Assembly: GCA_000004985.1 (NCBI GenBank) | Contig: GG738927.1 | Reading direction: 5' to 3' (one strand) | DNA length: 64,000 bases | Source of the DNA: Naegleria gruberi | Taxonomy: Eukaryota | Part shown: positions 1 through 64,000 of the stretch, piece by piece | Layout of the letters: every line of letters begins with the position of its first letter | Numbering within the stretch: position 1 is the stretch's first letter | Translations under genes and position numbers: made by a program | Notes under the pieces: generated by a model | Told to the model about the DNA's origin: nothing | The model's input: only the letters and a program-made list of their open reading frames with translations | Databases searched by the model: none

Positions 1-199
1 GAGGGCGAAATGAATGGTATTCGTACTGGAGAATTCTCTTCCTCCTCATCAAACACTCTCCCCAGTACACATTTCACTTCTTCCAATTCTGTTGTGTTGA
101 TAATATGATGAATGAATCTTTGGATAATCAAAATCCAAATAATATGAAACGATTGAATTGACAGAATTTCTGATATGTGAATCAGAAATAACTTCAAAT

Positions 200-1177
200 T
201 CAGGTCTCATTTTGAAATGAATTTCCCAAATTGACTGTAACTCCTTTCTGTAATTTCTTAATTAGAATATCTGGTTTGGTGAAGAGTACTATTTTTCTTG
301 TGTCCATTAATTCTGGAATACTGTTCATAAATTTAAACATCCTTTTGGTATCTTGAATTCTCAAAGTTTGCGAATCATCTTCAGCTAGATATTGATCTAT
401 CTCTGAAAGTGAGATCACCAAAAAGATTGTTTCTGGCATGGAAGCCAAAGACTGCATCCATGTTCTTCTTTCAGTTCTAGCCCCTCCCACATCCCTGAAA
501 TAGCCATACCTGAATTCAAATTGTTTGCTTGAATTTGTACATTCATAACACCACGTCAAAGGAAGAAAGCTTTCGTTTGGATTTTCAATATTTTCCAAGA
601 ATTCTGGTAAATTTTCCAGCATTTGAAGGTTCAGTCTTGAATGTAAATTGATGCTATTTTTGTGTTCATTGCAATATTGTGAAATATTTAAACTTATTTC
701 ATTCCATCTAATTTCGTATAATTCTCGCATATTTGGAATTTTCCAAACATGGATTAATAATTCACAAAAATCAAAATTAGAAACTTGTGGAAAGGAATCG
801 AATAAATCCCAATCTTTTATCCTGATAATTTCCTCAATTTTATCCAAAGTCGATTCAAATCTCTCTAAAATCAACCCTTTCATTTGCTTTCTTTCACTTT
901 CTTCCAAAATACTCCACAATTTTCCCATCATTGAACAACAAGCATACTGCAAATCATGCTCAAACTCTATTTTACTCGAATAAAACCATTCCTTCCTCAA
1001 AATATGTTTTGCCAAATAATACAATGTTGATTTTCCACTATTGGCTGTTCCAAAAAGTGAGCAGCCCTCACCTATTTTTCTCCTAATGGGTTGTTGTTGA
1101 TTGGTTGCATCCGAAGGCAGTTGTTGCTGCTGATGATGATGATTATTTGGTATCGGATGTGATTGTTGTGCTCCCAT
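200..1177 (-). CDS. G-protein alpha subunit-like protein (divergent, switch II reads DVGGAR). The C-terminus is probably incomplete or continues in an exon beyond the window start
   Basis: N-terminal MGAQQS myristoylation motif; P-loop GEGCSLFGTANSGKST; DVGGAR in place of DVGGQR; TKPD in place of NKxD. ATG at 1175-1177 with A-rich upstream; the track start at 1204 lies 9 codons upstream. The ORF stops about 20 aa after TKPD, whereas Gα normally has about 80 aa more. Confidence 0.6.
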   Translation of the reverse strand: MGAQQSHPIPNNHHHQQQQLPSDATNQQQPIRRKIGEGCSLFGTANSGKSTLYYLAKHILRKEWFYSSKIEFEHDLQYACCSMMGKLWSILEESERKQMKGLILERFESTLDKIEEIIRIKDWDLFDSFPQVSNFDFCELLIHVWKIPNMRELYEIRWNEISLNISQYCNEHKNSINLHSRLNLQMLENLPEFLENIENPNESFLPLTWCYECTNSSKQFEFRYGYFRDVGGARTERRTWMQSLASMPETIFLVISLSEIDQYLAEDDSQTLRIQDTKRMFKFMNSIPELMDTRKIVLFTKPDILIKKLQKGVTVNLGNSFQNET

Positions 1178-1380
1178 TTTTTTCTCTAAGGAAAAGTTCA
1201 CCATCTTTTCTTTTCAATTTTTTGTAATTTTTGATATAGTTTACAATAAATAGCAGCTCATATATTAGCAATTATTGAGATCATTTTTGAACATTGTTGC
1301 ATACTGGACGGAAACATAGAACAAATCGTTTCTTTTCCAATTCCAGTTCAGAAAAAATTGTCACAACCATAACCACCACC

Positions 1381-1827
1381 ATGACACTCCACGCACGATC
1401 TTATACCCCAAGTGGTGGTGTTGCTACTTCCTCTTTTGTGATTGCCATTATTATTATTGCCACCATGTTCTTATTAATTCACTCTTCCAATGCCTTGAAG
1501 TGTTATAGTGGCAGTTTCACTGGTAGTATCACTCCGATTACTTTGCAGAATAATCTGACTCAGGTTTCAATTAGTGCCTCTGGTAATGTGTGTTATAGTT
1601 ATAAGGTGGCCATGAATGGAGTCTTGAATGTGTTCGGAGAGATGAGCAGCAGTGAATGCTCTGCTACCAAGAGTAAAGGTTCTCCCTATTTTGATGTTGC
1701 ATGTTGTGCTGTGAGTGATTTGTGTAATACTGGAGCTACTAGTGGTGTTGTTGCTGTTCCGACAATGTCTTCTTCATTGATGATGTTTGTTGGTTTGATT
1801 GTTTGGTGTTGTTGCTTAACGTTTTAA
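1381..1827 (+). CDS. Small secreted Cys-rich Ly6/uPAR (three-finger/LU)-like protein with an N-terminal signal/TM segment and a hydrophobic GPI-anchor-like C-terminal tail
   Basis: Hydrophobic segment SFVIAIIIIATMFLLIHSSNA. Cys pattern CYSG...CYSY...EC...DVACCAVSDLCN, matching the C-terminal CCxxxDLCN of LU domains. Ends in hydrophobic MMFVGLIVWCCCLTF. Start taken at Met30 of the track ORF (1294). Confidence 0.4.
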   Translation: MTLHARSYTPSGGVATSSFVIAIIIIATMFLLIHSSNALKCYSGSFTGSITPITLQNNLTQVSISASGNVCYSYKVAMNGVLNVFGEMSSSECSATKSKGSPYFDVACCAVSDLCNTGATSGVVAVPTMSSSLMMFVGLIVWCCCLTF

Positions 1828-1944
1828 TTATTTTCCAAATTCAACTGAAAATTCTGTTTTATCAAAAGTCAACATAATTGTAAATAGAGTAAATTATAAT
1901 TTCCAATAAGAGTTCAATAATCAATAGAGAAAATATTTTCTTCT

Positions 1945-4167
1945 TTAATAATTGTCTTCTTCATCGACGTGAACACCAGTCAAGTGAGAGTGATTGGAAT
2001 CTCCAGCAATGTGCCAACTGTTTGGATTTGACTTTCCGATTGGAGCAGAACCACCCAATTGACCCTTATGAGCATTGTGTTCCTTCAAAAATACATCATG
2101 GAAATTCTTCCAGAAATCTAATGAGGCAAATGTGTTAATTAGTGACTCGTTAGATGTAGCTCCAGTTGAGGCAACCTTATTTTGGATCAGTTCAACCATA
2201 TCTAACAAGTATCCCATACCAACAGTTCCTTTCCATGATTGACTATCAGCGGATTTAATAGTCTTACACTTTTCAACGATACGTTTACATAATTGAATAT
2301 CTTGCACCAATAATTTGGTCTTTAAATCAACAACAGATCCCTCGGAAATTGATAAACCACAAACAGCTGCAACCAAATTGTAAAGTTGCTTGTGTAAAAG
2401 TGAGTTGAAATCAAACTTGAAGGAAAGGTCTACAATAATTGCAGTGGAGGAGGTTTCCTTCAATGATGCAATAATTGAAGAAATAACCTTTTGAACAGAT
2501 TGTTCCTTTTCATTCTTTGAATATTGGAGGTTGACCAAACTCTTTTGGAGACTTATTAATTGTGAGTGAATGGTAACAATATAGTCAATAGTAATCAAAC
2601 GAACTTCACCAAGGGTTTCCTTCAATTCAACACCACATTGAAGAACTTGTATAACTTGTTGTTTTGGAGCTACATTGAGAATGGCAGTCAACTTTTCAAG
2701 AAGAGATGATGAAGTCAATGACTTTAAAGCTTCAACACCAAGTTCGATAACTTTGATATCAGTTGCAGATAATGTGGCATAGTCAAGAGTAGTAAGCATG
2801 GAAATGGCAGAAATGGCAGAAACAATTTGAGTCAAGAGATTCTTCATAAATTCAATTCCCAAAATGAAAAGTGATCTTTGAACCTCATTGGTTTGGTCAC
2901 ACTTTAAAATAATATCCCAAAGTCTTTCAATATTGGTTGTTGATAAAATAGATTGAATAGCTGGCAAAGTATAGCTTGGTCTCTTTGTGAGTGATTTTTC
3001 AATCAATTGAGTCAAGAGAGAAAAGATATTCTTTTGTTCATCTTCAATTTCAATGTTCAAATCTTCATCGAAAACTTGTGTAGTATAACTTTCAAGCTTG
3101 TTGAGCAATCTATCAAGCATAGCATATTTAGAGAATGTCCATTCTTGAACTGCCTTGTATGTTTTCATTTCTTCACTATTTTCCTCTTCACTTTCATTAC
3201 CAAATGATGAATTTGAATTGACAGAGAAGGAGTAAGAGTCAGAGAATGAAGAGAACCCGCTCAACAATTGAATGAGTTGAGTTTGAGTTTGGAAAATCAT
3301 AGATTCCATTCCAATAAACTTCAAGAAGAAGGTATCAAAGTCACACAAACCAATATTTCTAATAAATAAGTTTTCAAAGAGAGCCTCGGAAGTTGCAGTA
3401 AGCGATTCATCAACAGTCAAACTAACTGGAAGAGCCTTTTCATCAATAATTTCACACATTCTTTTCACAACATCAATATAATACTTGTCTGGTTTTTCCA
3501 AAATGACCAACATGGCCTTGATCCAGTATGTTGAAAGACTTCTATTCTTTGGGATAAAGTATGGCTTTCTTGTGAGAAGATACTTGATGAGAAGCAAATC
3601 CAAAAATCGTTCTCCATAAACTTGATAATTTTCATCTTCACTCTTGCTAATAAGAGCACTATTAATACCATCAATAAAACAACCGAAAATTTCAGCAACA
3701 ACATATGGATGTTGGAAGATAGCCTTGAGTTCTGGTCTATTTTCCAATTCTTCTAATTTATCTTTCATTGGAAGATTTGCCAAATATTCTTGCTTCATCT
3801 TTTCTTCTTCTTGTTTGGCTTGTTTTCTAATGGAATCCGATGAAGTATTTTCTGTTGTAGCTGATGATTGATCATCCCATGAACCAAAATCGTCATCAAA
3901 AAAGTTTGAAGCTGTTTTTGGTTGATTCTTCTTATTCAAAATATCATCTTCAAAGTACTCCTCCACAGAAATATAATCAATTAATTTACGTAAATTCTTG
4001 GAATTGGTGAGGAAGGAAATCAACTTTGGATTCAAGGATTTGACTTCTTGAAGCAAGGTTTCTTGATCTAAAATTTCTTCCAAGGTTGTTGATGGATTAT
4101 CGAGAATGGTATCCAACGATTCAAAAACTTCGTCATCCGAGAACAAATCCCAAACACTTTGAGCCAT
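1945..4167 (-). CDS. SAPS-domain protein (SIT4/PP6 phosphatase-associated regulatory subunit-like)
   Basis: 740-aa ORF. N-terminus (WDLFSDDEV...LDTILDNPSTTLEEILDQETLLQEVKSLNPKLISFLTNSKNLRKLIDYI) matches the conserved SAPS N-terminal block. ATG with A-rich upstream. Confidence 0.55.
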   Translation of the reverse strand: MAQSVWDLFSDDEVFESLDTILDNPSTTLEEILDQETLLQEVKSLNPKLISFLTNSKNLRKLIDYISVEEYFEDDILNKKNQPKTASNFFDDDFGSWDDQSSATTENTSSDSIRKQAKQEEEKMKQEYLANLPMKDKLEELENRPELKAIFQHPYVVAEIFGCFIDGINSALISKSEDENYQVYGERFLDLLLIKYLLTRKPYFIPKNRSLSTYWIKAMLVILEKPDKYYIDVVKRMCEIIDEKALPVSLTVDESLTATSEALFENLFIRNIGLCDFDTFFLKFIGMESMIFQTQTQLIQLLSGFSSFSDSYSFSVNSNSSFGNESEEENSEEMKTYKAVQEWTFSKYAMLDRLLNKLESYTTQVFDEDLNIEIEDEQKNIFSLLTQLIEKSLTKRPSYTLPAIQSILSTTNIERLWDIILKCDQTNEVQRSLFILGIEFMKNLLTQIVSAISAISMLTTLDYATLSATDIKVIELGVEALKSLTSSSLLEKLTAILNVAPKQQVIQVLQCGVELKETLGEVRLITIDYIVTIHSQLISLQKSLVNLQYSKNEKEQSVQKVISSIIASLKETSSTAIIVDLSFKFDFNSLLHKQLYNLVAAVCGLSISEGSVVDLKTKLLVQDIQLCKRIVEKCKTIKSADSQSWKGTVGMGYLLDMVELIQNKVASTGATSNESLINTFASLDFWKNFHDVFLKEHNAHKGQLGGSAPIGKSNPNSWHIAGDSNHSHLTGVHVDEEDNY

Positions 4168-4660
4168 TTCTTATTGTTGATGATGATGAAAATTAAAAAC
4201 AGAAAAACAAATAGCAGCAAGTGATGATGTAACCGAAATTTTTTTCGATTTTTTTAAAATTAAATTTTTTTAATTGAATTCAAAATCATGTTTTACAGCT
4301 CAGTTAAGTATTGCAAGACAAACAGAACTGCTTGTTGAAATGATAAGGATAAATTGAAATATTGAAATGATCATTACTATTGGGTTCTTTTTCAATTTAA
4401 AATTATAAATTTAAAATAATTCCGTTCAGCAATTTGATTTCCATTGAGAAATAATTCGTACGCAATATTTGTGCTACTGTTGACACGTGTGTTGTTGTGA
4501 TTAGTTTGAAGATTGGCCCTTCTATCTTGATCTATTTTGCGTTCAATTTCTTGGCTGCGCATGCATTAAATTCAATATCAAATTCAAATGGAGCGGATAA
4601 TAAAATTCTCAATTTGTTAATTGCAACATCCATCGATTTAGAAAAAACCCAAAAAACAAA

Positions 4661-5887
4661 ATGCACAACATTAGCAGTCTAGACAACAGCACTTCCTCTC
4701 CATTATTCGATTTGATATGGCAGAATAAGAATGCTTACTATGAGCATTTGGCACTCTCCAATAAACATCAACAAGCCAAGAAGGAATCTACTAATTCCTC
4801 TGAAAAGGAGTCAATGAATGAAGAGGAAATTGATGAAACTCTCCGATATATTGAAAATCCGTATCTTGTTGTAGAAAACAAACCAGACACACATTTCATG
4901 CTATTGGCAAAAAATCCAGAAACTGAAGAAGGACAAGTCATGACTTTCTATAATCAAATCCATATTAATCCAGACCTTAATGATGCTAACAAATTGGATG
5001 AAGAATTGAATGGATGTTTTGAAAAATCAGCCCAACTCAAAGTTCCAATAATTTGCAGTGTTCCAACAAACGCTAAAAACACCTCTCAGATAATGGATAA
5101 GTTAATTAATAAGGGGTTCATACCATCTGGTACTGGACCAGGAATGATTTTGAATTACTCTACATTTGATAAACAGAAAGCCAAAGATGCACTGAAATCC
5201 AATTCTGAAAAGTTGGAAATTGGTGAATTGAAACAAGTGAATTGGATACACAGATATGACGATGAACACCCTGATAATATCATGTTGAGATTATGGTGTT
5301 ATACTTTGGTTTCTTCATTTGGATTCTATTCTAAAGAGACAACTGCAAATCATTTCTATGAGGTGTTCAGACATGCTCGTTTTGGACCAGAAGAATCTCT
5401 TAGAATGTTCTATGTACTCTATAGAGAAACTCCAGAATCTAAACCAAAAATGATTAGTGTAGCCACACTCTTCGTAGAAAAGGAGAAGAGTGTGTGTGGG
5501 CTCTACAATGTTGGTACTGTAAAGGATCCAGCTATTAGAAGGATGGGTTCTGCTCGATTATTGTCCTATCATGCAGTTTTTGAAATAGGACAGGAAGAAC
5601 TCAATTTGAAATATTGTACCTTGCAATCTTCAAAGGCAGCATTCAATTTGTACAAGCAATTGGGATTTGAACACATTGGAGATTGGAACATGATTGTATA
5701 TCCAGATAATGTTCACTGGTTGTTAAATCTCTTACTCAAGTTGGTTTTGTTGAGATTTGCCATGCGTCTGTTGGGTGTGAGAGATCTTTCCGAGGGATCG
5801 GCTTGGAAAAAGTTGCTGGCCTTTGTAGTGCTGTGGTTCTCATTTTTGGTTACTGTCATATTTTGGGTAGCTCCTCAAATTCAATAA
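4661..5887 (+). CDS. Hypothetical protein with a GNAT-like acetyltransferase motif and a C-terminal TM helix
   Basis: 408-aa ORF. RRMGSARLL...AAFNLYKQLGFEHIG resembles GNAT motifs A/B. C-terminal hydrophobic LLAFVVLWFSFLVTVIFWVAP. Confidence 0.35.
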   Translation: MHNISSLDNSTSSPLFDLIWQNKNAYYEHLALSNKHQQAKKESTNSSEKESMNEEEIDETLRYIENPYLVVENKPDTHFMLLAKNPETEEGQVMTFYNQIHINPDLNDANKLDEELNGCFEKSAQLKVPIICSVPTNAKNTSQIMDKLINKGFIPSGTGPGMILNYSTFDKQKAKDALKSNSEKLEIGELKQVNWIHRYDDEHPDNIMLRLWCYTLVSSFGFYSKETTANHFYEVFRHARFGPEESLRMFYVLYRETPESKPKMISVATLFVEKEKSVCGLYNVGTVKDPAIRRMGSARLLSYHAVFEIGQEELNLKYCTLQSSKAAFNLYKQLGFEHIGDWNMIVYPDNVHWLLNLLLKLVLLRFAMRLLGVRDLSEGSAWKKLLAFVVLWFSFLVTVIFWVAPQIQ

Positions 5888-5892
5888 AATCC

Positions 5893-7281
5893 TCAATTTC
5901 CAGATAATTTCAACCATTTTCCTAATAATTGTTCCATGTTGACATTGTTATGTGTTGTTGATGATGATGAAGAGGAAATGTTTTGATTAATGATATCATT
6001 TGTAGATGTAGAATCATTGTCTGTGAAAAAATAATTCAATGAGGATGCTACCATCAATTTGGAACAAGTTATTGCTCCTTTCATATTGGCTAGAGCTATC
6101 CTTTTGAATTTTTCATGTTCCAATCTAGTGGGATGATAATTTCTAGCAAAGCATTCAGATCTAACAATTTTTAAACAATGAACCATATAAATCTGTAGAG
6201 AGCTAGCTTCAAATAGTTGAAAATCTTTACATTGATAAATATCCTTACTCTGATCGTATAGATAATTGAGACAGGAGGTAAGAGCAGTGGCAGTCAACTC
6301 AGAAGCTGAACCCACAAATATTTTTACACCTTCCTCTATAGCTTTAAATATTTGATGTGATTTTGGGTAAAACTTAGGATCAAACTCTGGTCTTGAAGTG
6401 CTACTCTTTTCCATCATTTCAATATTAAACAATTTGGTGATAAACTCGTGTTGTCCCTCCAAAATTAAATTATTTTCGGCTTGCTCTTCCATCAAATCCA
6501 ATTCAAACTCCTCATCAAAATCTATTTCATCAATATCTACTTCATCCTTATCCTCTTCCTCATTAATAATCTCAACTCGGTCGAATATTGTTTCACTCGT
6601 AACTGATTCTCCACTTTCACTAATTATATCATAAGTTACAGCTTGTTCATTACTAAGATCAGATATTTCTGAAATAGGTTGAGTAATTAAGGTGAGTGAT
6701 ATCTCATGTTCGTCCCTCCAAATTATTTCCTTAAAATCCAAATCAATAATGGCTCTAAATTCTGTTGGGTCCACAGTTCCTTGTTTGGCCTTGTTCACAA
6801 ATTCTTTACCATCCAAAAATTCCTTTTCAATATCACTTGCTCTCTCCTCAGCAATGACTTTGAAAGAAAATAAAAGTGTTGATGGTTTCAAATGGCACGG
6901 ATAAAAAGCCTGTTTAAATTGTCTCATATAATTCGTGACATTCTTCAAGTAATCCTCAGTGCCAGCTCCTTCCACTCGCACAAAGATCGGAGTTCTCTTC
7001 AAACTCTTAATCATGTGTGCCTTCTCACCAACAGAAAGCCTAGAGAAAAAGGAATTAAAATAATAATTTTCACGATATTTAACAATGACTGTATCGGTGA
7101 CTAGATGTTCTCGAGAAACCTTCTCCGATTTGATTTTTGTTTTTTCTCCCGATTTTACATTTAATGATGTTGTTGTTGTTGAAGAAGGAGTTGTTGTACT
7201 ACTTCTCCTAGAAGAAGAGGCAGCATCAGCAGATGAAGAAGTTTTTCTTGCCTTCTTGCTCCTTGTGTTTTTTGTTCTCAT
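5893..7281 (-). CDS. Hypothetical protein with a basic Ser/Thr-rich N-terminus and an acidic central region
   Basis: 462-aa ORF; ATG preceded by an A-run. Convergent with the previous gene with a 5-bp gap. Confidence 0.4.
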   Translation of the reverse strand: MRTKNTRSKKARKTSSSADAASSSRRSSTTTPSSTTTTSLNVKSGEKTKIKSEKVSREHLVTDTVIVKYRENYYFNSFFSRLSVGEKAHMIKSLKRTPIFVRVEGAGTEDYLKNVTNYMRQFKQAFYPCHLKPSTLLFSFKVIAEERASDIEKEFLDGKEFVNKAKQGTVDPTEFRAIIDLDFKEIIWRDEHEISLTLITQPISEISDLSNEQAVTYDIISESGESVTSETIFDRVEIINEEEDKDEVDIDEIDFDEEFELDLMEEQAENNLILEGQHEFITKLFNIEMMEKSSTSRPEFDPKFYPKSHQIFKAIEEGVKIFVGSASELTATALTSCLNYLYDQSKDIYQCKDFQLFEASSLQIYMVHCLKIVRSECFARNYHPTRLEHEKFKRIALANMKGAITCSKLMVASSLNYFFTDNDSTSTNDIINQNISSSSSSTTHNNVNMEQLLGKWLKLSGN

Positions 7282-8059
7282 TTTTTTGGCTGATTGTCTG
7301 GACTATTGAGTTTACAAAGTCAAGATGGTGAAACTATTAACATTGAGTGTTTACATTGATAATGAGTTGTGGAGCTAATTTTCTGTTCACTCATCTTTGA
7401 GAAATATTTCGAATAGAATATTAAACCAATTATTCCACAAACAAGTGTTTTCTAAGGTTATTGCTCACGATCTGCTTACAGTTTTTTCTATACAACAAAA
7501 TTTCTATCATCATCTATTAATATTTCTATCGGAAAAAAGAGACATTCCCACAAATATTTTCTATACACTCATCATGACCCATTAATATAATTTCTCCTTT
7601 CCCAACACTTGTACTATTAATTCCTTCTCAGCCTTAAGAATATAAAAAACCAACAAAGCTTAAAAACTCTTCTTTCAGGTTGTAAATGGCAATGGAGGCA
7701 TTTTTAAAAACAACACAAAAAAAAGGAAAATACAAACTCTGTTATAAAAATAGCGCGCACGTGGTCGGAAAACAAGTGTTGCCAACGAGCTTGAAAATTT
7801 CTTCTTCTCTTGAGAACAGCAGTGCGCTTTTTTATTAATAGGTTTAATTTCTCATCATACTTATAGTAATACAATAATACATTGGCTATTCTTTGTTGAA
7901 TTTGACAAATTTAAAAAAAGCCAGCTTTTCAAAGTTCCGAAGGCTTTCATCAAATTCTAACAACAACAAACTCTCTCTTGCTAAATAGTGTACATACAAT
8001 CTAAAGAAGCTAACAGTAATAATAGTAATATAATATAATTTGTAAATAATTTGTAAATC

Positions 8060-9244
8060 ATGGAAACACAAGATAGTGTAACGGTTAAATTATTTAAACC
8101 ATTAAATCACGATACGAATCCATACTTGTTTGTCAATGATGAACATAGTGATACATCATCTGATGTGAGTAGTAATAGAGAGTTTCAAAATATGATTGAA
8201 GATTTGAGGAGAGAAAGAAAACAAATGGAACAACAAAGTCTCTACGAAAGTCAACTACACTCCTCGAGACACTCTTCATCAGCAGAGGAGGAAATCAATT
8301 CATCAACCTTTACTACTGATTTGGATACTATTCAAGCATTAAATGTATTACAAAATTATATTCTTAAAGAATATGAAACTCTTAAAAGTAAAATTACTAG
8401 AGAATTAAAGGAATCTTGGACGATAATAGATGAAAATGGGAATAGTGTTGATGATGAAATGTCAATACAATCACTTTATCTTGAACATTACAAAATCAAC
8501 AAGATATTTCACGAGCGATTAACTGCTATATATAATAGTTTTAATAGAGAATACTTTTCCTTCAGTAAGGCCACAACTCTGTTAGAATTACATAATGCCA
8601 CTACTGAAATAAGTGCACATTACGATAGAATGTCTCTCAAATTTTCCAAAGCTTCAAAATCATTTAGACAAGTTCCTGAAATTCAAATTGTTCAAAGCTC
8701 GCCAATTGTAAAGAAAGGCATGTCTTCTCTCTATGAAGATATTGAATCAGATGGAGAAGAGAGTGACGATGATAGTGTAGTTGAACAAGTGGAAGGGTCT
8801 ATTCTTACTGAAAATGCCCTACAACAATATAGAAATGACACTAATGAACATGACTATTCTCCGGCATATTCTATTGTTACGAGTTCTACAGTGTTGACTG
8901 GACCTTTCAGTCCTCTTATCACTCCAGTTAATCCTGTTCAAAATAATAATATATTCGATGATAATCACTCTATTCATACTGTTACAGAGGATGGCAGTAT
9001 TGAAGATGAAAATAATAATCAAAGTACAGATTCTGTCAAGACAGTTCATCGAATTGCAACAACACCAAAATTAACTAGTAATAGCTTTTTCGCTCTTCCT
9101 TCCGAACTCGATGGTAGTACCATCGTTACTGAGCTATTACGAGTCATTGTTGAACAAGGTTTACAAATTTCTGAAACATTCAACAAGTATTACGCGAATG
9201 AATTCTACAAGAATGCAAAATTATCTCAAAGTGAGAGTAAATAA
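8060..9244 (+). CDS. Hypothetical protein
   Basis: 394-aa ORF with ATG start (aatcATGgaa); no recognisable domain. Confidence 0.35.
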   Translation: METQDSVTVKLFKPLNHDTNPYLFVNDEHSDTSSDVSSNREFQNMIEDLRRERKQMEQQSLYESQLHSSRHSSSAEEEINSSTFTTDLDTIQALNVLQNYILKEYETLKSKITRELKESWTIIDENGNSVDDEMSIQSLYLEHYKINKIFHERLTAIYNSFNREYFSFSKATTLLELHNATTEISAHYDRMSLKFSKASKSFRQVPEIQIVQSSPIVKKGMSSLYEDIESDGEESDDDSVVEQVEGSILTENALQQYRNDTNEHDYSPAYSIVTSSTVLTGPFSPLITPVNPVQNNNIFDDNHSIHTVTEDGSIEDENNNQSTDSVKTVHRIATTPKLTSNSFFALPSELDGSTIVTELLRVIVEQGLQISETFNKYYANEFYKNAKLSQSESK

Positions 9245-9405
9245 AATCAAAGTATTCAAACAAATTAAATGATTTAAAGGTTGTATTTGTACAATTTAGA
9301 TTTCAAAATTGCCTTGGGTGAACCCTTCTAGTTTGTAATTTACAACAATAATCTAAAATGTAAATTCCTTAGAGATCTCAATCCACTCGTGGCAAAATAA
9401 TCAGA

Positions 9406-9693
9406 TTAATCATCAGAATCATCAGAATCATTAGAATCAGCAGAATCAGCAGAATCCTCTGAATCCTCAGAATCCTCATAGGACTCTTCCTCTTCTCTCT
9501 TGAATTTTGGAGCAAGAGTTCTCAAAAACTTATCCTTCAAAGCTGCAGGCGTTCTACATGTGTGAAAGGTTGTAGAATAAACTTTCAATATCTTAGTCCA
9601 ATTATCACTGAATCGTCTGTATCCTTCCTCTAACTTGTCCATCTCTTGTTCAGACCAAAATCTTGAGCTAGACTTTTTGGTAGGGGAAGACAA
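9406..9693 (-). CDS. Myb/SANT (telobox-like) domain plus acidic SD-rich tail. Likely the terminal exon of the upstream large gene rather than an independent gene
   Basis: W-SEQEMDKLEEGYRRFSDNWTKIL...RTPAALKDKFLRTL matches the Myb/SANT three-helix pattern with a telobox-like LKDK. Its reading frame stays open upstream through the stop of the 9774..14053 gene. Confidence 0.5.
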   Translation of the reverse strand: MSSPTKKSSSRFWSEQEMDKLEEGYRRFSDNWTKILKVYSTTFHTCRTPAALKDKFLRTLAPKFKREEEESYEDSEDSEDSADSADSNDSDDSDD

Positions 9694-9773
9694 TATTGAC
9701 CTAGCTGCAGAGTCAGAGAGAACAGTACTATTCCTACTTTTTCTTCGACTAGATTTTCTCTTTTCTGTCTTTT

Positions 9774-12700
9774 CTAACTTGACAAATAACGAGCCTCCTT
9801 CCTCTTCCTCCTCTCTTCTTCACTTGTTTCTACACATGTTGTAATACCATTTACTCTATCAGTAATGAAATTTGTATACTTATTTTCTGTATAATATTCT
9901 GAAGTTTTTCTATATTTGTTCAGTCCTTGCAAAGTGCAATCAGGTTCAAATTCTTGCTTCATTTTAGCATTATCATCACTTAGTCCAGTAGAAATTCTTT
10001 GTTTGTCCTTGTTTGGAGTTAAATCAAAGAGTTTTGTTTGCCTTAATCGTTTTTTACCGTTCTTTGATTGAGTTGATGAGGTAGTGCTTTGGGTGTCCTC
10101 TTGATTGTGAATAGATTGTAGAATGGAATCACTATGTGAAATGAAACTCTCTTGATGATTTTCGAGTGGATGAATCTCTGAAGGCAGTTGTGATGGAGAG
10201 GAGGCACCTGCTCCCAATTCTGGTAAATCAGTATCTATTTTATGTTGTACACCATTAACTTCTTCATGCTTGGAATTATTTACGAGATTTAGTAATTTAT
10301 CAGGAATGCAGAATATCAATTTTTCCACATTAATCAACAAGCCAGATAAAGCATCCTTCCTTTCATTTGGTTCTGCTTTGTTAATTTTCCTCTTCCATGA
10401 TGCAAGTTTCTTCTCAAACCTCTCCTTTCCGAAACTTGATAATTGGGCTACTGATTTAAATCCTTCTTCCGAAAGTCCAGAAATTATTTCCTGTAATTTA
10501 GTTATTAAAGCATTCACTTGATCGATGAAAGATGTACTCATCACAGAGTCTTTTAATTGTGATAGGTTTGTAAAAATCTCCTGAATCTTTACTATTACAT
10601 CATCACGATTATATTGGTCACCAATGGCTTGCACAAATTTTGCAATCAAATCGCCATGTTCTCGAAAATTATTATACAAATAACTCAGGACGATTGTATT
10701 TGCTTCCGATCGTATTTGTGGCAAGACTTCATCATCGGTAATCATTTCATCAGTTATGTTTGATTGTTCCATTTTTTTTGTCTTGGTTTGCTGCTTCGAG
10801 AGAATTACCAGGTTGGATGCTGGCTTTGCATCGTTTTCTGTCGAATAGGTCTTGTGCCAATTTACGTGAGAGAGTTGATATTTCTTCATTCTCGTGTCTA
10901 ATGTATTTCAAAAGAAGACCACTATTCTCTTCAGATTCGGTTGCCAGGGTTGCGAATGAATCAGCCAATACAATCAAACAACTCATAATGAGTGGAGCAC
11001 CATCACTGGTAAAGACTTTAAGACAACTGATTACGAGTGGATAAAATTCTGAAGCCAGTGTTTTGGAAACGATCATAATCTTACCAATTGCAGCTACAGC
11101 ATGACTTTTCAATGATTTTGGTGCCTTTCTTGATTGCATACAGTTCCTTAGTAGATTGACATATCTAGAAAGAAATCCCTTGGTTAAGCTTTCAGTAACA
11201 GCCCTTTCTAAAACAAGTCCTTTGGCTTGTTCTCTTTGATTTTCCTTCATGCAGTTTTCCTCCTCACCTTCAAAATCATCCTCCTCTGATATCAGCTTGT
11301 CACTATTCTCGTTGAATTTCCTAGTAGCAATAGACCTAATTTCCAAACTATCCCTATAACAAATCTCTCCAACTAAATCAAAGAATGCACTCATCTTTTC
11401 GAGATCAGTTTCTTGTTTTTCAGTAAAATCCTTCCAAACTGAGCTCTCCACTTTTCCAATTCCATAGTAGGCCAATCTTCTATTACTCTCTGTAGAGTAT
11501 ACCAAGGAAAGGGTCTCACGACCAAATTCTAGTAGTAGGAACGCAATGTTTTCTTCCAAAAAGTTGTCCACAGACTTTTTGAAGGGTTGATTATTGCTTA
11601 TTCTATATACCTCCTCTATAATTCTTATTTTCAATGAGATTAGCTTTCGATTACCTTCAATGTTGGAAATCAAATCTTTAAGGTTTTGAAGAATGTTTTC
11701 AAAAGGAATGAATACCAAAAAACTAGAGTCTAACTTGAGCAACAACAACATGGTGAATATTGCTGTTGTTAAATCTAGCTTCTCCCTACAATACTCAACC
11801 AGAGATCTCAAACTCAAGTTAGGGAAGTAAGTCTTGATTCCACTGAATAAAATCAGCCATGGATCGATTAATTCAGTATTTCTTTTACAGGTTACATTGA
11901 TGAAAAAGCACTATAACTTACGTGATTGATTGCAACAATAAACCGAACTTGAACTTGGATTGAGGATCTACAAAATAGGAAACAAACAGATTGCATATTC
12001 TCTGCTTAACAGATGAGTGTGTATCCTTTCCAATACAGGATACAAGTTCTGACCAGTCAATCTTCAAACCTTGAATGGTCAGTTTGTCAAACAAGTTGAA
12101 CACTGATAGTATGGATTCTTTGCAAAATAGAGGGCCTTCAAGTGATAAAGCTCTCAAAGTGTTGAGCAATTTGGGAATGAATTTGTAGTAGACTTTTTCG
12201 AGAAATTCTACGTGCATTCTCTTACAAGAAATGTCATCATCCAAGTCATTTGATTCATGTTGGAACAGAATACACTCACTTTTTGTGGATGAAAATCTCA
12301 CTTTAACATGCGAACTTTGTTGTAATCTTCTACTAAGGCTTTCGAATGTTTCATCAATGAATGGTACCATATTCTTTGGTTGTTGTTCCAAAAATAACAT
12401 GGTGTTATCATATAAGGATTGACCTAATTTCTCAATCACATTATTCTTGTATAATTGATATAAATCCAACAATTCGACGCTTTTTTCAAAGTTGTCTCTA
12501 CACAATAATAAATCAAAAGCTCTGGTGTAGGGATTTCTTTGTATTAGACCAAATGAAGCATTAATACTCTGTACTCTTGTTGTCTTTGACTTGTCAGAGA
12601 TGTGGTCAAGGCAATTATTCTAATTACCTTAATAATCATATTTGAAATGTAACTTACCAAGAATTTGTTAAACTCAACAGCATAATTATTCCAATCAACC

Positions 12701-14053
12701 TGACCCGAAATATCTGCAATTTTCTGGAATGCTCTTGTTCTAACAAAGGCGTCCTTATCGTTTGTTCTTTGAAGTACAATATTCAAGAAATCCTTATTGA
12801 GTATGTTTGCCTCTATCAAGTTGGAAATTACTTCCAAAAAGTATTTTCTAATTGAACCATTTGAGGAATTGGAAATGAAATCCAGATCAGAAATGTACAT
12901 TACGAATACTTTTGGAATTTTCTTTGAAAGGATTGACAACAGCTCTACAGCCTTTGATACATCTTTGCTCTTCTTATTGGTCAACTCTACCATATTCTGT
13001 ACAAGTTGAATGAAATAATCCAAAAAGACGAAGGAGAATTCTTCGTTATGATTATGTATATCAACAAGTATTGAGCACATATTTTGTGGCTCAATTATTC
13101 CTTCTATGCACAACTTGGAAATAAATGCGCAAAATCTCAGGTGATATTTTCTTAAATCCTCTTCATCATTGATAATCTTGAACGGTAATAGAAGCAACAC
13201 TTGGAACGCACTCCACAAGCTTGTACTAGACTTTTTTCCTCCATTTGAAAATGCCAATAGGAGCTTTGGTAGGGAATAGTGCACCAATTCAATCAAGATT
13301 TCCATTCTCATTTGCTTTCTTTTTGCATTCTCATAAAGAAGTGAAGTATAAGAATCAATAGAACCGAGTATCTTTTCCAAGCTACCTCCCTTCAATTTTC
13401 TGTTTTGTGACAGCTTGAAGAGTGAAGCAACTAGAATTAAGAAATGTCTATTGAATATTCTCATCAATAAAGCTCCATCAGGGTTACGTGATGATGCCTC
13501 ACCCTCATTCAATGAAATAGCCTCACTAATTGAATGACATCCATATTCTACAACCCTCACTATTTGACATAAAGTGTCACTACTCAATGAATCAAAGGCT
13601 AAAACAATACTGTTGAAAATTCTACTATCCAACATCGGGAAAGCTATCATTAAAATTACATGATCACAATACATGAATAATTATTCGAAACATACCATCA
13701 ACAATACTATGAAATTGATTTTTAATTTTCATCGGAAAATCATTCAAAAGACTTAACAAGCCTTCACTTGAAATTGGATTCTCTACAATCAAACTATCCA
13801 CAGACTTGAATAAGGATGAATAATCACCCACTCTTTCATTTTCACTCTCCTTGAACAATCCTTTTGAATTCGAAACAAGGCTTTCAAAATTCCAAACTTT
13901 TGAATTTCTAATCAATTTTGGCATATCCAAATAGCCTTTCTCCTCCTCTTTACTACCATTAGCCAGCACATTCAAATTGATCAACTCACCATTATCAGCC
14001 TTTCTCTTCTTTCTTGGTTGTTTATCACTTGATTGCTGCTTCTTGTTTGCCAT
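9774..14053 (-). CDS. Large multi-exon HEAT/ARM-repeat protein (about 1400-1500 aa). Identity not established (condensin non-SMC-like or other HEAT scaffold)
   Basis: Five same-strand track ORFs are joined by in-frame GT..AG introns that I reconstructed. Intron 13644-13695 is 52 nt (GTATGT..TAG). Intron 12590-12657 is 68 nt (GTAAGT..AAG). Intron 11843-11921 is 79 nt (GTAAGT..CAG). One further intron lies near 10727-10808 (GTAATT donor; acceptor uncertain). ATG at 14053 with an A-run. DKDAFVRTRAFQ-type HEAT motifs are present. Confidence 0.6.
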
Positions 14054-14059
14054 TTTTTT

Positions 14060-14764
14060 TCAATTTGTTTTTGGCGCCTTAGAATGTTGTTGATCTTTGA
14101 TAATTTCCTCAACCTTTCTCATTACAAAATTCAAATAGACTCTATCTAAATCACTACAGAATACCTCTGATTCATGCATGGTTTTCTCTCCATACGAGCC
14201 ATGGAAACTACTGGCTCCCAATTGTCGATCATCTTGTCTATTGAATGAGGCTATTTCCTCACCACCGAATGAAGTACTTGATGGTTGCTGCTTGATGAGG
14301 ACAATAGAAAAATGATGAGCATTCGAAAACATTAATCCAAATTGATTATCAGTGACTAATTGGACAATCTTTGCGAGAAGGTGAAATTCTGCCAACAAGT
14401 CAGCTCTTCCTTCCTTGTTTAAATCAAAAACATGATCATCAGGATGATTGACTTCCTTCTTATCATTTTCCAAACATTCAAACATCATGGTTCTTTCTTC
14501 ATTGACATAGAATGACCACACTGGAAACTTTCCTTCAATGCAGAGTTTGTATTTTGTAGGGAGTTTATTCTCTTCCGAAGAGGGTGATGATGAGGGTGAT
14601 TCACGTTTGTTATTTCCCTTTCCATTCATTAAAAAACCACTCGATATTGAATATTCATAGGAATGAGAAAGAAAGCAGCCACTCACTTGTTCCGATTCGT
14701 ACCAGTTATATGATGAGGATGCCTTTCCACTGAAAGGATTATTCTTATTATTTGAATTGCCCAT
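14060..14764 (-). CDS. Hypothetical protein, N-terminal MGNSNN (possible N-myristoylation)
   Basis: 234-aa ORF. Its stop lies 7 nt upstream of the ATG of the next gene on the same strand. Confidence 0.4.
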   Translation of the reverse strand: MGNSNNKNNPFSGKASSSYNWYESEQVSGCFLSHSYEYSISSGFLMNGKGNNKRESPSSSPSSEENKLPTKYKLCIEGKFPVWSFYVNEERTMMFECLENDKKEVNHPDDHVFDLNKEGRADLLAEFHLLAKIVQLVTDNQFGLMFSNAHHFSIVLIKQQPSSTSFGGEEIASFNRQDDRQLGASSFHGSYGEKTMHESEVFCSDLDRVYLNFVMRKVEEIIKDQQHSKAPKTN

Positions 14765-15618
14765 TTTTTTCTGTTAGTTGTAGATTTTACTAAGTGCAGG
14801 TTCGGAGATTTATCTTTTTTTGGGTTGAAAGATTGAATTGGAAATTCATCACGTTTGGAATATTTAAAGATTGATTCTATGAAATATAAAATGTCTTGCT
14901 TAATAGTGAACGATGGAAGGTGGTAACAATTTGGACATGAATTGTTCTTTTCAATTCTACTGCTTTATTATAATAAGGTTTAGTCAAACAATGTTGCTGA
15001 ATATTTTCCATTCAATCGAAACATGTAATTTCAAACATTATTCTTGATATCGGTCATTGTTATCTCAATCTAAAATGTGCTTCTCTGAGAATGTCAATAT
15101 TGTGCTCAAAGGATCTTTGGGGTCTATTTAAAGTCTTTGCTTATCTCTTCAGAAAATGATGTGTCTTGAGGTTTTTGCAGAGTTGGGGGTATAGCGTGAA
15201 ACAGGTTGCCAAACAAAGTCATGTACTGTTTTACCTCAAGTATTATCCTTAACATTGTTCTTGATAATGGATATTGCATCATCTTCATGATAAACCAAAT
15301 GCAAAGGATAAGATGCAAGTAATGTATAAATAATTCAACTTCAAGAATAAACATTACCAGAGTAACTGGCAATGCGCTAGAGCAACACTATCTACATACA
15401 TTGTTGTACTCAATCATAGCCATAGTTGATTTTCAATTAGCTCATTCAAGTACACAATAGTCGCACAGTGTAGGCAAAATAAAAAAGATTGAAGAGGATC
15501 AACTAGAAAAAAAATAACAAAAACACCCTGCCGCTGCGAGTTGCGTTTGTTTGATAACGTTTGAATCTCTCAAAGGATTATCTTCTCAATAGACAAGTTT
15601 CCATTTAACAACAACAAT

Positions 15619-17076
15619 ATGGCACAACAAGGAAGTGATGGAATTGATTCTTTCTTCTCCTCCGCAAACTTCCTCTCTAACTTCAAGTATACTTCTTCCT
15701 CTCATCAAGATGAACAATTATCGACTAGTAGACAATTTTCTGATAACTATTTATCCTCCTCTACCATCATGATGAATAATAATAACAATATGTGGTTCTC
15801 CTCCAAACCAGCTTCATCATCAAACTTTTTCCTTTCCTCCAATCATCCTTCTTCCTCTGTTAGTACTTCATCAGCAATGAATTCACTGCAACACCACCTC
15901 TCCTCCACCTATCCTATAGCCCCTATTTCGAGATCATTGTCTGATAATTCACTCAAATCAACTCCACTCTATCAATCCAACAATAATAACTTTTCACCCG
16001 AATCATCCAAGAAGAAGAGAAAACGATGCGATGAAGAGTACGAGAATGATGAGATTGAGTACGATCATTCTACTAATAACATCAATAATTCTATTGATTT
16101 GATGAGAGAGGCAATGATTCTTCCAACCATCAATTTCCATGACAATATGATGGAAGAGAGTAATAATAATAATGGAGAGGATCATGATTCGAGTATGTTC
16201 TTTCCACAATCATTCAACATGTTTGGCAATGTGAATAGTGGTCTGATGCAATTTTCCTTGCAGCATCAACAACATAATGCATTTCCATTGTTTGAATCGG
16301 AAGAAGATATGGTTACGAGTGCTTCATCTGCTACTGGTGGTGTAAAGAAGAATAGAATGTCTCCACAATCACACCTGATTGAATTCATTCGGGACAATAT
16401 TATGCAATACTTACTGTTTCATCTCAAGCTTGATATGAGACAGACCATTTCTGGTGATGTGAATAATAGTGAGGATGTCAAGATGAGTGATGATTCAACC
16501 TCCTCCAACACTACTGGAATTGAACAGGATGTTGTCGATATTACCATACCTGTTGGTCTCTTGTTAGACTATATTGTACAACAAGCCCAGAGATTGTATT
16601 TTAATATGTATGAATATATTAGAGAGCTTGCATCCTCCTCAGTCAAACACCAAAGTAAATCAACAGATAATCAAAAAGAGATTGAGCTCTCACTTGCCTG
16701 TAACGAATTCGAAAAGATGGTTATTGAGCAAGTCCATTTTCTCCTCTCCCAAATCCAACTCATGAGATCCACAAATCAATCCAATGATACTCAAATCATT
16801 CCAATGCTCAAAAAGTATGACAAGATTTTGCCAAAGAATTTTCACACATTACGATTGGTTAGCAGCACTAATGATGACAGTAGTATAGGGAGTAATGCTG
16901 ATTCGTTCACTCTAGAGGGCATTGTGGACGAATCATTTCTCTTCAAATCATCCAGCTCCTCTCCCTCCATTCATAGATCATCCTTTGCACAAAACTTTGA
17001 CGACATGAAAACCAATTCCTCCCTTAACGATATTTCCTCACTTCTCCTCAATACCAAGTTTAAATTGTTTTATTAA
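15619..17076 (+). CDS. Hypothetical low-complexity (N/S/Q-rich) protein
   Basis: 485-aa ORF with ATG start; poly-N and poly-S tracts; no catalytic motif recognised. Confidence 0.4.
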   Translation: MAQQGSDGIDSFFSSANFLSNFKYTSSSHQDEQLSTSRQFSDNYLSSSTIMMNNNNNMWFSSKPASSSNFFLSSNHPSSSVSTSSAMNSLQHHLSSTYPIAPISRSLSDNSLKSTPLYQSNNNNFSPESSKKKRKRCDEEYENDEIEYDHSTNNINNSIDLMREAMILPTINFHDNMMEESNNNNGEDHDSSMFFPQSFNMFGNVNSGLMQFSLQHQQHNAFPLFESEEDMVTSASSATGGVKKNRMSPQSHLIEFIRDNIMQYLLFHLKLDMRQTISGDVNNSEDVKMSDDSTSSNTTGIEQDVVDITIPVGLLLDYIVQQAQRLYFNMYEYIRELASSSVKHQSKSTDNQKEIELSLACNEFEKMVIEQVHFLLSQIQLMRSTNQSNDTQIIPMLKKYDKILPKNFHTLRLVSSTNDDSSIGSNADSFTLEGIVDESFLFKSSSSSPSIHRSSFAQNFDDMKTNSSLNDISSLLLNTKFKLFY

Positions 17077-17779
17077 ATGTGAATTTACTATAGTCAATCG
17101 AATATAGGATGTATCGTGAGTAACTATTGCTTGTACTAATAACAAACAAGGTTAGGTATAATATGCAAAGCTTCTTCTACTTGACAAGGGTTCGAATAAA
17201 GCAACAAATGTGGTCGAGTGACTTGGAACGCACTCACACCTCAATTAGCCGTATTATTATTTGCCCAAATGAATGTCAGACAATTTCCTTAACAATCCAT
17301 GTCTTCGTTTTGAGATGAAAACACTCTCAAATTGAGATGGAGCCAATCTCCTTAGTTCTGTGTCTCCCTTAATTTAGATCTTGACATTAATAATGGTTTT
17401 ACATCACCCTTAATTAAGATCTTTACAACGCACCTCAACCTTGTTCTGTGTCTACAACTTATATATTCAGGCATTCGGAGAGTCAACGATTAAGGATTTT
17501 GTATTGCTAGTTGTTTCAATAGCTCTTTATTTAGCCAATGCCACTTTCCTCAAAATCAAATTTATCCATTTCTAGTAAGCTCCATGTTTAGCGGTCTTCC
17601 AAATTAGGCCTTCACTAAAGACATACTCATATGAACCAATTGAGATTGACTGGAGATTACGTCTCTTTAAGTTTTTAAAACGAAAATATCAAAAAAAACA
17701 AGCAAACGCACGCTTTTACAAAGCAAAAGAGAAAAAATCTCATTTCTGCTCTCTTTTCCAAAGCTCTCTTGAAGCACCT

Positions 17780-18415
17780 TTGAGCATGATGAATCCATCA
17801 TCAGTAACAACAACACTACACAGGAGTTTGTCATGGAGTGGTGGTGGTGGCTTGAATAATAGCAACTGCTCTAAATTCTTTAATCATACTATAGCGAGAC
17901 AACGTCAAATTAATCAGAGAAGAAAGATGGTGAATTTTGAATGTGGTTGTTCATCGTCCATGTCATCTGAAGCTTCGTTATCGACAATGACAAACTCATC
18001 AACAACAATGAATAATAGCACACCAAGATATTTCTCATCCAAACATGGGAGAAGAGAAGCAACAAGTGATAGTTACTTGTTGAAATCAAATACAGTTCGA
18101 AACTATTCTCATGAGACTCGACAACATGTGAGTCGACCTCAACGGGTCTTACCTAAAGCTCACAATCCACAATCACTCTTATTACTGATAAGAAGTGTAA
18201 TGGACAGTGAAGAATTCACAACATTATCTGGAGACGAAAGTCCAAAAAAACTCCACAAGCAATTCCAGTCCACTGAATCTCTCAGTTTACCAACTGAATC
18301 CCAAATTGTAATTAATCTTCCAACCTTTACCATTAATTGTATAGGTTTTCTTCGAACCCAAATCCACAAATTTGTAAATTATTTCAATACAATCTTCAAT
18401 AAAACCATGCGGTAA
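17780..18415 (+). CDS. Hypothetical protein
   Basis: 211-aa ORF; Ser/Thr-rich; no domain recognised. Confidence 0.3.
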   Translation: MSMMNPSSVTTTLHRSLSWSGGGGLNNSNCSKFFNHTIARQRQINQRRKMVNFECGCSSSMSSEASLSTMTNSSTTMNNSTPRYFSSKHGRREATSDSYLLKSNTVRNYSHETRQHVSRPQRVLPKAHNPQSLLLLIRSVMDSEEFTTLSGDESPKKLHKQFQSTESLSLPTESQIVINLPTFTINCIGFLRTQIHKFVNYFNTIFNKTMR

Positions 18416-18673
18416 TAGTAACTAATACAAACTTTCTAATATTTCAACAATATAATTTTCCAAGTTAGCTGAGTACAATTTATTTTAATGAGTAACATGA
18501 TATTCACAATGACCTACAAGTTAAAACAATTAACTATTCTTGATAGTGGTAGAAAAGAATGTATCGAATATCTTGAAATCAGCTGCAATCACATAGGTTC
18601 CGAGGGAACCAGACAACTTGAATAATGTTAGAAGCATTAGCATATTATTACAATGAATAAAGTACACGTTGAA

Positions 18674-20560
18674 CTAGTCCGAATCTTCCTCTTCAGTTTT
18701 TGGTTTCTGACTAAAAAAGGAGCCAATTTCACTTTGCTTCTTTTTAACTTTCAGCTTACAATTCACTTTTTCTTCCTTTCCTGTCTCCTTATCAACTATG
18801 AAAATATCATCTTCATCATCTATTTCATTCTCCTGGGGAAGAATTGATTTTTTCACAAGCTTAATATTACTCTGCTTTTTGGTTGGTTTTTTGGATGATG
18901 GCTCTGGAAATTCCTTTCCAGGAATAAATGGAGTCTGGAATAGATTGATGAGTTTCTTCACCTTCTTCTTACCAAAACCTGGCAAGTCATTCAGTTCATC
19001 AGATGTTGTCTGAATGACCTCTTTCAGTGATCCAAAGTGATTGAGCAATGTAATGTGATCTCTCTTGTTGAGTGTGTTTTTCAGAGTGGCAGCAAAGAGT
19101 TGATGCACTTCCTCAGTGTGCGAAAGTTTTTCTACCTCAACTGGTTTGGAGTTGCTATTGGAGCTACTTTCCCTACTCCATCTCCTATTTCCCTTTCGTT
19201 TACCTTGTCCTCCTGTTGATGTAACCAATGAATTGGTTGATGATTGAAGTGAGGCCAATGATTGATTAGGTCCTTGAATCAATGATGAACCCTTAGTCTC
19301 GCATGCTCTAATGGTTTCCAAATACAGTGCACATTCCTCATCTGAAAATCCACAAATCACAGTCCAATCGGCCCACATGGAAATTCTCGTTACTTCTATG
19401 AGTGCCTCATCGAGTGCAGTCTCTGAAACATAGGTTGGTGCCTTAAAGGTTCCACCATTCTCACCCTGAGAGTCCTGATGATTAGATAGATAAATTGATG
19501 AATCTCCACAGGCATCCACATGTACATCCACATTCACTAGAATGATTCGATTAGTAAACGTGCCTCTTTTACAAATTTCAGTCTTGTGAAAATTCTTAAT
19601 TCTCTCTAAAATATATTTCGGTTTGGTCATGTGAAATTTAAGACTGAGATAGAATGCAGTGGTTTGTCTTCCTAGAATATAATCAGTTAAGGTCCAATCT
19701 TTTGTAAAGTGTAATTTGAAAACCTTGTCCCGAATGTGTTTTACAATGGGATTCTTCTTTTGCACTTCATTTGCAACAATGGTTGTGGCAGTGGTGGGAA
19801 AAGGCACATACGAATTAGGTGGTACAGGATTTGATGTTACAGCAACTTGTGGACTAATGCTTTCAATCAATGGAGAAGCAGAAGCACTATTACTACTTCC
19901 AACAGAAGAAGGCGTCGATGGTGTACTACTATTAAATGGAGGAATAAATATTGGAGGAGTACTTTGATTCAAAGATGTCATAGACGACTTGACAGGAGTA
20001 ACAAAAGATGAAGATCCACTACCAACACTCGGAGAAGAATTACTCTTTTGAGAATTTTGAGAATTTTGAGATGTTTGTGAAATCCTTTGTGGAGGAATAA
20101 ACTTTTGTGGCACGAATGGCACGTTACTATTACTCGGAATGCTATTTGGTGGAGAAACCACAGTACCAGGTGTTCTATTGATAATTCTACTCGTGTAATT
20201 TGTTGTTGGTGTGTTGCTACTGCTTGCTACAGACGATGATTGTCTCGTTTGTTGTTGTTGATTGAAATTAATTAAATTATTATTATTATTGGATGATCCC
20301 AAGCCTGGAGCACTATTCGGAAGCCTCAAAGTAGCAGATGACGATGATGGTGATGATGATGATTTAAAATTCCTTTTCAATTCGGCAAGCCTTTGATTGG
20401 CATCTTGTCGATAACTTTCCAATTCTCGTTCTTCCTTTTCCTGTTCCTCATCAATATCAAAATCCATTACATTGACAATCAATCCGCCTCCTCCTCCACT
20501 ACTACCCTTCGAAGATGATGATGAATTGTTATTCCGAGAGGATGAATTGTTTTCTTGCAT
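18674..20560 (-). CDS. ercc1: DNA excision repair protein ERCC1 homologue with a long low-complexity N-terminal extension
   Basis: Central domain (KNPIVKHIRDKVFKLHF...YILGRQTTAFYLSLKFH...ILVNVDVHVD...ALYLETIRACE) aligns to the ERCC1 nuclease-like domain. C-terminal HhH2 (LLNHFGSLKEVIQTTSDELNDLPGFGKKKVKKLINLFQTPF) aligns to [41 protein letters not shown]. ATG after an A-run. Confidence 0.8.
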   Translation of the reverse strand: MQENNSSSRNNNSSSSSKGSSGGGGGLIVNVMDFDIDEEQEKEERELESYRQDANQRLAELKRNFKSSSSPSSSSATLRLPNSAPGLGSSNNNNNLINFNQQQQTRQSSSVASSSNTPTTNYTSRIINRTPGTVVSPPNSIPSNSNVPFVPQKFIPPQRISQTSQNSQNSQKSNSSPSVGSGSSSFVTPVKSSMTSLNQSTPPIFIPPFNSSTPSTPSSVGSSNSASASPLIESISPQVAVTSNPVPPNSYVPFPTTATTIVANEVQKKNPIVKHIRDKVFKLHFTKDWTLTDYILGRQTTAFYLSLKFHMTKPKYILERIKNFHKTEICKRGTFTNRIILVNVDVHVDACGDSSIYLSNHQDSQGENGGTFKAPTYVSETALDEALIEVTRISMWADWTVICGFSDEECALYLETIRACETKGSSLIQGPNQSLASLQSSTNSLVTSTGGQGKRKGNRRWSRESSSNSNSKPVEVEKLSHTEEVHQLFAATLKNTLNKRDHITLLNHFGSLKEVIQTTSDELNDLPGFGKKKVKKLINLFQTPFIPGKEFPEPSSKKPTKKQSNIKLVKKSILPQENEIDDEDDIFIVDKETGKEEKVNCKLKVKKKQSEIGSFFSQKPKTEEEDSD

Positions 20561-20647
20561 TTTTTTTGATTTTGGAAAATTCTAGTGAAAATTCGAACAA
20601 TTTTACTTTTTCACTGTTTGCATTCGTCAAAGTTGAAAGATTGGAGT

Positions 20648-23600
20648 TTATTTCTTCTTCTTGGTAGAGTAACTTGTTTCTTTTGGTGTTGGTAGCTTTT
20701 TCTTTGGTTTCTCTTCCTCAGATTCCGAACTTTCTATCTTCTTTTTAGTTTCATATTTCATATCATCATCGGATTCTTCAGAGTCATACTTCTTTGCTTT
20801 CTTTGAAACAGGTGATTTGAGTGGTTTCTCTATCTTCTTTGGTGATGGACACCCATCAGAAGAGTCGTCATCTGAACTTTCTTTCTTCTTTTCACTCTTT
20901 TTAGTTTTCCATGTTTCTGTTTCTTCCTCTTCGTCATCCAATACTTCATGAATGTTTGTGAGCTCGTCTTTGGATCTCTTGACATAAATGTGAGATTCAC
21001 GAGTTCTCAATACTAATTTTCTAGACCGATACCAAGATTTGTTCATTTTTGATTCTAAGCTCATTGTTTGAAAGTTAATTGTGTTGCCATTAGAGAGTTC
21101 GTATAGAGAATTTGTAGCCTTTTTTGAGCTTGACTTTTGAGCTTTGAATAACCTGTATGCTTGTTCCACTAGTTTTGCTTCTTCTTCACCAAGTACATTT
21201 CTACCAGAGCCTATCCCAAGTATCCATTGATACTTGGTAAACTTTTTCTTTCCTACTGACTTGTTCTCTATTTTTTCATCAACATAGGCATCTCTAAAAA
21301 AGTTTCTATTATGTGGATGGAATGAGCCAACAACATATTGACGGGTTGGCTCATATGTTATAAATTCCAAATGTGGAGGGAGGTCACTCTTTGGTTCCTT
21401 TGGTTGAATAATTCCATTAATATCGTTAAGTGAATACTCAAAGAATAGTTTCATCTTTTTCTCCTCAACTACGTATGTTGTTCTTGCCTTAATGTGATTA
21501 AAAAGCTGACTAGCAGATATAAATTCAGAATTCCAACTGTACCTAGGAAGACGAATTTGTGTATAGTCATGATATTTTGACTTGGAAACCGTCTTTTCGG
21601 CAGATTCAACATCATTTCCTGCTCCAATTGATTTCAGTCCTCCTCTAAAATTGGCATGCTTATAGGCATGTCTGATGAGGAGAATTTTGGCAAGACCTGT
21701 GACATTATGAAGTTTGGCTCTTGGTTGAGGCTGTCTAAAGTATCTTCTATTATGTTTGTAGAAATGATCCCCTATCAAAATATCATTTTGAACTCTTTTT
21801 TCTTCATAGCCAGCTACTCCAACTCTAAAGCCACGGAGAGCATACTTGGTTAACCTTAATTCGTCTTATGAAATTATTAGAATTTAATTTTAAAGTACTC
21901 ACAAGTTGTAGATTGTCTATCAACGTCTACAATATTGCATCTTGTCTTTATGGCTTGAATGGCTCTTGGTAATGCGTAAACTTGAGAGCCATCAAAACCA
22001 ACACAACAACAATTCACATCGAATCCAATTAAGACTTCAGCCTTTTGTTGACCAAGAGATTTGTAAATTTTAAAAATTACGTAAACTTACTGGAGATTTG
22101 TAAATTCTCAAAATTACTTGCACTGTCCTTACTGAGCTGATAAACTTGAATGTAATAGCATTTTCAGTTCTGATCAACAAAATATCATCATAATTTGTGC
22201 CTTCTTCGGTGGACTTTGGAGAGGAGTATTTTTTGGATTTTTTAGTGAGCTTGTTGAACTTGTTGCTATCATTTGCATTTTCTGGTTTTGCAAAATGTGG
22301 AATGTTTTTGATATTCTTTTTGAATAATTCAAAAAGGTAAAAAATCTTCTTTTCGGCTTCCTTTTCATCCAAACCATAAATGAATAAATCTATATCACTG
22401 TTTTTCCAATAGGATTTTCTAAAATAGTTGAAAAGTTCTTCATCCAAATCATCTTGTTCGTATTTTTTGAATGAGCTTGCTTTTTTGGCTCGAACAGGTT
22501 TATCGTCCTCAGAACTTGTTGCTGAAAAATATCCATCTGCAACAGACCCATTATCATTATCAGAATTAGAACCATCATCCTCATCCCAGAGCACTTTTTT
22601 CTTTGCTTGTTGCATTACTCCACCTTGGAAAGGATCAACCTTTTGAAATCTACTGTAACGGTTTTCTTGTAGCAAGTCTTTTCTATCCAATTTAGCTTTG
22701 AGCATGCATGCCAAAATTCCACCACCTAATTTTTAAATATTATTGAAAATTGAATAATTAAAAATATTAAAGAAAGACATACCTGCTGCGAATACATTAC
22801 TCCAATCCATATCTTTAAATAGACCACAAGTTAGAGCGTTAAATTGAGTGAAGAATTCTTCTCTATCAGAAACAATTTCTGGGATTGGTGGCAATTTGAG
22901 TCTTGAATATTCATTGATAAGTTCAGAACATTCAACAGGGTTTTCAAAATCAAAAAGCAAAGGTAGGGTACTTGGAGGATCGCATGGTTTGAGTAATTCT
23001 CTGGTAGAATGTTCATTACCAAAAACACTAACCAAATGAATGTAAGGATCTGAAAGAATCTGATTTTCTCTATCTGAAACATATAAATTTCTCAAAAAGT
23101 CTTCCTCTTTTTTGATTTTTAAATTATTAGATCCAATATCTTCGATTGGATAACGAAGAGGATCTAAAAAGTCTAAAAGTCCTTGGAGTTTGAATTCTTT
23201 GGCCTCTTTGTAAACCAGTTTTCTCTGAGACATTTCTCTTGGGACTGAAGTGAAGGTTGCACTCTCCAAATATTCGTACAATACAGAAAAGACTTCACTA
23301 TCTCTGTCAAGGAATATTTCACGGTTGGTACTTGCTTGAATCAATTGAGGGAAAATACTTTCTGGATGGACAAGTAACTTTTCAATACCAATGCAAAATT
23401 TCACACCTCTTACATTGAAAACAATTGGTTCCTTTTTCAAAAAGGCCTCTCTTTTTCTGAGTTCTTCTCTTTCCTGTTCAAGATCAACCTCAGCCTTTTT
23501 CAAAAAGTCTTCCATGACAGTCTTTTCCTTGAGTGTAAGCTTTGAAAACATATCCAACCATTTTTCATCACTTTCGTTTTGATTAGAATGGAGAGTGTTA

Positions 23601-24407
23601 TGTTGAGAAACTCTGTATTCTTTGATTTCAGGTGTATCTTCCTTTTCTTCCATTCTTTGGTGTCTTTGATTGGAATTGTGTTGCTTGATCAATTCGGCAA
23701 CTCTTGCACTTAATTTACTTGTACCAAAGTAATCAGATTCTATCAGCAAAGCTTTTAACTTTTCAATGGTATCTTCAGTTATATTTTCCCACAAACCTAC
23801 ATATGTGGTGGATCCTGTGTGAATTAAATAAATGTCACTCGTCATCACAACTAAACATTCTTAACCTACCAGTTCTAATATGCTCCAAAATGATTGGAAA
23901 ATAATCTGGATTACTCTCACTCAACAAGATACAGCCATTCTCATCACGATCAACCTTAAAATCAGAATTCAACATGGTCTTGATCATATTCTCTCTTCTA
24001 TTAATGGTAGAAAGTGAGGTAACAAACATTTTCCCTCCGACCATCAATTTGACAATATTTTCACCTGATTGCAAGATTTCCTTCACCTTTTCACTATTCA
24101 GATGATCATCTTGTTGGTCATCCATCTTGTTGCCATTAAACTTTTCTAGAACTTCGATTTCCTTCATCTTTTGTTGATTTCTTCTCCTTTCTTCATCGAT
24201 TTTGTGGAGAGCATCAATTCGGACTGTTTCTAATTCTTCTCTCTCTTTGATGTATTGTGGATCATCTTTTGAAGAGGAAAATGATGATGGTTTTGGTGCA
24301 TAGGATGAAGATGACGAAGAGCTTGGTTCTTCTGCTTTGCGTTTCTTCTGATGTTCGAAGGCGGAGGATGAGCTTACTTTCCTTGCCGTTTGTTTGGTTC
24401 GGGCCAT
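20648..24407 (-). CDS. Giant multi-exon protein. From N- to C-terminus: histone-H3-tail-like N-terminus (MARTKQTARK), BTB/T1 domain, coiled-coil, second BTB/T1 domain, conserved Cys-rich block (IGFDVNCCCVGFDGSQVYALPRA), and a K/E/S-rich tail
   Basis: Four track ORFs on the same strand are joined by frame-preserving introns. Intron 23815-23869 is 55 nt (GTAGGT..CAG). Intron 22736-22792 is 57 nt (GTATGT..TAG) and removes an in-frame TAA. Intron 22042-22090 is 49 nt (GTAAGT..AAG). Intron 21855-21892 is 38 nt (GTGAGT..AAG). ATG at 24407 with aaaaaaaaATGgcc. BTB/T1 blocks: IVKLMVGGKMFVTSLSTI...DRDENGCILLSESNPDYFPIILEHIRTG and IVFNVRGVKFCIGIEKLLVHPESIF...FLDRDSEVFSVLYEYLES. Confidence 0.6.
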
Positions 24408-24566
24408 TTTTTTTCTTGTTGAAACTAGAAATCATTCAAAGATGTTGTAATGATCACAGCTGTGATTTTCATAGTAACTTGTGGATTTTGTAAAGATTTA
24501 CAGTAAAGTAACACATTTTAATTGGTTAAAATAATTGGTTTAATAAATTGATGAGATCAGCTCAAT

Positions 24567-25114
24567 TTAAAAGTGGAAAACATAGGAAAAGTTTTGAGTA
24601 GTTTCTTCCTTACCGCCATAAGGATACCAACAAGTGTTACCCTTGGCCTTTCCTGGAATATCACCATGAGAAGTATGTGCTAGATATTCATGAATTTTCA
24701 AATATTTTAAAATGTGAAATAGTTGTTGTTATTTCACAAATGATCAAAACACTTACCAATAGCGCTCCACAAAGTACCAGCACCATCATTTTGATAACCA
24801 GTGGCAACTGATTGAGCTGGAGAGTCACCACTATGCTTGTAAGTAGTACCATTTACGACATAGGAGAAATTATTAGTGACTTGTTCTTGTCCACCATATG
24901 GGAACCAAGCAGTTCCACTGGCATTGGCCTTTCCTGGAATGTTACCCCATTGTGAGTGGGCTTTTTTATAATATTAAATATTTGATCCGATTAATATCAC
25001 GATATGATCAATTAAATCAAACCTACCAACAGCTACATAAACAACACCAGCACCATCATTTTGGAAACCAGTGATAGCATTATGAGGAACCATACCAGAA
25101 TTAGCAACTAACAT
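24567..25114 (-). CDS. Small three-exon internally repetitive protein (possibly lectin-like); absent from the ORF track
   Basis: Minus-strand ATG at 25112-25114. Exon 1 reads MLVANSGMVPHNAITGFQNDGAGVVYVAVG. Exon 2 reads AHSQWGNIPGKANASGTAWFPYGGQEQVTNNFSYVVNGTTYKHSGDSPAQSVATGYQNDGAGTLWSAIG. Exon 3 reads AHTSHGDIPGKAKGNTCWYPYGGKEETTQNFSYVFHF, followed by a stop. Two GTAGGT/GTAAGT..AG introns. The DNA itself is internally repeated (24611-24680 resembles 24891-24960). Confidence 0.45.
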
Positions 25115-25464
25115 CTTGTTGTGTGGATTAATATTTATCAAGCGAGTGCTTTGAGTATTTTTTTTGTAAATTATTGATCAGATTTTGATCTCATTTTAGC
25201 GCCAAAAATAGATCCGTAGACGTGTTACCTTTCCACAGCCTTGAAAAAAATTGTCGAACACGTTATTCCTCGGAGATGGACGTGTTGTTGGCACAAAACG
25301 TGTGGATAGGAGGTTAATGAAGCAGAGAAGGAATGAGTTAGGAACACGTATTGATGGTTCCTTATTTTTACAATGTTTTCAAAGTTTAAATGATGATATT
25401 TAAGAGGAACAACACGATAATTTTGATTATACATTTTAGAATGTGTTATAATTTTGTTAAATAT

Positions 25465-28201
25465 TTACGAGATACCAAGTTTCATTTTACAAATTTTGGA
25501 GAGAACGAGAGCTGGTCGATCGAGTGGTGGTTCTAATTGAGGAGCATTGGCAGAATCTTTGAGAGATTCAGCTGTTTCCTTATTTGAGCTTTCGGCCATG
25601 AATTCTTCGAATAATTTCAAGGCATTTTCATAATGTTCTGAAAAGTATTCGAGGCAAGCATCTTGATACTTTTTCCATTTCAATAATTGATTCTTTTGTT
25701 GCAATTCATACATCCATTCTAAAGTTTGGAAAGTCAATATTAATTAACAAAAATCAGGAAAAAAACTTACCATCTTCCGAGACCTTATTACTCGATCCCA
25801 ATTCATAAATAGCCTCCTGACCAGCAATATCATTGGTAATTACGCTATCTTCAATACTATGAATATCAATTAAGGAATCAGTTTTTACAAAAATGGAATT
25901 TTGATAAAATTGATCAGCAGCTAACATTTTCATATCGACAAATCTGGTCTGATATGTCTTACTTGCAGTTTCGAATATCCTCTCTGGAATGACTACTTGT
26001 AAATCTAAACGATGCGCAGTTTCCAATAACTTTTCCAAGTTGACTTTAGCAGAACTAATTATTGAGAAATTCTTGCTTTCTGAAGTGCCCAAATTTCCAC
26101 AATATACTCTTTGGGTAGTAATTGCAAATCTGAACTGCAAATTTTCTGCCAATTGATGTGAAACCTTTTCACTCTTCTTACTGGAATGAGATGAAAAACT
26201 GTTCGAAACCAAATTCTTTCTCACAGCTAGCAATTTCTCCTGTAAAACCTTAACAGTTGAAAGCGCCTTTTCCACATGATTCTGACTATCTTTTGTTGTA
26301 TTAAACGAAAGAATAATAATATCATTCTCAAATGCTCCAATATTAAATCCACTGCTTCGACTCTGAACATTAATTTGCTCATAAACAAGAGATAGCAAGT
26401 TGACCACCGATTTACAATCCTCTGTCTTGTACCACTGATCCAGACCGTCTAGTAAAATCCCCAGAAACGTAACTTGTTTACCTTCCAAATAGAGAGAAAA
26501 CATGGAATTTTGACCTTTCTTTGAAGAGTTGGATTTTTGGGATTTGATCATATCAATCGAGCTGAACAAACCTGATTTGAAATTGCCACTTGTTAAAATT
26601 CTGGACCTGTTTATACTTTGATGGAGAGCAGAAGAAGCTGCCTGCTGTTGTTTCCCTGTTTCATCTGATTGTCCATCTAATTCTGCTAACAAATAACTTG
26701 GAATGAAAGCTCGATACATTTTGAGTTTTTTTAACATTGCTGCAAATTGAGTTTGAACATAATTGAGCTCTGAAAAGTAACTTTTCGATTCTTGATCTTG
26801 TAGAGCAGCATCTATATCCATGTTGGCCACTCTCTCAAACATTGTCATTAAAGTCTTGAATGGTTTTACAATACGGAATGAAAAGGCAACTCCAACCAAA
26901 ACACTAACTCCGATAATTACTATACTTCCACCCAAAGCAGCCAATAGAGCAATGATAATTGGAGAAATGTAATTCCATTGTGGAGTGGACATGGCAATGA
27001 CCCAATCCAAATTATATTTTGAACAAAATCTATATACGGTAATGTATTCATTAAGGGTAGAAATTTGGTAAAGAGTGTCACATTTCAATTCTTTCAAATT
27101 TGGATAGTTTCTGTACATTTCCTTAGCCAACTTGTTATGCTCCTCAGACAAAACAGTCAACCCAGTCCTTCTAATCACATCCACCTTATTTTCTGCCAAA
27201 TAAGCCAAAGAAATCGTTCGATTATTGACAGCTATCAAATAATCAGTTTTCGTTTCTATAATAAATGCTGTCGATCTTGCAATACTCGAAACGAGATCTT
27301 CCAAGAATTTGGAGATACGTTTTAACTCCATGCTAAATGCCAAATATTTGGAAATTTCAGTTGTGGAATTTGATTTAAGCCAAGATGTCATCATGGTGAC
27401 AAATGTTAAATCGGCACCGACATTATAGGAAGGAGTAAATAATGAATTGTCAGGATTTGACTTGGCAGTGGCATATAATCCAGATAATTCAAAACTTGGC
27501 ATGATCATATTAGGAGTTACTGATCTTTTGCAATAGTCGACTGTCAAACCTGCCAAACAATAATATACTTTCTGATAGGACGTGCCAATGTCAACAAATG
27601 CTGGAATAGTTCCCCAATTAATTATTGAAATAGAACCTGTCTGATTACCAATCAAAATGGCAGAGGGCAATGCATCATGTGTTTCAAACTCTGATTTGTA
27701 AAATTTGAACATTGACAACTCCAACTTGTCAGGATGATCCAAATCATCTTCGTGAATTTGACTTTTGGCAGTATTGACAACTAGCACAATTTCCTGAACT
27801 GTTTTTTCGATATAGGAACGAACAGATTCGAATTCATTCTTTCGAATAGTTGATGAGAGAGATGTGATTGCTGGACCGAAACTTGACAGCCAAGTTGCTG
27901 AGATAATTAAAGCTGACAGGACAACTAGGATTGTAATCATGGAAATGATAAAGAATTTGACAGATCTGAAACAGCTGACAGTTTTTTCATTCTTGACATT
28001 CTCAGCTAGGGAACCATCAGAATCTGCATTCGAAACTTCTTCGACATTTTGCTTTAATCCAGAAAATGATTTTTGGTTGACAGCTGTCACGACTGAATAA
28101 CGTAGAGCATATGTATTCTTGGAATTGGTTGAAAGGTTGAGTGGATTCTCTATGGATTGTCGAATACTGGCAGGAACGACTTTACTACTCGAATAAACCA
28201 T
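25465..28201 (-). CDS. Receptor-like membrane protein with TM1, an extracellular domain of about 370 aa, TM2, a HAMP-like linker, and a degenerate class-III cyclase-homology (CHD)-like domain; two exons
   Basis: Hydrophobic segments FFIISMITILVVLSALIISA and ISPIIIALLAALGGSIVIIGVSVLVGVAF. HAMP-like: RIVKPFKTLMTMFERV...SELNYVQTQFAAMLKKL. CHD-like: VTFLGILLDGLDQW...QFRFAITTQRVYCGNLG...SIISSAKVNLEKLLE, with metal/catalytic residues not conserved. Intron 25719-25770 is 52 nt (GTAAGT..TTAG) and joins the ...VSED exon to the EWMYELQQ... exon. Confidence 0.5.
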
Positions 28202-28628
28202 AATGCTGAGTTTCGTAGAGTTTCGTCTATTTTCGACTTTGAATGTTTTAAGGTTTAAAGTTGTTTTTTTTCGTTGTGAGTAAAAAGGTTTTGAAATCGT
28301 CAGAGTTTAATGAAGAATGAAATATCCTTAGAGATAGCCATGAAGCAAACACATTCCCGCGCAAAGTTATACGAAACTCATTGGTCAATCGACTTGGTTG
28401 CAAAAAATCAAAAAAGTATTTAGAACTCCATATCAGAAATGGTTCAATGCATATTCGTCAACTAAATTAAAATACAAACTCGGTTTTCGTGATTAGAGGA
28501 CTTTCGTGTTGAGGTTTCGTATAAATCAACCAACATCAAAATTTTAATAGCAATTTACATTTAGAAATGAGAAAATCGTAATTCGTTCATTTCAGAATAT
28601 GAAAATTTAATGTCATTTGAGGTTGAAA

Positions 28629-29246
28629 TCATTTATTCATCCTTTTTTGGAAATCTCTTTGCATAGGTGCTGATTTGCTTCGAATTCTTATATCTCTTTC
28701 ATTTGATTGATAATTTTCAAGTGTATCAACTGTGTCAATTGTCATTCGTCTCGAGTTTCGTTTAAAAGCCAAGTTTTCATTCGAAAGAATGGAACCTCTC
28801 CTTACCACTTTATCAGTTTCAAACAGTGCTTCATCATAACTGGTTAAATCTGGAGAAACTGAGAATACACTATCACAAACTGAACTAATTGTTTCTACCC
28901 AAGTAGACGAATCTTCTCCATCTTTGCTGTCTTTACTCCCAGATGATGGAAATGTATAACTGTTCAAGGGTGATGCACTTGTATGATTGTTCTCACTATG
29001 ATTTGATGAAATAATGTTGTATAAATCGGACGAAACTGGAGAGAAACTATTCCCACTACCAGAAAGACTAATGTCTTTTGATTTGGAGAACGAAGATCCC
29101 AAAATATCGAGCTGGACTGAAGAAGCTGAAATTGAGGTCAATGTATTCCAACAACCAAACGCAAAATTCGCAACCCACAAATAAACAAAACTAAAGGTTT
29201 CTAATATTAATTTTCTATACTCTTTCTCTTCAAATAGCAGAGACAT
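28629..29246 (-). CDS. Hypothetical Ser-rich protein with an N-terminal hydrophobic segment
   Basis: 205-aa ORF; no domain recognised. Confidence 0.3.
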   Translation of the reverse strand: MSLLFEEKEYRKLILETFSFVYLWVANFAFGCWNTLTSISASSVQLDILGSSFSKSKDISLSGSGNSFSPVSSDLYNIISSNHSENNHTSASPLNSYTFPSSGSKDSKDGEDSSTWVETISSVCDSVFSVSPDLTSYDEALFETDKVVRRGSILSNENLAFKRNSRRMTIDTVDTLENYQSNERDIRIRSKSAPMQRDFQKRMNK

Positions 29247-30008
29247 TTCTTTTTATTTGGTTTCTCCTCTTGGACCCAACAATTATCTGAGAGGTTTCAG
29301 TCTTTTCTTCATTCACATCATTGGAAAGCATATCTCTTTCCATTTTCTCCATTTTTATCTTTTAACTTTCCAATAAAAGTTGTGAATTTCATGAAGGCTA
29401 GTCTATTACTTCAATCTCTCTTGATATCAAGGTCTATTTATGGATCTACTAGTTTCGAATAAAGTGAGATAGTTTAATTGAATCAATAAAACAGTGTTTA
29501 TGTTATGAATTGGCCAATTCACCGTATTTTCTATTAATTTCTCCTTTTTTTTTTTATTATTAATTTTAAAAAATTGAAATTAATTTATTTATAAATTTTC
29601 TGAATTAAGGTTGCATTTGGAAATTCTTGGAATTTGATTACTTTGAATTTCTTGTAATATTAAACTATTCGAAATTCCAAATTAGGTCTATCCGTTAGTG
29701 TGTTTCTTTGTAACCACAAATGTTCCCTAAACGGAAAGAAAGGTAATCCAAAGACACTTCAGTTTGTGAATGATGTAAAGACACACAACAAAAAAATGTC
29801 TTCACAACCAAAACATGTTTCTTCTTCAGTTTCGAATAATAACAATGCAACAGTTGTTCGAAAGCAATTGTCTACCGAGTAGGTTTATAATTAATGGATT
29901 GTTACCTTATCTATTGTTCTAATTCGAATATCTCTTGTCCAAAAACATAGAAATATAAAAGATTCGGCAGGTTTCGAACAATTAGAAAAGAAAGCTTTCA
30001 TCAACGAT

Positions 30009-32363
30009 ATGAAAACAAGACAAATAACGCCGAGCCCTCTAACGATTTCATCATCTTCAAATCGTCCCGAAAAACATTCGAATAATAACATTAAAACTTG
30101 CTGCTTTGGAAGAAACTTTAGTTTACGAGTGAAAACTACTTTCGTATTAATTATAATGTTTCTCGGATTGATGGCACTTTGTCTGGGGATTTTACTAGCT
30201 GCCTTTTTCGTGGTTTTTCAAAATGTGGAATATCAACAAGCTAAAGAAGCAAGTAAACGAGTTTCTCGAGCATTATTGGACGATTTGAATTATTTACAGT
30301 CAAAAGTATTCGAATTTGGAGCATTTGATGATACAGTTTCCGTCTATGAAAATCTCACTCAGGAAAATATTGGAAATTACACTGAAATGTATTGGCACTG
30401 TGTTTATTTAAATAGTGTGAATGTGAATATGGCTTTTCTTTATTCGAAAGATGGAACTTTAATTACAAAAGTTCATTGCTTTAAGGGGCAAATGATAGAA
30501 CAAGTTCCTGATGAGTTTTCAAGTTTGGAAAAGAATTCGTATGGAAATTTCTTTTTACAAGATATTGAAAATGTTTGGAGTAGGAAATCTGGAATTTTAA
30601 TTCCAAAAAAGACAATTTTTGAGATGGCAACTTCTGATGAATCGAGGAATTTCCTTTCGAGTTATGAATCGAATGTGACGAATATTGTGTTGGTAGCTGC
30701 AATGCCAGTGCAGAGTACAAATTATGATTATTCGAGAGGTTTAGTCTTGTTTGCCAAGTATCAATTGGATGAACATGCTTTGGATATGGCTGAAAGAACT
30801 CAACTTTGCATGACCATGATGAATTTGAAAAACGAAACTGACCTCTATTCATTCAAGGAATCGATTGGATCGTTGGATACGAATGCATTTTCGAGTGGAA
30901 CTGATTGGAAAGTAACAAATATTACAACCTCATCCTATTTAACTGATTGGATTGATAACGAATCGTCGTTGGTTCAGTTTTTGGACTCGAGTGAAGAAAA
31001 TTCAGTGAAATTGAATAATCGTCAATGTTGGAAAGATAATATGAATGATGAAAGTTCTGTTTCCTTCAATGCTGGATCTCCTACCGATAGAATGGCTTCC
31101 TATCAAGCATTCTACACACTAGATGGAGAAAAGTCACTCATTATTCGATCCGATATTCCAAGAAAGACATTTCAAATAGGAATGGCATCATTTCTAGTTG
31201 TTTGGTCAGTCATGACTTTTATGATTGTTGTCATGTCAATTGCCATTGTCTGTTTTGTGGAAATGATAGTTCTGAGAAGAGTCATCTCACTATCAAGTAC
31301 TGTACAACGTGTGCACGACACTGTTAATTATGCAATTAGAGCTCCAAAACTAGGAAATGATGAACTAGGTCAATTATCCAAAGATCTTAACACCATGCTC
31401 GGAGAGATTGAACATGTGCAAAATCAACTCGAAAAGGACAATACAGTGATGCAGGATTTATTGGAGAAGACTGCTCTCGAAGAGGCCAAGAGTAGATGCG
31501 TCATGAATAGTATTGACGATTTCATTGTAACTGTTGACTGCTCAAATGGCATGCTTCTCAATATCAACCTCTCATTTGAGAGTAGAATCTTGAGAAAACA
31601 GAGAGCTTCCGTAAATTTTGAAGCACTCCCCTTCAATCAAGCTGTCTTTGCCTATTTTAAGGAAATTCCATCATTGGAATTGCTTTTACAAAAATTGGAA
31701 AATCTTGCCACGACTGGATCACATTGGGAAACTACCATTCTATCAGGATTTGGATTGAATATTCCAGTACATGTCACTGCTAAAAGAATTAAGGTAATTA
31801 TGGGTAAATTCACACGAGTGGATGCATACATGATTGTTGCCAGAAATTTGAGCGATCAAAACGAAATGAAACAAACCATCAAGAACAAACAAGATAAACT
31901 CGATGAAATGAAACAACATTCTGACTTTGACAGATACATGACAGATCCAATACTAAGACAACAATTTAAGGAATTTTGCACTAAGGAACGAGCTGAGGAA
32001 AATGTCATCTTTTTGGAACAAGTAATGGAATATAAGAAATTATCAAGAACTCACGAAAGAGCCAAGAAACAAAAGGAAATTATTGAAATGTTTCTTTCTG
32101 AAAATTCAGCAACACCAATCAATATTTCAAAACAAGTTTTTACAACAGAAGTGAAGAAAATTTTGGAAGGTTTTGGCCAATTACAACTTTTTGATAATTT
32201 AGAAACAATTATTAAGAGTATGCTCATTTTGGATAAGTTTAAGAGATTTATTTCACAATTTGAAACAAGTCAAATGACGACCATTGATACGGACAACATG
32301 TCTAGCTCAGGATCAATCGCATCAGATGCCAGTTATCAACACACTTTTACATCAACTGATTAA
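30009..32363 (+). CDS. Receptor-like membrane protein with TM1, an extracellular sensor domain of about 330 aa, TM2, a HAMP domain, and a C-terminal RGS (regulator of G-protein signalling) domain
   Basis: Hydrophobic segments TFVLIIMFLGLMALCLGILLAAFFVVF and IGMASFLVVWSVMTFMIVVMSIAIVCFV. HAMP: LRRVISLSSTVQRVHDTVNYAIRAPKLGNDELGQLSKDLNTMLGEI (DExGxL...FNxM pattern). RGS: ILRQQFKEFCTKERAEENVIFLEQVMEYKKL...KEIIEMFLSENSATPINIS. ATG start. Confidence 0.65.
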   Translation: MKTRQITPSPLTISSSSNRPEKHSNNNIKTCCFGRNFSLRVKTTFVLIIMFLGLMALCLGILLAAFFVVFQNVEYQQAKEASKRVSRALLDDLNYLQSKVFEFGAFDDTVSVYENLTQENIGNYTEMYWHCVYLNSVNVNMAFLYSKDGTLITKVHCFKGQMIEQVPDEFSSLEKNSYGNFFLQDIENVWSRKSGILIPKKTIFEMATSDESRNFLSSYESNVTNIVLVAAMPVQSTNYDYSRGLVLFAKYQLDEHALDMAERTQLCMTMMNLKNETDLYSFKESIGSLDTNAFSSGTDWKVTNITTSSYLTDWIDNESSLVQFLDSSEENSVKLNNRQCWKDNMNDESSVSFNAGSPTDRMASYQAFYTLDGEKSLIIRSDIPRKTFQIGMASFLVVWSVMTFMIVVMSIAIVCFVEMIVLRRVISLSSTVQRVHDTVNYAIRAPKLGNDELGQLSKDLNTMLGEIEHVQNQLEKDNTVMQDLLEKTALEEAKSRCVMNSIDDFIVTVDCSNGMLLNINLSFESRILRKQRASVNFEALPFNQAVFAYFKEIPSLELLLQKLENLATTGSHWETTILSGFGLNIPVHVTAKRIKVIMGKFTRVDAYMIVARNLSDQNEMKQTIKNKQDKLDEMKQHSDFDRYMTDPILRQQFKEFCTKERAEENVIFLEQVMEYKKLSRTHERAKKQKEIIEMFLSENSATPINISKQVFTTEVKKILEGFGQLQLFDNLETIIKSMLILDKFKRFISQFETSQMTTIDTDNMSSSGSIASDASYQHTFTSTD

Positions 32364-32488
32364 TTTGGATAATAATTTAAACCCTTCCAATAAATTTAAC
32401 ACTAAATCTTTGAAATTCATGAATTAATAATTAAATTACAAAATACTGTAAATTATTAATAAAATCTAAAATTTTGAGATGAAAAAAA

Positions 32489-33799
32489 ATGAACCAACAA
32501 GAAGGACCAAATTTTTCCCTCCTCGCTTCATCATCATCGGACAATAACTTTATCGGGATGAATACACCATCATCGTCATCATCAAATAATTCATCATCAT
32601 TATCATCATTATCAAATAATATTCATGTTTGCGTTACTGGCGCAACTGGCTTTATCGCCACTCATCTCGTCTATCAATTATTAGCAAAGGGATATATTGT
32701 ACATGCTACGGTTCGTTCCCTTGAAAGCGGAAGAAGAGAATTAATACAAAATATATTACAATTTGATCAGAAAAATTCAAAGGAGAAGGGAACAGGGTTA
32801 TTGGTGAGTAGGGAATTGATGGAGAAGAATTTGGTGTGTTTTGAGGCTGATTTGCTCAAGTCGGGAAGTTTTGAGAAGGTAATTAAGGGATGTCGATTTG
32901 TTCATCACACTGCTTCACCTTTTAAGGTTGATGTTAAGGATCCACAGAGAGATTTAGTTGATCCTGCATTGAAGGGAACTTTGAATGTGTTGCAAGAGTG
33001 TGTTAAATTGAGAAAGAGCCAATCCAGTACTGATCCAGCAAGATTACAGAGAATTATGTTGACTAGCTCTATTGCTTCTATTGTTGAAACATCTGTTCCT
33101 GGAAAGGTTTATGATGAAACTGATTGGAATCTTGATTCTTCTGTGAATAATAATCCATATCTCTATTCGAAGGTTGTTGCTGAAAAGGCTGCTTGGACTT
33201 TAATGCAAGATGCTCAAGCTAAGAATGGTGATGACTTTTTGGAGTTAGTGACCTTGTGTCCTGCTGTTGTTATTGGACCTCCAATTAATCCAAAACTTAT
33301 CAGTCAATCTCATGAAAGTATCATGTTGATGGCCAGAGGTGAATTCCCTGTTATTTTACCACTTGATTTTGCATTTGTTGATGTTAGAGATGTTTCCAAA
33401 GCTCATATCAATGCCATGGAAAAGAATATGGACGACAAGACATACTTTGCACCATCCAAGAAGCAACGTTTCGTTGTTTCAAATGGTGTCACAACCTCAA
33501 TGAAGGATTTGGTGAATCACATGAGAGAAGCATTCCCTAATCCACCATACAAATGGAACAAGAATTTGCCAACTATTAATTTGACTGGATATCTTGGAAT
33601 TGGTGTTGGTAAATTAGCTGCCTTGATTCAACCAAAAGGATTGAGACAATACTTGAACTCTGTGATGGGCAAACCACAATTCTTCAATAATAGCAAGATT
33701 AGGAATACTTTTAATTTGGACTTTATGAATTGGAAAGATAGTGTTACAGATTCTGTTAAATTTTTGGATGAAAATGGTTTCATCACTAGCAAGTTGTAA
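32489..33799 (+). CDS. NAD(P)-dependent epimerase/dehydratase family SDR (cinnamoyl-CoA reductase/3β-HSD-like) with a Ser/Asn-rich N-terminal extension
   Basis: Rossmann motif VCVTGATGFIATHLV. Catalytic YxxxK at YSKVVAEK. 436 aa. Confidence 0.7.
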   Translation: MNQQEGPNFSLLASSSSDNNFIGMNTPSSSSSNNSSSLSSLSNNIHVCVTGATGFIATHLVYQLLAKGYIVHATVRSLESGRRELIQNILQFDQKNSKEKGTGLLVSRELMEKNLVCFEADLLKSGSFEKVIKGCRFVHHTASPFKVDVKDPQRDLVDPALKGTLNVLQECVKLRKSQSSTDPARLQRIMLTSSIASIVETSVPGKVYDETDWNLDSSVNNNPYLYSKVVAEKAAWTLMQDAQAKNGDDFLELVTLCPAVVIGPPINPKLISQSHESIMLMARGEFPVILPLDFAFVDVRDVSKAHINAMEKNMDDKTYFAPSKKQRFVVSNGVTTSMKDLVNHMREAFPNPPYKWNKNLPTINLTGYLGIGVGKLAALIQPKGLRQYLNSVMGKPQFFNNSKIRNTFNLDFMNWKDSVTDSVKFLDENGFITSKL

Positions 33800-34086
33800 T
33801 TTTATTAAAGTGTTTGTTGATGCACAAAATTGATAAAGACTAAGATTTTTGATTGTTGTGGAATTTTAAATCCTATCCGAGATTTCTGTTCTAGCTCCTC
33901 ATGCATTCCAAGGTAGAGGGAAAGAGTTTCAAAGAGCTATTGTGATGGAAAGAAGTAAACAATAGCATGTCTCTGTTCAATTAGGTGCATAATTTTGTTT
34001 TCTAACAAATAAACTTGCTTCCGTAATGCTTACAAGGAATTCACACTTGCCAATTACTTGTACAAGCAAATCAAAGAAAGGAAAAA

Positions 34087-37000
34087 ATGTATTCAAACAA
34101 CAACAAGTGTCATTGTGGTTTAATTGCCAAGCAAGGAACGACCTCGAAGGGAGAAAATCAGGGTAGAAAGTACACCTCCTGTTCTAAAAGTATGACTGAT
34201 AAGAGTCGATGCAAATTCTTCAAGTGGTTAGATTCATCAGAACAAACAGCAACAACCAACATATCATCTTCTTCATCATCCTTCAAAAGCAATAGCAAAT
34301 TACAGCACAGTGAGCAGGCTTTTGATGATACTTTGAACAAGACGATACAATTGATGAATAGAGTGCTTCCTTCTTCCTTGTTATCATCAACAAGTGGTTC
34401 TTCTTCTTCATCATCAAATAACAAGTCTCCTTCCAACAACACTAATAGCCAGTGCTCATCTCTCACACTCTCACAATTGTGCTCCAGTATGGAAGACTTG
34501 AATATTGACAAAGATCTTTCAAAGCCTTCTTCTTCTCAAGCTATTGATAGAGACTTCATATTGAATGATAGTCTTTTTCCTTCTTCTTCTTCAGAAGCAA
34601 GCAAGAATAGTCTTCCTCTGATTGGAAACAATCAGCATAAAGGAGGAACATCATCTTCATCGTTACCAAATTCTCTCCTTGAAGAATGTATGCAAAAGGA
34701 ATTAAATAGCAAACAATTGGAGGCTGTCTGTGCTAGCGAACATGATTGTGTATGTGTTTATAGTGGACCGGGATCTGGTAAGACAAAGGTAAGTTGTTGT
34801 TATTATTGGATGGTAGAGGGAATTAATAATTAATTATTTGATGAATATTCATCTTGTGATGATGTGATGAATTTTTTTTTAATTTTTATTTAATTTTTTT
34901 AAAAAATTCATAACGGTCATGGATCCAAATTTTAGACCATCACCAACAGGATTGCCTACTTGTGTATTGTTAAAGGAATTGAACCAAGGAATGTATTTGC
35001 CATGACTTTTACTAACAAGGCTGCTCAGGAGATGAAAACAAGACTTGTTCACCTTGTGAAATTGTACGATTTTCAAAAGAGAATTAATGCAAAGGATTTC
35101 AGTCATATTGGAACGTTTCATGCAGTTTGTGCTAATATTTTGAGAAATGAGATGCATCATTTGACTCGTATTGTTGGATTGGATCAGAAATTTATGATAT
35201 TTGATTCGGAAGAGCAGCTGTCATAATTAGGAGCTTGTACAAGTCATCAACTAATCATTCCATTAGAAGNNNNNNNNNNNNNNNNNNNNNNNNNNNNNNN
35301 NNNNNNNNNNNNNNNNNNNCTTTTAAAAAATTCGTAACGGTCATTGTAAACTTTGGGTGGATCCAAATTTTAGACCATCACCTACAGGATTGCCTACTTG
35401 TGTATTGTTAAAGGAATTGAACCAAGGAATGTATTTGCCATGACTTTTACTAACAAGGCTGCTCAGGAGATGAAAACAAGACTTGTTCACCTTGTGAAAT
35501 TGTACGATTTTCAAATTAATGCAAAGGATTTCAAGACTTGTTCACCTTGTGAAATTGTACGATTTTCAAATTAATGCAAAGGATTTCAGTCATATTGGAA
35601 CGTTTCATGCAGTTTGTGCTAATATTTTGAGAAATGAGATGCATCATTTGACTCGTCTTGTTGGATTGGATCAGAAATTTATGATATTTGATTCGGAAGA
35701 GCAGCTGTCAATAATTAGGAGCTTGTACAAGTCATCAACTAATCATTTCATTAGAAGTTTACTTCCATTGAGTTTGTCTTTGGAGGATATGGAGAAGAAA
35801 CTCTCTCCAACTCTAGTTTTACAAACGATATCACGATGTAAGAATCAACAGGTTTCAGCTGATGAATATTCGAAAGCATTCCATCAAGAAATTGAGGAAA
35901 CGGTCATTGCTGAACTATTTGTAGAATATCAACAGTATTTATCGAAACACAATGGGGTGGATTTTGATGATTTATTGCTTCATGTTGTGTACTTGTTTGA
36001 AAAATTCCCTCTAGTGAGAGAAAAGTATGCCAATCAATGTGAAGTATTATTGGTCGATGAATTTCAAGATATCAACAAGTTACAATACAAGATTGCCATG
36101 CATTTGAACTCAAAGAGGAAGAACATCTTCTTGGTTGGTGATTCCGATCAAAACATTTACACTTTCAGATTCAGTGATAGCTCAATAATGCGGGAAGTTA
36201 TCAAAAAGTATGAGAAGGAGGGAAAGAGCATGAAAGTCATCATGATGAATGAAAACTATCGATCCACAAGAAGTATTGTCCAATTTTCAGACAAAATAAT
36301 AGCTAGCAATTCTAACAGATTAAGAACTATCAGCTCTACCACTTCAAACACCACGGGTTTACCAGTTTCGATAGTCAGTTGCTCTGATGAAGCCGAGTTC
36401 ATTACAAATGAAATTGTAAAACTCACAAACATGAATAACAACATTCAATATTGCGACTTTGCAATCCTTATCAGAGTCAACTCTGCTTCTCGAGTATTCG
36501 AAGACATTTTTGATAGGAAAAAGTTGCCTTACAGAATTTTGAATTCCACAAGATTTTACGACTCTATGGAAGTGAAAGATATTCTTTCCTATGCAAAAGC
36601 TATTGCAAATCCAGATAATGATCACTTCCTGTTGAGCTGTGTGAATGTTCCAAGAAGATGCATCACTGAGGAGACAAAGTCCAAGTTGATAAAGCTTGCA
36701 GCTCAGAATAAGATGTCTCTGAGGTCAATTATCAAGAATCATAACAAGGAAATTGCTGGACATCTAGGAGCCAATGAGTTACAAACACTCATTTCCACAA
36801 TAGATTTTATCGAAAAGTCTCAAATTAATCTTCATTCTCCTTCAACTATTATGCAAGATATTATTCGGGTGATTGATTATGAATCCTACTTGAAATTCAC
36901 ACAGAAGAATATGTTCGAAACAAGATGGGAGAATTTGAAAGAGTTAATTAACATGTGTCAAGAATTTGAGTCCAAATCAACCATTCCCTCAATTTCATCA

Positions 37001-38257
37001 TTTTTACAAAGCATTTCAATTTCCACAGAGATGGAACCAATTTCAAAAGATTCATCAAATTCCATTACAATTTCCACAATCCATGCAGCCAAAGGTTTAG
37101 AATTTGGAATTGTATTTGTGGCAGGAGTTGAGAAGGGAAATATTCCATACTACAAAGCTCAGGAAAAGAATGAAATAGAGGAAGAGAGAAGATTACTGTT
37201 CGTTGCCTGTACAAGGGCTCAGTCCTTACTCTGTTTAACCAATTCCAAAACAAGATTCAGACTTGGAAAGAGTTACAACACTCAGAGTTCTGAGTTTTTG
37301 AGCATAATTCTCTCTAATCAATTCACATTCTATTCTAATTCATCATTAGCGACTCTATTGAGTGATAATTCCATATCTCAATTAAGATATGAGACTATTA
37401 ATCATTTAGTAGCTTGCAGAGACAAGAAATCTAAACAAAATCTTTCTTCCTCCTCGGATATTCTGACAAAAGATCTGAAACGAGTTAAAAATATGGAAAG
37501 TTTCGAACCTACAACCGAATCAAGCAACGTTCCAGAATATTGGTTCAATAAGGAACGATTCAAGATTGTGGACGTAACAGATACTATGAAATTAACCATT
37601 CAAGACTTGATGGATAATTCATGTGAAAAGAAAACTCTTGGAAGTGGAAAGGATCAAACGTATTTCAAGAAACAATACACTCAATTGGAAGTTATCAAAG
37701 TGGAACGAGTTGAAAATCCAAATCTCTACGGATTATATCAAGCCAAACAATCTCAAATGAAATCTTTCAAGGATAATCCCCAACCCATCCCAGTCAAAAC
37801 TGTGGAAAAAGTTCCACCCAACTCAACAGCCAAAACCTGGATTCAAAGTGTAAAATTATGCCAACAAGTTAATGAAAAATTCTTTTGGCACGGCACTGAT
37901 TCACAAGTTGTGAGCATTATTTGTGAACATGGTTTAGATGCAAGAGTGAGCTCACTTTCTGGACTATTCGGTGCAGGAATTTATTTTGCAGAATATTGTT
38001 CCAAGAGTGATCAATACTGCTCGCCAACGAATGATCTTTTTCACATGTTTCTCTGTCGAGTCATGATTGGTAATCAAATTGAAACTCTTGAAAAGGGAAA
38101 ATCTCTCAATAATATTCGAAGACCAAGTGTCATTCCAAACACCAATGGACGAACATTTGATAGTATTCTAGGAAAACCAAACATGTACAAGGAATTTGTA
38201 GTTTACGATAGTTGCCAATGCTATCCAGAATTTCTAATTACTTATAAAAGGAAATAA
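34087..38257 (+). CDS. Fusion protein: N-terminal GRF-type zinc finger, UvrD/PcrA-like SF1 helicase, and a C-terminal PARP (ADP-ribosyltransferase, H-Y-E) catalytic domain. Two exons: 34087..34788 and 35374..38257
   Basis: GRF: [26 protein letters not shown]...CKFFKWL. Helicase motifs: GPGSGKT (I), [16 protein letters not shown] (Ia), [11 protein letters not shown] (II), NYRSTRSIV (IV), [16 protein letters not shown] (V), FVACTRAQ (VI). Exon junction: GKTK + TITYRIAYL...TFTNKAA aligns to UvrD GKTRVLTHRIAWL...TFTNKAA. PARP: [11 protein letters not shown]...[17 protein letters not shown]...MYKEFVVYD...YPEFLITY, compared with PARP1 LLWHGS...GKGIYFADMVSKSANYC...YNEYIVYD. The intron 34789..35373 (GTAAGT...TTTAG) contains a 50-N gap and a duplicated exon-2 copy. 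Confidence 0.75.
34880..35760. repeat. Near-identical duplicated segment (about 390 bp × 2) on either side of a 50-N gap. Probable haplotype/assembly duplication of helicase exon 2
   Basis: 34880-35269 and 35320-35760 match except for a few substitutions and a 1-nt indel. A local 45-bp tandem duplication lies at 35500-35590. Confidence 0.7.
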
Positions 38258-38450
38258 AAATGATATCAAACTAGAAATTGAACATAACTGATTGGACATG
38301 CACTCCATTCCTTACCTCCACTGACTCCATATTTCCAAATCCATATGCGAACAAATGTTAAAATTTAATATTTATTCATTCTTTCGTGCGTTCAAATTTT
38401 GAGTTGAAATTCTCCCGCCAAAATGTAACCAAAAATCTCATCAAAAAAAA

Positions 38451-41400
38451 ATGGAACAACGACCAAACGAAGAGCACGTGCTGAAGGAAGCATCGACGAC
38501 GTGTTCGTTATTATCATCATCATCACTATCATCAGCTTTTCGGAAAGTATCAGGAGGTGAAGAAGGAATGAATTTGAATGATTCATCGTCATCTTCTACG
38601 AGTACATGCAATAATAATCATAATAATTGTAATCGACGACATCGTCATTATCAAGAGGGAGGGCTTTCGGCATTGCCTAATGAAATTTATTTACATATAT
38701 TTTCATTTGCACTTGATCCATTTTCTCTAATCGGAAGTGTGGCTAGTATTAGACATGTGAACAAATGTTGGTTTGAATTGACGGAATCGGAATTCTTTTG
38801 GAAGGAAATTGTTATTAGATTGTTGAGACAAAAGATGATGGTGGAGAGTACGGAAGATGGTGTTGATACTCAGCAGAAGGAGGATATTGAACAATTGAAT
38901 GCAGAATATGAGGAATTGAGTAATAATTATGAAGATTTTGATGAATTTATGCAAGAATTATCGAATAGGTTTTACAAGACACATGAATTTATTGATAATT
39001 TGATATATAATACTAGAACGAGCAGATACTCGGTATTTTATAAGAAGAATGATCGATTTATTGGATGGAAAAAGTATGATGATGTGGAAAGTATTGAAGA
39101 ATATGATTCAGAGGAAGAAGGAGATGATATTAATGTGGGACCAAATCTTTTCGATAAATCCAAGGAATGGATAGATAGTTGCGGAGAGGAGCATCATACA
39201 GGAAATGTATTATTGCAAGCATGTTTGGAAATCATTTTAGGCCATGAGATGGTAGAACATTTGGGAATGAAATCGTGTGGAGTTTTCATTCAACAATTTT
39301 TCTCAAAGCTTTTCGAACCAGCAATCAAAATGATTAAAACACAGAAAGAGGCAGGAACCAAGTTGAATGTGGTGGAATTGGAAAAAACTCCAATCTTGAA
39401 TAGAAACCTACTCAACTTCATCAAGGAAAATGGAAGATGCTCCAAATTATTCCAGCAAAAAATTACAAATAATTGGAATCTTTTTGATGAACATTACTGT
39501 ACAATACCAAGGCAGTATATTCTCTTTATGGTTGAACATTTTTCGAGAGTTAAAGTCAGAGAGGGAGCATGTGAAATGAATGCAGTTAAATACATTTGCA
39601 AATCTCTCAGAGATTGTGGAATTAAAATCGAGGACTTGTGCTTTATAGGTGACAATGTAATGCCAAACTTTGAGTACACAAATGGATTGAGGTCTATGGT
39701 AAGATCTGGAAGTGGTGTTTTCTTATTGACTCATTTGGCAGTTTGGACAGAAAATTACGAGCTATTGGACTGGGCATTAACAGTGAAAAATAAGGAAGGA
39801 GATGTTACTCTGTATGATTTAGTAACCTCAACCCTGGCAGAGCATATTAATGCAGATCAAATGGACCACATAGATAGAGTTATTCCAAAAGATCTCACTG
39901 TAAAGTCGTACATTATGGCTCATCTTTCACCTGTTGAAGTGAAAACATACCTTCTCAATGAAGCTGTCATGATGAACAATGTGGAGATGGTAAGGCACTT
40001 GTGTGACAAGTATTTGTGTAATCCATTTGGACCTTGGGAACACAAGTATTCCTCTCCTTTGCAGTATGCTCTGATGCAAAGTATGCACGCCTCACTCTCC
40101 AAACATAATAACGAACAAAAGATTGTGGAAATTTTCGAGAAAAAGTATGGACACTCTGATAATTACAAAACTGAAATAGAAATTGCTAAAAAACTGAGTG
40201 CACAACGGAGAGTAACCTCAGAGACATGCTCATTGTGTTCTTGCTTGACCAGTGATAAAACTGCATTGGCTTACGAGAAAAAGTATGGAGGTGTCTACAA
40301 ACCAAATATTGAGGAAGAGAATTATGAACATGTTGAAATGAAACGAAATTTCGTATTAGAAGAAGAGACAATAGCGCCTGTGATTTCACTTGATGTACCA
40401 GGGGTACCATATGATGGTACTGAGTCAGATGAGGATGATACCGAAGAGTGCATGTCAATTCCATGGCTTCGTCACTATGTTCATAATAAGAAGAGAAAGA
40501 GAGCTCACAATGATCCAGTTATTGACACTATAATTAAGGAAAAGGAAATAATGGGACCAGTGACGGACATTGTATCGAACTTTGAGAGTGTCAATGAGCA
40601 TACTGACTTTGCTGATGATTTCTATATAGAGGTCAAAGCTCTAAATAGGACATGGGATCGCAGCAAGAGGATTAAATTAGATGAAGATGCACCAAACGAG
40701 AAGTTTACCACTACTAGAGACTCTCTCTGTTTTTCTAAACTTAATTTTAGAGAAGTAGTCCAAGCAGAATTAAGAAGACAAAAAACGGATGTCTTTCTCA
40801 GTCCACATGCAAAAATGTTGGTCCAACAAGCTGCAGAAGATTTTATTGAACATCAAATCTATCGTCTCAATAATGAAATGACCTATGGAGAGCCATCTGA
40901 TACTCAGACTGGCCGAGCCAAGACATTATTTACTGATAAGTTTACGGGAACACTGTACTTCCGATATCAATTCTTTAGAAATTGTGAAATTCATGATCAG
41001 CTTTCAACATTTGCCTTTGGAAAACATAATCTAGTATTTGAGGAAATTGTAAAACTTCTTAATGCCTTGATAGAGGAAGAGGAAGATGACGAAGAGGATG
41101 ATTTGGATTATCCATGTGATCATCTCTCTGTTAATTCTGATGATTCCATGTTATCATGCACTGCCTTAGAGTTTGGAGAAAATCATGAAGAGGGATTATT
41201 CAGAATGCCAAAGAACTTTATGGTTTACACTGATTTGGAGAATTTAAAATATTCTAAATCATTTGTTGGAGATGATGGTTATGAGAGAATTCTTGCTACT
41301 GAGATTCATCAAAACACAAAACATCACATTGTCACAAGTTCTGATCCTAAACTAATTACTAGTTGGGCTGACAATATTACAATCCATGATTCTGGAAACG

Positions 41401-41456
41401 AACATAACTTGTATGAAACTAAATTATTACAATCTCAACTCGAAAAAAATAGATAA
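38451..41456 (+). CDS. F-box-like protein (1001 aa) with an acidic stretch and a possible C-terminal histone-fold-like segment
   Basis: F-box-like LPNEIYLHIFSFALDPFSLIGSVASIRHVNKCW. Acidic run EEEEDDEEDD. LSPHAKMLVQQAAEDFIEHQI is only weakly histone-fold-like. Confidence 0.45.
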   Translation: MEQRPNEEHVLKEASTTCSLLSSSSLSSAFRKVSGGEEGMNLNDSSSSSTSTCNNNHNNCNRRHRHYQEGGLSALPNEIYLHIFSFALDPFSLIGSVASIRHVNKCWFELTESEFFWKEIVIRLLRQKMMVESTEDGVDTQQKEDIEQLNAEYEELSNNYEDFDEFMQELSNRFYKTHEFIDNLIYNTRTSRYSVFYKKNDRFIGWKKYDDVESIEEYDSEEEGDDINVGPNLFDKSKEWIDSCGEEHHTGNVLLQACLEIILGHEMVEHLGMKSCGVFIQQFFSKLFEPAIKMIKTQKEAGTKLNVVELEKTPILNRNLLNFIKENGRCSKLFQQKITNNWNLFDEHYCTIPRQYILFMVEHFSRVKVREGACEMNAVKYICKSLRDCGIKIEDLCFIGDNVMPNFEYTNGLRSMVRSGSGVFLLTHLAVWTENYELLDWALTVKNKEGDVTLYDLVTSTLAEHINADQMDHIDRVIPKDLTVKSYIMAHLSPVEVKTYLLNEAVMMNNVEMVRHLCDKYLCNPFGPWEHKYSSPLQYALMQSMHASLSKHNNEQKIVEIFEKKYGHSDNYKTEIEIAKKLSAQRRVTSETCSLCSCLTSDKTALAYEKKYGGVYKPNIEEENYEHVEMKRNFVLEEETIAPVISLDVPGVPYDGTESDEDDTEECMSIPWLRHYVHNKKRKRAHNDPVIDTIIKEKEIMGPVTDIVSNFESVNEHTDFADDFYIEVKALNRTWDRSKRIKLDEDAPNEKFTTTRDSLCFSKLNFREVVQAELRRQKTDVFLSPHAKMLVQQAAEDFIEHQIYRLNNEMTYGEPSDTQTGRAKTLFTDKFTGTLYFRYQFFRNCEIHDQLSTFAFGKHNLVFEEIVKLLNALIEEEEDDEEDDLDYPCDHLSVNSDDSMLSCTALEFGENHEEGLFRMPKNFMVYTDLENLKYSKSFVGDDGYERILATEIHQNTKHHIVTSSDPKLITSWADNITIHDSGNEHNLYETKLLQSQLEKNR

Positions 41457-41497
41457 TAATTTGTTTTATTCAATAAAATCAATTTAAGAGCAAAAGT

Positions 41498-43551
41498 TCA
41501 AAATTGTGATATATTACTCTTTTTTGCTGTTGCTAACAATAGTTTCAGTCTATTACTTTTTGTTGTTATGAAAACTGGGAGATTGAATAAGTCAAGTTTT
41601 TCCAAAACCCAATACCACTCAACAAAATGACAATGATTAGTTTTTTCGTCTTCGATTTGAATTTCCACTAATTTGAAAAAATTTAAGATTACTTCCTCAG
41701 ATATTTGTTCGGCATCAAGCAAAATACTGGTATTTAACTTTAATTTGTCCGCCAAATCATAAATATCAGAGTGAAAATGAGCTAACCGGTACTTAGCAAG
41801 GAAGCATATTCATCCATATATACATGTAGCTTGATGTTGTTGAGCAAGTGGTCTATAATTTCTTGAGGTATCAATAACAAACCTGTCTCAACAAAGTGTT
41901 TGATCAAAATATCAGCCAGAAGAAAATGATGATGCATAGCATTCGATAAGGCAAGTATGGTTGCATAAATCTCATCACTGTATTTGCTTGCCTGAGCTAA
42001 ATCGACAAATGGTGAAGGAAGTGTTACGTGAGCGGTTATACAGTAATTAATAATATCCTCAATAGGAAGTTTTTCAAGTAATCTCTTATCTTGTTTAGCA
42101 ATTAAATTAGCTGCTTGTAAAAGAAAATCCACATTGTCTTTCAAATTATTTGAGATTGAGTAGGGTAATATTTCTTCAATTTTTTCGAAGAATTGTAATG
42201 ATTGTTCCTTGATATTTTCATTCTTGTCAAAACATTTGAAGGCAGCATGAGCCATTCTAATTGTGTATCGAGATGGACTTTTCATTACTCTTTCAAATAT
42301 CTCATCAAAAATATACTTTAAATCTGAGCCATATTCATTCCTAAGCAAAAGGTTTGAGACACATTTAGATGATTCCTCTTGAATTTGTTCGTTCGTATTA
42401 TCCAACAATTGAAAAAGAACTGGTATTAAGATCAAAGAAAAGTATGCTGTGAAATTGTTAAACCCCAAAAAATCCAGACATTCCAATATTACATCATCTT
42501 CAGCACTAACCATTGTATACGAAAGAACTCTAATTAACTTGGAACCTAAATATAATTTAGAGTCCCCAAACTTGAAAAAAGCTAACAGTTTTCTTATTCT
42601 CATTTTGTTGGAGGTGTTGCTCTGGTTTGAAGAATCATTGTCTAGCACTGAAAGATCGTATGATACCTCCTCAATGAGTTGATCTTTGCAATGGATAAAG
42701 AAACTATTACGCAGAGCAGTTTTTAACGATTTTAACTTTTTAGTATTTTCGACTGGGAAATGTTGGTATGCTATCTTGGCCAAAGTGTTTTTGAATGTCT
42801 TATTAAAAATGTCAAGGGGTATATTGAAAAGTTCGTTGACTAACGTATAATCCATGGCAGTCATTACTATTTGTTTGTCCTCCCAATTTCTTTTATCATA
42901 ATATCGTATAATAAACAGATAGAAGCTGAAATGTTCTGATAGGAAATATTTACGTATCGATTCAGTAAATACGACAAGTAGTCCAATTTTCCATTCTGGC
43001 ATCTTGAGTGATTGTTGAAAAACAATCATGTTATCAGTTGTATTACTTTGAATTGTTCTCCAATCAAAACACTTTCGCATCACCTCATCCAAATAATAGA
43101 AATGTTTGAAAAAACAATTATTCAAACGCTGTTCAATACTTTCAGCTCCTATCTTTCTAAAAGCTGCAATACCTAACGCCAATAATTTGTAATTTCTTAC
43201 CATTTCATCATCATCTTCCAAACTAAAATTTTGCAAATATTCAAATTGAGGGAAACGTTCATCAAGCCAAAATGGTGTTTCTCCTAAATGATTGATCTTC
43301 ATGAATATCCTTTTTAAATGCTCCGAAATGGCACACCAATAATCATAATCATCATTTAATTCATCTTTATCAACTAAATCATTACTAAGAATTTGTAACA
43401 AGCCTTGTTTTAATTTGCTGAACAATTCTTCTATCGGAGCGGTTGGTGTATTGATAATTTTATCCCTAATAAGGGGAACCATCTTTTCAAAGCTTTTAAG
43501 TTTTTCTTCTTCCGATCTTTTCAAACGATCCCGTGCACGATGTGAAGACAT
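41498..43551 (-). CDS. Hypothetical helical-repeat (HEAT/ARM-like) protein. The two track ORFs (41782..43551 and 41498..41755) probably form one gene
   Basis: 589-aa plus 85-aa ORFs on the same strand, 26 nt apart. The frame switch is consistent with a 32-nt GTATAT..AAG intron or an indel. ATG at 43551. Confidence 0.4.
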
Positions 43552-43635
43552 TTTTTTGATTTTTTAAAAGATGTACAAAGTTTTTTGGCGGGGTTTTTTG
43601 TTGTTCCAGTGCTTATTGGAAGTTGTATCTTGACT

Positions 43636-44844
43636 TTATTTTTTGAATTGATGAAAGGATGATTGATAAGTATCTACGCGCATTCCTTTCTGTTTACATG
43701 ATTCTATCAGTTTTCCAGGTTCAACATACATGCCTGCATAGTGCACACCAGCTGAAATTGTCTTGTTCGATCTGTTTTCCATCATTTGTTCAAGAACAGA
43801 GGCAATGGAAGCTGCTGTCAGGTTGTAGACATGGTCATGATAAATGGATAAGAAATATGAAGCACCTTCATCGTTAAATGCTTCTACTTGAACTGCTGCA
43901 CCGAATGGAGCTTTCACTTTACCAGTTGACCAAGGAAGAAGTTTGGAAAGAGGTTTTACCATGCATGACATATATTTGCCACTCATCTGAAGGCCAAGCA
44001 TGATTAAATCTGGCACCATTCCCATTTCTGTAATATAAGCTCCTGTATTTCTCAATGATGGAATGTCCAAACTCTTCATTTCTTCCAATTCCAAAGGATA
44101 GCACGAGAGTGTCTTGTCACCAATGGATGGAAAGTTGAACTTTCTTGCCATGACACTGTCAGAAGTCCATTTACCATCTATCATGACATTACTTCCAGAT
44201 TCTTTCATATAATCCACAATATCTTTAATTCCTGAAGTCATCTCCATACCACCTTCTTCTCTTGACATGATGGCAACTGTAGCTCTCGACATATTTGGTA
44301 AATGTTTTGCTGCCTCCCTCACAAGTGGACTTCCCAATCCTGGATACATTCCAGTTTGACAAACAATGGTAATATTCTGTTCCTTAGCTCTATCATGGAG
44401 TGGTTTCAATAATCTTGAAGTGCTTGGTGACATGTGTGGATCAATCCAATCGACACCACATTCAATGGCCAATTCTGCCAATTTCACAGTATGTTCATGA
44501 TCATCCAATGGAGGAATAGTATTCACAACAGCATCATGACCTTGCAATAACTTCCTTATCGAATCATCATCTGAATTCTTCAGACAATCTTCCAATTGTA
44601 TTTCATGTAATTCAATTCTTCCTTCCAAATTACAAATTGATTGTAATTCCTTCATCAAATCATCTCTCAATTTCTCTAATCTTCCTCGTGTTCTTCCAAC
44701 AAGTGTTAAGCTAAAACCGGTACTATATTGAAGAATGTATCTGGAAACCTGACGACCAGTTTCTCCTGTTGCTCCGAAAATGCAAATTCTCTGCATGGTT
44801 GCTAATGGTGAGGGATGTTGATGAATTATTTTCGGTATTATCAA
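43636..44844 (-). CDS. Saccharopine dehydrogenase-like NAD(P)-binding oxidoreductase
   Basis: IFGATGETGRQV Rossmann motif typical of the saccharopine dehydrogenase family. 402-aa ORF. The true start is possibly Met17 (MQRICIFGATG) at 44796. Confidence 0.55.
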   Translation of the reverse strand: MIIPKIIHQHPSPLATMQRICIFGATGETGRQVSRYILQYSTGFSLTLVGRTRGRLEKLRDDLMKELQSICNLEGRIELHEIQLEDCLKNSDDDSIRKLLQGHDAVVNTIPPLDDHEHTVKLAELAIECGVDWIDPHMSPSTSRLLKPLHDRAKEQNITIVCQTGMYPGLGSPLVREAAKHLPNMSRATVAIMSREEGGMEMTSGIKDIVDYMKESGSNVMIDGKWTSDSVMARKFNFPSIGDKTLSCYPLELEEMKSLDIPSLRNTGAYITEMGMVPDLIMLGLQMSGKYMSCMVKPLSKLLPWSTGKVKAPFGAAVQVEAFNDEGASYFLSIYHDHVYNLTAASIASVLEQMMENRSNKTISAGVHYAGMYVEPGKLIESCKQKGMRVDTYQSSFHQFKK

Positions 44845-45638
44845 TACTAATCATTTTGTTTGTTTGTTTTTTTTGAATAAATTTCATCCCATTGAATTGG
44901 GCAATCTTTTAAGCTGTTGTTATTAAACAACTTGAGATGGGAATAATTTATTGGCGTGTTGTTGGTTGTTTGTATGTTAGGTGTTAAGCACAAAATCAGG
45001 ACATGATAAAGTGGAGGTCCTTAGTAGTACCAATAGTGCGCACGCATTCTTTTTGGCCTTTTCATTTTTTCATCATTTGATGAAATTGAATAAATATTAA
45101 TATTTATTGATGATGACCGTTGTTATATTGAACATGGAATATCAGTAAAAGTATTGAATAAAGCGGGTGCAACCTTCTGCGTAATCACGTTTTTCTACTA
45201 GGAAATTGTGTTTCTGCCATTTTGCTTGTATCTCCCTCATTTGTTGATGATACCGGAAAGAAAATATAGCACTATATAGAGCCTGTGATGGTTGTTTAAA
45301 GGTGGAATTATGCCAGATGGTGAGATGAAATTATTAAATATATATAAAGTTGGCTCAATCTTCAGCTAATTATCAAAAGATTGTTGTTTGATTTCTTGTG
45401 ATGTTTCAAAATAAAGAACTTTAAAACACAAAAAAGTTGTTTGCCAAATTTCTTAAAATCATGTGTGAAGCCAATCTCCAGACGTGGCATATTGTAAGAT
45501 TTGATGAAATATTACCTTCAAATATCAAGAAAGAACACTATGTTTTCGTTTTCATTTGTAAAAAACAAAATAATGGAACTTGAGTAGGAGTTGAATTTTG
45601 TAAACTTCCGTTTTCGAATTGTAAACGTTTTAAAAAAA

Positions 45639-46826
45639 ATGCCAATAACATTCCAAGTGACTCAAGTCCATCCTGAAACTGTGAAGGTAGATGGTGATGC
45701 ATTTGATCCGAAACAAGTCCTTCCATCTCTTCCGGAAGATAGAAAGTCGACGAAACCGATCACTGATTATTATGACATCAAGCCAATTCAGTCAAGCTTT
45801 GGAAATTCACCTGTATTTAATATTGGAAGTAATTCGTTTGTGATGAGTGGTGTACAAGCCTATTCGAAACATCATCATTGGGTAATCAAACCAGATGACG
45901 TTTGGATTGCAATTTGCTCTCAATTTTCGAATTATGTAAACGAAAGATCAGAAAAGTTGAGAAGTAAATTCGTTGATTTTGATGGAAAGAAGGAATTAGT
46001 CGTGAAAGGTATTGGAACTTTATATACTGCCAATTATGAAGATCTTTCTATTCGAATGACAAGTGAAATTGCCAAAAATATTAAGGATCCAAGTGTAAGA
46101 GAATGGGTCATGCCAGATTTCACAACAACTACTCAATCAGATCGAATGGTTGGTGCAGTTGTCTTGATGGCAGCTATGAAAAAGTATTTTGATTACAAAT
46201 TTGAATTGGAATGCAATTTACCAAGTGTTACTTTATTAGGACAAGTTGAAGATTGGATTAAAATTAGAGAAAGAGCTAATCGATTGCTTGAATTTGATAC
46301 TGAGGAAGAATGTATGAAGAAATGGTCTCAATATTTATTCCCAGTTTTGGATAAATTTGTGGAATCCATTAAGGGAAATCCAGATAAGGAATGGTGGAAT
46401 AGAGTAGCTAACTTTTTAGGAGGAGGTTCAGGACCTTCTTTTATCAGTGGTTGGATTACAACTTTTTGTGTATTTTCAGAAACTGGCAAATGGTTGGGTG
46501 ATCAAAAAACAGAAGGTGAGGTTTGGTATGAGGATGAGGATGACAACGAACCAAAGGAAAAAGTAAGAGAAAGGGAATGGCCTGTCATTGATGATGAAGA
46601 AATACCAAGAGGATATGTCAGTGTTCCAATTACTGTGGATGATAATGGAACAGTTTACAAAACTGAAATGTTTGCAGGACATATTGTTGCCTCAGTATTG
46701 AACCAAAATTCAATTCAACCACGAGTTGACTGGGCACTTTTCTTAAAGAAGGAAGATTATGATAAGGAATATCAATGTGCAAATGATGAGGATGATGAGG
46801 ATAACATGGACGAAAGCATGGACTAG
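45639..46826 (+). CDS. Hypothetical conserved protein with an acidic C-terminus
   Basis: ATG at 45639 (aaaaaaaATGcca), inside track ORF 45591..46826. No catalytic motif recognised. Confidence 0.4.
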
Positions 46827-47120
46827 TAAATTATTACAAAAAGTTAACACTGACTGTAAACCTGCATTGTAATCAATTAAATACACATCTGGAATTTTGT
46901 ATTTAAAAAGAATTTAAAAACAATGTAATGAAACAAACAAAATTCTATATTTTTTTAGAGGGCTTCTTGGAATTTTATGATTTTCCAAATATATCCAAGT
47001 AGTAAGGCATAATTGCTTTAAAATGTATAGAGCACTGACAGTCAAACATCATTAGATGATTACTAAACTATTATGTAATGCGGAGGACAATGATAGAAAC
47101 AATATTTAAAAAAAAAAAAG

Positions 47121-49231
47121 ATGTTTAACATTCATTGTGTAACGATCATGATAGTGGTGATGATATCACTGATTTGTGTTGTTGCTTCTGTTGTATCTGC
47201 ACAACAGAGAATCGATGTCAAGTATTCGATTCAAACTATTGTTGGTACTGGACAAACAAGTTTTAACAGGGATGGATTGACTGGATTGGCCACCACAATT
47301 AATAGCCCTATTGGTTTGTTTTATGAGGAAAGAAGTGGAGACTTGTACTTTGCAGATACTAGTAAGTTTAGTCCATGTTGTTTAGTTTACATGTCGTTCG
47401 AATCCTAAGTGAATCATAGAGTACGAGTATTGAGAAATAATTCAGGATTAATAGAAGCAGTAGCTGGAAACGGAACAGCTGGATACACTGGAGAAGGAAT
47501 TCTTGCTGTCAACTCGACACTTAACAGACCTTACGGTTTGTTTATTTCGAATAACAATGATATTTACATTGCTGGAAACTATGCCAATCGAATTCATCTA
47601 GTTTCTTCCAAGGACAACAAGCTGTACACATTCGCTGGCACAGGTGTTTCTGGATTCAATGGTGATGGCTTACTTGCCAATCAATCAAGATTTACACAAC
47701 CACTAGATATTAAACTGATCAACCAAGATAATCCAAACAACATGCAAATGATCATTGCTGATACATATGGCAGTAGAATTAGAGTGGTGAACATTTCAAC
47801 GATGATCACAAAAACACTTTCAACTCTTAGGTAAGTTTCTAACAAAGTTTCGTATGAACATGTTGTTTAGTTATCCTTTTGGAATAGAATCAGATAGTGA
47901 TTCTAATGAATTACTCATTGGATGTGCATCACCAAACAGTTATGTTATCCGTTATAATCTCAACACAAATATCATCACAACCGTGACAGGTGTCAATGGA
48001 AATTCTTCTCACACAGGTGATGGTGGACTAGCTCAATTCGCCACTTTTAACAATGTGAATGGTGTTGCTATTTCCAAACTAAACGGAGCCATTTATATTG
48101 CTGAACCGAATGGTAATACTATTCGAAAGATTTCTAAAAATGGAATAATTACAGCAATTGCTGGAAGTGGGTCATCAGGTTACAATGGAGATAATCAACA
48201 AGATGCCACCAAATCTAATTTAAATGCACCAAGAGTAATTGTTACTACCAAATCTGGAGAAATCTTTTTCACAGATACTAGTAATAATAGAATAAGAAAG
48301 TTGACAGCTGTTTGTCCAACTGGATATGTTATGGATGCGTTTAAAACTGTGTGTTTGGCAACATGTTATGGAATTGTTTATAATAATTCAAATGTTTGTG
48401 GTTCGAATGGAAAATGTCAGGCAGTTGACAGTTGTGTTTGTGATAGTGGATATTATGGACTAGATTGTTCGATTCCTGTTTGTTTGAAGTCTACAAATGG
48501 AGAATGTGTAAATGTCACTAGTACACCAGTTATTATTGAAAACATTGAAACAAGTCAATTGTCAAACAAATCAATTTCAATTGGTAGCTCAGAAAATAAC
48601 TCTACATCCAATTCGTCCATCTCAATTTCATTCCCTTCAGATTTTTCCAATTATGTTTCTAATCAAACAACTTCCTCATTAATTTCACTCTTAACAGCTG
48701 TCTCCAAGGGAGGAGAAAATGTGACAACTTCAAACACAACCACTTCTTCAATTGTTTCAGATATTATCACAATTTCACTTGCCTTAACAAACGGAGAAAA
48801 GATTCAAGTTTCTAAATTAGATAATCCAATTCAAATATTATTCCAAAAGCCATCAACATTTTATGGAAATTTGACATGCATGTATTTTGATGAATTGGTT
48901 AATGAATGGAAATTAGATGGAGTGGAAACTAAGATTGAAGAATGGACTGTAACTTGTCTGACTTCTCATTTGACATCATTTTCAGTAATTGACATTAATC
49001 TCAAGAAGGAAATTGTTAAGCCAAACAACCCTAAGAATATCTATTAAGATTATTACCGATAGCAACGGAACTACCATAACAACTAGAACTGAATCTAATC
49101 AACTCTCTGAAGAAGCTATTATCGCCATTTCAGTTTCAATTGCTGGAGCTGCAATTGTGTGTTGTGTTGTTGCAGTTATTGTAATGGTTGTAATTTGTAT
49201 GATTAGAAGAAAAGGATCAAACAATAAGTAA
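47121..49231 (+). CDS. Type-I membrane protein with a signal peptide, NHL (six-bladed propeller) repeats, an EGF-like module, a Ser/Thr-rich stalk, a GPS (GPCR-proteolysis-site) motif, a single TM and a short basic tail; four exons
   Basis: Signal-like MIVVMISLICVVASVVSA. NHL-like: YFADTS, GNTIRKISKNGIITAIAGSGSSGYNGD, IFFTDTSNNRIRKL. EGF: CQAVDSCVCDSGYYGLDCSIPVC. GPS: CMYFDELVNEWKLDGVETKIEEWTVTCLTSHLTSFSVI. TM: AIIAISVSIAGAAIVCCVVAVIVMVVICMI. Intron 47362-47409 is 48 nt. Intron 47831-47870 is 40 nt. Intron 48985-49048 is 64 nt. All have GTAAGT/GTAATT donors and frames that match. Confidence 0.6.
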
Positions 49232-49245
49232 ATTCATATTTCTAA

Positions 49246-52200
49246 TTATTTGTTTTGTTTCACTAAACTATCGAAATCAATTGTCTTCTTCAATTTCTTT
49301 GAAGCGTTTTCAACTATTCTATTATTCTTATTCATTCGTTTGAGGAATTCAGTATTGTATCTCAATGAATAATGTGCAAAACGAAGTGATTCAATATTGA
49401 TATCCATTGCTTGAGCAATAAAATCTTCATCACTAATAATTTCGTAAGAGGCTACCTCAAGAGCTGTAACATCGTGCTGTATAGCTCTCAGAACAATATC
49501 TCTATCATTTCTCATTTCAAACAATGCATAACAGAGGGCAGAATAACTTGTTTCATGACTAACCGCGTGCATTACAATTTCCTTATCGTTTAGGAATTCA
49601 GGTACTGCAAATTGAAGTGTGTCTTGATGGTTTTGGGCACATTTTAGAACAACATTTCTGTTATGTATAAACTTAAGAGGTACATATTGCAAAACCTTTC
49701 CATTGACAGAAGCACACTCCAAAACAAATTCTTCATCGTTTTGCAGTTCTTCACTGGCATAAAGGAATGCAACAGCATCGCTTTTGATGGCTTTTAGCAT
49801 AATTTCTCTATTATTTTTAAATTCATTCTTTAACTCTGCAGACAAGTGCATAATTGAATCACCACTTAGCTCTAGTGATCTCAAAGCTATTTCTCTGTCT
49901 TCTCTTAACCTAATTGGTACGTTAAGTATATCGTAAGTTTTTGGTTCAATCTCCAAAATAAAGTTCCTATCCATTTTCAGTCTATTGGAAACATACAAAA
50001 GATTATTCATATTTACATTTACAGCCATAAGGGCAAACTGTCTATCATTTTTAAAAGAATAGTCTAAATCATTTAGTGATCTAAGTCTTAATGCAATCAT
50101 TGCTGCTTCCTTATTAAGATTCACTGGTTTCTTTAAAAATTCTGCAGGCAACCATTTTCTCAATGCTTCTAATACTTCTTCATCATTTTTCATTTCTTCA
50201 GAGATATGTTGATAACACTCTGCTGATATTTTTAAAGCTGTAAGGATGACTTCCTTATCGTTCTTCAATTCTTCAGATGCATACTGTAAGGTACTTGCAT
50301 CTTGACTGACAGCATTTAAAATAAGCTCTCTATCATTTGCAAGTGATTCTGGAACGTAATGAATTACATAACCATAAATCTTTGCCATCTTTCTCATAAA
50401 ATCTACATTACTCTTTAATCGATCTGAAACACATTCAAAAAAATAATGTCCGTACCCTGTCTCTGTATAAGATATTGCTGCTTCAACTATTTCCTCATCA
50501 TCTCTATATTGTTCTGGAACATTCTTTAGATTATTTCGATCGTATCTACATGATTCATAAACAATCTCTCTATCTAATTCTATTTCATTGTAATCACTCA
50601 ATCTGAACCCATTTCTTAGTGCAATTATTAATAATTCTCTATCATTTAGGAGAGAGCGACTTGCATATTTAAATTCACTTCCATAAAGTTGAATAGCTGT
50701 TAAAACTATTTCTCTATCTTGTTTGAATTCCTGTGGCAAAGTTTCGATGCTTCCTGTTCTTTTAGCATGTTCCAATATTAAATCTCTATCTTCTTTCAAA
50801 TTATATCCAAAGTATTGAGAAATAGTATTAAATGAATTTCTAATTGCTCTTAAAACAAATTCTCTGTCTCTTCTCACAGATTCAGGAGCATATTCTAAGA
50901 AGGTACTGTCTTTAATTATTGTACACTCTAATATTTCTGTATCCATTCTCAATTCCTTAGACGCAAAGGTAAAATTTGTTGAGTCAAATAAAATTGCCTC
51001 TAATACCAGTTCTCTGTCGTTCTTCAGCTCATCAGAAGCATATTCTAGAGCCCCATAATGTTGCTTTACAGCTAATCTGATCAATTCTCTATCATTTCTA
51101 AACTCTTCATTTAAATTCTCTAAAACTTTACGCTCGGATAGTATACAGTCTAAAATTAATTGTCTATCAGTTTTTAACTCGTCGTGAGATATATTTTCGA
51201 AACACGCTGGATCAATGTTGACGATTCTTTTTTGTCGTGATGCATTAAGTGCTTTGAAATCCTCTTTGGAATACCACATGGCATTGCTGTATTTACATTG
51301 AATATCCAATAACTCGTCAATAAAATCATTATCATTGGCTAGAGATGAATTAACGTAATCAAGAAAAGTGAAAAAATTATTTGCTCCAGAAATACAGTTC
51401 AAAATGAATTCTCTATCTTCTTTCAGATCTGTCAGTGAGGAGAGCGAGTGAGCATCTTTCGAAACAGCAAGAGTCGCTATTTCCCTATCCTTCCAGAAAA
51501 TAGGATCTGCATATTGTAAAGCCCTTCCAGATTTAACAGCATCATAAACTATTTCTCTATCCTTTTTAAATTGTGGTGAAACATCTCTCAAACTATCTCC
51601 TTTCTTCTTTACAATTTCCAAAACAAAATCTCTATCTGATCGCAAGCTTTCGGCTGCGTATAAGAAATAAAAACCTGGAGAGTTAGCAGCACTCAATACT
51701 ATTTCCTTATCAGCAGTAAATTCTTTTGGTGCAAATCTAAGAGTACACGTATATCTAGAACTTTTGGTGGATAATAGAACTATTTCTCGATCTTTTAAAT
51801 TGTCTGGAACATATTCTAGAACTGAACCGTCTTTCTTGATTGCTTTCAAAATAACATCTCTATTATTTTTCAAATTGGCTGAAACATATTGTAAACATTT
51901 TGGTTGTTGTTCAACAGCCAACCTCGCAATTTCGTCATCATCGTGAAAATGTGGTAAATGTTCGAACAGAGTTGAATCCACAAACATTTTTGGTTTACAT
52001 TTTAGTGCCTTCAACACAAAATTCTTGTCAGTCTTCAACCTTTGACTTGCAAATTCAATTGCAGAAACGTTCTCTTTGATAGCTGCCAGTACAACCAGTT
52101 CATCATTCTTCAAATCATCCGATGCATGTTCCAAAACACGACCATCAGCACGAACAATTTTAAGAAGTGCTAATTTACAATCATTGTCTGGTAACGGATT

Positions 52201-52413
52201 TTCTTCAATGTACTCCACAGCAGATTGATTTTTTCTCTTAAAGAATGCTGTTAAATGATCATAAACCTTTTTGTTTTTCGCAATTCTTTCCTCGTAAACT
52301 GATGCAAAGTGTTGAGAAAGCAATCGGTCCGATGATGATCCGCCATAAATTTCGGGATGGTCATCTTGATGATGAAAATTTATAAAAAGATCGCCAAAGA
52401 CAACTTTCGACAT
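49246..52413 (-). CDS. Giant protein (1055 aa) made of tandem DUF4116-like repeats
   Basis: Roughly 30 reiterations of an approximately 36-aa unit (L-K-x-D-R-E/D-I/F-V-L-x-A-h-x...L-x-Y-A-S-x-E-L) in a single exon. ATG at 52413 after an A-run. Confidence 0.6.
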   Translation of the reverse strand: MSKVVFGDLFINFHHQDDHPEIYGGSSSDRLLSQHFASVYEERIAKNKKVYDHLTAFFKRKNQSAVEYIEENPLPDNDCKLALLKIVRADGRVLEHASDDLKNDELVVLAAIKENVSAIEFASQRLKTDKNFVLKALKCKPKMFVDSTLFEHLPHFHDDDEIARLAVEQQPKCLQYVSANLKNNRDVILKAIKKDGSVLEYVPDNLKDREIVLLSTKSSRYTCTLRFAPKEFTADKEIVLSAANSPGFYFLYAAESLRSDRDFVLEIVKKKGDSLRDVSPQFKKDREIVYDAVKSGRALQYADPIFWKDREIATLAVSKDAHSLSSLTDLKEDREFILNCISGANNFFTFLDYVNSSLANDNDFIDELLDIQCKYSNAMWYSKEDFKALNASRQKRIVNIDPACFENISHDELKTDRQLILDCILSERKVLENLNEEFRNDRELIRLAVKQHYGALEYASDELKNDRELVLEAILFDSTNFTFASKELRMDTEILECTIIKDSTFLEYAPESVRRDREFVLRAIRNSFNTISQYFGYNLKEDRDLILEHAKRTGSIETLPQEFKQDREIVLTAIQLYGSEFKYASRSLLNDRELLIIALRNGFRLSDYNEIELDREIVYESCRYDRNNLKNVPEQYRDDEEIVEAAISYTETGYGHYFFECVSDRLKSNVDFMRKMAKIYGYVIHYVPESLANDRELILNAVSQDASTLQYASEELKNDKEVILTALKISAECYQHISEEMKNDEEVLEALRKWLPAEFLKKPVNLNKEAAMIALRLRSLNDLDYSFKNDRQFALMAVNVNMNNLLYVSNRLKMDRNFILEIEPKTYDILNVPIRLREDREIALRSLELSGDSIMHLSAELKNEFKNNREIMLKAIKSDAVAFLYASEELQNDEEFVLECASVNGKVLQYVPLKFIHNRNVVLKCAQNHQDTLQFAVPEFLNDKEIVMHAVSHETSYSALCYALFEMRNDRDIVLRAIQHDVTALEVASYEIISDEDFIAQAMDINIESLRFAHYSLRYNTEFLKRMNKNNRIVENASKKLKKTIDFDSLVKQNK

Positions 52414-52486
52414 TTTTTTTTGAATGTTTTTCCGAAAGGAAACTTTGAAATTGATTCTTCAAATTATTGTAAAGCTTTTGAATATT

Positions 52487-53637
52487 TCAATCTGAACATG
52501 TGGTTAGTATGATGTCTGATAGTACTGATGGTTGCCTACAGAGTGTTTTGTAAAGATATGTTATTAATCTTGTGGTGAACAATGATTTGGAAATGTAAAC
52601 ATGTTCATTGGTTGACTGTGTGGATGATCTCAATAGTGATTCATAACATTCGAGGTCAGATAGCGTATTGATGAAATGATATTCAAATTTTTCGCCTTCT
52701 CTTATATATTCAAACACATTTTGATATCTGTCAATAATGGAATTCAATGCAATTCGTTCACTACTCTTTAAGTTTTCAATTTGTCTCAATTCCACTCTAT
52801 CACTATTGGATTCCAACTCTGAGGTGTTTGAATTAGCTAGTTTTGCAAGAAACAGATCTGCCATTGTAAAAATTACAACGACTCTCAAATCTTTTGTAAA
52901 TTTGTTTGTTAAAATCTCTTTAAATAACTCAATTGATTCGTGCATTTCATTAAAACCCTCATCAAAGCAGTCTTTGGTCCAAATCTTGCTGTTTGAGCCA
53001 ACTCTGAAAACCTCCTCCATCTATTCTCTGTGACTGAAGACAGCCGATTCTTTACATCAACCAAATTATATACTTCACCAGTTGGGTTGATCTTTAAATC
53101 TGAAATTCGCTCTCTTTTTTGGGACATATATTTCAGTAGATCAGTAGAAATTCTTCCTCTATCAAGTAATGAGAAAAACTTGTCATAATTTGCAAAATTC
53201 GTCCAGTTATTGTGACTATTACTAAATATTCTTTCCTTTGCAAATTCTCTAACTTGCACAGTACTCTTCCACAACTCCACAAATAATAAGTAATTATCCG
53301 AAAATCCTTTCAATATATTAAACCATGTTACGTTGGGAGTAGGAGAGCCGAGTACTTTTTTCACATTTTGAATTTCCAAACTATCATCCGAACTAATTCT
53401 AAACACTTCCTCTCTCACCTGATCATTCATTTCATTCAATAAACTTGCAAATGCATCAATGCAACGATTTGTTATTAGAATTTCCAACTTTTCCGATTTG
53501 TAAATATCTTGTTGTGTGTAACTTGCAAGTGAGCGTATGAAGACTGTTTTGCCACTTCCTTCAAATCCCAACAGAAGAATAGTAGGCAGGGGAGGTGATG
53601 TAGGTTTGTTAACAACTTTTGATTTCTTTCCTCCCAT
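52487..53637 (-). CDS. Divergent G-protein alpha-like protein (switch II reads RVGSNS instead of DVGGQR); two exons
   Basis: MGGKKSK myristoylation-like N-terminus. P-loop LLLGFEGSGKT. After a 35-nt intron (53021-53055, GTAAAG..ATAG), ...TGEVYNLVD joins MEEVFRVGSNSKIWTKDCFDEGFNEMHESIELFKEILTNKFTKDLRVVVIFTMADLF. This aligns to Gα TGIVE...[23 protein letters not shown]...NRMHESMKLF...NKKDLF. Confidence 0.55.
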
Positions 53638-55136
53638 TTTTTGATAATTTGATTGGTATTGTAATTTGTCTTCGCCTTTGAACTGTTGTTGATGGATGTA
53701 ACATGTTTAGAGAATTAAATTGATATTGTATATGTATTGTTGATGATGAATTTGTTGTTTGAAAATACATGCAAAGAGGATCTTGATAAATTTATGCCAA
53801 ATAATTCCTAAATGATAATAAACAATATTGTTTATTATCTAGTTAAATAGTAGTGTTGAAGACATAGTGCAATTTGATGAAGTACGTGTTGAGTTATGAT
53901 GTAATTTCGGTTGGACCTATTCCTATCAAAATTCACGGGACAAATTCTGGTATGATATTATTGACCATTTAGAACAATGTTACATTGATAGTTTTCCAAC
54001 TTGTCCAGTACATCTAGCAGTGATGAAGATTTTAGTGAAAATTGTTTTTCCAAAGAAAAATTATACTAAAAATATATTTCCATCATAATACTACTATTAT
54101 CTTGATATATAATAATGATGATGGTTGGTGAATGATCAGACGAGAGGTATCACCACAAGTTTCCATCATATAAAATAATTTCCAATTTAACATAATACAA
54201 AACATTACTAATATTAATACTATTCATATGGTGTTACCATAGTGCCGTGAAAGTTTGGTAGCATCACCATAAGAAACCATCCCGAAAATCATCATCTCCA
54301 CATTGGACCACAAAGGGTTGAATATTTTTTTAAGACTTTTATTAAAAATAAAAATTAATAAAAAATGGATTAACACCACAACATAATTATAAGCCTCTTA
54401 GTTTCAAATTCTTCTAATAATTTGGGAAAATCATCAAATATGAAATCACCAAAATACTCCCATCAACAAACGAGTGAACGATGTCTTGCATTTTGAAGAA
54501 GAAGAATGGTGTACACCAACAAAGAAAAGCAAAAATTCATCATGATTCCGAAGTTACAAACACTTCCTAGTGGAATTATCATCAAATCAAATCCGAAAAA
54601 CCAATTAATTGTACCAGTTTTGTTGATGGAGCAAGTTATGAAATTAAGTCCTTCTAAACAACCATCATCACCACCTAAAAAAAGTAACAATCATAGTATT
54701 GAGGATAATTGCTTAAACTCAATTACAAAACTTTGAATAATTACACAGCCATAAAAGGATGGTTTCGAATTATGGCAACATTGTTGCAAGTTTTATAATC
54801 GGTGTTAATTACTTAACCATTGGGGTTTCCAACCAAGCTGAGATGGGTGCCAATTTTGGACAAGTTTGCCGCTTGTGAAATATTTGGTAGCAAAAACATT
54901 TGTTGTGTGAATCTTCATAGAAAAAAAGTGAAAAACATCCACCCGTGATGATTGGCTTGATGTTAAATTCAATATTTATTATCAGCTTGTACTAAATGAT
55001 TGTTAGATTGAATAGTACTGGTATTTTGCAACACTTTTACTTTTAAAGTTTAGAATAATTTCTTGACTAAACTCGTTCACCACTTTTGTTTGTGTGAACG
55101 AAATCTAAAGCGTTACTAGTTTGGAAGAACAATAAC

Positions 55137-55862
55137 ATGTCCACAACAACAACTACTCTAGGAACAATATCCACTATCAATTCGAATATAACCTTGATGC
55201 AAACATGTATTCGAATGGATCCGTCTGGTTTCACATATGTGCCTTGGATTTGGGACATCTTTGGTGAGTGTGTTCACGATATTCGTGAGCAATCTTCCTT
55301 CGCTATTGGTATGATTTCGTTAGGTTTCTGGATTATGGCCCTGCTGCCACAAGTCATTGCCAATTTCAAGAACAGAGATGCCAGCTCGCTGTCAACTGGT
55401 TATCTCATCCAAATTACATTAGGAGATGCAGCAAGTATGACTGCAGGTATCATGAGTGGTCAATTAATTACTCAGATTTTGTTGAGTGCCTATTTTGTGT
55501 TGATGGATGTAGTCATGATTGTTCAATATATAATTTTCGTGATAATTCCAAAGATTTATAGGAAAATTGTAAAGAAAGAGGAACGTGGGGATGATTTGAA
55601 AGGCAAGGAAATGAAGGAAGTTGTGAATAATGAGAAAGTGGTAAAGAAGGAAGAAAATACAAAGCATGAGATTGTGAAGAGCTCAGTGATGATTTCGTTA
55701 TTGTCTGTTTTGGTGATGGTTGCATTCTTTGCTTCAATTGTTGGCTTTTCACGAGCTAGTTCAGAAAGTTATGCGACTACACTTTCGAATAATAGAATTT
55801 CTAGGAAACTTTTACATGCTGTTCCAGAGGGAAAGGAATATCCACAGAAGAAGCTATCACAA
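55137..55862 (+). CDS. PQ-loop repeat (cystinosin/PQLC2-like) membrane transporter, 3'-partial (runs into a 1267-N gap)
   Basis: PQ-loop motif FWIMALLPQVIANFKNRDASSLSTGY; multiple TM helices. ATG at 55137. Confidence 0.5.
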
Positions 55863-57129
55863 NNNNNNNNNNNNNNNNNNNNNNNNNNNNNNNNNNNNNN
55901 NNNNNNNNNNNNNNNNNNNNNNNNNNNNNNNNNNNNNNNNNNNNNNNNNNNNNNNNNNNNNNNNNNNNNNNNNNNNNNNNNNNNNNNNNNNNNNNNNNNN
56001 NNNNNNNNNNNNNNNNNNNNNNNNNNNNNNNNNNNNNNNNNNNNNNNNNNNNNNNNNNNNNNNNNNNNNNNNNNNNNNNNNNNNNNNNNNNNNNNNNNNN
56101 NNNNNNNNNNNNNNNNNNNNNNNNNNNNNNNNNNNNNNNNNNNNNNNNNNNNNNNNNNNNNNNNNNNNNNNNNNNNNNNNNNNNNNNNNNNNNNNNNNNN
56201 NNNNNNNNNNNNNNNNNNNNNNNNNNNNNNNNNNNNNNNNNNNNNNNNNNNNNNNNNNNNNNNNNNNNNNNNNNNNNNNNNNNNNNNNNNNNNNNNNNNN
56301 NNNNNNNNNNNNNNNNNNNNNNNNNNNNNNNNNNNNNNNNNNNNNNNNNNNNNNNNNNNNNNNNNNNNNNNNNNNNNNNNNNNNNNNNNNNNNNNNNNNN
56401 NNNNNNNNNNNNNNNNNNNNNNNNNNNNNNNNNNNNNNNNNNNNNNNNNNNNNNNNNNNNNNNNNNNNNNNNNNNNNNNNNNNNNNNNNNNNNNNNNNNN
56501 NNNNNNNNNNNNNNNNNNNNNNNNNNNNNNNNNNNNNNNNNNNNNNNNNNNNNNNNNNNNNNNNNNNNNNNNNNNNNNNNNNNNNNNNNNNNNNNNNNNN
56601 NNNNNNNNNNNNNNNNNNNNNNNNNNNNNNNNNNNNNNNNNNNNNNNNNNNNNNNNNNNNNNNNNNNNNNNNNNNNNNNNNNNNNNNNNNNNNNNNNNNN
56701 NNNNNNNNNNNNNNNNNNNNNNNNNNNNNNNNNNNNNNNNNNNNNNNNNNNNNNNNNNNNNNNNNNNNNNNNNNNNNNNNNNNNNNNNNNNNNNNNNNNN
56801 NNNNNNNNNNNNNNNNNNNNNNNNNNNNNNNNNNNNNNNNNNNNNNNNNNNNNNNNNNNNNNNNNNNNNNNNNNNNNNNNNNNNNNNNNNNNNNNNNNNN
56901 NNNNNNNNNNNNNNNNNNNNNNNNNNNNNNNNNNNNNNNNNNNNNNNNNNNNNNNNNNNNNNNNNNNNNNNNNNNNNNNNNNNNNNNNNNNNNNNNNNNN
57001 NNNNNNNNNNNNNNNNNNNNNNNNNNNNNNNNNNNNNNNNNNNNNNNNNNNNNNNNNNNNNNNNNNNNNNNNNNNNNNNNNNNNNNNNNNNNNNNNNNNN
57101 NNNNNNNNNNNNNNNNNNNNNNNNNNNNN
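55863..57129. other. Assembly gap (1267 N)
   Basis: Run of N. Confidence 1.
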
Positions 57130-57335
57130 ATATCATGCTCCTGTAAAAAGATTGTAACCATATTTCTGGAAAACTTATTGAGCGAGCTCATGACTAGTAA
57201 TTGCTTTGTTTGGAGGAATGACATGATATGACTCCAATTATCTTCATTCAACAAACGAAAGTGGAATAATGGTATAGATTTGTAAGGGTTGATCAATTTG
57301 GCTTTGGTTATATCTAAATCCCTCTCTTTGAACAT
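57130..57335 (-). CDS. N-terminal fragment of an F-box-like protein continuing into the N-gap
   Basis: MFKERDLDI...LNEDNWSHIMSFLQTKQLLVMSSLNKFSRNM resembles an F-box. The ORF runs into N's. Confidence 0.3.
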
Positions 57336-57344
57336 TCCTAATCT

Positions 57345-57766
57345 ACCATATAGACAGTTGTAGGTAGATAAAATTTTGTCCCCAAAAAATTTTTGGCCAA
57401 GTCGAAACTCCAGCCATTTTTCAACGCGATTTTAAAAAATGTTACAAGTCGAGAATAAACCGTTACATTAGTTGGCGCCATAAAAGAAGACGTTACACTT
57501 TCATCAAAATAAACTTTAATTTCATCAAACAAAAAAACCAAACTACTTCAACAATGAAGTACCTCTCTTCACTTTTTGGTTGCTTTCCAACACAGGATTT
57601 CACTATTGGTGCAACAACAACAACATCTTGAGAAATAACATTGTCCTCCAACAATTTTCTTCATGTCCCGTTTTTGTTGTCCCCAAGCCAAGCCTTTTAG
57701 ACTTGTAAAAAAATATTGGTCAGAGCAACAAATGTCCATTACCTACAACTGTCTATACCATACGTT
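57345..57766. mobile_element. Candidate MITE-like element. 18-bp perfect terminal inverted repeats (tatagacagttgtaggta / tacctacaactgtctata) flank an internal segment of about 370 bp
   Basis: Plus 57349-57366 tatagacagttgtaggta. Plus 57741-57758 is the exact reverse complement. Lies between the TPR and F-box genes. Confidence 0.3.
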
Positions 57767-58734
57767 GATGCTCTCATTATTAAATTTTGATATCTCTGTT
57801 CAGTAACTGGCATTAATGATATCGATTTTGAAAAGTCTTGAATAGCTCCTTTCCAATCACCTAGATAATATTTACCAAGTCCTCTATTGTAATACGATGA
57901 TGCAACTAATTCTGAATTATTTTCTTCTCCCAAAGTGATGGCCTTATTTAAATAAATGATAGAATCAGAATAGAATGTTTCAAGGTAATAAGAAAGACCT
58001 GCTCTTATGTACAATTCTTCAAGTGTAACAAAACTTGATCGTTTCGACTCAATATTTGAACTACCATTCCAATTAAAGTACTTAGCAAGTCTTTTCCTCA
58101 TTCCCTTCTCCTCCATAGATTTCTTTTCTTCCATTTGCACAAGAAAGAAAGGCTCCTCCAGCTTGATCAACTTCTTTTCCAAATCTTCCTTTCCCACTTT
58201 CAACACTTGTTCCACCTCTTCACGATGCTTGATTGCATTCCTAAAGTGTTGAACTGCCTCACTAAACTCTCCCAATCCATCACAACAAAGACCCATCAAA
58301 TATTCAGACAAATAACTGTATGAGCTAGGACATGATACTTCTTCACTTGTTCCACTAATTGGTTCAAAATTTAATATCTTAATAACATGTATCAAATCTT
58401 GTTTTGCAAACTTCCACTCTTTTGTTTGTAATCTTGCAATACATCTCTGAGTCAATAATTTTCTCAATTCGTTCCTTTCCGATGAATTTAAAATATGAAA
58501 ATTTTCTATCAATTCTTGAATTTCCGAATAATTGTCTTGCAATTCGTGTGTTTGCTCTTTCGTATAATTCTTTCTATTAATCAATTCATAAATTCGTAAA
58601 TTATTAGCCCGAATCGCTTCATCCCAAGATCGTAAATTATCCCCTACAAAATCATAGACAATTTCAAAGGGAAGGAGCAGGGTAGGTTGGTAGCACATTT
58701 TTTTTAATTGTAAAATTGTTTCAAAGTTCACCAA
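57739..58734 (-). CDS. TPR-repeat protein
   Basis: 331 aa. TPR-like helices, for example SYYNRGLGKYYLGDWKGAIQDFSKSISL and AVQHFRNAIKHRE. Confidence 0.5.
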   Translation of the reverse strand: MVNFETILQLKKMCYQPTLLLPFEIVYDFVGDNLRSWDEAIRANNLRIYELINRKNYTKEQTHELQDNYSEIQELIENFHILNSSERNELRKLLTQRCIARLQTKEWKFAKQDLIHVIKILNFEPISGTSEEVSCPSSYSYLSEYLMGLCCDGLGEFSEAVQHFRNAIKHREEVEQVLKVGKEDLEKKLIKLEEPFFLVQMEEKKSMEEKGMRKRLAKYFNWNGSSNIESKRSSFVTLEELYIRAGLSYYLETFYSDSIIYLNKAITLGEENNSELVASSYYNRGLGKYYLGDWKGAIQDFSKSISLMPVTEQRYQNLIMRASTYGIDSCR

Positions 58735-59072
58735 ATCAAAATATACCTTTACTCATCATTGGAATTTGATACATCTAGCAGTGGTGATGATTTTAGTGAA
58801 ATATTGAATTTGAAATTGTTGTCCTTCCTCTTTACAATCAGTCAACCTATCAAAATTTTTCTTCATTATGGAAATTAATAATCTGCTCAAGAGTTTGCAG
58901 AAAAGATCTGATTAAGCAAGAAAACACGTGTTTTTCATTACAACCATCTTTCCAACCAACCAAGAACGATCAAATTCAATAAATTGAAATTCAAATAGAA
59001 ATCATTGAAACTTTAAAAACCTCAAACAAAAAAAAATGCAACAACACAATACTAACAATCACTCCGGAAAAC

Positions 59073-60138
59073 TTGGAAACGAATCATACAATTGATGAAT
59101 ATATTCCTCATCAGAGTGTCTCCTCGGAACCTCTTTGGTTGAGAGAATTACAAACCTTGGAACCTGTAAAAATTCAAATTGAACATTTTGTTGATGTTCA
59201 TCATTTGCGAATTGTTGTTATTTCGGATACTCATGGATTTCATCGTTACTTGAAATTTCCTCCTTGTCCCGAGGGGAAGAAGATGATTTTAATTCATTGT
59301 GGTGATATGACAGAGCATGGAACTATGGATGAGTTGAGGAAATTTAATGAATGGTTGGGACACATTCGAGTTAATTTCTCTCAGATTTTTGTATTGCTGT
59401 AGGTTAAATTAATTATTAGGTATTTATTCTAATAATATATTATTGATCCGATTTATTTTAAATAATTTATTGATCGGAATAATAGGAATCATGAAACTGA
59501 ATTTTCAAAATTTACTAAGCAAGGTTTGTTTGAAATCTATTGNNNNNNNNNNNNNNNNNNNNNNNNNNNNNNNNNNNNNNNNNNNNNNNNNNNNNNNNNN
59601 NNNNNNNNNNNNNNNNNNNNNNNNNNNNNNNNNNNNNNNNNNNNNNNNNNNNNNNNNNNNNNNNNNNNNNNNNNNNNNNNNNNNNNNNNNNNNNNNNNNN
59701 NNNNNNNNNNNNNNNNNNNNNNNNNNNNNNNNNNNNNNNNNNNNNNNNNNNNNNNNNNNNNNNNNNNNNNNNNNNNNNNNNNNNNNNNNNNNNNNNNNNN
59801 NNNNNNNNNNNNNNNNNNNNNNNNNNNNNNNNNNNNNNNNNNNNNNNNNNNNNNNNNNNNNNNNNNNNNNNNNNNNNNNNNNNNNNNNNNNNNNNNNNNN
59901 NNNNNNNNNNNNNNNNNNNNAATTATTGGATTTACACAAGCTCAAAATTCATCTCTTTGGACACATTCACTCAAAAAATGGTTATGAATTTTTGAGAAGA
60001 TCATACGTGTTGGAAGCTGCTAAAAAAGAAAAAGATGATAGCACGAAACAGTTGAAAACTGAACAAAGTAATGATGATATTCTATTTATTAATGCAGCAA
60101 ATTCACACAAATTCCAGCCATTCTACTTTGATTTGTAA
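59073..60138 (+). CDS. Calcineurin-like metallophosphoesterase (MPP superfamily); split by an intron and a 378-N gap
   Basis: Motifs VISDTHG (GDxHG), IHCGDMTEHG (GDxxDRG-like) and, after the gap, HLFGHIH (GH/GHxH). The exon boundary near 59391 is unresolved. Confidence 0.5.
59543..59920. other. Assembly gap (378 N)
   Basis: Run of N. Confidence 1.
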
Positions 60139-62211
60139 TGTATCGATTCTAACTCAATACTAACTTGATGGAAATCAACAACTAAAAAATGGCAAGTTGA
60201 ATTATTTTGAAAATTCGAAAGGTTCTCTTGTAAAGGTTGCTTATTTTTGTGTAGAGCTCAGAATCCTTTTACCAGAATTCAAATTTTTAAAATTTAAGGA
60301 ATTTAATGTGGTGAAAGAGAATTTCAAAGTAGAGTTATTTAGAATAGAACCATTCCACTATTACAAGATTCATTTTTCTAATCGAATTCCAGCCAATTAC
60401 TGACCTACTATTAAGCACATTAAAATCTCAATTTGATCATTCTTTATTACAATTATCAGAGATATCAAAGTAATAAACATCTTAATTTTAATGTGCAATT
60501 ATCATCGCAAATATGGTGTAGGTGATGTGAAATTTAATGCCTGATCAGTATCTTCGCAGATCTTCCACTTTCCCTCAATATACATTGTTGTTTTGTTGGC
60601 AGTAGTAAGGTGCAAAATCAATTCTTTGTCCTCAATTTGACATCCTCAATTTCCTTGCAGACTGTAACTCCAATAATTTCCTTCACCAATTCCTCTTCCT
60701 CCTCTCCAATTGCAATCAATTTGTGGGTTGTTGAAACCCAATTGGGTTTCAGAAAGTTTTTGAATTGTTGTTTTCTTTGGTTTCTAACAATATTAGTGTG
60801 AAGTTCAATTAGAAAACTTTTTGCCATATTTGGGATCTGGACTTTTATTGTCTGAAAACAGGCTAGATGTGTTCTATATTCAATAATCTATATGAAAAAA
60901 AGAAGAAATAAAATTAACTAACCAATCCAAGAATTATATACAAGAATGATTGCAGAATCCTCTTTTTCAAATATTATTATAACTTGTACTGAAATACCTT
61001 CTCTTAATATTGATAGACGTGGAACTGATAATTTTATAACTGTTTATGGTTTTGGTCCAAAACATGTCAGTAGTGGTACTGTTATTGCAAGAGATATTTC
61101 TAAAGGTTATGAAATTTTTAATGCAAATAGAATTTATGATTTATTGTAAATACAAAATGAAGAAAATCAATAAAACTATTAAATAAATATTTTGTGAAAT
61201 TGTTATGGCTGATGAAACACTTCTAGTACTTCCCAATCTATTAATTGAATTGCTTACGGGAGGAAAAAAAAAACTACTTTCATCGAGATTAACTTTTCTG
61301 GGGTTGGGGTTGGGTATGGCGAAAACCTAATCACATAAAACGAACGGCTAATATTGGCTATCCAGTTCTTATATATGTATTATTAAATACATTAATATAT
61401 CTATTCTGTAATACACGTGAAAAAACTCCCCGTAGTTATTGAGATAATCAAAAATGGTCAACTCAAAAATGCCTAGTATATCTATTATCTCTGCGACGAG
61501 AACGTTCCGGGTTATGATTTACTCAAATATCAATCTATATGAGTTTTGGAAGAAATGATAGAAAATACTAATTTTTTTAATTCGCCGTTCCCGAGATAAT
61601 TGAGTCCTAAAGTGACCCCATGGGTTGAACCTACCTTGGGTCTGACAAAGTTGAAAATTGCCAAGTTGGGCCAGAATGAAACTTTTGATATATTGTAGAT
61701 ATATAGATGAATAGATGATGATATGAATTAATCTTGTTGAATCAGTGTATTTAATAAATTACAACTTGTCTAAAAACTAACTTTTCAACATTTATTGTAC
61801 TACTATATGAATGTTATTTTAATCATCACCAATCTCATATATATGATGTATAATGATGACATCTACCTTTTAGAAGTGTTGGAAGTATAATATATAATAT
61901 CCTTAGTATACTGTACTCATTCTACCTTAATTGACCAAGATATTGAGCCATACTATGGAAATACTATAACATTCAATCAAACTCATTATTATAGTAGAAA
62001 ATATCAATTATAATCATATATAATTGAAATAATCATTATTGGATCCACATACAGACTGTAGGAAGTCAACTTGTGTGAAAATGATAATATCGGTTATTGA
62101 AGGATGAATATCTTACATGACTTAATTCCACTCATGTATACATGTCTAATTATCATGTTTTATGATATATAATTGAAATAATTGAAATCTATCATATATA
62201 TAGGGAGATAA

Positions 62212-62643
62212 CCAATTAGGATGAAAGTAGCGGAAGTTACGCTCACTTTTTACCAGGTAAACACTTTCAATAGGGACCTATATATTTTATTTGATAATAT
62301 CGTATATCTATGCATTTTATCGATAAATAATTGGTTTCATGATTTTATATTCTATATTTCCAATTTGGGAAATGTTGCAATGTCTAATCTCAATTGAAAT
62401 ATTGTCATAATACCAGTTATTGATTATATATCATGAAACTGATATTATAGACTCTATTTGATGTATATATGAATATATGAGTGAAATATTACAATTTTGA
62501 TATTTCTTAATGACATGGGTAGTTCACTAAGGTAGTGACTTTGCCCTATGATAACTATCTAAGATGATATTGAAATCATTCTAAAATTGATTCTATGGCA
62601 GTATTTGATGATTATTACACGATAATATTGAATTGGTATTGAT
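62212..62643. repeat. Repeat unit of about 430 bp, copy 1 (AT-rich; starts accaattaggatgaaagtag...)
   Basis: About 93% identical to 62854..63289 by direct reading. Confidence 0.8.
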
Positions 62644-62803
62644 TCTTGCTTGGGTTTGGGTTTGGGTTTGGGTTTGGGTTTGGGTTTGGGGTTGGGTTTG
62701 GGTTCGGGTTTGGGTTTGGGTTTGGGTTTGGGTTTGGGTTTGGGTTTGGGTTTGGGTTTGGGTTTGGGTTTGGGTTTGGGTTTGGGTTGGGTTTGGGTTG
62801 GGT
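62644..62803. repeat. (GGGTTT)n hexamer array of at least 26 units, running into a 50-N gap
   Basis: Perfect GGGTTT repeats with a few GGGGTT/GGTTC variants. G-rich strand 5'→3' on the + strand. Confidence 0.9.
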
Positions 62804-62853
62804 NNNNNNNNNNNNNNNNNNNNNNNNNNNNNNNNNNNNNNNNNNNNNNNNNN
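62804..62853. other. Scaffold gap (50 N) directly after the (GGGTTT)n array
   Basis: Run of exactly 50 N. Confidence 1.
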
Positions 62854-63289
62854 ACCAATTAGGATGAAAGTAGGGGAAATTACGCTCACAATTTACCAGA
62901 TAAACATTTTCAATAGGGACCTATATATTTTATTTGATAATATCGTATATCTATGTATTTTATCGACATATAATTGGTTTCATGATTTTATTTTCTATAT
63001 TTCCCATTTGGGAAATGTTGCAATGTCTAATCTCAATTGAAATATGGCCATGATATCAATTATTGATTATATATCATGAAACTGATATTATAGACTCTAA
63101 TTGATGTTAATATGAATATATGATTGAAATATTTGATTTTTGACATTTCTTAATGACAAGGATAGTTCACTAAGGTAGTAACTTTGCCATATGATAACTA
63201 TCTAAGATAATATTGAAATCATTCTAAAATTGATTCGATGAGAGTATTTGATGATTATAACATGATATTATTGAATTGGTATTGATTCT
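62854..63289. repeat. Repeat unit of about 430 bp, copy 2
   Basis: Begins accaattaggatgaaagtagg immediately after the gap. Diverges from copy 1 at ...attgattctt|accatttatgac. Confidence 0.8.
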
Positions 63290-64000
63290 TACCATTTATG
63301 ACATGTAGGAATGTTACCTTTGATCAATTGGACCAGTAACTTGACAGATATCCCATTTATATAGATATTGATTTATATCACTCAGAAACGTTACCAATAT
63401 CATTTGTAAGAGTAGTGGTATGATATTCTATCTTTTTGCACATCTTGATATTGACTTGTCATATTGTCATGACTAGTTACCAACATGGCTAAATGACATG
63501 AATACTGAATGATGTCCAAATGATACGAAATTGATAGAAACCTCATTATATGATGTTAATAACATATTGTATCAATTTGGTAAAGAATCTCATTATCCTT
63601 AGGGTACTTCCCTATTGAGGTACCTTAATTGACTATCTCAATATTTACAATGAGATATGATATTTATTTCAATTGTATCATGTTATATATGTTATATGAA
63701 GCAGTTTGATACTAGTTTTGATATATAAATATGATTAATTAGATATTATATATAGCAACTCTTAGTTTTACAATGTTGACTTTGAAATTCCCTAATTGTC
63801 CATATATATATGACCAATTGATGAAACTAATATCAATCGGCTAGATTTTCAATTATGAACACAATGGTATCAATAGTTATATGATTCATGATTGTTTAAA
63901 ATTGACTTGGTCAACTAAGGATAGGTCATTAAGGGTTGAATGAATTGATATGAAATTCAATACCAATTATTGATATACCATGATTAATTGATCTATATAT

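What the first reader, a model, noticed from the sequence alone, without database searches (positions are those of the whole stretch)
200..1204. Gα-like gene with the catalytic Gln replaced (DVGGAR) and no switch-I RxxT, truncated or continued beyond the window edge
The P-loop and the NKxD-like TKPD are present, but switch II reads DVGGARTERRTW (Gln→Ala) and the switch-I Arg/Thr context is not recognisable. The ORF also stops about 20 aa after TKPD. A candidate C-terminal exon (…INTTELEEVKCVLGRVFDEEEE…) runs off the 5' edge of the window. Loss of the catalytic Gln predicts a GTPase-deficient (constitutively GTP-bound) or non-canonical Gα.
Basis: partly seen in the sequence, partly recalled or inferred. 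Interest (0 to 1): 0.5.

Follow-up and report, generated by a model that had tools for sequence, protein, structure and literature searches.

The report
Frame-broken, GTPase-dead Gα-like gene in Naegleria
This is an already annotated but uncharacterised Naegleria gruberi gene for a divergent G-protein alpha-like protein that has lost the residues needed to hydrolyse GTP, and whose tail is not a separate exon but is cut off by two one-base frame shifts, so it is either a very young pseudogene or a mis-sequenced member of an amoeba-specific family of 'dead' G-alpha proteins.

Summary
ORF 200..1204 (-) is Naegleria gruberi NAEGRDRAFT_75669 (XP_002669428.1, 325 aa from MGAQQS). It matches Pfam G-alpha (E 2e-27) but only profile positions 8-276 of 333. 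Aligned to human Gαi1, it keeps the P-loop (GTANSGKST), Thr181 and DVGG. Arg178 is Tyr, Gln204 is Ala, NKxD is TKPD and TCAT is INTT.

The "C-terminal exon" reading is wrong. The missing α4-β6-α5 region lies colinear with the ORF, with no intron. It is read in two other frames after single extra bases near nt 220 and nt 108. Frame correction gives a full G-alpha match (profile 8-331) and a Gα-like AlphaFold model.

The gene belongs to a well-supported clade (NJ bootstrap 97-98%) from Naegleria and environmental assemblies. The clade shares N-terminal MGxxxS, [ST]KPD, H[IV]VNT and a C-terminal FISPC…LxDIxI extension. Gln204 survives in 1 of 14 members. Two intact sister paralogues have also lost the P-loop Lys and the DxxG Asp.

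Best reading: a GTPase-dead Gα-like paralogue, recently disabled (about 0.5). The main rival is that the shifts are assembly errors and the protein is intact (about 0.4). No independent sequence was available to decide. Interest is modest.

The parts
200..1204 (-). Mechanical ORF (334 aa). The annotated CDS NAEGRDRAFT_75669 / XP_002669428.1 is 200..1177 (325 aa). It encodes the Gα-like N-terminus, helical domain and Ras-like domain up to just after G4.
   Evidence: 100% identity to P0001; Pfam G-alpha E 2e-27, profile positions 8-276/333.
1160..1177 (-). MGAQQS, the annotated start with the N-myristoylation consensus (Gly2, Ser6). An in-frame ATG lies 9 codons upstream at 1202..1204.
   Evidence: Full-length clade members mostly start MGxxxS/K. 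That this motif signals myristoylation is established knowledge, not tested here.
1025..1051 (-). G1 / P-loop GTANSGKST. The Lys46 and Ser47 equivalents are kept.
527..547 (-). Switch I equivalent YECTNSS: Arg178 to Tyr, Thr181 kept, Gly183 to Ser.
   Evidence: two independent MAFFT alignments agree.
458..493 (-). G3 / switch II DVGGARTERRTW. The Ala codon GCT at 479..481 occupies the Gln204 position.
269..280 (-). G4 TKPD in place of NKxD. Lys and Asp are kept; Asn is Thr.
   Evidence: TKPD is the clade signature.
217..220 (-). Frame-shift site 1: one extra base in ...GGA AAT TCA T TTC AAA ATG..., moving reading frame -1 to -2. Its exact position within a few bases is not determinable.
200..202 (-). 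Premature TGA stop in the original frame, 5 codons after the shift.
109..216 (-). Frame -2 segment FKMRPEFEVISDSHIRNSVNSIVSYYLDFDYPKIHS (αG-α4 region). It is 58-61% identical to the paralogues.
108..108 (-). Frame-shift site 2: one base where the paralogues have a Phe codon, in ...CAT TCA T CAT ATT..., moving frame -2 to -3.
3..107 (-). Frame -3 segment HIINTTELEEVKCVLGRVFDEEEENSPVRIPFISP. It covers β6 with the G5 equivalent INTT, α5, and the start of the clade-specific FISP extension. It runs off the window edge.
   Evidence: β6 at residues 354-359 and α5 at 364-376 in the model.
52487..53637 (-). A second, more degenerate member of the same clade. It is split into two ORFs: 52909..53637 (annotated as a 242-aa protein) and 52487..53020.

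Best explanation
The locus is NAEGRDRAFT_75669 of Naegleria gruberi. It is a fast-evolving paralogue in a Naegleria/heterolobosean-specific clade of N-myristoylatable Gα-like proteins.

The clade is marked by [ST]KPD instead of NKxD, H[IV]VNT instead of TCAT, and a roughly 45-residue C-terminal extension (FISPC...LxDIxI) after helix α5.

Shown: the fold-defining parts and most nucleotide-contacting residues are present in this gene (P-loop Lys/Ser, Thr181, DxxG, and the Lys and Asp of G4). Both residues that catalyse GTP hydrolysis are replaced (Arg178 to Tyr, Gln204 to Ala).

Inferred: if made whole, the protein could at most bind guanine nucleotide. It would hydrolyse it very slowly or not at all, and would act as a membrane-anchored, state-locked or nucleotide-independent adaptor, as plant XLG 'decoy' Gα proteins do.

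Shown: in this assembly the 3' end carries two separate +1 frame shifts 112 nt apart. Translation therefore stops at TGA 200..202, and the product lacks α4, β6 (G5), α5 and the clade-specific tail.

Inferred, and what I commit to: the shifts are real, and this copy is a very recently disabled gene, either a young unprocessed pseudogene or a null allele. It would be part of birth-and-death turnover in this expanded family.
For: Identity and family.

Catalytic substitutions.

Colinear three-frame homology to the intact paralogue: (41%, 55% and 51% identity; joint E 7e-67). Frame correction raises the Pfam score from 96.6 to 113.6 bits and extends coverage to profile positions 8-331/333. The corrected protein models as a Gα (pLDDT 74.5, pTM 0.74). 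Its top PDB matches are all Gα, with probability 1.00.

Clade: found by HMMER over 1.84 billion representatives, with sources. It is monophyletic in 194-197 of 200 NJ bootstraps. Gln204 is kept in only 1 of 14 clade members, against nearly all canonical NKxD hits.

Intact sisters P0002 and P0156 (80% identical to each other) have also lost Lys46 and Asp200. Loss of GTPase chemistry is therefore tolerated under selection in this lineage.

For the shifts being real:
- 36.8 kb of the same window lies in uninterrupted ORFs of at least 250 aa, so indel errors are not general.
- A second clade member 52 kb away is also frame-broken. Its lesion removes about 10 residues, which a single-base sequencing error cannot produce.
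- The public annotation ends both models at the same premature stops.
Against: The segments after the shifts show no decay. They contain no stops in at least 72 ancestral-frame codons of a 33%-GC genome. They are more similar to the paralogues (58-63%) than the upstream part is (44%).

Two independent neutral indels would normally come with several substitutions. 'Indels only' within 112 nt is also the classic look of a low-quality patch in a draft Sanger assembly, and the window contains four N gaps.

No second assembly, read set or transcript of this locus exists in the searched collections. The shifts are therefore unverified. No biochemical property was tested.
Confidence: 0.5

Rival explanations
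1. The two frame shifts are sequencing or assembly errors. The real gene then encodes an intact Gα-like protein of about 430 aa. It would be myristoylated and able to bind guanine nucleotide, but it lacks the Arg and Gln needed for hydrolysis. It would be a naturally GTPase-deficient, constitutively 'on' or nucleotide-independent signalling adaptor.
For: There is no decay after the shifts, and conservation there is higher than upstream. Both ancestral frames are open to the window edge. The frame-corrected protein gives a full-length Pfam match and a confident Gα-like model. The close paralogues P0002 and P0156 are intact at 406-407 aa. The assembly is a draft with gaps.
Against: Two errors within 112 nt contrast with tens of kb of intact ORFs in the same window. 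A second member of the family in the window carries a lesion that is not a single-base error. No independent sequence supports a corrected frame.
Confidence: 0.4
2. One reading: the ORF is an upstream exon, and ...INTTELEEVKCVLGRVF... is a separate C-terminal exon joined by splicing across an intron.
For: The two pieces are in different frames with a stop between them. N. gruberi genes can contain introns (own knowledge, not tested here).
Against: The roughly 110 nt between them encode, in the third frame, 36 residues that are 58-61% identical to the paralogues' coding sequence. The TKPD-to-INTT spacing (about 57 codons) equals that of intact Gα, which leaves no room for an intron. Splicing that stretch out would delete αG-α4. 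The JGI/NCBI model has no such intron.
Confidence: 0.03
3. Programmed +1 ribosomal frameshifting at two sites, both following a TCA codon with a T next, produces the full-length protein from the sequence as assembled.
For: Both shifts go in the same direction, and both sites can be written as ...A TTC A|T... / TCA-T.
Against: The junction positions are only defined to within a few bases, so the shared motif is weak. No stop or rare codon follows in the zero frame. The paralogues have no shift at these sites. The other broken clade gene in the window shifts in the other direction, with a deletion.
Confidence: 0.02

Closest known systems
Canonical heterotrimeric G-protein α subunits (e.g. human Gαi1; Pfam PF00503)
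   Same: Ras-like domain with an inserted all-helical domain. Also shared: the N-terminal MGxxxS lipidation motif, P-loop GxxxxGKS, Mg-Thr of switch I, DVGG, the ERRxW switch-II core, and the Lys and Asp of G4. The predicted fold matches Gαq/11/t/i/s/13 structures.
   Different: Arg178 is Tyr, Gln204 is Ala, Gly183 is Ser, NKxD is TKPD and TCAT is INTT. The receptor-coupling C-terminal tail is replaced, in the paralogues, by a roughly 45-aa FISPC...LxDIxI extension. The ORF is frame-broken.
Plant extra-large G proteins (XLG2), described as 'decoy' Gα (bioRxiv 10.1101/795088)
   Same: A Gα-homologous domain that lacks residues needed for nucleotide binding or hydrolysis. XLG2 is reported to keep nucleotide-independent interactions with RGS and Gβγ. 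This is the best functional analogy for the Naegleria clade.
   Different: XLGs carry a long N-terminal extension and are plant-specific. The Naegleria clade has a short myristoylatable N-terminus and a C-terminal extension, and it groups separately from all other Gα retrieved here, which suggests an independent origin. Partner binding is untested here.
Naegleria fowleri Gα1-13 (Bosch et al. 2022, PMC9283941) and the N. gruberi lineage-specific Gα diversification noted by de Mendoza et al. 2014 (PMC3971589)
   Same: Same genus and same expanded gene family.
   Different: The N. fowleri proteins characterised there cycle nucleotide and respond to RGS GAPs. Neither paper, as far as I could read them, describes a TKPD/VNT clade or loss of the catalytic Gln and Arg.
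GTPase-deficient Gα mutants at the same two positions (Gln204/205/209/227 to Leu; Arg178/179/183/201 to Cys/His) and naturally hydrolysis-deficient small GTPases such as Rnd/RhoE (own knowledge)
   Same: They have substitutions at the same catalytic positions. The established consequence is very slow GTP hydrolysis and a persistently GTP-bound state.
   Different: Those proteins keep intact G4 and G5 motifs and proven nucleotide binding. Here G4 and G5 are altered, the sister genes have lost the P-loop Lys, and binding is untested.

Membership tests
Gα subunit (Pfam PF00503 G-alpha) | Sequence-profile match above the curated threshold across the Ras-like and helical domains | tested here: met
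   The ORF alone scores 96.6 bits against a 48.8-bit cut-off, covering profile positions 8-276/333. The frame-corrected protein scores 113.6 bits over 8-331/333.
Gα subunit (Pfam PF00503 G-alpha) | Gα fold (a GTPase core with an α-helical insert between G1 and G2) | tested here: met
   AlphaFold model of the frame-corrected sequence: pLDDT 74.5, pTM 0.74. The top 50 Foldseek PDB hits are all Gα, with probability 1.00 and TM 0.5-0.66. This is a prediction, not a solved structure.
Catalytically competent Gα | G1 P-loop GxxxxGK[ST] | tested here: met
   GTANSGKST.
Catalytically competent Gα | Switch-I arginine finger (Arg178 of Gαi1) in RxxTxGI | tested here: not met
   The sequence is YECTNSS. 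Tyr sits at the Arg position, Thr181 is kept and Gly183 is Ser, in two alignments.
Catalytically competent Gα | Switch-II catalytic Gln in DxxGQ | tested here: not met
   The motif reads DVGGA, with Ala at the Gln204 position.
Catalytically competent Gα | G4 NKxD and G5 TCA[TV] guanine-recognition motifs | tested here: not met
   They read TKPD and INTT. Lys and Asp of G4 are kept. TKxD occurs in active Rac-type GTPases (own knowledge), so binding is not excluded.
Catalytically competent Gα | Measured GTP binding and hydrolysis; Gβγ, RGS and receptor coupling | not testable with these tools
   Biochemistry is required.
Heterolobosean TKPD Gα-like clade (defined here) | [ST]KPD, H[IV]VNT and the FISP(C) extension, plus grouping with the clade in a tree | tested here: met
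   The gene has TKPD, HIINTT and PFISP. The clade is monophyletic in 194-197/200 bootstraps, and the gene is sister to P0002 in 185-200/200. The terminal LxDIxI motif lies beyond the window edge and was not seen.
Unprocessed pseudogene | Frame disruption relative to intact paralogues | tested here: met
   Two +1 shifts and a premature TGA.
Unprocessed pseudogene | Lesions confirmed in independent sequence; relaxed constraint downstream; no full-length product | tested here: inconclusive
   No independent sequence was found. The downstream segments show no decay. Expression is not testable here.

The most novel reading that the evidence does not exclude
Naegleria and related heteroloboseans carry a distinct, selectively maintained clade of membrane-anchored Gα-like pseudoGTPases. 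Members share TKPD, VNT and a FISPC...LxDIxI tail. The catalytic Gln is kept in 1 of 14, and some have also lost the P-loop Lys and the DxxG Asp. They would signal or scaffold without a GTPase cycle, which would be a second origin of 'decoy' Gα proteins, independent of plant XLGs. On this reading the window gene is a functional, nucleotide-binding but hydrolysis-dead member whose apparent frame shifts are assembly errors.
Probability: 0.3. Interest if true: 0.5.

Novelty: new variant of a known kind. Interest (0 to 1): 0.3.

Why it matters
If the clade is functional, it would be a second, independent case (after plant XLGs) in which a heterotrimeric G-protein α subunit gave up its GTPase switch while being retained. 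This occurs in an organism with a very large RGS and cyclase repertoire. That would bear on how G-protein signalling works without a nucleotide cycle, and it could be tested with recombinant protein.

For genome annotation, two N. gruberi 'predicted proteins' (325 aa and 242 aa) are truncated models of frame-broken genes. They should be flagged as pseudogenes or re-sequenced.

If this gene is simply a young pseudogene in a birth-and-death family, the finding is ordinary.

Tried and rejected
1. Intron or C-terminal exon model. Rejected because the intervening DNA is homologous coding sequence in the third frame and the spacing equals that of intact Gα.

2. Fetching the DNA beyond the window edge, or any independent copy of the locus. 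The look-up of encoding contigs found nothing for P0001, the 334-aa ORF, P0002 or P0156. The 90% cluster of P0001 has one member on one contig. The shifts therefore could not be verified, and the last roughly 40 codons were not seen.

3. The idea that the conserved C-terminal 'LxDIxI' is the first strand of a BTB domain encoded by a missed downstream exon (a Gα-BTB fusion like RhoBTB). Rejected for three reasons. The second clade gene in the window ends at a true stop 73 nt before the next gene's ATG. P0081 is a single complete ORF on two metagenome contigs, with an unrelated gene downstream. Pfam finds nothing in the tail.

4. Grouping the TK[VAYI]D proteins from Willaertia magna, Norrisiella and environmental sources (P0009, P0040, P0051, P0143) with the core clade. 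Not supported (4-15/200 bootstraps).

5. A first NJ run timed out, and a second was invalid because of saturated Kimura distances. It was repeated with capped distances and with p-distances.

6. Estimating the assembly's indel rate from other possibly split ORFs. The Pfam results were uninformative.

7. Anantharaman et al. 2011 (Gene 475:63; PMC3396428) may already describe inactive Naegleria Gα. It is not held in the library, so prior description cannot be excluded.

Full report
**What is there**

The window is Naegleria gruberi DNA (33% GC). The minus-strand ORF 200..1204 is 100% identical to the NCBI 'predicted protein' XP_002669428.1 / NAEGRDRAFT_75669 / UniProt D2W2Q1. That protein is 325 aa, starts at MGAQQS (nt 1177) and lies on a 174,313-bp scaffold.

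It matches Pfam G-alpha (PF00503) with E 2.1e-27, at 96.6 bits against a 48.8-bit cut-off. The match covers only profile positions 8-276 of 333. phmmer against PDB sequences finds only Gα chains.

**Catalytic residues**

Two MAFFT alignments with human Gαi1 were used, one with 4 sequences and one with 122. The HMMER alignments to Gαq structures give the same result.

| Gαi1 feature | Window gene |
|---|---|
| P-loop (Lys46, Ser47) | GTANSGKST, both kept |
| Arg178 | Tyr |
| Thr181 | Thr, kept |
| Gly183 | Ser |
| Asp200-x-x-Gly203 | DVGG, kept |
| Gln204 | Ala (GCT, nt 479..481) |
| NKxD | TKPD |
| TCAT | INTT |

The ORF is continuous through the helical domain and switch II. No alternative exon is needed or visible.

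**The 3' end is not an exon problem**

The closest relative is an intact N. gruberi paralogue, P0002 (NAEGRDRAFT_73162, 406 aa, 42% identical). tblastn of P0002 against the window gives three abutting, colinear HSPs (joint E 7e-67):

| Frame | Window nt | Identity |
|---|---|---|
| -1 | 1057..221 | 41% |
| -2 | 219..109 | 55% |
| -3 | 107..3 | 51% |

The distance from TKPD to INTT is about 57 codons, the same as NKxD to TCAT in Gαi1. There is therefore no intron.

The gene is colinear with its paralogue but contains one extra base near nt 220 (...AAT TCA T TTC AAA ATG...). A second extra base lies at about nt 108, where the paralogues have a Phe codon (...CAT TCA T CAT ATT...). After the first shift the original frame hits TGA at 200..202.

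Joining the three pieces gives a 391-aa protein, still incomplete at the window edge. Its Pfam match rises to 113.6 bits and spans profile positions 8-331/333. AlphaFold models it as a Gα, including β6 and α5 (pLDDT 74.5, pTM 0.74). All top Foldseek PDB hits are Gα subunits (probability 1.00).

**Family context**

A profile of the gene plus P0002 was searched with HMMER against 1.84 billion representative proteins. It found 4,682 Gα-like hits. The best ones share a distinctive signature:
- an N-terminal MGxxxS/K;
- [ST]KPD in place of NKxD;
- YH[IV]VNT in place of TCAT;
- after α5, an extension of about 45 residues, [FY]ISPC[LI]...L[TS]D[IV]x[IL].

Named members come from N. gruberi and N. lovaniensis. 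Among those retrieved, N. gruberi contributes six further proteins (P0002, P0005, P0010, P0094, P0156 and the second window gene, P0155) and N. lovaniensis contributes P0038. The rest are unnamed ENA, JGI or Logan environmental assemblies.

In a neighbour-joining tree of 112 full-length hits, the ten full-length core members form a clade in 194-197 of 200 bootstraps. The window gene is sister to P0002 in 185-200 of 200. Proteins with TKVD, TKAD, TKID or TKYD from Willaertia, Norrisiella and environmental sources do not reliably join the clade.

Within the core clade the Gln204 position reads A, S, S, Q, R, K, K, S, Y, T, D, K, V, S. Gln is kept in 1 of 14, whereas almost all canonical NKxD hits keep it. 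Arg178 is likewise mostly lost.

The two sisters of the window gene, P0002 and P0156, are intact and 80% identical to each other. They have additionally lost the P-loop Lys (GTADSGTST) and the DxxG Asp (NVGG, NAGG). Loss of GTPase chemistry, and in some members probably of nucleotide binding, is thus a tolerated, apparently selected state in this lineage. It is not a peculiarity of one gene.

**Pseudogene or sequencing error?**

This could not be settled. No other assembly, read-derived contig or transcript of the locus exists in the collections searched.

Evidence for real lesions:
- 36.8 kb of the same window is in uninterrupted ORFs of at least 250 aa, so indel errors are not frequent.
- A second clade member in the window (52487..53637, annotated only as a 242-aa protein, P0155) is also frame-broken. 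It lacks about 10 residues between the switch-II Trp and β4, which a single-base error cannot produce. It has far more degenerate motifs: DVKN for DVGG and TMAD for NKxD.

Evidence for an artefact or a very recent event:
- The post-shift segments contain no ancestral-frame stops over at least 72 codons in an AT-rich genome.
- They are more similar to the paralogues (58-63%) than the upstream part is (44%).
- Two shifts lie within 112 nt.
- The assembly is a draft with four N gaps in this window.

I weight 'real, very recent inactivation' at about 0.5 and 'assembly error, gene intact' at about 0.4.

**How it most likely works**

Shown: Gα architecture; nucleotide-contact residues present; catalytic Arg and Gln absent; clade-wide loss of these residues; a truncating frame shift in the assembly.

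From established knowledge of Gα and Ras-superfamily enzymology: replacing either Gln204 or Arg178 reduces GTP hydrolysis by orders of magnitude. Gly2/Ser6 is the N-myristoylation consensus. TKxD is compatible with guanine binding in Rac-type GTPases.

Inferred: an intact version would be a membrane-anchored Gα-like protein that is either locked GTP-bound or, like its sisters, works independently of nucleotide as an adaptor for partners such as Gβγ or RGS proteins. This is analogous to Arabidopsis XLG2, which is described as a decoy Gα with much reduced nucleotide binding but retained RGS and Gβγ interactions (bioRxiv 10.1101/795088). The product as annotated (325 aa) lacks one core β-strand, two helices and the G5 loop. 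It is unlikely to be a stable GTP-binding domain.

**Comparison with the literature**

De Mendoza et al. 2014 (PMC3971589) note a lineage-specific diversification of Gα in N. gruberi. Bosch et al. 2022 (PMC9283941) list 13 N. fowleri Gα and characterise six that cycle nucleotide.

Neither paper, as far as I could read them, describes this TKPD clade or its loss of catalytic residues. Anantharaman et al. 2011, the paper most likely to have done so, was not available.

I therefore rate the clade as a new variant of a known kind (atypical, GTPase-dead Gα-like proteins). The specific gene is a possibly dead member of it.

**Verdict**

Interest is modest (0.3). A degenerate or pseudogenised paralogue in a known lineage-specific expansion is not very surprising, but the clade as a whole is a testable, possibly independent instance of decoy Gα evolution.

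Noticed in passing
window 52487..53637 (-): A second Gα-like gene of the same TKPD clade. It shows MGGKKS, P-loop GFEGSGKT, DVKN in place of DVGG, TMAD in place of NKxD, HFINT, YISKSL and LSDIIL. It is split into two overlapping ORFs by a frame change just after '...TENRW', and about 10 residues are missing there. It is annotated publicly only as a 242-aa protein (P0155). It is probably a pseudogene or a still more degenerate pseudoGTPase.
   Followed up: partly
window 1178..1204 (-): An in-frame ATG lies 9 codons upstream of the annotated MGAQQS start (MVNFSLEKK-MGAQQS). If it were used, the N-terminal Gly needed for myristoylation would be lost, so the transcription start probably lies between the two ATGs.
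   Followed up: no
window 49246..52413 (-): A 1055-aa protein made of 24 DUF4116 repeats (Pfam E 8e-187). It starts only 73 nt downstream of the stop of the second Gα-like gene.
   Followed up: partly
window 1945..4167 (-): A 740-aa ORF with a weak SAPS (SIT4/PP6 phosphatase-associated protein) domain match: 26.4 bits against a 25.6-bit cut-off.
   Followed up: no
window 1294..1827 (+); likely start at the ATG near 1381: A small Cys-rich ORF with a hydrophobic N-terminal stretch and a hydrophobic C-terminus (…ALKCYSG…CCAVSDLCN…LIVWCCCLTF) and no Pfam match. It looks like a secreted or GPI-anchored surface protein.
   Followed up: no
window 35270..35319, 55863..57129, 59543..59920, 62804..62853: Runs of N (assembly gaps) show that this is draft-quality sequence. 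One gap interrupts the ORF starting at 55137.
   Followed up: no
P0002, P0156 (N. gruberi paralogues; not in the window): The two intact sister genes (80% identical to each other) have lost the P-loop Lys (GTADSGTST) and the DxxG Asp (NVGG / NAGG), as well as the catalytic Gln. They look like conserved pseudoGTPases that cannot bind nucleotide.
   Followed up: partly
clade C-termini (alignment A4); L001 587..1684: A conserved, unannotated extension of about 45 aa after helix α5 ([FY]ISPC[LI] … L[TS]D[IV]x[IL] followed by a stop) replaces the receptor-coupling tail of canonical Gα. It has no Pfam match and its function is unknown.
   Followed up: partly
window 9774..10889 (-) and 10750..11751 (-): Two long same-strand ORFs (371 and 333 aa) overlap by about 140 nt. 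Neither has a Pfam match. They could be another split gene, or a gene with an intron.
   Followed up: partly

What the first reader, a model, noticed from the sequence alone, without database searches (positions are those of the whole stretch)
9406..14053. Large HEAT/ARM gene probably ends in a telobox-like Myb/SANT exon reached by a purine-rich 50-nt intron or a frameshift
The Myb ORF (9406-9693) stays open upstream to 9820 in the +1 frame relative to the last exon of the 9774-14053 gene, which ends ...EEERRKRKEARYLSS*. A GTGAAG...GTTAG intron (9774-9823, 50 nt) would fuse ...NGITTCVET to KKTEKRKSSRR...SSPTKKSSSRFWSEQEMDKLEEGYRRFSDNW...RTPAALKDKFLRTL plus an acidic SD tail. A large ARM/HEAT protein with a single C-terminal TRF-type Myb would be reminiscent of telomere/meiosis proteins such as TERB1. 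Alternatively an indel in the purine-rich run gaagaagagaggaggaagagg causes the frame break.
Basis: inference. Interest (0 to 1): 0.5.

Follow-up and report, generated by a model that had tools for sequence, protein, structure and literature searches.

The report
Three fused genes and a frameshift
The Myb domain belongs to a small separate Naegleria gene, not to the large HEAT-repeat gene, and the break in its reading frame comes from a 1-2 base length difference in a variable GA-rich run, not from an intron, so the proposed HEAT-Myb fusion is an annotation artefact.

Summary
The same junction, ...CVET|KKTEKRK..., is already in the public JGI model NAEGRDRAFT_82165 (1596 aa).

Comparative data argue against that model.
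- The HEAT protein is a condensin CAP-D2/D3 (Cnd1) family member. Its orthologues all end 8-30 residues after ...KCKA(S/A)LQ, which corresponds to TGA 10752-10750 here.
- The Myb domain is the C-terminus of a separate ~445-aa gene that starts at ATG 10772 or 10745.
- In N. fowleri that gene is a separate single-exon gene 157 nt downstream of the HEAT gene. In N. lovaniensis two other genes lie between them.
- Environmental N. gruberi-like genomic contigs, 98.6-99.2% identical, carry one unbroken 444/445-aa ORF.
- The window differs from those contigs by +2 or -1 bases in the run GAAGAAGAGAGGAGG.
- The "intron" encodes ...EEEGGSLFVKLE..., which aligns with orthologue coding sequence.
- Its GTGAAG start, 46% GC and 74% purine are unlike the three verified local introns.

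Verdict: three adjacent genes, plus an indel that is either an assembly error or a real NEG-M allele. Interest is low.

The parts
9406..10772 (-). Gene for a ~445-454-aa Naegleria-specific Myb protein. It starts at ATG 10772 (A-rich context aaaaaaaATGg) or ATG 10745 and stops at TAA 9408-9406. In this reference sequence the ORF is broken at the GA-rich run.
   Evidence: The N-terminus MEQSNITDEMITDDEVLPQIRSEANTIVLSYLY aligns with the N-termini of N. fowleri FDP41_000710 (427 aa) and N. lovaniensis C9374_004442 (437 aa), both single-exon genes. Environmental contigs carry one continuous 444/445-aa ORF.
9774..9823 (-). The proposed 50-nt 'intron', GTGAAGAAGAGAGGAGGAAGAGGAAGGAGGCTCGTTATTTGTCAAGTTAG. 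Most likely it is coding sequence for a Glu run followed by GGSLFVKLE.
   Evidence: The Myb-frame translation EEEEEGGSLFVKLEKTEKRK is kept in P0025 and P0028 and aligns with ESDEPETILEIESSEEERKKR (N. lovaniensis) and ESDDAVIVESSEEEAKKR (N. fowleri). It is 46% GC and 74% purine with a GTGAAG start. The three verified HEAT-gene introns are 21-30% GC and start GTATGT or GTAAGT. The G9778A difference in the wild contigs is synonymous in the Myb frame.
9811..9820 (-). Site of the frame-breaking length difference inside the GAR run. The MAFFT alignments place it at 9816-9815, but within a repeat the exact position is arbitrary.
   Evidence: Window: AGTGAAGAAGAGAGGAGGAAG. L004: AGTGAAGAAGAGGAGGAAG (2 bases fewer). 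L006: AGTGAAGAAGAAGAGGAGGAAG (1 base more). Every other indel inside coding sequence between the window and these contigs is a multiple of 3.
9466..9657 (-). Single C-terminal Myb/SANT domain, RFWSEQEMDKLEEGYRRFSDNWTKILKVYSTTFHTCRTPAALKDKFLRTL. An acidic Ser/Asp/Glu tail follows at 9495-9409.
   Evidence: Pfam PF13921 covers residues 55-118 of the translation of 9819-9409. The AlphaFold2 model gives three helices with pLDDT 72-81. Solved-structure matches are Tbf1 and Terfa.
10750..14053 (-). Condensin CAP-D2/D3 (Cnd1) family HEAT-repeat gene, 1057 aa. Exons are 14053-13696, 13643-12658, 12619-11922 and 11881-10750. Introns are 52, 38 and 40 nt. The stop is TGA 10752-10750.
   Evidence: The gene model was checked and matches the exon borders of the JGI model. 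Orthologues P0015, P0002, P0003 and P0005 all end 8-30 residues after KCKA(S/A)LQ. A family profile matches Ycs4 (E=7e-6) and NCAPD3 (E=0.002). Pfam Cnd1 is found in 2 of 10 family members, best E=3.8e-7.
14060..14764 (-). Separate upstream gene (MGNSNNK..., 234 aa) that the JGI model also fuses to the HEAT gene. It ends at TGA 14062-14060, six bases before the HEAT ATG at 14053, and is in frame with it.
   Evidence: N. fowleri (291 aa) and N. lovaniensis (278 aa) have separately called orthologues with a conserved C-terminus and their own stop codon. The junction is identical in environmental contig L005.

Best explanation
The locus holds three adjacent genes on the minus strand, not one.
1. 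A small MGNS... protein gene at 14764-14060.
2. A condensin CAP-D2/D3-family HEAT-repeat gene at 14053-10750.
3. A Naegleria-specific ~445-aa protein gene at 10772/10745-9406.

The third protein has an N-terminal helical bundle, a long disordered acidic/basic linker, a single C-terminal TRF/Tbf1-like Myb domain and an acidic tail. It is probably a nuclear DNA- or chromatin-binding protein.

In the NEG-M reference sequence the third gene's ORF is interrupted inside a variable run of Glu codons (GAA/GAG). The run is 2 bases longer, or 1 base shorter, than in-frame alleles found in near-identical wild N. gruberi-like DNA. The GTGAAG...TTAG '50-nt intron' is a gene-model patch over that frameshift.

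Shown here: the separateness of the genes, the indel, and the coding nature of the segment in relatives. Inferred: that the segment is not spliced in NEG-M. Unresolved: whether the indel is a consensus error (for example at a heterozygous 3-bp indel) or a real NEG-M allele that truncates the protein before its Myb domain.
For: Identity of the window:
- P0013 (XP_002669431.1, NAEGRDRAFT_82165, 1596 aa) maps at 100% identity onto exons between 14764 and 9409. It contains the junction ...CVETKKTEKRK....

Separate genes:
- In N. fowleri the HEAT orthologue lies at L001 10001-13262. A separate single-exon 427-aa Myb gene follows at 13420-14703.
- In N. lovaniensis two genes, one of them on the opposite strand, lie between the HEAT gene (10001-13269) and the 437-aa Myb gene (17420-18733).
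- In Willaertia the HEAT orthologue is followed by an HlyIII gene, with no Myb gene.
- HEAT orthologues end just after KCKA(S/A)LQ.
- The flanking genes are syntenic.

Indel rather than intron:
- P0025 (444 aa) and P0028 (445 aa) are continuous ORFs on genomic metagenome contigs of run ERR1078381 (PRJEB11402). These contigs are 98.6% and 99.2% identical to the window.
- The only non-3n indel inside coding sequence is in the GA run. A sister contig, L005, keeps the HEAT introns, so this is genomic DNA.
- The segment aligns as coding sequence with both orthologues.
- Its composition and 5' splice site are unlike the verified local introns.
- The AGTGAAGA(A/G)GAG stretch containing the putative donor encodes Ser-Glu-Glu-Glu in N. 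fowleri and N. lovaniensis as well.
Against: - No transcript data could be consulted, so splicing of 9823-9774 in NEG-M is not directly excluded.
- The spliced product also gives a plausible, nearly gap-free alignment to ESSEEEAKKRPRR...ARSI, with almost the same spacing (my reading of the output).
- In the wild alleles the same GT..AG segment is 48 or 51 nt. It could therefore be removed there without breaking the frame.
- The two continuous-ORF contigs come from one sequencing run, so they are not independent samples.
- The 4-6-nt (or overlapping) spacers between the three genes are unusual. They leave open some form of shared transcript.
Confidence: 0.82

Rival explanations
1. The frameshift allele is real in NEG-M and is rescued by splicing of the 50-nt GTGAAG...TTAG segment. 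That segment would be a young intron born from coding sequence by intronisation of a Glu-codon run. The Myb protein is then made, but still as a separate gene from the HEAT gene.
For: - It has GT..AG borders, its 50-nt length lies within the local intron range of 38-52 nt, and its removal restores the frame exactly.
- The spliced product keeps nearly the same spacing between VET and ARSI as the orthologues do.
- The JGI predictor chose the same intron.
Against: - The donor GTGAAG lacks the +5 G and +6 T seen in all three verified local introns. The segment is 46% GC and 74% purine against 21-30% GC.
- Splicing would delete the conserved ...LFVKLE... element.
- The wild alleles need no splicing.
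- A gene predictor will place any frame-restoring GT..AG across a frameshift, so the JGI model is not independent evidence.
Confidence: 0.1
2. One reading: one large gene encodes a HEAT/ARM protein with a C-terminal Myb domain (TERB1-like architecture), produced by splicing across 10865-10550 and 9823-9774.
For: - The public model XP_002669431.1 has this structure.
- The genes are co-directional, with essentially no spacer in N. gruberi.
Against: - The linking intron would remove RKLAQDLFDRKRCKASIQP, which is conserved at the C-terminus of every HEAT orthologue. It would also remove the conserved N-terminus of the Myb protein.
- The HEAT stop codon TGA (followed by a second TGA) is kept in the wild strain.
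- The only other frame-compatible donor, GTAATT at 10808, reads GTCATT in the wild strain.
- The two genes are unlinked in N. lovaniensis.
- No member of the HEAT family carries a Myb domain.
Confidence: 0.03
3. NEG-M truly carries a truncating allele, and the Myb protein gene is a pseudogene or null allele in this axenic laboratory strain. The product would end ...KEARYLSS* (323-332 aa) and lack the Myb domain. This is a sub-case of the best explanation; the other sub-case is a consensus error in the Sanger assembly.
For: - The GA run is visibly length-variable: alleles of n and n+3 occur in one sample.
- NEG-M is reported to be diploid and heterozygous (Fritz-Laylin et al. 2010, as cited in PMC9928731). 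A null allele could therefore be tolerated.
Against: - Downstream of the break the Myb frame is intact and nearly identical to the wild allele. The break must therefore be very recent or not real.
- Heterozygous 3-bp indels are a classic source of consensus errors (my own knowledge).
Confidence: 0.4

Closest known systems
N. fowleri FDP41_000710 (XP_044569524.1, 427 aa) and N. lovaniensis C9374_004442 (XP_044548784.1, 437 aa), 'Myb-like domain-containing protein'
   Same: They are orthologues of the gene at 10772-9406. They share the N-terminal helical domain, the disordered acidic/basic linker and the single C-terminal Myb domain ending ...ALAPKFK. They also share the downstream convergent neighbour.
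   Different: Both are uninterrupted single-exon ORFs without the long Ser/Asp tail. The N. gruberi reference copy has a frame break in its Glu run. Identity is only 31-33%.
JGI gene model NAEGRDRAFT_82165 (XP_002669431.1, UniProt D2W2Q7, 1596 aa)
   Different: It is a chimera of three genes. It skips segments conserved in the orthologues: VEEIIK... at the end of the upstream gene, RKLAQDLFDRKRCKAS at the end of the HEAT gene, and the first ~90 residues of the Myb protein.
Condensin HEAT subunit CAP-D2/Ycs4 and CAP-D3 (Pfam Cnd1, PF12717)
   Same: A profile of the HEAT gene family matches Ycs4 residues 833-1043 (E=7e-6) and human NCAPD3 (E=0.002). Two family members pass Pfam Cnd1.
   Different: The family is very divergent: the N. 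gruberi protein alone does not reach any Pfam threshold. Which paralogue it is, D2 or D3, was not resolved.
TRF1/TRF2/Taz1/Tbf1-type telobox Myb proteins
   Same: It has a single Myb repeat near the C-terminus with helix-3 motif RTPAALKDKFLRTL, close to the R-T-x-x-x-L-K-D-K of Tbf1. The best solved-structure matches are Tbf1 and zebrafish Terfa.
   Different: The matches are weak (E about 0.005-0.02). Phe stands in place of the usual Trp after KDK. The N-terminal domain is a generic helical bundle with no detectable TRFH match. Nothing is known about telomere binding.
TERB1 (ARM repeats plus a C-terminal Myb domain)
   Same: The resemblance would exist only if the HEAT and Myb parts formed one polypeptide.
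   Different: They are encoded by separate genes, so the resemblance disappears.

Membership tests
Spliceosomal intron (for 9823-9774) | GT...AG borders and a length that restores the reading frame | tested here: met
   The segment is GTGAAG...TTAG, 50 nt, and its removal joins CVET to KKTEKRK in frame.
Spliceosomal intron (for 9823-9774) | Donor and base composition like verified introns of the same genome | tested here: not met
   The three verified neighbouring introns start GTATGT or GTAAGT and are 21-30% GC and 48-55% purine. The candidate starts GTGAAG and is 46% GC and 74% purine. The sample of verified introns is small.
Spliceosomal intron (for 9823-9774) | Not part of the conserved coding sequence of orthologues | tested here: not met
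   The segment is translated in the continuous ORFs P0025 and P0028. It aligns with coding sequence of the N. fowleri and N. lovaniensis orthologues.
Spliceosomal intron (for 9823-9774) | Spliced reads or cDNA lacking the segment | not testable with these tools
   No NEG-M transcript data were reachable.
TERB1-like ARM/HEAT plus C-terminal Myb single polypeptide | Repeat domain and Myb domain encoded by one gene | tested here: not met
   They are separate genes in N. fowleri and are separated by two other genes in N. lovaniensis. The HEAT orthologues end before the Myb gene begins.
Myb/SANT domain proteins (Pfam PF13921, PF00249) | Profile match above the curated threshold | tested here: met
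   PF13921 scores 34.9 bits against a cut-off of 22.9 (E=1.8e-8). PF00249 scores 25.8 bits against 24.4.
TRF/telobox telomere-binding proteins | Telobox motif in helix 3 of a C-terminal Myb domain | tested here: inconclusive
   The sequence RTPAALKDKFLRTL resembles Tbf1 and TRF, and the top solved-structure matches are Tbf1 and Terfa. Those matches are only E=0.0055 and 0.017. The motif comparison itself rests on my own knowledge.
TRF/telobox telomere-binding proteins | TRFH dimerisation domain N-terminal to the Myb domain | tested here: inconclusive
   The AlphaFold2 model has a confident helical bundle at residues 50-145 but a mean pLDDT of only 49.8. Foldseek against the PDB gave no match below E=0.1 and no TRFH hit.
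TRF/telobox telomere-binding proteins | Binding to telomeric repeat DNA | not testable with these tools
   This needs EMSA or ChIP experiments.
Condensin CAP-D2/D3 (Cnd1 family), for the HEAT gene | HEAT repeats with a C-terminal Cnd1 domain | tested here: met
   The family profile matches Ycs4 (E=7e-6) and NCAPD3 (E=0.002). Pfam Cnd1 is found in 2 of 10 family members, best E=3.8e-7. The N. gruberi sequence on its own is below threshold.

The most novel reading that the evidence does not exclude
NEG-M really carries the out-of-frame Glu-run allele, and the cell rescues it by splicing the GTGAAG...TTAG segment. In wild alleles that segment is 48 or 51 nt and in frame, so it could be an optional 'exitron'. 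This would be a caught-in-the-act case of an intron arising from coding sequence. A related possibility is that the three co-directional genes, separated by only 4-6 nt, share one transcript.
Probability: 0.07. Interest if true: 0.5.

Novelty: not a real feature. Interest (0 to 1): 0.12.

Why it matters
The practical value is in correcting annotation. The public N. gruberi model NAEGRDRAFT_82165 (UniProt D2W2Q7, 'Myb-like domain-containing protein', 1596 aa) appears to be a chimera of three genes. It is held together by three unsupported introns, one of which hides a frameshift. Anyone using it to infer a 'condensin-like HEAT protein with a Myb DNA-binding domain', or a TERB1-like protein in Heterolobosea, would be misled.

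The underlying genes are ordinary. One is a divergent condensin Cnd1-family subunit. The other is a lineage-specific Myb protein of unknown target.

Tried and rejected
- **My first gene model.** It used an intron at 10865-10820, the only frame-compatible GT..AG intron of at least about 30 nt that my enumeration found between 10900 and 10740. I rejected it because it deletes RKLAQDLFDRKRCKAS, which is conserved in all orthologues.
- **A second linking intron, 10808-10727.** Rejected because the donor GTAATT reads GTCATT in the wild strain, and because it would delete the conserved start of the Myb protein.
- **Word-indexed homologue search with the full fused protein.** It found nothing. The exhaustive HMMER search was needed to find relatives.
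- **Exact-protein look-ups.** Look-ups of window ORFs and of P0013 found nothing on record.
- **Structure prediction.** The accepted run gave a low-confidence model, and the fold search was uninformative about the N-terminal domain.
- **Whole-window RNA scans.** Rfam and tRNA scans found nothing. The bacterial promoter/terminator scan is irrelevant for a eukaryote.
- **Literature searches.** Searches for ERR1078381, PRJEB11402, Naegleria telomere/Myb, Naegleria condensin II and Naegleria polycistronic transcription gave nothing specific.
- **Reassigned TGA codon.** I considered this because of the in-frame TGA at 14062. I rejected it because TGA ends many ORFs in the window and TAA dominates as usual.
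- **Programmed ribosomal frameshifting.** Considered and dismissed: by my reading there is no slippery heptamer, and the wild alleles are in frame.
Full report
**What is in the sequence**

On the minus strand, an ORF ending ...NGITTCVETSEEERRKRKEARYLSS* stops at TAG 9776-9774. A second frame is open from 9819 to TAA 9408-9406 and encodes ...KKTEKRKSSRRKSRNSTVLSDSAARSILSSPTKKSSSRFWSEQEMDKLEEGYRRFSDNWTKILKVYSTTFHTCRTPAALKDKFLRTLAPKFKREEEE followed by an acidic Ser/Asp tail.

That frame has no ATG ahead of the Myb domain. The segment 9823-9774 is GTGAAG...GTTAG, 50 nt, and removing it joins ...CVET to KKTEKRK... in frame.

The Myb call is solid: Pfam PF13921 E=1.8e-8 and PF00249 E=1.2e-5, both above their curated cut-offs. 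The nearest specific solved structures are yeast Tbf1 and zebrafish Terfa, at weak E-values of 0.0055 and 0.017.

**Where the window comes from, and what is already annotated**

The window is AT-rich (about 34% GC), gene-dense, has short introns and contains N gaps.

An exhaustive HMMER search with the HEAT part found 12 relatives. Cluster look-up identified them as Naegleria and Willaertia proteins.

One cluster member, P0013, is N. gruberi NAEGRDRAFT_82165 (XP_002669431.1, UniProt D2W2Q7, 'Myb-like domain-containing protein', 1596 aa). It maps onto window 14764-9409 with 100% identity in its exons. It already contains exactly the junction ...CVETKKTEKRK.... That model also fuses a third ORF upstream, MGNSNNK... 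at 14764-14060.

**The HEAT gene ends at 10750**

N. fowleri (P0015, P0016), N. lovaniensis (P0002), Willaertia magna (P0003) and a metagenomic relative (P0005) all share the C-terminal motif ...(A/L)(K/T)xL(V/A/L)QDL(F/L/M)xxK(K/R)CKA(S/A)L.... All of them stop 8-30 residues later.

In the window this motif is RKLAQDLFDRKRCKASIQP, followed by GNSLEAANQDKKNGTIKHN and then TGA 10752-10750. Both the JGI model and my first model splice this conserved segment out, so both are wrong at this point.

The corrected gene has exons 14053-13696, 13643-12658, 12619-11922 and 11881-10750, giving 1057 aa. Its introns are 52, 38 and 40 nt, start GTATGT or GTAAGT, and are 21-30% GC.

A profile of the family matches condensin subunit Ycs4 (E=7e-6) and human NCAPD3 (E=0.002). 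Pfam Cnd1 is hit by two family members. The gene is therefore a divergent CAP-D2/D3-type condensin subunit. No family member carries a Myb domain.

**The Myb domain belongs to a different gene**

- In N. fowleri the HEAT orthologue (L001 10001-13262) is followed 157 nt later by a separately annotated single-exon gene of 427 aa with a C-terminal Myb domain.
- In N. lovaniensis the 437-aa Myb gene is also single-exon. A Kelch/Ras/Roc gene on the opposite strand and an RCC1-like gene separate it from the HEAT gene.
- In Willaertia the HEAT orthologue is followed by an unrelated HlyIII gene.

The N-termini of the two Myb proteins (MKPHEEKEDTDFIPMANTIILEYLL...) align with MEQSNITDEMITDDEVLPQIRSEANTIVLSYLY... 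in the window.

The gene therefore starts at ATG 10772 or ATG 10745. ATG 10772 has the A-rich context typical of the other starts seen here and overlaps the HEAT stop by 23 nt. ATG 10745 lies 4 nt after that stop.

The flanking genes are orthologous too. The downstream convergent gene matches at 41% identity (E=4e-80), and the C-terminus of the upstream MGNS gene matches at E=2e-13. The upstream gene has its own conserved C-terminus and stop codon in all three species. The locus is three genes.

**The frame break is an indel, not an intron**

A homologue search with the Myb protein returned P0025, a 444-aa protein 94% identical to the query, encoded as one continuous ORF on an 1835-bp contig. 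A cluster mate, P0028 (445 aa), lies on a 3861-bp contig.

Both contigs come from run ERR1078381 of project PRJEB11402, labelled a metagenome. They were built by two different assemblers. A sister contig from the same run keeps the HEAT-gene introns, so this is genomic DNA.

The contigs are 98.6% and 99.2% identical to the window. Across the junction the sequences read as follows:

| Source | Sequence | Run length |
|---|---|---|
| L004 | AGTGAAGAAGAGGAGGAAGAGGAAGGAGGC | n |
| L006 | AGTGAAGAAGAAGAGGAGGAAGAGGAAGGAGGC | n+3 |
| Window | AGTGAAGAAGAGAGGAGGAAGAGGAAGGAGGC | n+2 |

Every other indel inside coding sequence between the window and these contigs is a multiple of three. Indels of other lengths occur only in intergenic DNA.

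The wild proteins read ...CVETSEEEEEEE(E)GGSLFVKLEKTEKRKSSRR.... The stretch EEGGSLFVKLEKTE-KRK aligns with ESDEPETILEIESSEEERKKR in N. lovaniensis and ESDDA-VIVESSEEEAKKR in N. fowleri. The '5' splice site' aGTGAAG is simply the Ser-Glu codons, and the same codons occur in both other species. The single substitution inside the segment, G9778A, is synonymous in the Myb frame.

The segment is 46% GC and 74% purine, and it lacks the +5G/+6T of the verified introns.

**What remains open**

I could not consult NEG-M transcripts, so use of the GT..AG pair in NEG-M is not formally excluded. The spliced product keeps nearly the same spacing as the orthologues, which makes it a tolerable rescue. I give that 0.1.

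I also cannot tell whether the n+2 run is a real NEG-M allele or a consensus error. A real allele is plausible for two reasons:
- The run is visibly length-polymorphic.
- NEG-M is reported to be diploid and heterozygous (Fritz-Laylin et al. 2010, as cited in PMC9928731).

An error is also plausible, since such errors are typical at heterozygous 3-bp indels. The intact, nearly unchanged Myb frame downstream says the break is either very recent or not real.

**Function of the Myb protein**

Only the three Naegleria clusters were found, even with a profile query. The AlphaFold2 model has three parts:
- a confident helical bundle at residues 50-145;
- about 215 disordered residues;
- a three-helix Myb domain with pLDDT 72-81.

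Foldseek against the PDB found nothing below E=0.1 and no TRFH domain. The best-supported statement is that this is a lineage-specific nuclear protein that binds DNA or chromatin through a single Tbf1/TRF-like Myb repeat. A telomeric role is only a lead.

**Verdict**

The headline interpretation, a HEAT gene ending in a Myb exon and resembling TERB1, is not supported. The alternative, an indel in the purine-rich run, is supported. The feature is an annotation artefact in an existing public model and is of low interest, apart from the correction itself and the unusually tight gene spacing noted in passing.

Noticed in passing
window 14053-14062 and 10743-10772 (minus strand): Three co-directional genes have almost no intergenic DNA. 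The MGNS gene's stop TGA 14062-14060 is followed by AAAAAA and then the HEAT ATG at 14053, in the same frame. The HEAT stop TGA 10752-10750 is followed by TGAA and then ATG 10745; if ATG 10772 is the true start, the genes overlap by 23 nt. Both junctions are identical in the environmental strain. The same spacers are 106 and 157 nt in N. fowleri and 54 nt in N. lovaniensis. Other co-directional ORF pairs in this window are at least about 70 nt apart. How the downstream genes are transcribed is unexplained.
   Followed up: partly
window 9795-9823; L004 and L006: The GAR (Glu-codon) run is length-polymorphic within a single environmental sample, giving 7 versus 8 Glu in two assemblies of ERR1078381. 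Other in-frame 3-bp differences from the window lie at 11020 (extra AAC in the HEAT gene), 13491 (extra CAA) and 9477-9475 (GAG missing from the acidic tail).
   Followed up: yes
L001 9019-10060 (N. fowleri): A second N. fowleri annotation (CAG4708655.1, 1270 aa) also fuses the MGNS gene to the HEAT gene through small alternative exons. KAF0984810.1 keeps them separate. The same chimera-prone locus is therefore mis-joined in two species.
   Followed up: partly
window 35270-35319, 55863-57129, 59543-59920, 62804-62853: Runs of N mark scaffold gaps. The 1267-N gap produces the apparent 14.5% GC dip and several spurious ORFs of more than 450 aa at 55.1-57.4 kb.
   Followed up: yes
window 35519-38257 (+): A single 912-aa ORF combines UvrD/REP helicase N- and C-terminal domains (E=1e-41 and 5e-57) with a C-terminal PARP catalytic domain (E=2.5e-25). 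This is an uncommon architecture. A 50-N gap lies about 200 nt upstream, so the true start is uncertain.
   Followed up: no
window 49246-52413 (-): A 1055-aa ORF is made of 14 DUF4116 repeats (Pfam E=8e-187).
   Followed up: no
window 5887-5893: The convergent ORFs 4661-5887 (+) and 5893-7281 (-) end only 5 nt apart, so their 3' UTRs must overlap.
   Followed up: no
L002 13362-17370 (N. lovaniensis): Two genes lie between the HEAT and Myb genes in N. lovaniensis but not in N. fowleri or N. gruberi: a Kelch/Ras/Roc gene on the opposite strand and an RCC1-like gene. This is a local rearrangement or insertion.
   Followed up: no

What the first reader, a model, noticed from the sequence alone, without database searches (positions are those of the whole stretch)
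25465..32363. Pair of receptor-like TM–ectodomain–TM–HAMP proteins with alternative outputs (RGS domain versus degenerate cyclase-homology domain), close to Gα-like genes
Two divergently oriented genes, 25465-28201 (−) and 30009-32363 (+), share a bacterial-sensor-like topology: two TM helices bracket a 330-370-aa extracellular domain, followed by a HAMP-like linker. One ends in an RGS domain and would be a ligand-regulated GAP for Gα. The other ends in a CHD-like domain whose catalytic/metal residues appear lost, so it may be a pseudo-cyclase or only a dimerisation module. A direct sensor-HAMP-RGS fusion would bypass the need for a 7TM receptor in regulating heterotrimeric G proteins. Its co-occurrence in the same window as two atypical Gα-like genes is suggestive.
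Basis: partly seen in the sequence, partly recalled or inferred. Interest (0 to 1): 0.65.

Follow-up and report, generated by a model that had tools for sequence, protein, structure and literature searches.

The report
Bacterial-type sensor fused to RGS domain
In the amoeba Naegleria gruberi, two unrelated neighbouring genes encode membrane receptors built like bacterial sensors: one ends in a domain that should switch off G proteins (a rare chimera found in only three sequences), and the other ends in a catalytically dead cyclase domain that belongs to a large uncharacterised family.

Summary
The window is Naegleria gruberi, and both genes exist at the stated coordinates.

**Gene B** (30009-32363, +, 784 aa) reads N-in TM1, CHASE4 ectodomain, TM2, HAMP, PAS, helix, RGS.
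- RGS passes Pfam on its own. CHASE4 and HAMP pass in the orthologues.
- The Gα-contact residues, including the key Asn, are invariant.
- Only three such proteins were found. The next relatives are bacterial CHASE4-HAMP-PAS-GGDEF-EAL sensors.
- Best reading: a ligand-regulated, dimeric receptor-GAP. It is a 2TM, bacterial-style counterpart of the 7TM-RGS proteins known in Naegleria and plants.

**Gene A** (25465-28201, −, 894 aa after a 52-nt intron) reads dCache ectodomain, TM, HAMP-like linker, class III cyclase fold, TPR-like tail.
- Five of the six catalytic residues are lost.
- The same holds across all 46 sampled members of its family of at least 545 proteins, so it is a pseudo-cyclase.

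**What is not supported**
- The two genes are not a pair. They share no sequence similarity, an annotated gene lies between them, and their orthologues are unlinked in N. lovaniensis.
- The link to the two Gα-like genes is weak. They lie 20-29 kb away and both lack the catalytic Gln.

Novelty: a new variant of a known kind.

The parts
30009..32363 (+). Gene B, complete CDS (784 aa, intronless): CHASE4-HAMP-PAS-RGS receptor
   Evidence: ORF. 100% identical to an N. gruberi predicted protein. Orthologues are P0002 (N. lovaniensis) and P0003 (metagenome).
30138..30212 (+). Gene B TM1 (aa ~44-68), signal-anchor helix; the N-terminus is cytoplasmic
   Evidence: Kyte-Doolittle peak of 3.01. 4 K/R in the 15 residues upstream.
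30213..31193 (+). Gene B ectodomain (aa ~69-395): CHASE4-like sensor with a poorly conserved insertion at about aa 270-355
   Evidence: Pfam CHASE4 gives E=4e-4 in the query, below the cut-off, and 1.7e-9 in an orthologue. hhalign to a bacterial CHASE4-HAMP-PAS-GGDEF-EAL protein gives probability 98.9%, E=2.8e-17. PDB chain 9p50_A matches at E=0.0017 on the aaWDe motif. The AF2 model is poor here (pLDDT below 35).
31194..31274 (+). Gene B TM2 (aa ~396-422)
   Evidence: Kyte-Doolittle peak of 2.85.
31269..31412 (+). Gene B HAMP domain (aa 421-468)
   Evidence: Pfam HAMP scores 23.0 bits against a cut-off of 25 in the query, and E=4.2e-8 in orthologues. It aligns to the bacterial HAMP. The DE(L/I)G motif is invariant.
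31491..31847 (+). Gene B PAS-fold domain (aa ~495-613)
31848..31925 (+). Gene B connecting helix (aa ~614-639) between the last PAS strand and the RGS domain
   Evidence: AF2 helix 614-645.
31926..32255 (+). Gene B RGS domain (aa 640-749)
25771..28201 (-). Gene A exon 1 (aa 1-810 plus one base)
   Evidence: ORF. The splice junction is read. The in-frame spliced product is built.
25719..25770 (-). Gene A intron (52 nt, GT..AG)
   Evidence: The spliced junction ...SEDEWMYEL... matches the orthologue's ...ENDQEWMYEL....
25465..25718 (-). Gene A exon 2: the conserved DEWMYEL motif and a TPR-like helical tail (aa 811-894)
   Evidence: D810 and W812 are present in at least 90% of 46 family members. 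AF2 helices 812-822, 826-836, 840-865 and 878-889. TPR-type Pfam hits occur in a few family members.
27890..27955 (-). Gene A TM1 (aa ~83-104)
   Evidence: Kyte-Doolittle peak of 2.79. K+R is 4 upstream and 0 downstream.
26966..27889 (-). Gene A ectodomain (aa ~105-412): dCache-type (double PDC) sensor
   Evidence: AF2 pLDDT above 90. Foldseek finds the B. subtilis McpB/McpC model 9a69_B at E=1.8e-9 over 439 columns, and the PctD dCache ligand-binding domain 7prq_B at E=9e-8. 5 of 46 family members hit MCP-like_PDC_1 and 1 of 46 hits dCache_1. A dCache diguanylate-cyclase sensor, 7k5n, matches at E=0.19.
26894..26965 (-). Gene A TM2 (aa ~413-436)
   Evidence: Kyte-Doolittle peak of 2.60. 3 K/R just after it.
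26672..26893 (-). Gene A HAMP-like helix-connector-helix (aa ~437-497) followed by the conserved F-I-P-x-x-L-L helix (aa ~498-510)
   Evidence: P447, E478, F499, P501 and L505 are nearly invariant across the family. The region aligns in register with the NarQ HAMP, but at E=0.16. hhalign against gene B's HAMP is not significant. No Pfam HAMP hit in 46 members. AF2 helices 408-459, 463-471, 477-497 and 502-509.
26507..26671 (-). Gene A disordered Ser/Gln-rich insertion (aa ~511-565) between the linker helix and the cyclase fold
   Evidence: pLDDT of 31-39. Length and sequence vary among orthologues.
25787..26506 (-). Gene A degenerate class III cyclase-homology domain (aa ~566-805)
   Evidence: The family profile hits Cya2 (2w01) at E=3.8e-18 and about 50 other class III cyclases. 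Foldseek TM-scores (normalised to the target) of 0.74-0.78 to Cya2, CyaB, CyaC and Rv1625c. Catalytic positions are L583, A623, D627, S713, V720 and K724.
28629..29246 (-). Intervening annotated gene (205 aa, Ser-rich, no domain). Not part of either receptor.
   Evidence: Exact match to N. gruberi NAEGRDRAFT_75679.
200..1204 (-). Context: Gα-like gene 1, with switch II reading DVGGAR (catalytic Gln replaced by Ala) and NKxD reading TKPD
   Evidence: Pfam G-alpha E=2.1e-27. Motifs read from the translation.
52487..53637 (-). Context: Gα-like gene 2, split over two ORFs and strongly degenerate (DVKN in place of DVGGQ, TMAD in place of NKxD)
   Evidence: Pfam G-alpha E=1e-5 and 2.4e-10 on the two ORFs, each below the cut-off. 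Motifs.

Best explanation
These are two independent receptor genes of Naegleria gruberi that happen to lie near each other.

**Gene B** is a chimeric receptor-GAP. A bacterial-type sensing and transmission module is joined to a eukaryotic RGS domain. The module consists of a CHASE4 ectodomain, two TM helices, HAMP and PAS.

The proposed mechanism has inferred steps.
1. The protein is a homodimer, like HAMP sensors.
2. Binding of an extracellular ligand to CHASE4 changes the dimer geometry. The one characterised CHASE4 sensor, PA2072, responds to extracellular ATP and Fe3+.
3. That change passes through TM2, HAMP and the PAS-flanking helices.
4. It alters how accessible or how well oriented the membrane-tethered RGS domains are.
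5. This sets the rate at which a self-activating Naegleria Gα is returned to its GDP form.

The logic matches that of the 7TM-RGS proteins of plants and Naegleria, but uses a different transmembrane machine.

**Gene A** is a member of a large protist family that is expanded in Naegleria. The family architecture is a dCache ectodomain, TM, a HAMP-like linker, a cyclase fold and a TPR-like tail. The cyclase fold has lost the catalytic residues in every sampled member.

Gene A most likely acts as a ligand-regulated pseudo-cyclase. A signal-dependent rearrangement of the cyclase-fold dimer would be read out by protein-protein interaction, through the conserved DEWMYEL/TPR-like tail or through pairing with active cyclase paralogues. 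It would not be read out by cNMP synthesis.
For: **Identity and gene models**
-.

**Gene B**
- RGS passes Pfam's threshold. RGS10 aligns with the EEN, N, D and R contact positions, and these residues are invariant in the three orthologues.
- In the orthologues, CHASE4 reaches E=1.7e-9 and HAMP reaches E=4.2e-8.
- hhalign to a bacterial CHASE4-HAMP-PAS-GAF-GGDEF-EAL protein gives probability 98.9% from TM1 through HAMP.
- A solved periplasmic sensor domain of a diguanylate cyclase (PDB 9p50_A) matches on the aaWDe motif at E=0.0017.
- Only three eukaryotic members were found, even with a profile query.
- Published work: N. fowleri Gα subunits self-activate and are deactivated by 7TM-RGS proteins (PMC9283941). 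The PA2072 CHASE4 domain senses eATP and Fe3+ and allosterically controls its cytoplasmic output through dimerisation (PMC12625894).

**Gene A**
- The family has 545 members at E<=1e-3.
- 19 of 46 sampled members hit Guanylate_cyc and 6 of 46 hit dCache-type models.
- The family profile hits class III cyclases at E=3.8e-18.
- The AF2 model is high-confidence. Foldseek matches it to dCache chemoreceptors and to cyclases.
- The catalytic hexad is lost in gene A and across the family.
- Orthologues are conserved in N. lovaniensis and N. fowleri. The non-catalytic residues P447, E478, F499, P501, L505, G702, N703, G705, R753, D810 and W812 are invariant or nearly so.

**Independence of the two genes**
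-.
Against: - No functional data exist for either protein. Ligand, dimerisation, GAP activity and Gα partner are all inferred.
- Gene B's ectodomain model is unusable (pLDDT below 35). In N. gruberi itself, its CHASE4 and HAMP Pfam scores fall below the gathering cut-offs.
- The PAS assignment rests on a medium-confidence model from a 3-sequence alignment. It has no significant sequence support.
- For gene A, the HAMP is not significant by sequence.
- A disordered insertion of about 55 residues separates the linker helix from the cyclase fold. This would be unusual for rigid mechanical coupling.
- Inactivity is inferred from residue identity alone.
Confidence: 0.6

Rival explanations
1. Genes A and B form a functional pair. 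They would be co-regulated from a shared divergent promoter, act with the nearby Gα-like genes, and give one input with two alternative outputs.
For: The two genes are divergently oriented within about 1.8 kb. They share an overall 2TM sensor topology. Two Gα-like genes lie in the same 64-kb window.
Against: - There is no sequence similarity between A and B.
- Their sensor families differ: dCache against CHASE4.
- An annotated gene lies between them.
- In N. lovaniensis the orthologues are on different contigs. Gene A keeps its Rad10 neighbour there, but no RGS or Gα gene is within 10 kb of either orthologue.
- N. fowleri has a gene A orthologue, but no gene B orthologue was found.
- Both Gα-like genes lack the catalytic Gln and lie 20-29 kb away.
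Confidence: 0.07
2. Gene B's RGS domain is not a GAP. It would be a Gα-effector or scaffold-type RGS-homology domain, as in GRKs, RGS-RhoGEFs, axin or the sorting nexins. The protein would then be a receptor that recruits or is regulated by Gα-GTP, or that signals independently of G proteins.
Against: - The best sequence matches are canonical GAP-active RGS proteins: RGS10, 5, 12, 14 and 4. GRK matches have E>0.1.
- The equivalents of RGS4 E87, N88, N128, D163 and R167 are invariant in all three orthologues.
Confidence: 0.2
3. Gene A is an active, non-canonical nucleotide cyclase. Alternatively, it becomes active as a heterodimer with another cyclase-homology protein.
For: The fold is an intact, confidently modelled class III cyclase domain. 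Metal Asp2 (D627) is retained, and an Asn sits one position after the canonical Asn. Naegleria encodes about 80 cyclase-domain proteins that could serve as partners (PMC9283941).
Against: - Five of the six canonical catalytic positions are substituted: L583, A623, S713, V720 and K724.
- These positions are not conserved within the family. Asp1 is present in 1 of 46 members and the canonical Asn in 1 of 46. No alternative catalytic set is therefore under selection.
- Gene A can supply neither the two-Asp half nor the Lys/Asp/Asn/Arg half of a composite heterodimeric site.
Confidence: 0.1
4. Gene A's pseudo-cyclase domain works as a ligand-regulated negative partner. It would heterodimerise with active cyclase paralogues and silence them.
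For: Class III domains are obligate dimers with composite active sites (established knowledge of the family). Gene A retains the fold and the dimer-forming core but no catalytic set. There is a large cyclase repertoire to pair with (PMC9283941).
Against: There is no direct evidence. The strongly conserved C-terminal DEWMYEL/TPR-like tail points instead to a dedicated downstream binding partner.
Confidence: 0.15

Closest known systems
7TM-RGS receptor-GAPs (Arabidopsis AtRGS1; the 28 N. fowleri 7TM-RGS proteins, PMC9283941)
   Same: A membrane receptor carries a C-terminal cytoplasmic RGS domain. It acts in organisms whose Gα subunits self-activate, so the regulated step is GTP hydrolysis. The RGS box is canonical, with the key Asn retained.
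   Different: Gene B has 2 TM helices rather than 7. Its signal path is a bacterial-type CHASE4-HAMP-PAS module that presumably works as a homodimer, not a GPCR-like bundle. The family is tiny, with three sequences found.
Pseudomonas aeruginosa PA2072 and related bacterial CHASE4-(HAMP)-PAS-GGDEF-EAL sensors (PMC12625894, PMC10904736); nearest hit P0004 from an Anaerolineales MAG
   Same: The input half has the same order: TM1, CHASE4, TM2, HAMP, PAS. Homology is significant from TM1 through HAMP (hhalign E=2.8e-17).
   Different: The output is a eukaryotic RGS domain instead of c-di-GMP enzymes. The ectodomain carries an extra variable insertion of about 85 aa. The ligand is unknown. Identity is only about 22%.
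Receptor-type class III adenylyl/guanylyl cyclases with extracellular sensor and HAMP (for example mycobacterial Rv3645/Rv1319c-type HAMP cyclases and Cache/CHASE-linked bacterial cyclases; named from my own knowledge)
   Same: Gene A has the same order: 2TM sensor, membrane-proximal helical linker, a conserved F-I-P-x-x-L-L helix reminiscent of the cyclase transducer element, then a class III fold.
   Different: The catalytic hexad is lost in gene A and throughout its family. HAMP is not detectable by sequence. A disordered insert of about 55 aa precedes the cyclase fold. A conserved TPR-like tail is appended.
dCache chemoreceptors (B. subtilis McpB/McpC, P. aeruginosa PctD)
   Same: Best structural matches for gene A's ectodomain plus TM and linker.
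   Different: The output is a pseudo-cyclase rather than a methyl-accepting signalling domain, and the host is a eukaryote.

Membership tests
RGS domain (PF00615), gene B | Sequence match above Pfam's gathering score | tested here: met
   57.4 bits against a cut-off of 23.9, E=2.3e-15, aa 640-749. All three orthologues match.
RGS domain (PF00615), gene B | All-helical RGS-box fold | tested here: met
RGS domain (PF00615), gene B | Gα-contact and GAP residues (RGS4 E87, N88, N128, D163, R167; numbering from my own knowledge of Tesmer et al. 1997) | tested here: met
   The alignment to RGS10 places EEN, N705, D742 and R746 at these positions. They are invariant in the three orthologues. The Ser85-equivalent is Ala in N. 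gruberi.
RGS domain (PF00615), gene B | GTPase-accelerating activity on a Gα | not testable with these tools
   Requires biochemistry.
7TM-RGS (AtRGS1-like) | Seven transmembrane helices N-terminal to the RGS domain | tested here: not met
   Only two hydrophobic segments. Gene B works like a receptor-GAP but is not a member of this family.
HAMP (PF00672), gene B | Sequence match, located directly after TM2 | tested here: met
   The query scores 23.0 bits against a cut-off of 25 (E=1e-4). Orthologues reach E=4.2e-8. It aligns to the bacterial HAMP. It starts at aa 421, at the end of TM2.
CHASE4 (PF05228), gene B | Sequence match of the extracytoplasmic domain lying between two TM helices | tested here: met
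   The query alone is below the cut-off (21.0 against 26.2 bits). An orthologue reaches E=1.7e-9. hhalign gives probability 98.9% to a bacterial protein that carries Pfam CHASE4. PDB chain 9p50_A matches at E=0.0017. The fold could not be checked because the model is poor.
PAS fold, gene B | Five-stranded antiparallel sheet with flanking helices; sequence match | tested here: inconclusive
Class III nucleotide cyclase (PF00211), gene A | Sequence homology to the cyclase catalytic domain | tested here: met
   There is no direct Pfam or PDB hit. The family profile hits Cya2 at E=3.8e-18 and about 50 other cyclases. 19 of 46 family members hit PF00211.
Class III nucleotide cyclase (PF00211), gene A | Cyclase fold | tested here: met
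   Foldseek probability 1.0, with TM-scores (normalised to the target) of 0.74-0.78 to Cya2, CyaB, CyaC and Rv1625c. pLDDT is about 95.
Class III nucleotide cyclase (PF00211), gene A | Catalytic hexad: two metal Asp, a Lys/Glu plus Asp/Thr/Cys specificity pair, and the transition-state Asn and Arg | tested here: not met
   L583, A623, D627, S713, V720 and K724, so only Asp2 is kept. The family as a whole lacks the set. Gene A is therefore a homologue, not an enzyme-competent member.
HAMP, gene A | Significant sequence match or a helix-connector-helix structure after TM2 | tested here: inconclusive
   No Pfam HAMP hit in 46 members. NarQ HAMP aligns in register at E=0.16. hhalign against gene B's HAMP gives probability 0.35%. 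AF2 shows a helix, short connector and helix, and the hallmark Pro447 and Glu478 are nearly invariant.
dCache (double PDC) sensor, gene A | Long stalk helix plus two PDC modules between two TM helices | tested here: met
   Foldseek to the McpB/McpC model at E=1.8e-9 and to the PctD ligand-binding domain at E=9e-8. Ectodomain pLDDT is above 90. 6 of 46 family members hit dCache or PDC Pfam models. Gene A itself has no direct Pfam hit.

The most novel reading that the evidence does not exclude
Gene B would be a working cross-kingdom hybrid. A CHASE4-HAMP-PAS sensor module acquired from bacteria directly gates a eukaryotic RGS GAP domain. A small-molecule or ion signal, possibly a nucleotide as for PA2072, would then control a self-activating heterotrimeric Gα with no 7TM protein involved. 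This would show that HAMP-type dimeric transmembrane signalling can drive G-protein deactivation. It would be a second, mechanistically distinct class of receptor-GAP.
Probability: 0.4. Interest if true: 0.75.

Novelty: new variant of a known kind. Interest (0 to 1): 0.55.

Why it matters
In plants and Naegleria, G-protein signalling is controlled at the GTP-hydrolysis step by receptor-RGS fusions. How a ligand changes GAP activity in 7TM-RGS proteins is still poorly understood.

A receptor-GAP built from CHASE4, HAMP and PAS offers a tractable alternative. Their signalling mechanics are among the best studied in bacteria. Ligand screening on an isolated CHASE4 domain is feasible, as was done for PA2072. 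HAMP and PAS chimeras are routine.

The protein is also a clear example of a bacterial input module recombined with a purely eukaryotic output, which bears on how signalling networks evolve by domain shuffling after gene transfer.

Separately, gene A points to a family of at least 545 sensor-linked pseudo-cyclases. I found no paper in the library searched that describes them. That matters for interpreting the 80-100 'cyclases' counted in Naegleria genomes, because some of them may not make cyclic nucleotides at all.

Tried and rejected
**Searches that led nowhere**
- Direct Pfam and PDB sequence searches of gene A gave nothing relevant. Homology to the cyclase domain emerged only after an exhaustive family search and profile building.
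The alignment of database orthologues was used instead.
- AlphaFold on gene B with only three sequences gave a mean pLDDT of 45 and an unusable ectodomain. CHASE4 therefore could not be checked at the fold level.
- Sequence tests for the PAS region (profile against PDB, and Pfam at E<=10) were not significant.
- Tests for a HAMP domain in gene A were sub-significant: profile against PDB and hhalign against gene B's HAMP.
- The ectodomain profile of gene A against PDB sequences gave only a weak dCache hit at E=0.19. The fold search was what resolved it.
- A metagenome-contig scan for more gene B relatives found none. A profile search of 5.8 billion proteins added no new eukaryotic member.
- Anantharaman et al. 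2011 (PubMed 21182906) on RGS architectures is not held in the library. I could not check whether that survey lists this architecture.
- Literature searches for HAMP plus RGS, for CHASE4 in eukaryotes and for Naegleria pseudo-cyclases found no description of either protein.

**Ideas considered and rejected**
- A and B as paralogues.
- The very low-GC stretch at 56-58 kb as a biological feature. It is a run of N.

Full report
**Source and gene models**

The window is about 34% GC. Both target proteins match 'predicted protein [Naegleria gruberi]' at 100% identity on a 174-kb scaffold.

Gene B is a single ORF at 30009-32363 (+) encoding 784 aa.

Gene A is on the minus strand. An 815-aa ORF (28201-25754) is followed by a 90-aa ORF (25737-25465). 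Reading the sequence shows a 52-nt GT..AG intron (25770-25719). Removing it joins ...SED to EWMYEL... in frame and gives 894 aa.

The N. lovaniensis orthologue has the same junction and the same C-terminal end. The NCBI model of the N. gruberi gene (P0007, 1015 aa) instead splices onto a downstream DM9-repeat gene. That is probably a model error.

**Observation check**

Each protein has exactly two strong hydrophobic segments. They bracket about 308 aa in gene A and about 327 aa in gene B.

Flanking K/R counts give N-in / loop-out / C-in for gene A and are weaker for gene B. For gene B, domain homology settles the orientation.

**Gene B: what it is**

- **RGS.** Pfam finds RGS above threshold (57.4 bits, E=2.3e-15, aa 640-749).
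- **HAMP and CHASE4.** In N. gruberi both fall just below threshold: HAMP at 23.0 against 25 bits (aa 421-468), and CHASE4 at 21.0 against 26.2 bits (aa 88-270). In the two orthologues the same domains reach E=4.2e-8 and E=1.7e-9.
- **Bacterial relative.** A profile of the three proteins aligns from TM1 to the end of HAMP with an Anaerolineales CHASE4-HAMP-PAS-GAF-GGDEF-EAL protein, at hhalign probability 98.9% and E=2.8e-17.
- **Solved structure.** The ectodomain profile also hits a solved 233-residue chain annotated only as 'Diguanylate cyclase' (PDB 9p50_A), at E=0.0017, on the aaWDe motif.
- **Structure model.** The AlphaFold model from three sequences is poor overall (mean pLDDT 45). It is usable for aa 505-613 (pLDDT 60-80) and for the RGS box (70-84).

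The architecture is therefore TM1, CHASE4, TM2, HAMP, PAS, helix, RGS. This is the input half of a common bacterial c-di-GMP sensor with a eukaryotic output attached.

**Gene B: is the RGS domain likely to be a GAP?**

The best PDB sequence matches are GAP-active RGS proteins: RGS10, 5, 12, 14 and 4. GRK-type domains score at E>0.1.

In the RGS10 alignment, the query carries A-E-E-N, N705, D742 and R746. From my own knowledge of the RGS4-Gαi1 structure, these positions correspond to RGS4 S85-E86-E87-N88, N128, D163 and R167. E664, N665, N705, D742 and R746 are invariant in the three orthologues. This favours a functional GAP but does not prove it.

**Gene B: distribution and origin**

Two searches of 5.8 billion clustered proteins, one with the single sequence and one with a profile, found only three members. 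They are N. gruberi, N. lovaniensis and one environmental sequence (JGI metagenome 3300002220, an intronless ORF).

The next hits are bacterial. No N. fowleri orthologue appeared, although that search is limited by its word index. A metagenome-contig scan added nothing.

This pattern fits acquisition of the sensor module from bacteria in the Naegleria lineage, followed by fusion to an RGS domain. That is an inference. No phylogeny was built.

**Gene B: how it most likely works**

Bosch et al. (PMC9283941) showed that N. fowleri Gα subunits exchange nucleotide rapidly, so they self-activate. They are deactivated by members of a family of 28 7TM-RGS proteins, as in plants. The same genome has 79 further RGS proteins.

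In such a system the receptor is the GAP. Gene B fits that logic with a different transmembrane device. The steps below are inferred.
1. The protein is a homodimer, as HAMP sensors are.
2. Ligand binding or ligand-induced dimer rearrangement occurs in CHASE4. In PA2072, extracellular ATP and Fe3+ act through CHASE4 dimerisation to control the cytoplasmic enzyme (PMC12625894).
3. The change is transmitted through TM2, HAMP, the helix into PAS and the helix at aa 614-645.
4. The exposure or orientation of the membrane-tethered RGS domains changes.
5. The lifetime of Gα-GTP changes.

**Gene A: what it is**

Direct Pfam and PDB searches fail. An exhaustive profile search of 1.84 billion representative proteins finds 545 relatives at E<=1e-3, and 59 at E<=1e-30. 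Many are full-length.

Named members include paralogues from N. gruberi and N. lovaniensis and an orthologue in N. fowleri. Some carry the label 'Guanylate cyclase domain-containing protein' or 'class 3 adenylate cyclase'.

Of 46 aligned members, the following hit Pfam models:

| Pfam model | Members hit (of 46) |
|---|---|
| Guanylate_cyc | 19 |
| MCP-like_PDC_1 | 5 |
| dCache_1 | 1 |
| NIT | 3 |
| N-terminal ankyrin repeats | 9 |
| HAMP | 0 |

A profile of the region equivalent to gene A aa 566-775 hits Cya2 (2w01) at E=3.8e-18 and some 50 other class III cyclases.

With the 46-sequence alignment, AlphaFold gives a confident model. Mean pLDDT is 73.5, and it exceeds 90 in the ectodomain and the cyclase fold.

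Foldseek matches the sensor, TM and linker part to the B. subtilis McpB/McpC dCache chemoreceptor model (E=1.8e-9, 439 columns) and to the PctD dCache ligand-binding domain. It matches the C-terminal part to Cya2, CyaB, CyaC and Rv1625c, with TM-scores (normalised to the target) of 0.74-0.78.

**Gene A: catalytic residues**

I mapped the canonical positions through the Cya2 alignment.

| Canonical position | Residue in gene A | Kept? |
|---|---|---|
| Metal Asp1 | L583 | no |
| Lys/Glu (specificity) | A623 | no |
| Metal Asp2 | D627 | yes |
| Second specificity residue | S713 | no |
| Transition-state Asn | V720 (an Asn follows at +1) | no |
| Transition-state Arg | K724 | no |

Across the 46 members these columns are variable. 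Asp1 occurs once and the canonical Asn occurs once. No alternative catalytic set is conserved.

Other positions are invariant or nearly invariant:
- P447 and E478, at the hallmark HAMP positions
- F499, P501 and L505, a helix resembling the cyclase transducer element (from my own knowledge)
- G702, N703 and G705
- R753
- D810 and W812, in the DEWMYEL motif that precedes a TPR-like helical tail

The transmission path and a C-terminal interaction motif therefore look to be under selection, while catalysis is not. That is why I favour a ligand-regulated pseudo-cyclase read out by protein-protein interaction.

Two caveats apply. The HAMP is not significant by sequence. A disordered insert of about 55 residues (pLDDT about 35) separates the linker helix from the cyclase fold.

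**Are A and B a pair, and do the Gα-like genes matter?**

- BLASTP finds no similarity between A and B, and their sensors belong to different families.
- An annotated gene, NAEGRDRAFT_75679, lies between them at 28629-29246(-).
- In N. lovaniensis the gene B orthologue is on contig PYSW02000038 and the gene A orthologue on PYSW02000021. Gene A keeps a Rad10/ERCC1 neighbour there, as it does in this window (18674-20560). Neither locus has an RGS or Gα gene within 10 kb.
- The two Gα-like genes are real. One is at 200-1204(-), with Pfam E=2.1e-27. The other is at 52487-53637(-) and is split over two ORFs.
- They lie 29 kb and 20 kb from gene B. Their switch II motifs read DVGGAR and DVKN instead of DVGGQR, and their NKxD motifs read TKPD and TMAD.
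- From my own knowledge, RGS proteins accelerate hydrolysis by positioning that Gln. These two are therefore poor GAP substrates.
- A close relative has about 108 RGS genes in about 30 Mb (gene counts from PMC9283941; genome size from my own knowledge). On my rough estimate, an RGS gene in a 64-kb window has a chance of about 0.2.

I conclude that the clustering is coincidental, at about 0.9 confidence.

**Comparison with known systems and novelty**

Gene B works like a 7TM-RGS receptor-GAP but fails that family's defining 7TM feature. Its input half belongs with bacterial CHASE4-HAMP-PAS sensors.

de Mendoza et al. (PMC3971589) note that RGS domains are fused to at least one TM helix in most lineages. 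They do not mention HAMP or CHASE4. Full-text searches found no paper that describes a HAMP-RGS or CHASE4-RGS protein. The one survey that might list it, Anantharaman et al. 2011, is not held in the library.

I rate gene B a new variant of a known kind. Gene A is a member of a large family of sensor-linked pseudo-cyclases for which I found no published description in the library searched. It is homologous to receptor-type class III cyclases.

**Verdict**

Its domain calls are largely right and can be sharpened. Its pairing and Gα-linkage ideas are not supported.

Interest is 0.55. The CHASE4-HAMP-PAS-RGS chimera would interest G-protein and bacterial-signalling specialists and is directly testable. 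It is an extension of an established receptor-GAP concept rather than a new principle, and all functional claims remain inferred.

Noticed in passing
window 24570-25000 (-) and gene A 25465-28201 (-): The NCBI model of gene A (P0007, 1015 aa) splices the receptor onto a downstream DM9-repeat gene. The N. lovaniensis and N. fowleri orthologues end with the TPR-like tail, as in my 894-aa model. The database model is therefore probably a false fusion.
   Followed up: partly
window ~55900-57130: The apparent 14.5% GC stretch is an assembly gap, a run of about 1229 N. The overlapping long ORFs that the ORF listing reports at 55137-57335 in several frames are artefacts of that gap.
   Followed up: yes
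window 35519-38257 (+): A 912-aa ORF combines a UvrD/REP superfamily-1 helicase (N- and C-terminal domains, E=1e-41 and 5e-57) with a C-terminal PARP catalytic domain (E=2.5e-25). This is an unusual helicase-ADP-ribosyltransferase fusion.
   Followed up: no
window 47854-49047 (+): A 397-aa ORF has teneurin-type NHL and EGF modules and a GPS (GPCR proteolysis site) motif near its end. N. fowleri 7TM-RGS proteins carry EGF and GPS ectodomains (PMC9283941). Here no 7TM or RGS part follows, because the next gene is on the other strand about 200 nt downstream.
   Followed up: no
window 200-1204 (-) and 52487-53637 (-): Both Gα-like genes lack the catalytic switch II Gln (DVGGAR; DVKN) and have altered NKxD motifs (TKPD; TMAD). 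They may be GTPase-dead or nucleotide-independent Gα pseudo-switches. The second is split over two overlapping ORFs, by an intron or a frameshift.
   Followed up: partly
window 49246-52413 (-): A 1055-aa protein consists almost entirely of about 20 tandem DUF4116 repeats (Pfam E=8e-187).
   Followed up: no
gene A family (A3 alignment; P0056, P0058, P0061, P0073 and others): The same degenerate cyclase core is combined with other inputs in paralogues. Three of 46 have NIT (nitrate/nitrite-sensing) ectodomains, and nine of 46 have long N-terminal ankyrin arrays. This suggests a modular pseudo-cyclase receptor family that extends beyond Naegleria, with members in JGI metagenomes and a EukProt transcriptome labelled 'Hpha'.
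   Followed up: partly
window 18674-20560 (-) and L003 16939-18777: The Rad10/ERCC1 gene lies a few kb downstream of gene A in both N. gruberi and N. lovaniensis. This is a small block of conserved microsynteny. Gene B is not part of it.
   Followed up: yes

What the first reader, a model, noticed from the sequence alone, without database searches (positions are those of the whole stretch)
34087..38257. GRF zinc finger – UvrD-like SF1 helicase – PARP catalytic domain encoded in one gene
One two-exon reading frame carries a GRF-type zinc finger (CxCG...GRxYxxC...CxFFxW), all seven UvrD/PcrA helicase motifs, and a C-terminal PARP catalytic domain with an intact H-Y-E triad. The PARP block strongly resembles PARP1 (WHGT / [15 protein letters not shown] / KEFVVYD versus WHGS / GIYFADMVSKSANYC / NEYIVYD). 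The architecture implies a single polypeptide whose DNA translocase/unwinding activity is coupled to (auto)ADP-ribosylation, with an ssDNA-binding GRF finger. I do not recognise this domain combination from characterised proteins.
Basis: partly seen in the sequence, partly recalled or inferred. Interest (0 to 1): 0.8.

Follow-up and report, generated by a model that had tools for sequence, protein, structure and literature searches.

The report
Helicase–PARP fusion gene in Naegleria
An unannotated gene of the amoeba Naegleria gruberi joins a single-stranded-DNA zinc finger, a complete bacterial-type DNA helicase and an ADP-ribose-writing (PARP) enzyme in one protein; I found this combination nowhere else, but the assembly is damaged inside the gene and expression is unproven.

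Summary
The window is Naegleria gruberi NEG-M. Profile searches support all three domains on a repaired 1178-aa model: GRF zinc ribbon (35 bits), UvrD-helicase plus UvrD_C (233 and 192 bits) and PARP (89 bits). All helicase motifs and the H-Y-E triad are intact.

The real intron is 34789-34935, at a position conserved in N. lovaniensis. A 50-N gap (35270-35319) is flanked by two overlapping copies of the same ~375 bp.

The PARP module is not PARP1-like. By sequence and predicted fold it is closest to PARP15, PARP12, PARP14 and tankyrase. It belongs to a protist-wide C-terminal module, most often fused to kinases.

Three relatives carry other SF1 helicases: two UPF1/ZNFX1-like and one PIF1-like. 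I found no second UvrD/PcrA-PARP protein and no GRF-bearing one. No database protein corresponds to this locus.

Most likely it is an ssDNA-targeted ADP-ribosyl writer. It is a new variant of a known kind, of moderate interest, and needs resequencing and transcript proof.

The parts
34087..34788 (+). Exon 1 (234 codons). It holds the start codon, the GRF zinc ribbon, a Ser/Asn-rich linker, the helicase Q motif (34702-34728) and motif I, GPGSGKTK (34765-34788).
   Evidence: Single ORF; stop codons lie in frame upstream of the ATG; Pfam hits and motif coordinates.
34105..34236 (+). GRF zinc ribbon, residues 7-50. Candidate zinc ligands are C8 (or H9), C10, C32 and C42; GRKY lies at 34162 and CKFFKW at 34210-34227.
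   Evidence: PF06839, 35.0 bits against a cut-off of 25.9, E 1.5e-8. Closest solved structures are the NEIL3 GRF domains 7omk and 7jl5 (E 5e-6) and APE2 5u6z (E 0.31).
34789..34935 (+). Intron of 147 nt, GTAAGT...TTTTAG, phase 0.
   Evidence: Sequence. The junction restores GSGKTK|TITNRIAYL, which aligns with PcrA GSGKTRVLTHRIAYL. N. lovaniensis has an intron at the identical position, L001 8230-8296.
34936..35269 (+). Start of exon 2, first copy, before the gap (motifs Ia and Ib). A 1-bp deletion at about 35216 breaks the frame 54 bp before the contig end.
   Evidence: Translation and alignment of the two copies.
35270..35319 (.). Assembly gap of 50 N. Its two flanks overlap each other, so no real sequence need be missing.
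35320..35755 (+). Second copy of the intron end and the start of exon 2 (acceptor AG at 35372-35373). It carries a 55-bp tandem duplication (35477-35531 and 35532-35586) that shifts the frame.
35587..37249 (+). Rest of the PcrA/UvrD-type helicase core: motif [10 protein letters not shown] at 36047, III at 36128, IV at 36251, V at 37076 and VI at 37178. The Pfam UvrD_C match ends at residue 843.
   Evidence: PF00580 and PF13361; PcrA 1pjr E 7e-109; NCBIfam pcrA 500 bits, above rep and uvrD.
37250..37522 (+). Inter-domain linker of about 90 residues, in frame and free of stops.
   Evidence: Part of the continuous 912-codon ORF.
37523..38257 (+). C-terminal PARP module (residues 935-1178) plus the stop codon. 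Landmarks are PEYW at 37532, ERVEN at 37703, H1057 at 37880-37897, Y1088 at 37976-37993, Y1099 at 38006-38020 and E1158 at 38186-38209.
   Evidence: PF00644, 89 bits; PARP15, PARP12, PARP14 and tankyrase by sequence; alignment with Naegleria paralogues; AlphaFold2 model with pLDDT 79 and pTM 0.81; Foldseek matches to tankyrase, PARP12, PARP15 and PARP14 with target TM-scores of 0.68-0.80.

Best explanation
This is a real protein-coding gene of Naegleria gruberi that no retrieved database protein represents, probably because an assembly gap with overlapping, error-bearing flanks breaks its frame. Repaired, it encodes a protein of about 1177 aa in four parts.

1. An N-terminal GRF zinc ribbon.
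2. A flexible Ser/Asn-rich tether of about 150 aa.
3. A complete PcrA/UvrD-type SF1A helicase motor.
4. After a linker of about 90 aa, a PARP catalytic module with an H-Y-E triad and no autoinhibitory helical domain.

Proposed mechanism (inferred). The GRF finger and the motor engage single-stranded DNA at gaps, 3' tails or stalled forks. The motor translocates 3'->5', unwinding duplex or clearing bound proteins. The tethered PARP module then uses NAD+ to ADP-ribosylate the protein itself or whatever sits next to it on that DNA. The helicase therefore supplies targeting and the PARP supplies the signal.

The PARP module is a mobile C-terminal effector cassette of protists. In Naegleria it was appended to a helicase whose bacterial relatives carry a partner-binding Tudor domain (PF21196) in addition to the helicase core.

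Shown here: the domain identities, intact catalytic motifs, ORF continuity, the conserved intron position and the modular distribution of the cassette. Inferred: ssDNA binding, translocation polarity, catalytic activity, the targets and the biological role.
For: Organism. Domains. Helicase motifs and the PcrA alignment. GRF similarity to the NEIL3 and APE2 GRF domains.

PARP fold and triad. The E of the triad is at least 90% conserved across 48 relatives.

Continuity: GRF through Walker A is one ORF, and helicase through PARP is one 912-codon ORF.

Intron: its position is conserved with the N. lovaniensis homologue P0001.

Frame defects: both lie within a few hundred bases of contig ends at the gap, and each copy is intact where the other is broken.

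Cassette behaviour: the same PARP module sits at the C-terminus of kinase, WD40, PDZ, macro, WWE and lectin proteins. It also sits on three other SF1 helicases: P0147 (UPF1-like, from a Didymoeca costata transcriptome), P0165 (ZNFX1/UPF1-like) and P0187 (PIF1-like).

Most bacterial PcrA hits carry PF21196; the Naegleria and Willaertia helicases do not.
Against: There is no transcript or protein evidence. As assembled, the frame is broken twice, so an inactivated allele cannot be excluded. The closest homologue, from N. lovaniensis (43% identity), has neither GRF nor PARP and is not syntenic, so the fusion is not shown to be conserved. An H-Y-E triad does not prove poly- or even mono-ADP-ribosyl transferase activity. 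The nearest characterised PARPs (PARP12, 14 and 15) act in antiviral and RNA biology rather than DNA repair.
Confidence: 0.55

Rival explanations
1. Conflict or innate-immunity sensor-effector. The helicase senses foreign or aberrant nucleic acid, such as giant-virus or transposon replication intermediates. The PARP cassette is then the effector, as with the antiviral PARP12, PARP13 and PARP14 and the ZNFX1 helicase in animals. The domain architecture is the same as in the best explanation; only the biological role differs.
For: The PARP module is closest to PARP15, PARP12 and PARP14. Relatives include macro-PARP (PARP14-like) proteins and a ZNFX1-domain helicase-PARP. The cassette is lineage-expanded and shuffled onto many partners. 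The fusion is absent from the nearest Naegleria homologue, a patchiness typical of conflict genes. UvrD-like helicases also serve in bacterial defence: GajB models match at 316 bits.
Against: The helicase matches the housekeeping PcrA model better than GajB (500 against 316 bits). GRF fingers are known from DNA-repair and topology enzymes (NEIL3 and APE2). There is no induction or infection data.
Confidence: 0.2
2. Recently inactivated gene. One or both frame defects (the 55-bp tandem duplication and the 1-bp deletion) are real, so no full-length GRF-helicase-PARP protein is made.
For: As assembled, no uninterrupted frame links exon 1 to the long ORF. The two overlapping copies differ by three substitutions, all non-synonymous, plus indels, which could reflect two real, decaying alleles. 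No model exists in the protein sets.
Against: Both defects lie near contig ends beside a gap, where read quality is lowest, and each copy is intact where the other is defective. The remaining ~2.7 kb is stop-free with every catalytic motif intact.
Confidence: 0.15
3. Gene-model or assembly artefact. The GRF, helicase and PARP parts belong to separate products, either through a chimeric contig join or through a separate downstream start for a PARP-only protein.
For: Stand-alone PARP-module proteins of 220-265 aa exist in N. gruberi (P0126 and P0127). The region has a known assembly problem.
Against: There is no gap and no stop between helicase motif VI and the PARP module; the next N run is at 55863. 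The helicase has no stop codon of its own before 38255. GRF and Walker A share one ORF. In relatives the module is usually C-terminal on a larger protein.
Confidence: 0.05

Closest known systems
Bacterial PcrA/UvrD/Rep SF1A helicases (G. stearothermophilus PcrA, PDB 1pjr)
   Same: A full-length colinear match to the motor (E 7e-109, 34-36% identity to many bacterial PcrA proteins) with all motifs present.
   Different: This is a eukaryotic gene with a spliceosomal intron. It lacks the C-terminal Tudor domain (PF21196) and carries GRF and PARP instead. It scores below the NCBIfam pcrA equivalog cut-off (500 against 911 bits).
Heterolobosean PcrA-like helicases (N. lovaniensis C9374_014022 = P0001; Willaertia magna P0002 and P0003)
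   Same: These are the closest helicase relatives (38-44% identity). P0001 has an intron at the same position.
   Different: They are helicase-only proteins of 779-891 aa. No GRF or PARP lies in or around the N. lovaniensis locus, and there is no synteny.
Human PARP15, PARP12 and PARP14 (mono-ARTs) and tankyrase-1/2
   Same: These are the best sequence and fold matches to the catalytic module (E about 1e-14; target TM-scores 0.68-0.80). The module has no regulatory helical domain. Its C-terminal motif is YPEFLITY.
   Different: PARP12, 14 and 15 have H-Y-[I/L] triads, whereas this protein keeps H-Y-E as tankyrase does. The accessory domains also differ: macro, WWE, CCCH or ankyrin/SAM there, GRF plus helicase here.
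PARP1
   Same: The H-Y-E triad, local motifs around H and Y, and the concept of a DNA-binding zinc finger plus a PARP domain.
   Different: The match is weak and partial (E 3e-6). There is no WGR, helical regulatory domain, BRCT or PARP-type zinc finger. This protein is not a clade 1 PARP.
Naegleria PARP-module paralogues, including the 'unplaced' short N. gruberi PARPs of Citarelli et al. 2010 (PMC2964712)
   Same: The same module of about 245 aa (45-52% identity): PxYW...TLGSGRDQ...RIEN...HGT...[14 protein letters not shown]...EF(I/V)VYD...YPEF.
   Different: The partners are protein kinase, SNase plus kinase, ricin-B lectin, or none. None carries a helicase.
Other SF1 helicase-PARP fusions, all uncharacterised: Didymoeca costata P0147 (UPF1-like), metagenomic P0165 (ZNFX1/UPF1-like) and P0187 (PIF1-like)
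   Same: An SF1 helicase followed by the same C-terminal PARP module.
   Different: The helicases are SF1B families (AAA_11/AAA_12 or PIF1), not UvrD/PcrA. No GRF was detected. Because the helicase families are unrelated, these are independent fusions.
Human ZGRF1 (GRF finger plus UPF1-like helicase), from my own knowledge
   Same: A GRF zinc finger paired with an SF1 DNA helicase.
   Different: ZGRF1 has an SF1B 5'->3' motor and no PARP domain. It was not compared directly here.

Membership tests
PARP catalytic domain superfamily (PF00644) | Profile match above the curated cut-off | tested here: met
   89.2 bits against 26.7, E 3.3e-25, residues 980-1176.
PARP catalytic domain superfamily (PF00644) | ADP-ribosyltransferase fold | tested here: met
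   AlphaFold2 model with pLDDT 79 and pTM 0.81. Foldseek probability is 1.00 to tankyrase, PARP12, PARP15 and PARP14, with target TM-scores of 0.68-0.80.
PARP catalytic domain superfamily (PF00644) | H-Y-E NAD+-binding and catalytic triad | tested here: met
   H1057 (WHGT), Y1088 (GIYFAE) and E1158 (KEFVVYD). E1158 aligns with the Leu of PARP15's H-Y-L triad. H, Y and E are invariant or at least 90% conserved in relatives.
PARP catalytic domain superfamily (PF00644) | NAD+-dependent ADP-ribosyl transfer, mono or poly | not testable with these tools
   This needs a biochemical assay.
PARP1-like (clade 1) PARPs | WGR and helical regulatory (PARP_reg) domains N-terminal to the catalytic domain | tested here: not met
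   No such Pfam hit at E <= 0.1. PARP1 structures match only residues 122-196 of the 252-residue C-terminal query, at E 3e-6.
UvrD/PcrA/Rep SF1A helicases | UvrD-helicase (PF00580) and UvrD_C (PF13361) profiles above cut-off | tested here: met
   233.5 and 192.3 bits.
UvrD/PcrA/Rep SF1A helicases | Intact conserved motifs Q, I, Ia, II, III, IV, V and VI | tested here: met
   Colinear alignment to PcrA 1pjr; motifs located. This holds only after repair of the assembly overlap.
UvrD/PcrA/Rep SF1A helicases | Equivalence to bacterial PcrA (NCBIfam TIGR01073 equivalog cut-off) | tested here: not met
   500 bits against a cut-off of 911. It is PcrA-like, not a PcrA equivalog.
UvrD/PcrA/Rep SF1A helicases | ssDNA-dependent ATPase activity and 3'->5' translocation | not testable with these tools
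   Inferred from family membership only.
GRF zinc finger (PF06839) | Profile match above cut-off, with the four zinc ligands and the GR(F/Y) and FFxW signatures | tested here: met
   35.0 bits against 25.9. The sequence has C8/H9/C10, GRKY, C32 and C42-KFFKW. NEIL3 GRF matches at E 5e-6.
GRF zinc finger (PF06839) | ssDNA binding | not testable with these tools
   Inferred from what I know of the APE2, NEIL3 and TOP3A GRF domains.
Gabija GajB-type defence helicases | Best match to GajB models rather than to housekeeping helicases | tested here: not met
   GajB scores 316 bits, below pcrA at 500 bits. The companion protein GajA cannot be assessed in a eukaryotic locus.

The most novel reading that the evidence does not exclude
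SF1 helicase-PARP fusions would be a recurrent but unrecognised class of nucleic-acid-guided ADP-ribosyl writers. This class includes the GRF-PcrA-like-PARP protein here and the independent UPF1/ZNFX1-like and PIF1-like fusions. In this reading the motor threads or tracks a single strand and delivers it, or its ends, to the PARP module. The nucleic acid itself is then ADP-ribosylated, as DarT does on ssDNA and as PARP10, PARP11 and PARP15 are reported to do on phosphorylated RNA ends (both from my own knowledge). Alternatively, proteins bound to the strand are modified. This could serve genome defence against viruses or mobile elements.
Probability: 0.15. Interest if true: 0.8.

Novelty: new variant of a known kind. 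Interest (0 to 1): 0.5.

Why it matters
PARPs are normally brought to nucleic acids by zinc fingers, WGR or RNA-binding domains, and helicases meet ADP-ribose as readers (ALC1) or as substrates. A motor helicase fused covalently to an ADP-ribose writer would be a compact system for asking how translocation on ssDNA is coupled to ADP-ribosylation.

The same PARP cassette has been joined independently to three different SF1 helicase families. That suggests a selected functional link rather than an accident.

The case also shows that a gene can be missed by annotation because of an assembly gap. The two eukaryote-wide PARP surveys (PMC2964712, PMC4245714) describe no helicase-containing PARP.

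Tried and rejected
- Exact look-ups of the 912-aa ORF and of the neighbouring proteins in the gene-position index found nothing. I therefore could not see the official gene calls at this locus. Lack of annotation is inferred from the absence of any near-identical protein.
- The third homologue search used a GRF plus helicase N-terminus chimera. It returned only short bacterial UvrD fragments, so it says nothing about whether GRF-UvrD proteins exist elsewhere.
- A metagenome scan with the helicase C-terminus, linker and PARP query found no relative.
- There is no synteny with the N. lovaniensis helicase locus: the neighbouring genes do not match. Orthology is therefore uncertain.
- P0141 looked like a helicase-PARP candidate because its match started inside the helicase part of the query. 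It is a kinase-PARP protein, and the extra match is a coiled-coil-like linker.
- The PARP1-like reading was rejected.
- Bacterial contamination as the source of the PcrA-like helicase was rejected. The gene has a spliceosomal intron, its 2-kb windows (GC 0.34-0.35) match the rest of the window away from the N runs (about 0.32-0.37), it has eukaryotic neighbours, and it is fused to eukaryotic-type domains.
- Literature searches for helicase/UvrD/GRF-PARP architectures found nothing relevant.
Full report
**Source and setting.** Two neighbouring ORFs are identical to annotated Naegleria gruberi NEG-M proteins. ORF 30009-32363 equals EFC36662 and ORF 32489-33799 equals EFC36663, a cinnamyl-alcohol dehydrogenase, on a 174-kb scaffold. 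GC content is about 34%. The neighbouring genes are ordinary eukaryotic genes.

**What is in the sequence.** ORF 34087-34833 starts with a GRF-type zinc ribbon. It runs through a Ser/Asn-rich stretch into the helicase Q motif and Walker A, GPGSGKTK, which ends at 34788 and is followed by GTAAGT. A 912-codon ORF (35519-38257) carries the rest of a UvrD/PcrA helicase and, with no stop in between, a PARP domain. Shuffles of that stretch gave at most 147 stop-free codons.

**Assembly problem.** A 50-N gap lies at 35270-35319. The ~375 bp on each side of the gap are the same sequence.
- The copy before the gap (34936 onward) starts exon 2 cleanly with [14 protein letters not shown]...[12 protein letters not shown], but loses one base about 54 bp from the contig end.
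- The copy after the gap carries a 55-bp tandem duplication (35477-35531 and 35532-35586).
- Each copy is intact where the other is defective.
- Joining them gives a clean 1178-aa ORF. Removing one repeat unit from the second copy gives a clean 1176-aa ORF.

I read this as a gap whose flanks overlap, either low-quality contig ends or unmerged haplotypes. A real lesion in one allele cannot be excluded. The true intron is 34789-34935 (147 nt, phase 0).

**Support for the splice.** The junction restores GSGKTK|TITNRIAYL, which is colinear with PcrA GSGKTRVLTHRIAYL. The closest homologue, N. lovaniensis P0001, reads [15 protein letters not shown]. Its gene has an intron at exactly that point: GKTK|gtttgt...aaaag|TITYRIAY, L001 8230-8296. 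GRF and Walker A share exon 1, so the GRF-helicase link does not depend on splicing at all.

**Domain tests.** Pfam hits on the repaired model:

| Domain | Residues | Bits |
|---|---|---|
| Zn_ribbon_GRF | 7-50 | 35.0 (cut-off 25.9) |
| UvrD-helicase | 206-497 | 233.5 |
| UvrD_C | 507-843 | 192.3 |
| PARP | 980-1176 | 89.2 |

No WGR, PARP_reg, BRCT or macro domain was found.

- Helicase. It aligns over its whole length with G. stearothermophilus PcrA (1pjr, E 7e-109). It scores best against the NCBIfam pcrA model: 500 bits, against 424 for rep, 386 for uvrD and 316 for GajB. All motifs are intact.
- GRF. Its best solved relatives are the NEIL3 GRF domains (E 5e-6) and APE2 (E 0.31).
- PARP. 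By sequence the best matches are PARP15, PARP12 and PARP14 (E 7e-15 to 5e-13) and tankyrase (3e-12). PARP1 reaches only 3e-6, and only over the H...Y segment.
- Predicted fold. An AlphaFold2 model of the module (pLDDT 79, pTM 0.81) matches tankyrase-1/2, PARP12, PARP15 and PARP14 with target TM-scores of 0.68-0.80.
- Triad. H1057, Y1088, the stacking Y1099 and E1158 are all present. E1158 aligns with the Leu of PARP15's H-Y-L triad.

**Relatives of the helicase.** After N. lovaniensis (44%) and two Willaertia magna proteins (42% and 38%), the next hits are bacterial PcrA proteins at 34-36% identity. None of the best 120 hits has a PARP or GRF domain. Most bacterial hits carry the PcrA/UvrD Tudor domain PF21196, and the heterolobosean proteins do not. 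The N. lovaniensis locus has no GRF or PARP coding potential and is not syntenic.

**Relatives of the PARP module.** The module is about 245 aa long. It starts at PEYW and includes a clade-3-like ERVEN...Y element. It recurs in Naegleria on kinases (N. fowleri P0124 and P0133, N. gruberi P0134, N. lovaniensis P0135), on a ricin-B lectin protein (P0128), and alone (P0126, P0127).

I then ran an exhaustive HMMER scan of 1.84 billion representative proteins. The query was designed so that helicase-plus-PARP proteins would outrank single-domain hits. It found 25,296 hits, and almost all of the best 150 carry the PARP module, usually at the C-terminus. Named sources include Naegleria, the choanoflagellates Didymoeca and Bicosta, Fabomonas, Apiculatamorpha and the cryptophyte Hanusia. 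Partners found among the 64 of the best 150 relatives that I Pfam-scanned:
- protein kinase, in 12 of 48 relatives scanned together, plus 6 of the 16 scanned individually;
- WD40, PDZ, macro, WWE, C2, TIG and DUF4116 domains;
- three other SF1 helicases: P0147 (AAA_11/AAA_12, UPF1-like, from a D. costata transcriptome), P0165 (ZNFX1 domain plus AAA_11/AAA_12) and P0187 (PIF1).

A local search with the N. gruberi helicase against all of these found only one helicase-only protein, P0276. SF1 helicase-PARP fusions therefore recur, and they are independent events because the helicase families differ. The UvrD/PcrA type, and any GRF-bearing version, was seen only here.

**Annotation and literature.** No protein near-identical to any part of this gene appeared in four searches, even though other N. 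gruberi proteins are in those databases. The locus therefore appears to be unannotated. Citarelli et al. 2010 list only short, unplaced N. gruberi PARPs that retain H-Y-E. Neither that paper nor Perina et al. 2014 contains the words helicase, UvrD or GRF. Other literature searches found nothing on this architecture.

**Interpretation.** The best-supported reading is a genuine tripartite protein.
- The GRF finger and the PcrA-like motor engage ssDNA.
- The PARP cassette, which lacks the autoinhibitory helical domain of PARP1-3, modifies the protein itself or its neighbours there.
- The domain identities, intact motifs, ORF continuity and cassette behaviour are shown here.
- Substrate, polarity, catalytic activity and biological role are inferred.

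A defence or conflict role is a serious alternative for the same architecture, given the PARP12/14/15-like and ZNFX1-linked relatives and the patchy distribution. Pseudogenisation remains possible until the gap region is resequenced.

**Verdict.** The core observation is real and the combination is apparently undescribed. I rate it a new variant of a known kind, of moderate interest.

Noticed in passing
window 38451-41456 (+): The gene immediately downstream, on the same strand and 193 bp after the stop codon, encodes a 1001-aa protein with an F-box-like domain (PF12937, E 1.4e-7). The eukaryotic UvrD-family helicase FBH1 is an F-box-helicase fusion, so this adjacency is a curiosity; it is probably coincidence.
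   Followed up: partly
L002 2431-4378 and 6185-7763 (ENA contig NODE_869; the PARP protein is labelled Naegleria fowleri): The closest PARP-module relative, the kinase-PARP protein P0124, lies about 2 kb downstream of two ORFs with ADP-ribosylglycohydrolase domains (PF03747). This may be a writer-eraser neighbourhood.
   Followed up: no
window 49246-52413 (-): A 1055-aa protein made of about 20 DUF4116 repeats (E 8e-187). DUF4116 is also a fusion partner of the same PARP module in two unrelated relatives.
   Followed up: no
window 18674-20560 (-): ORF with an ERCC1/Rad10 binding domain and an HhH motif (PF03834, E 7e-23). This is a nucleotide-excision-repair gene about 14 kb upstream of the helicase-PARP gene.
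   Followed up: no
window 30009-32363 (+): The annotated 'predicted protein' EFC36662 has a clear RGS domain (E 2e-15) plus sub-threshold CHASE4 and HAMP matches. That would be a bacterial-style sensor front end on a eukaryotic RGS protein.
   Followed up: no
window 55863-57129, 59543-59920 and 62804-62853: Three further N runs (1267, 378 and 50 bases). The apparent long ORFs at 55137-57335 run across the first of these and are artefacts. The low GC reported for 56-58 kb has the same cause.
   Followed up: partly
P0165 (ENA metagenome, 2162 aa), P0147 (Didymoeca costata) and P0187 (Logan, 693 aa): Uncharacterised SF1B helicase-PARP fusions (ZNFX1/UPF1-like and PIF1-like) that share the PARP cassette. 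Together with this gene they suggest a recurrent helicase-writer theme worth a dedicated survey.
   Followed up: partly
window 45591-46826 (+): Full-length DUF4419 protein (E 1e-111), function unknown.
   Followed up: no
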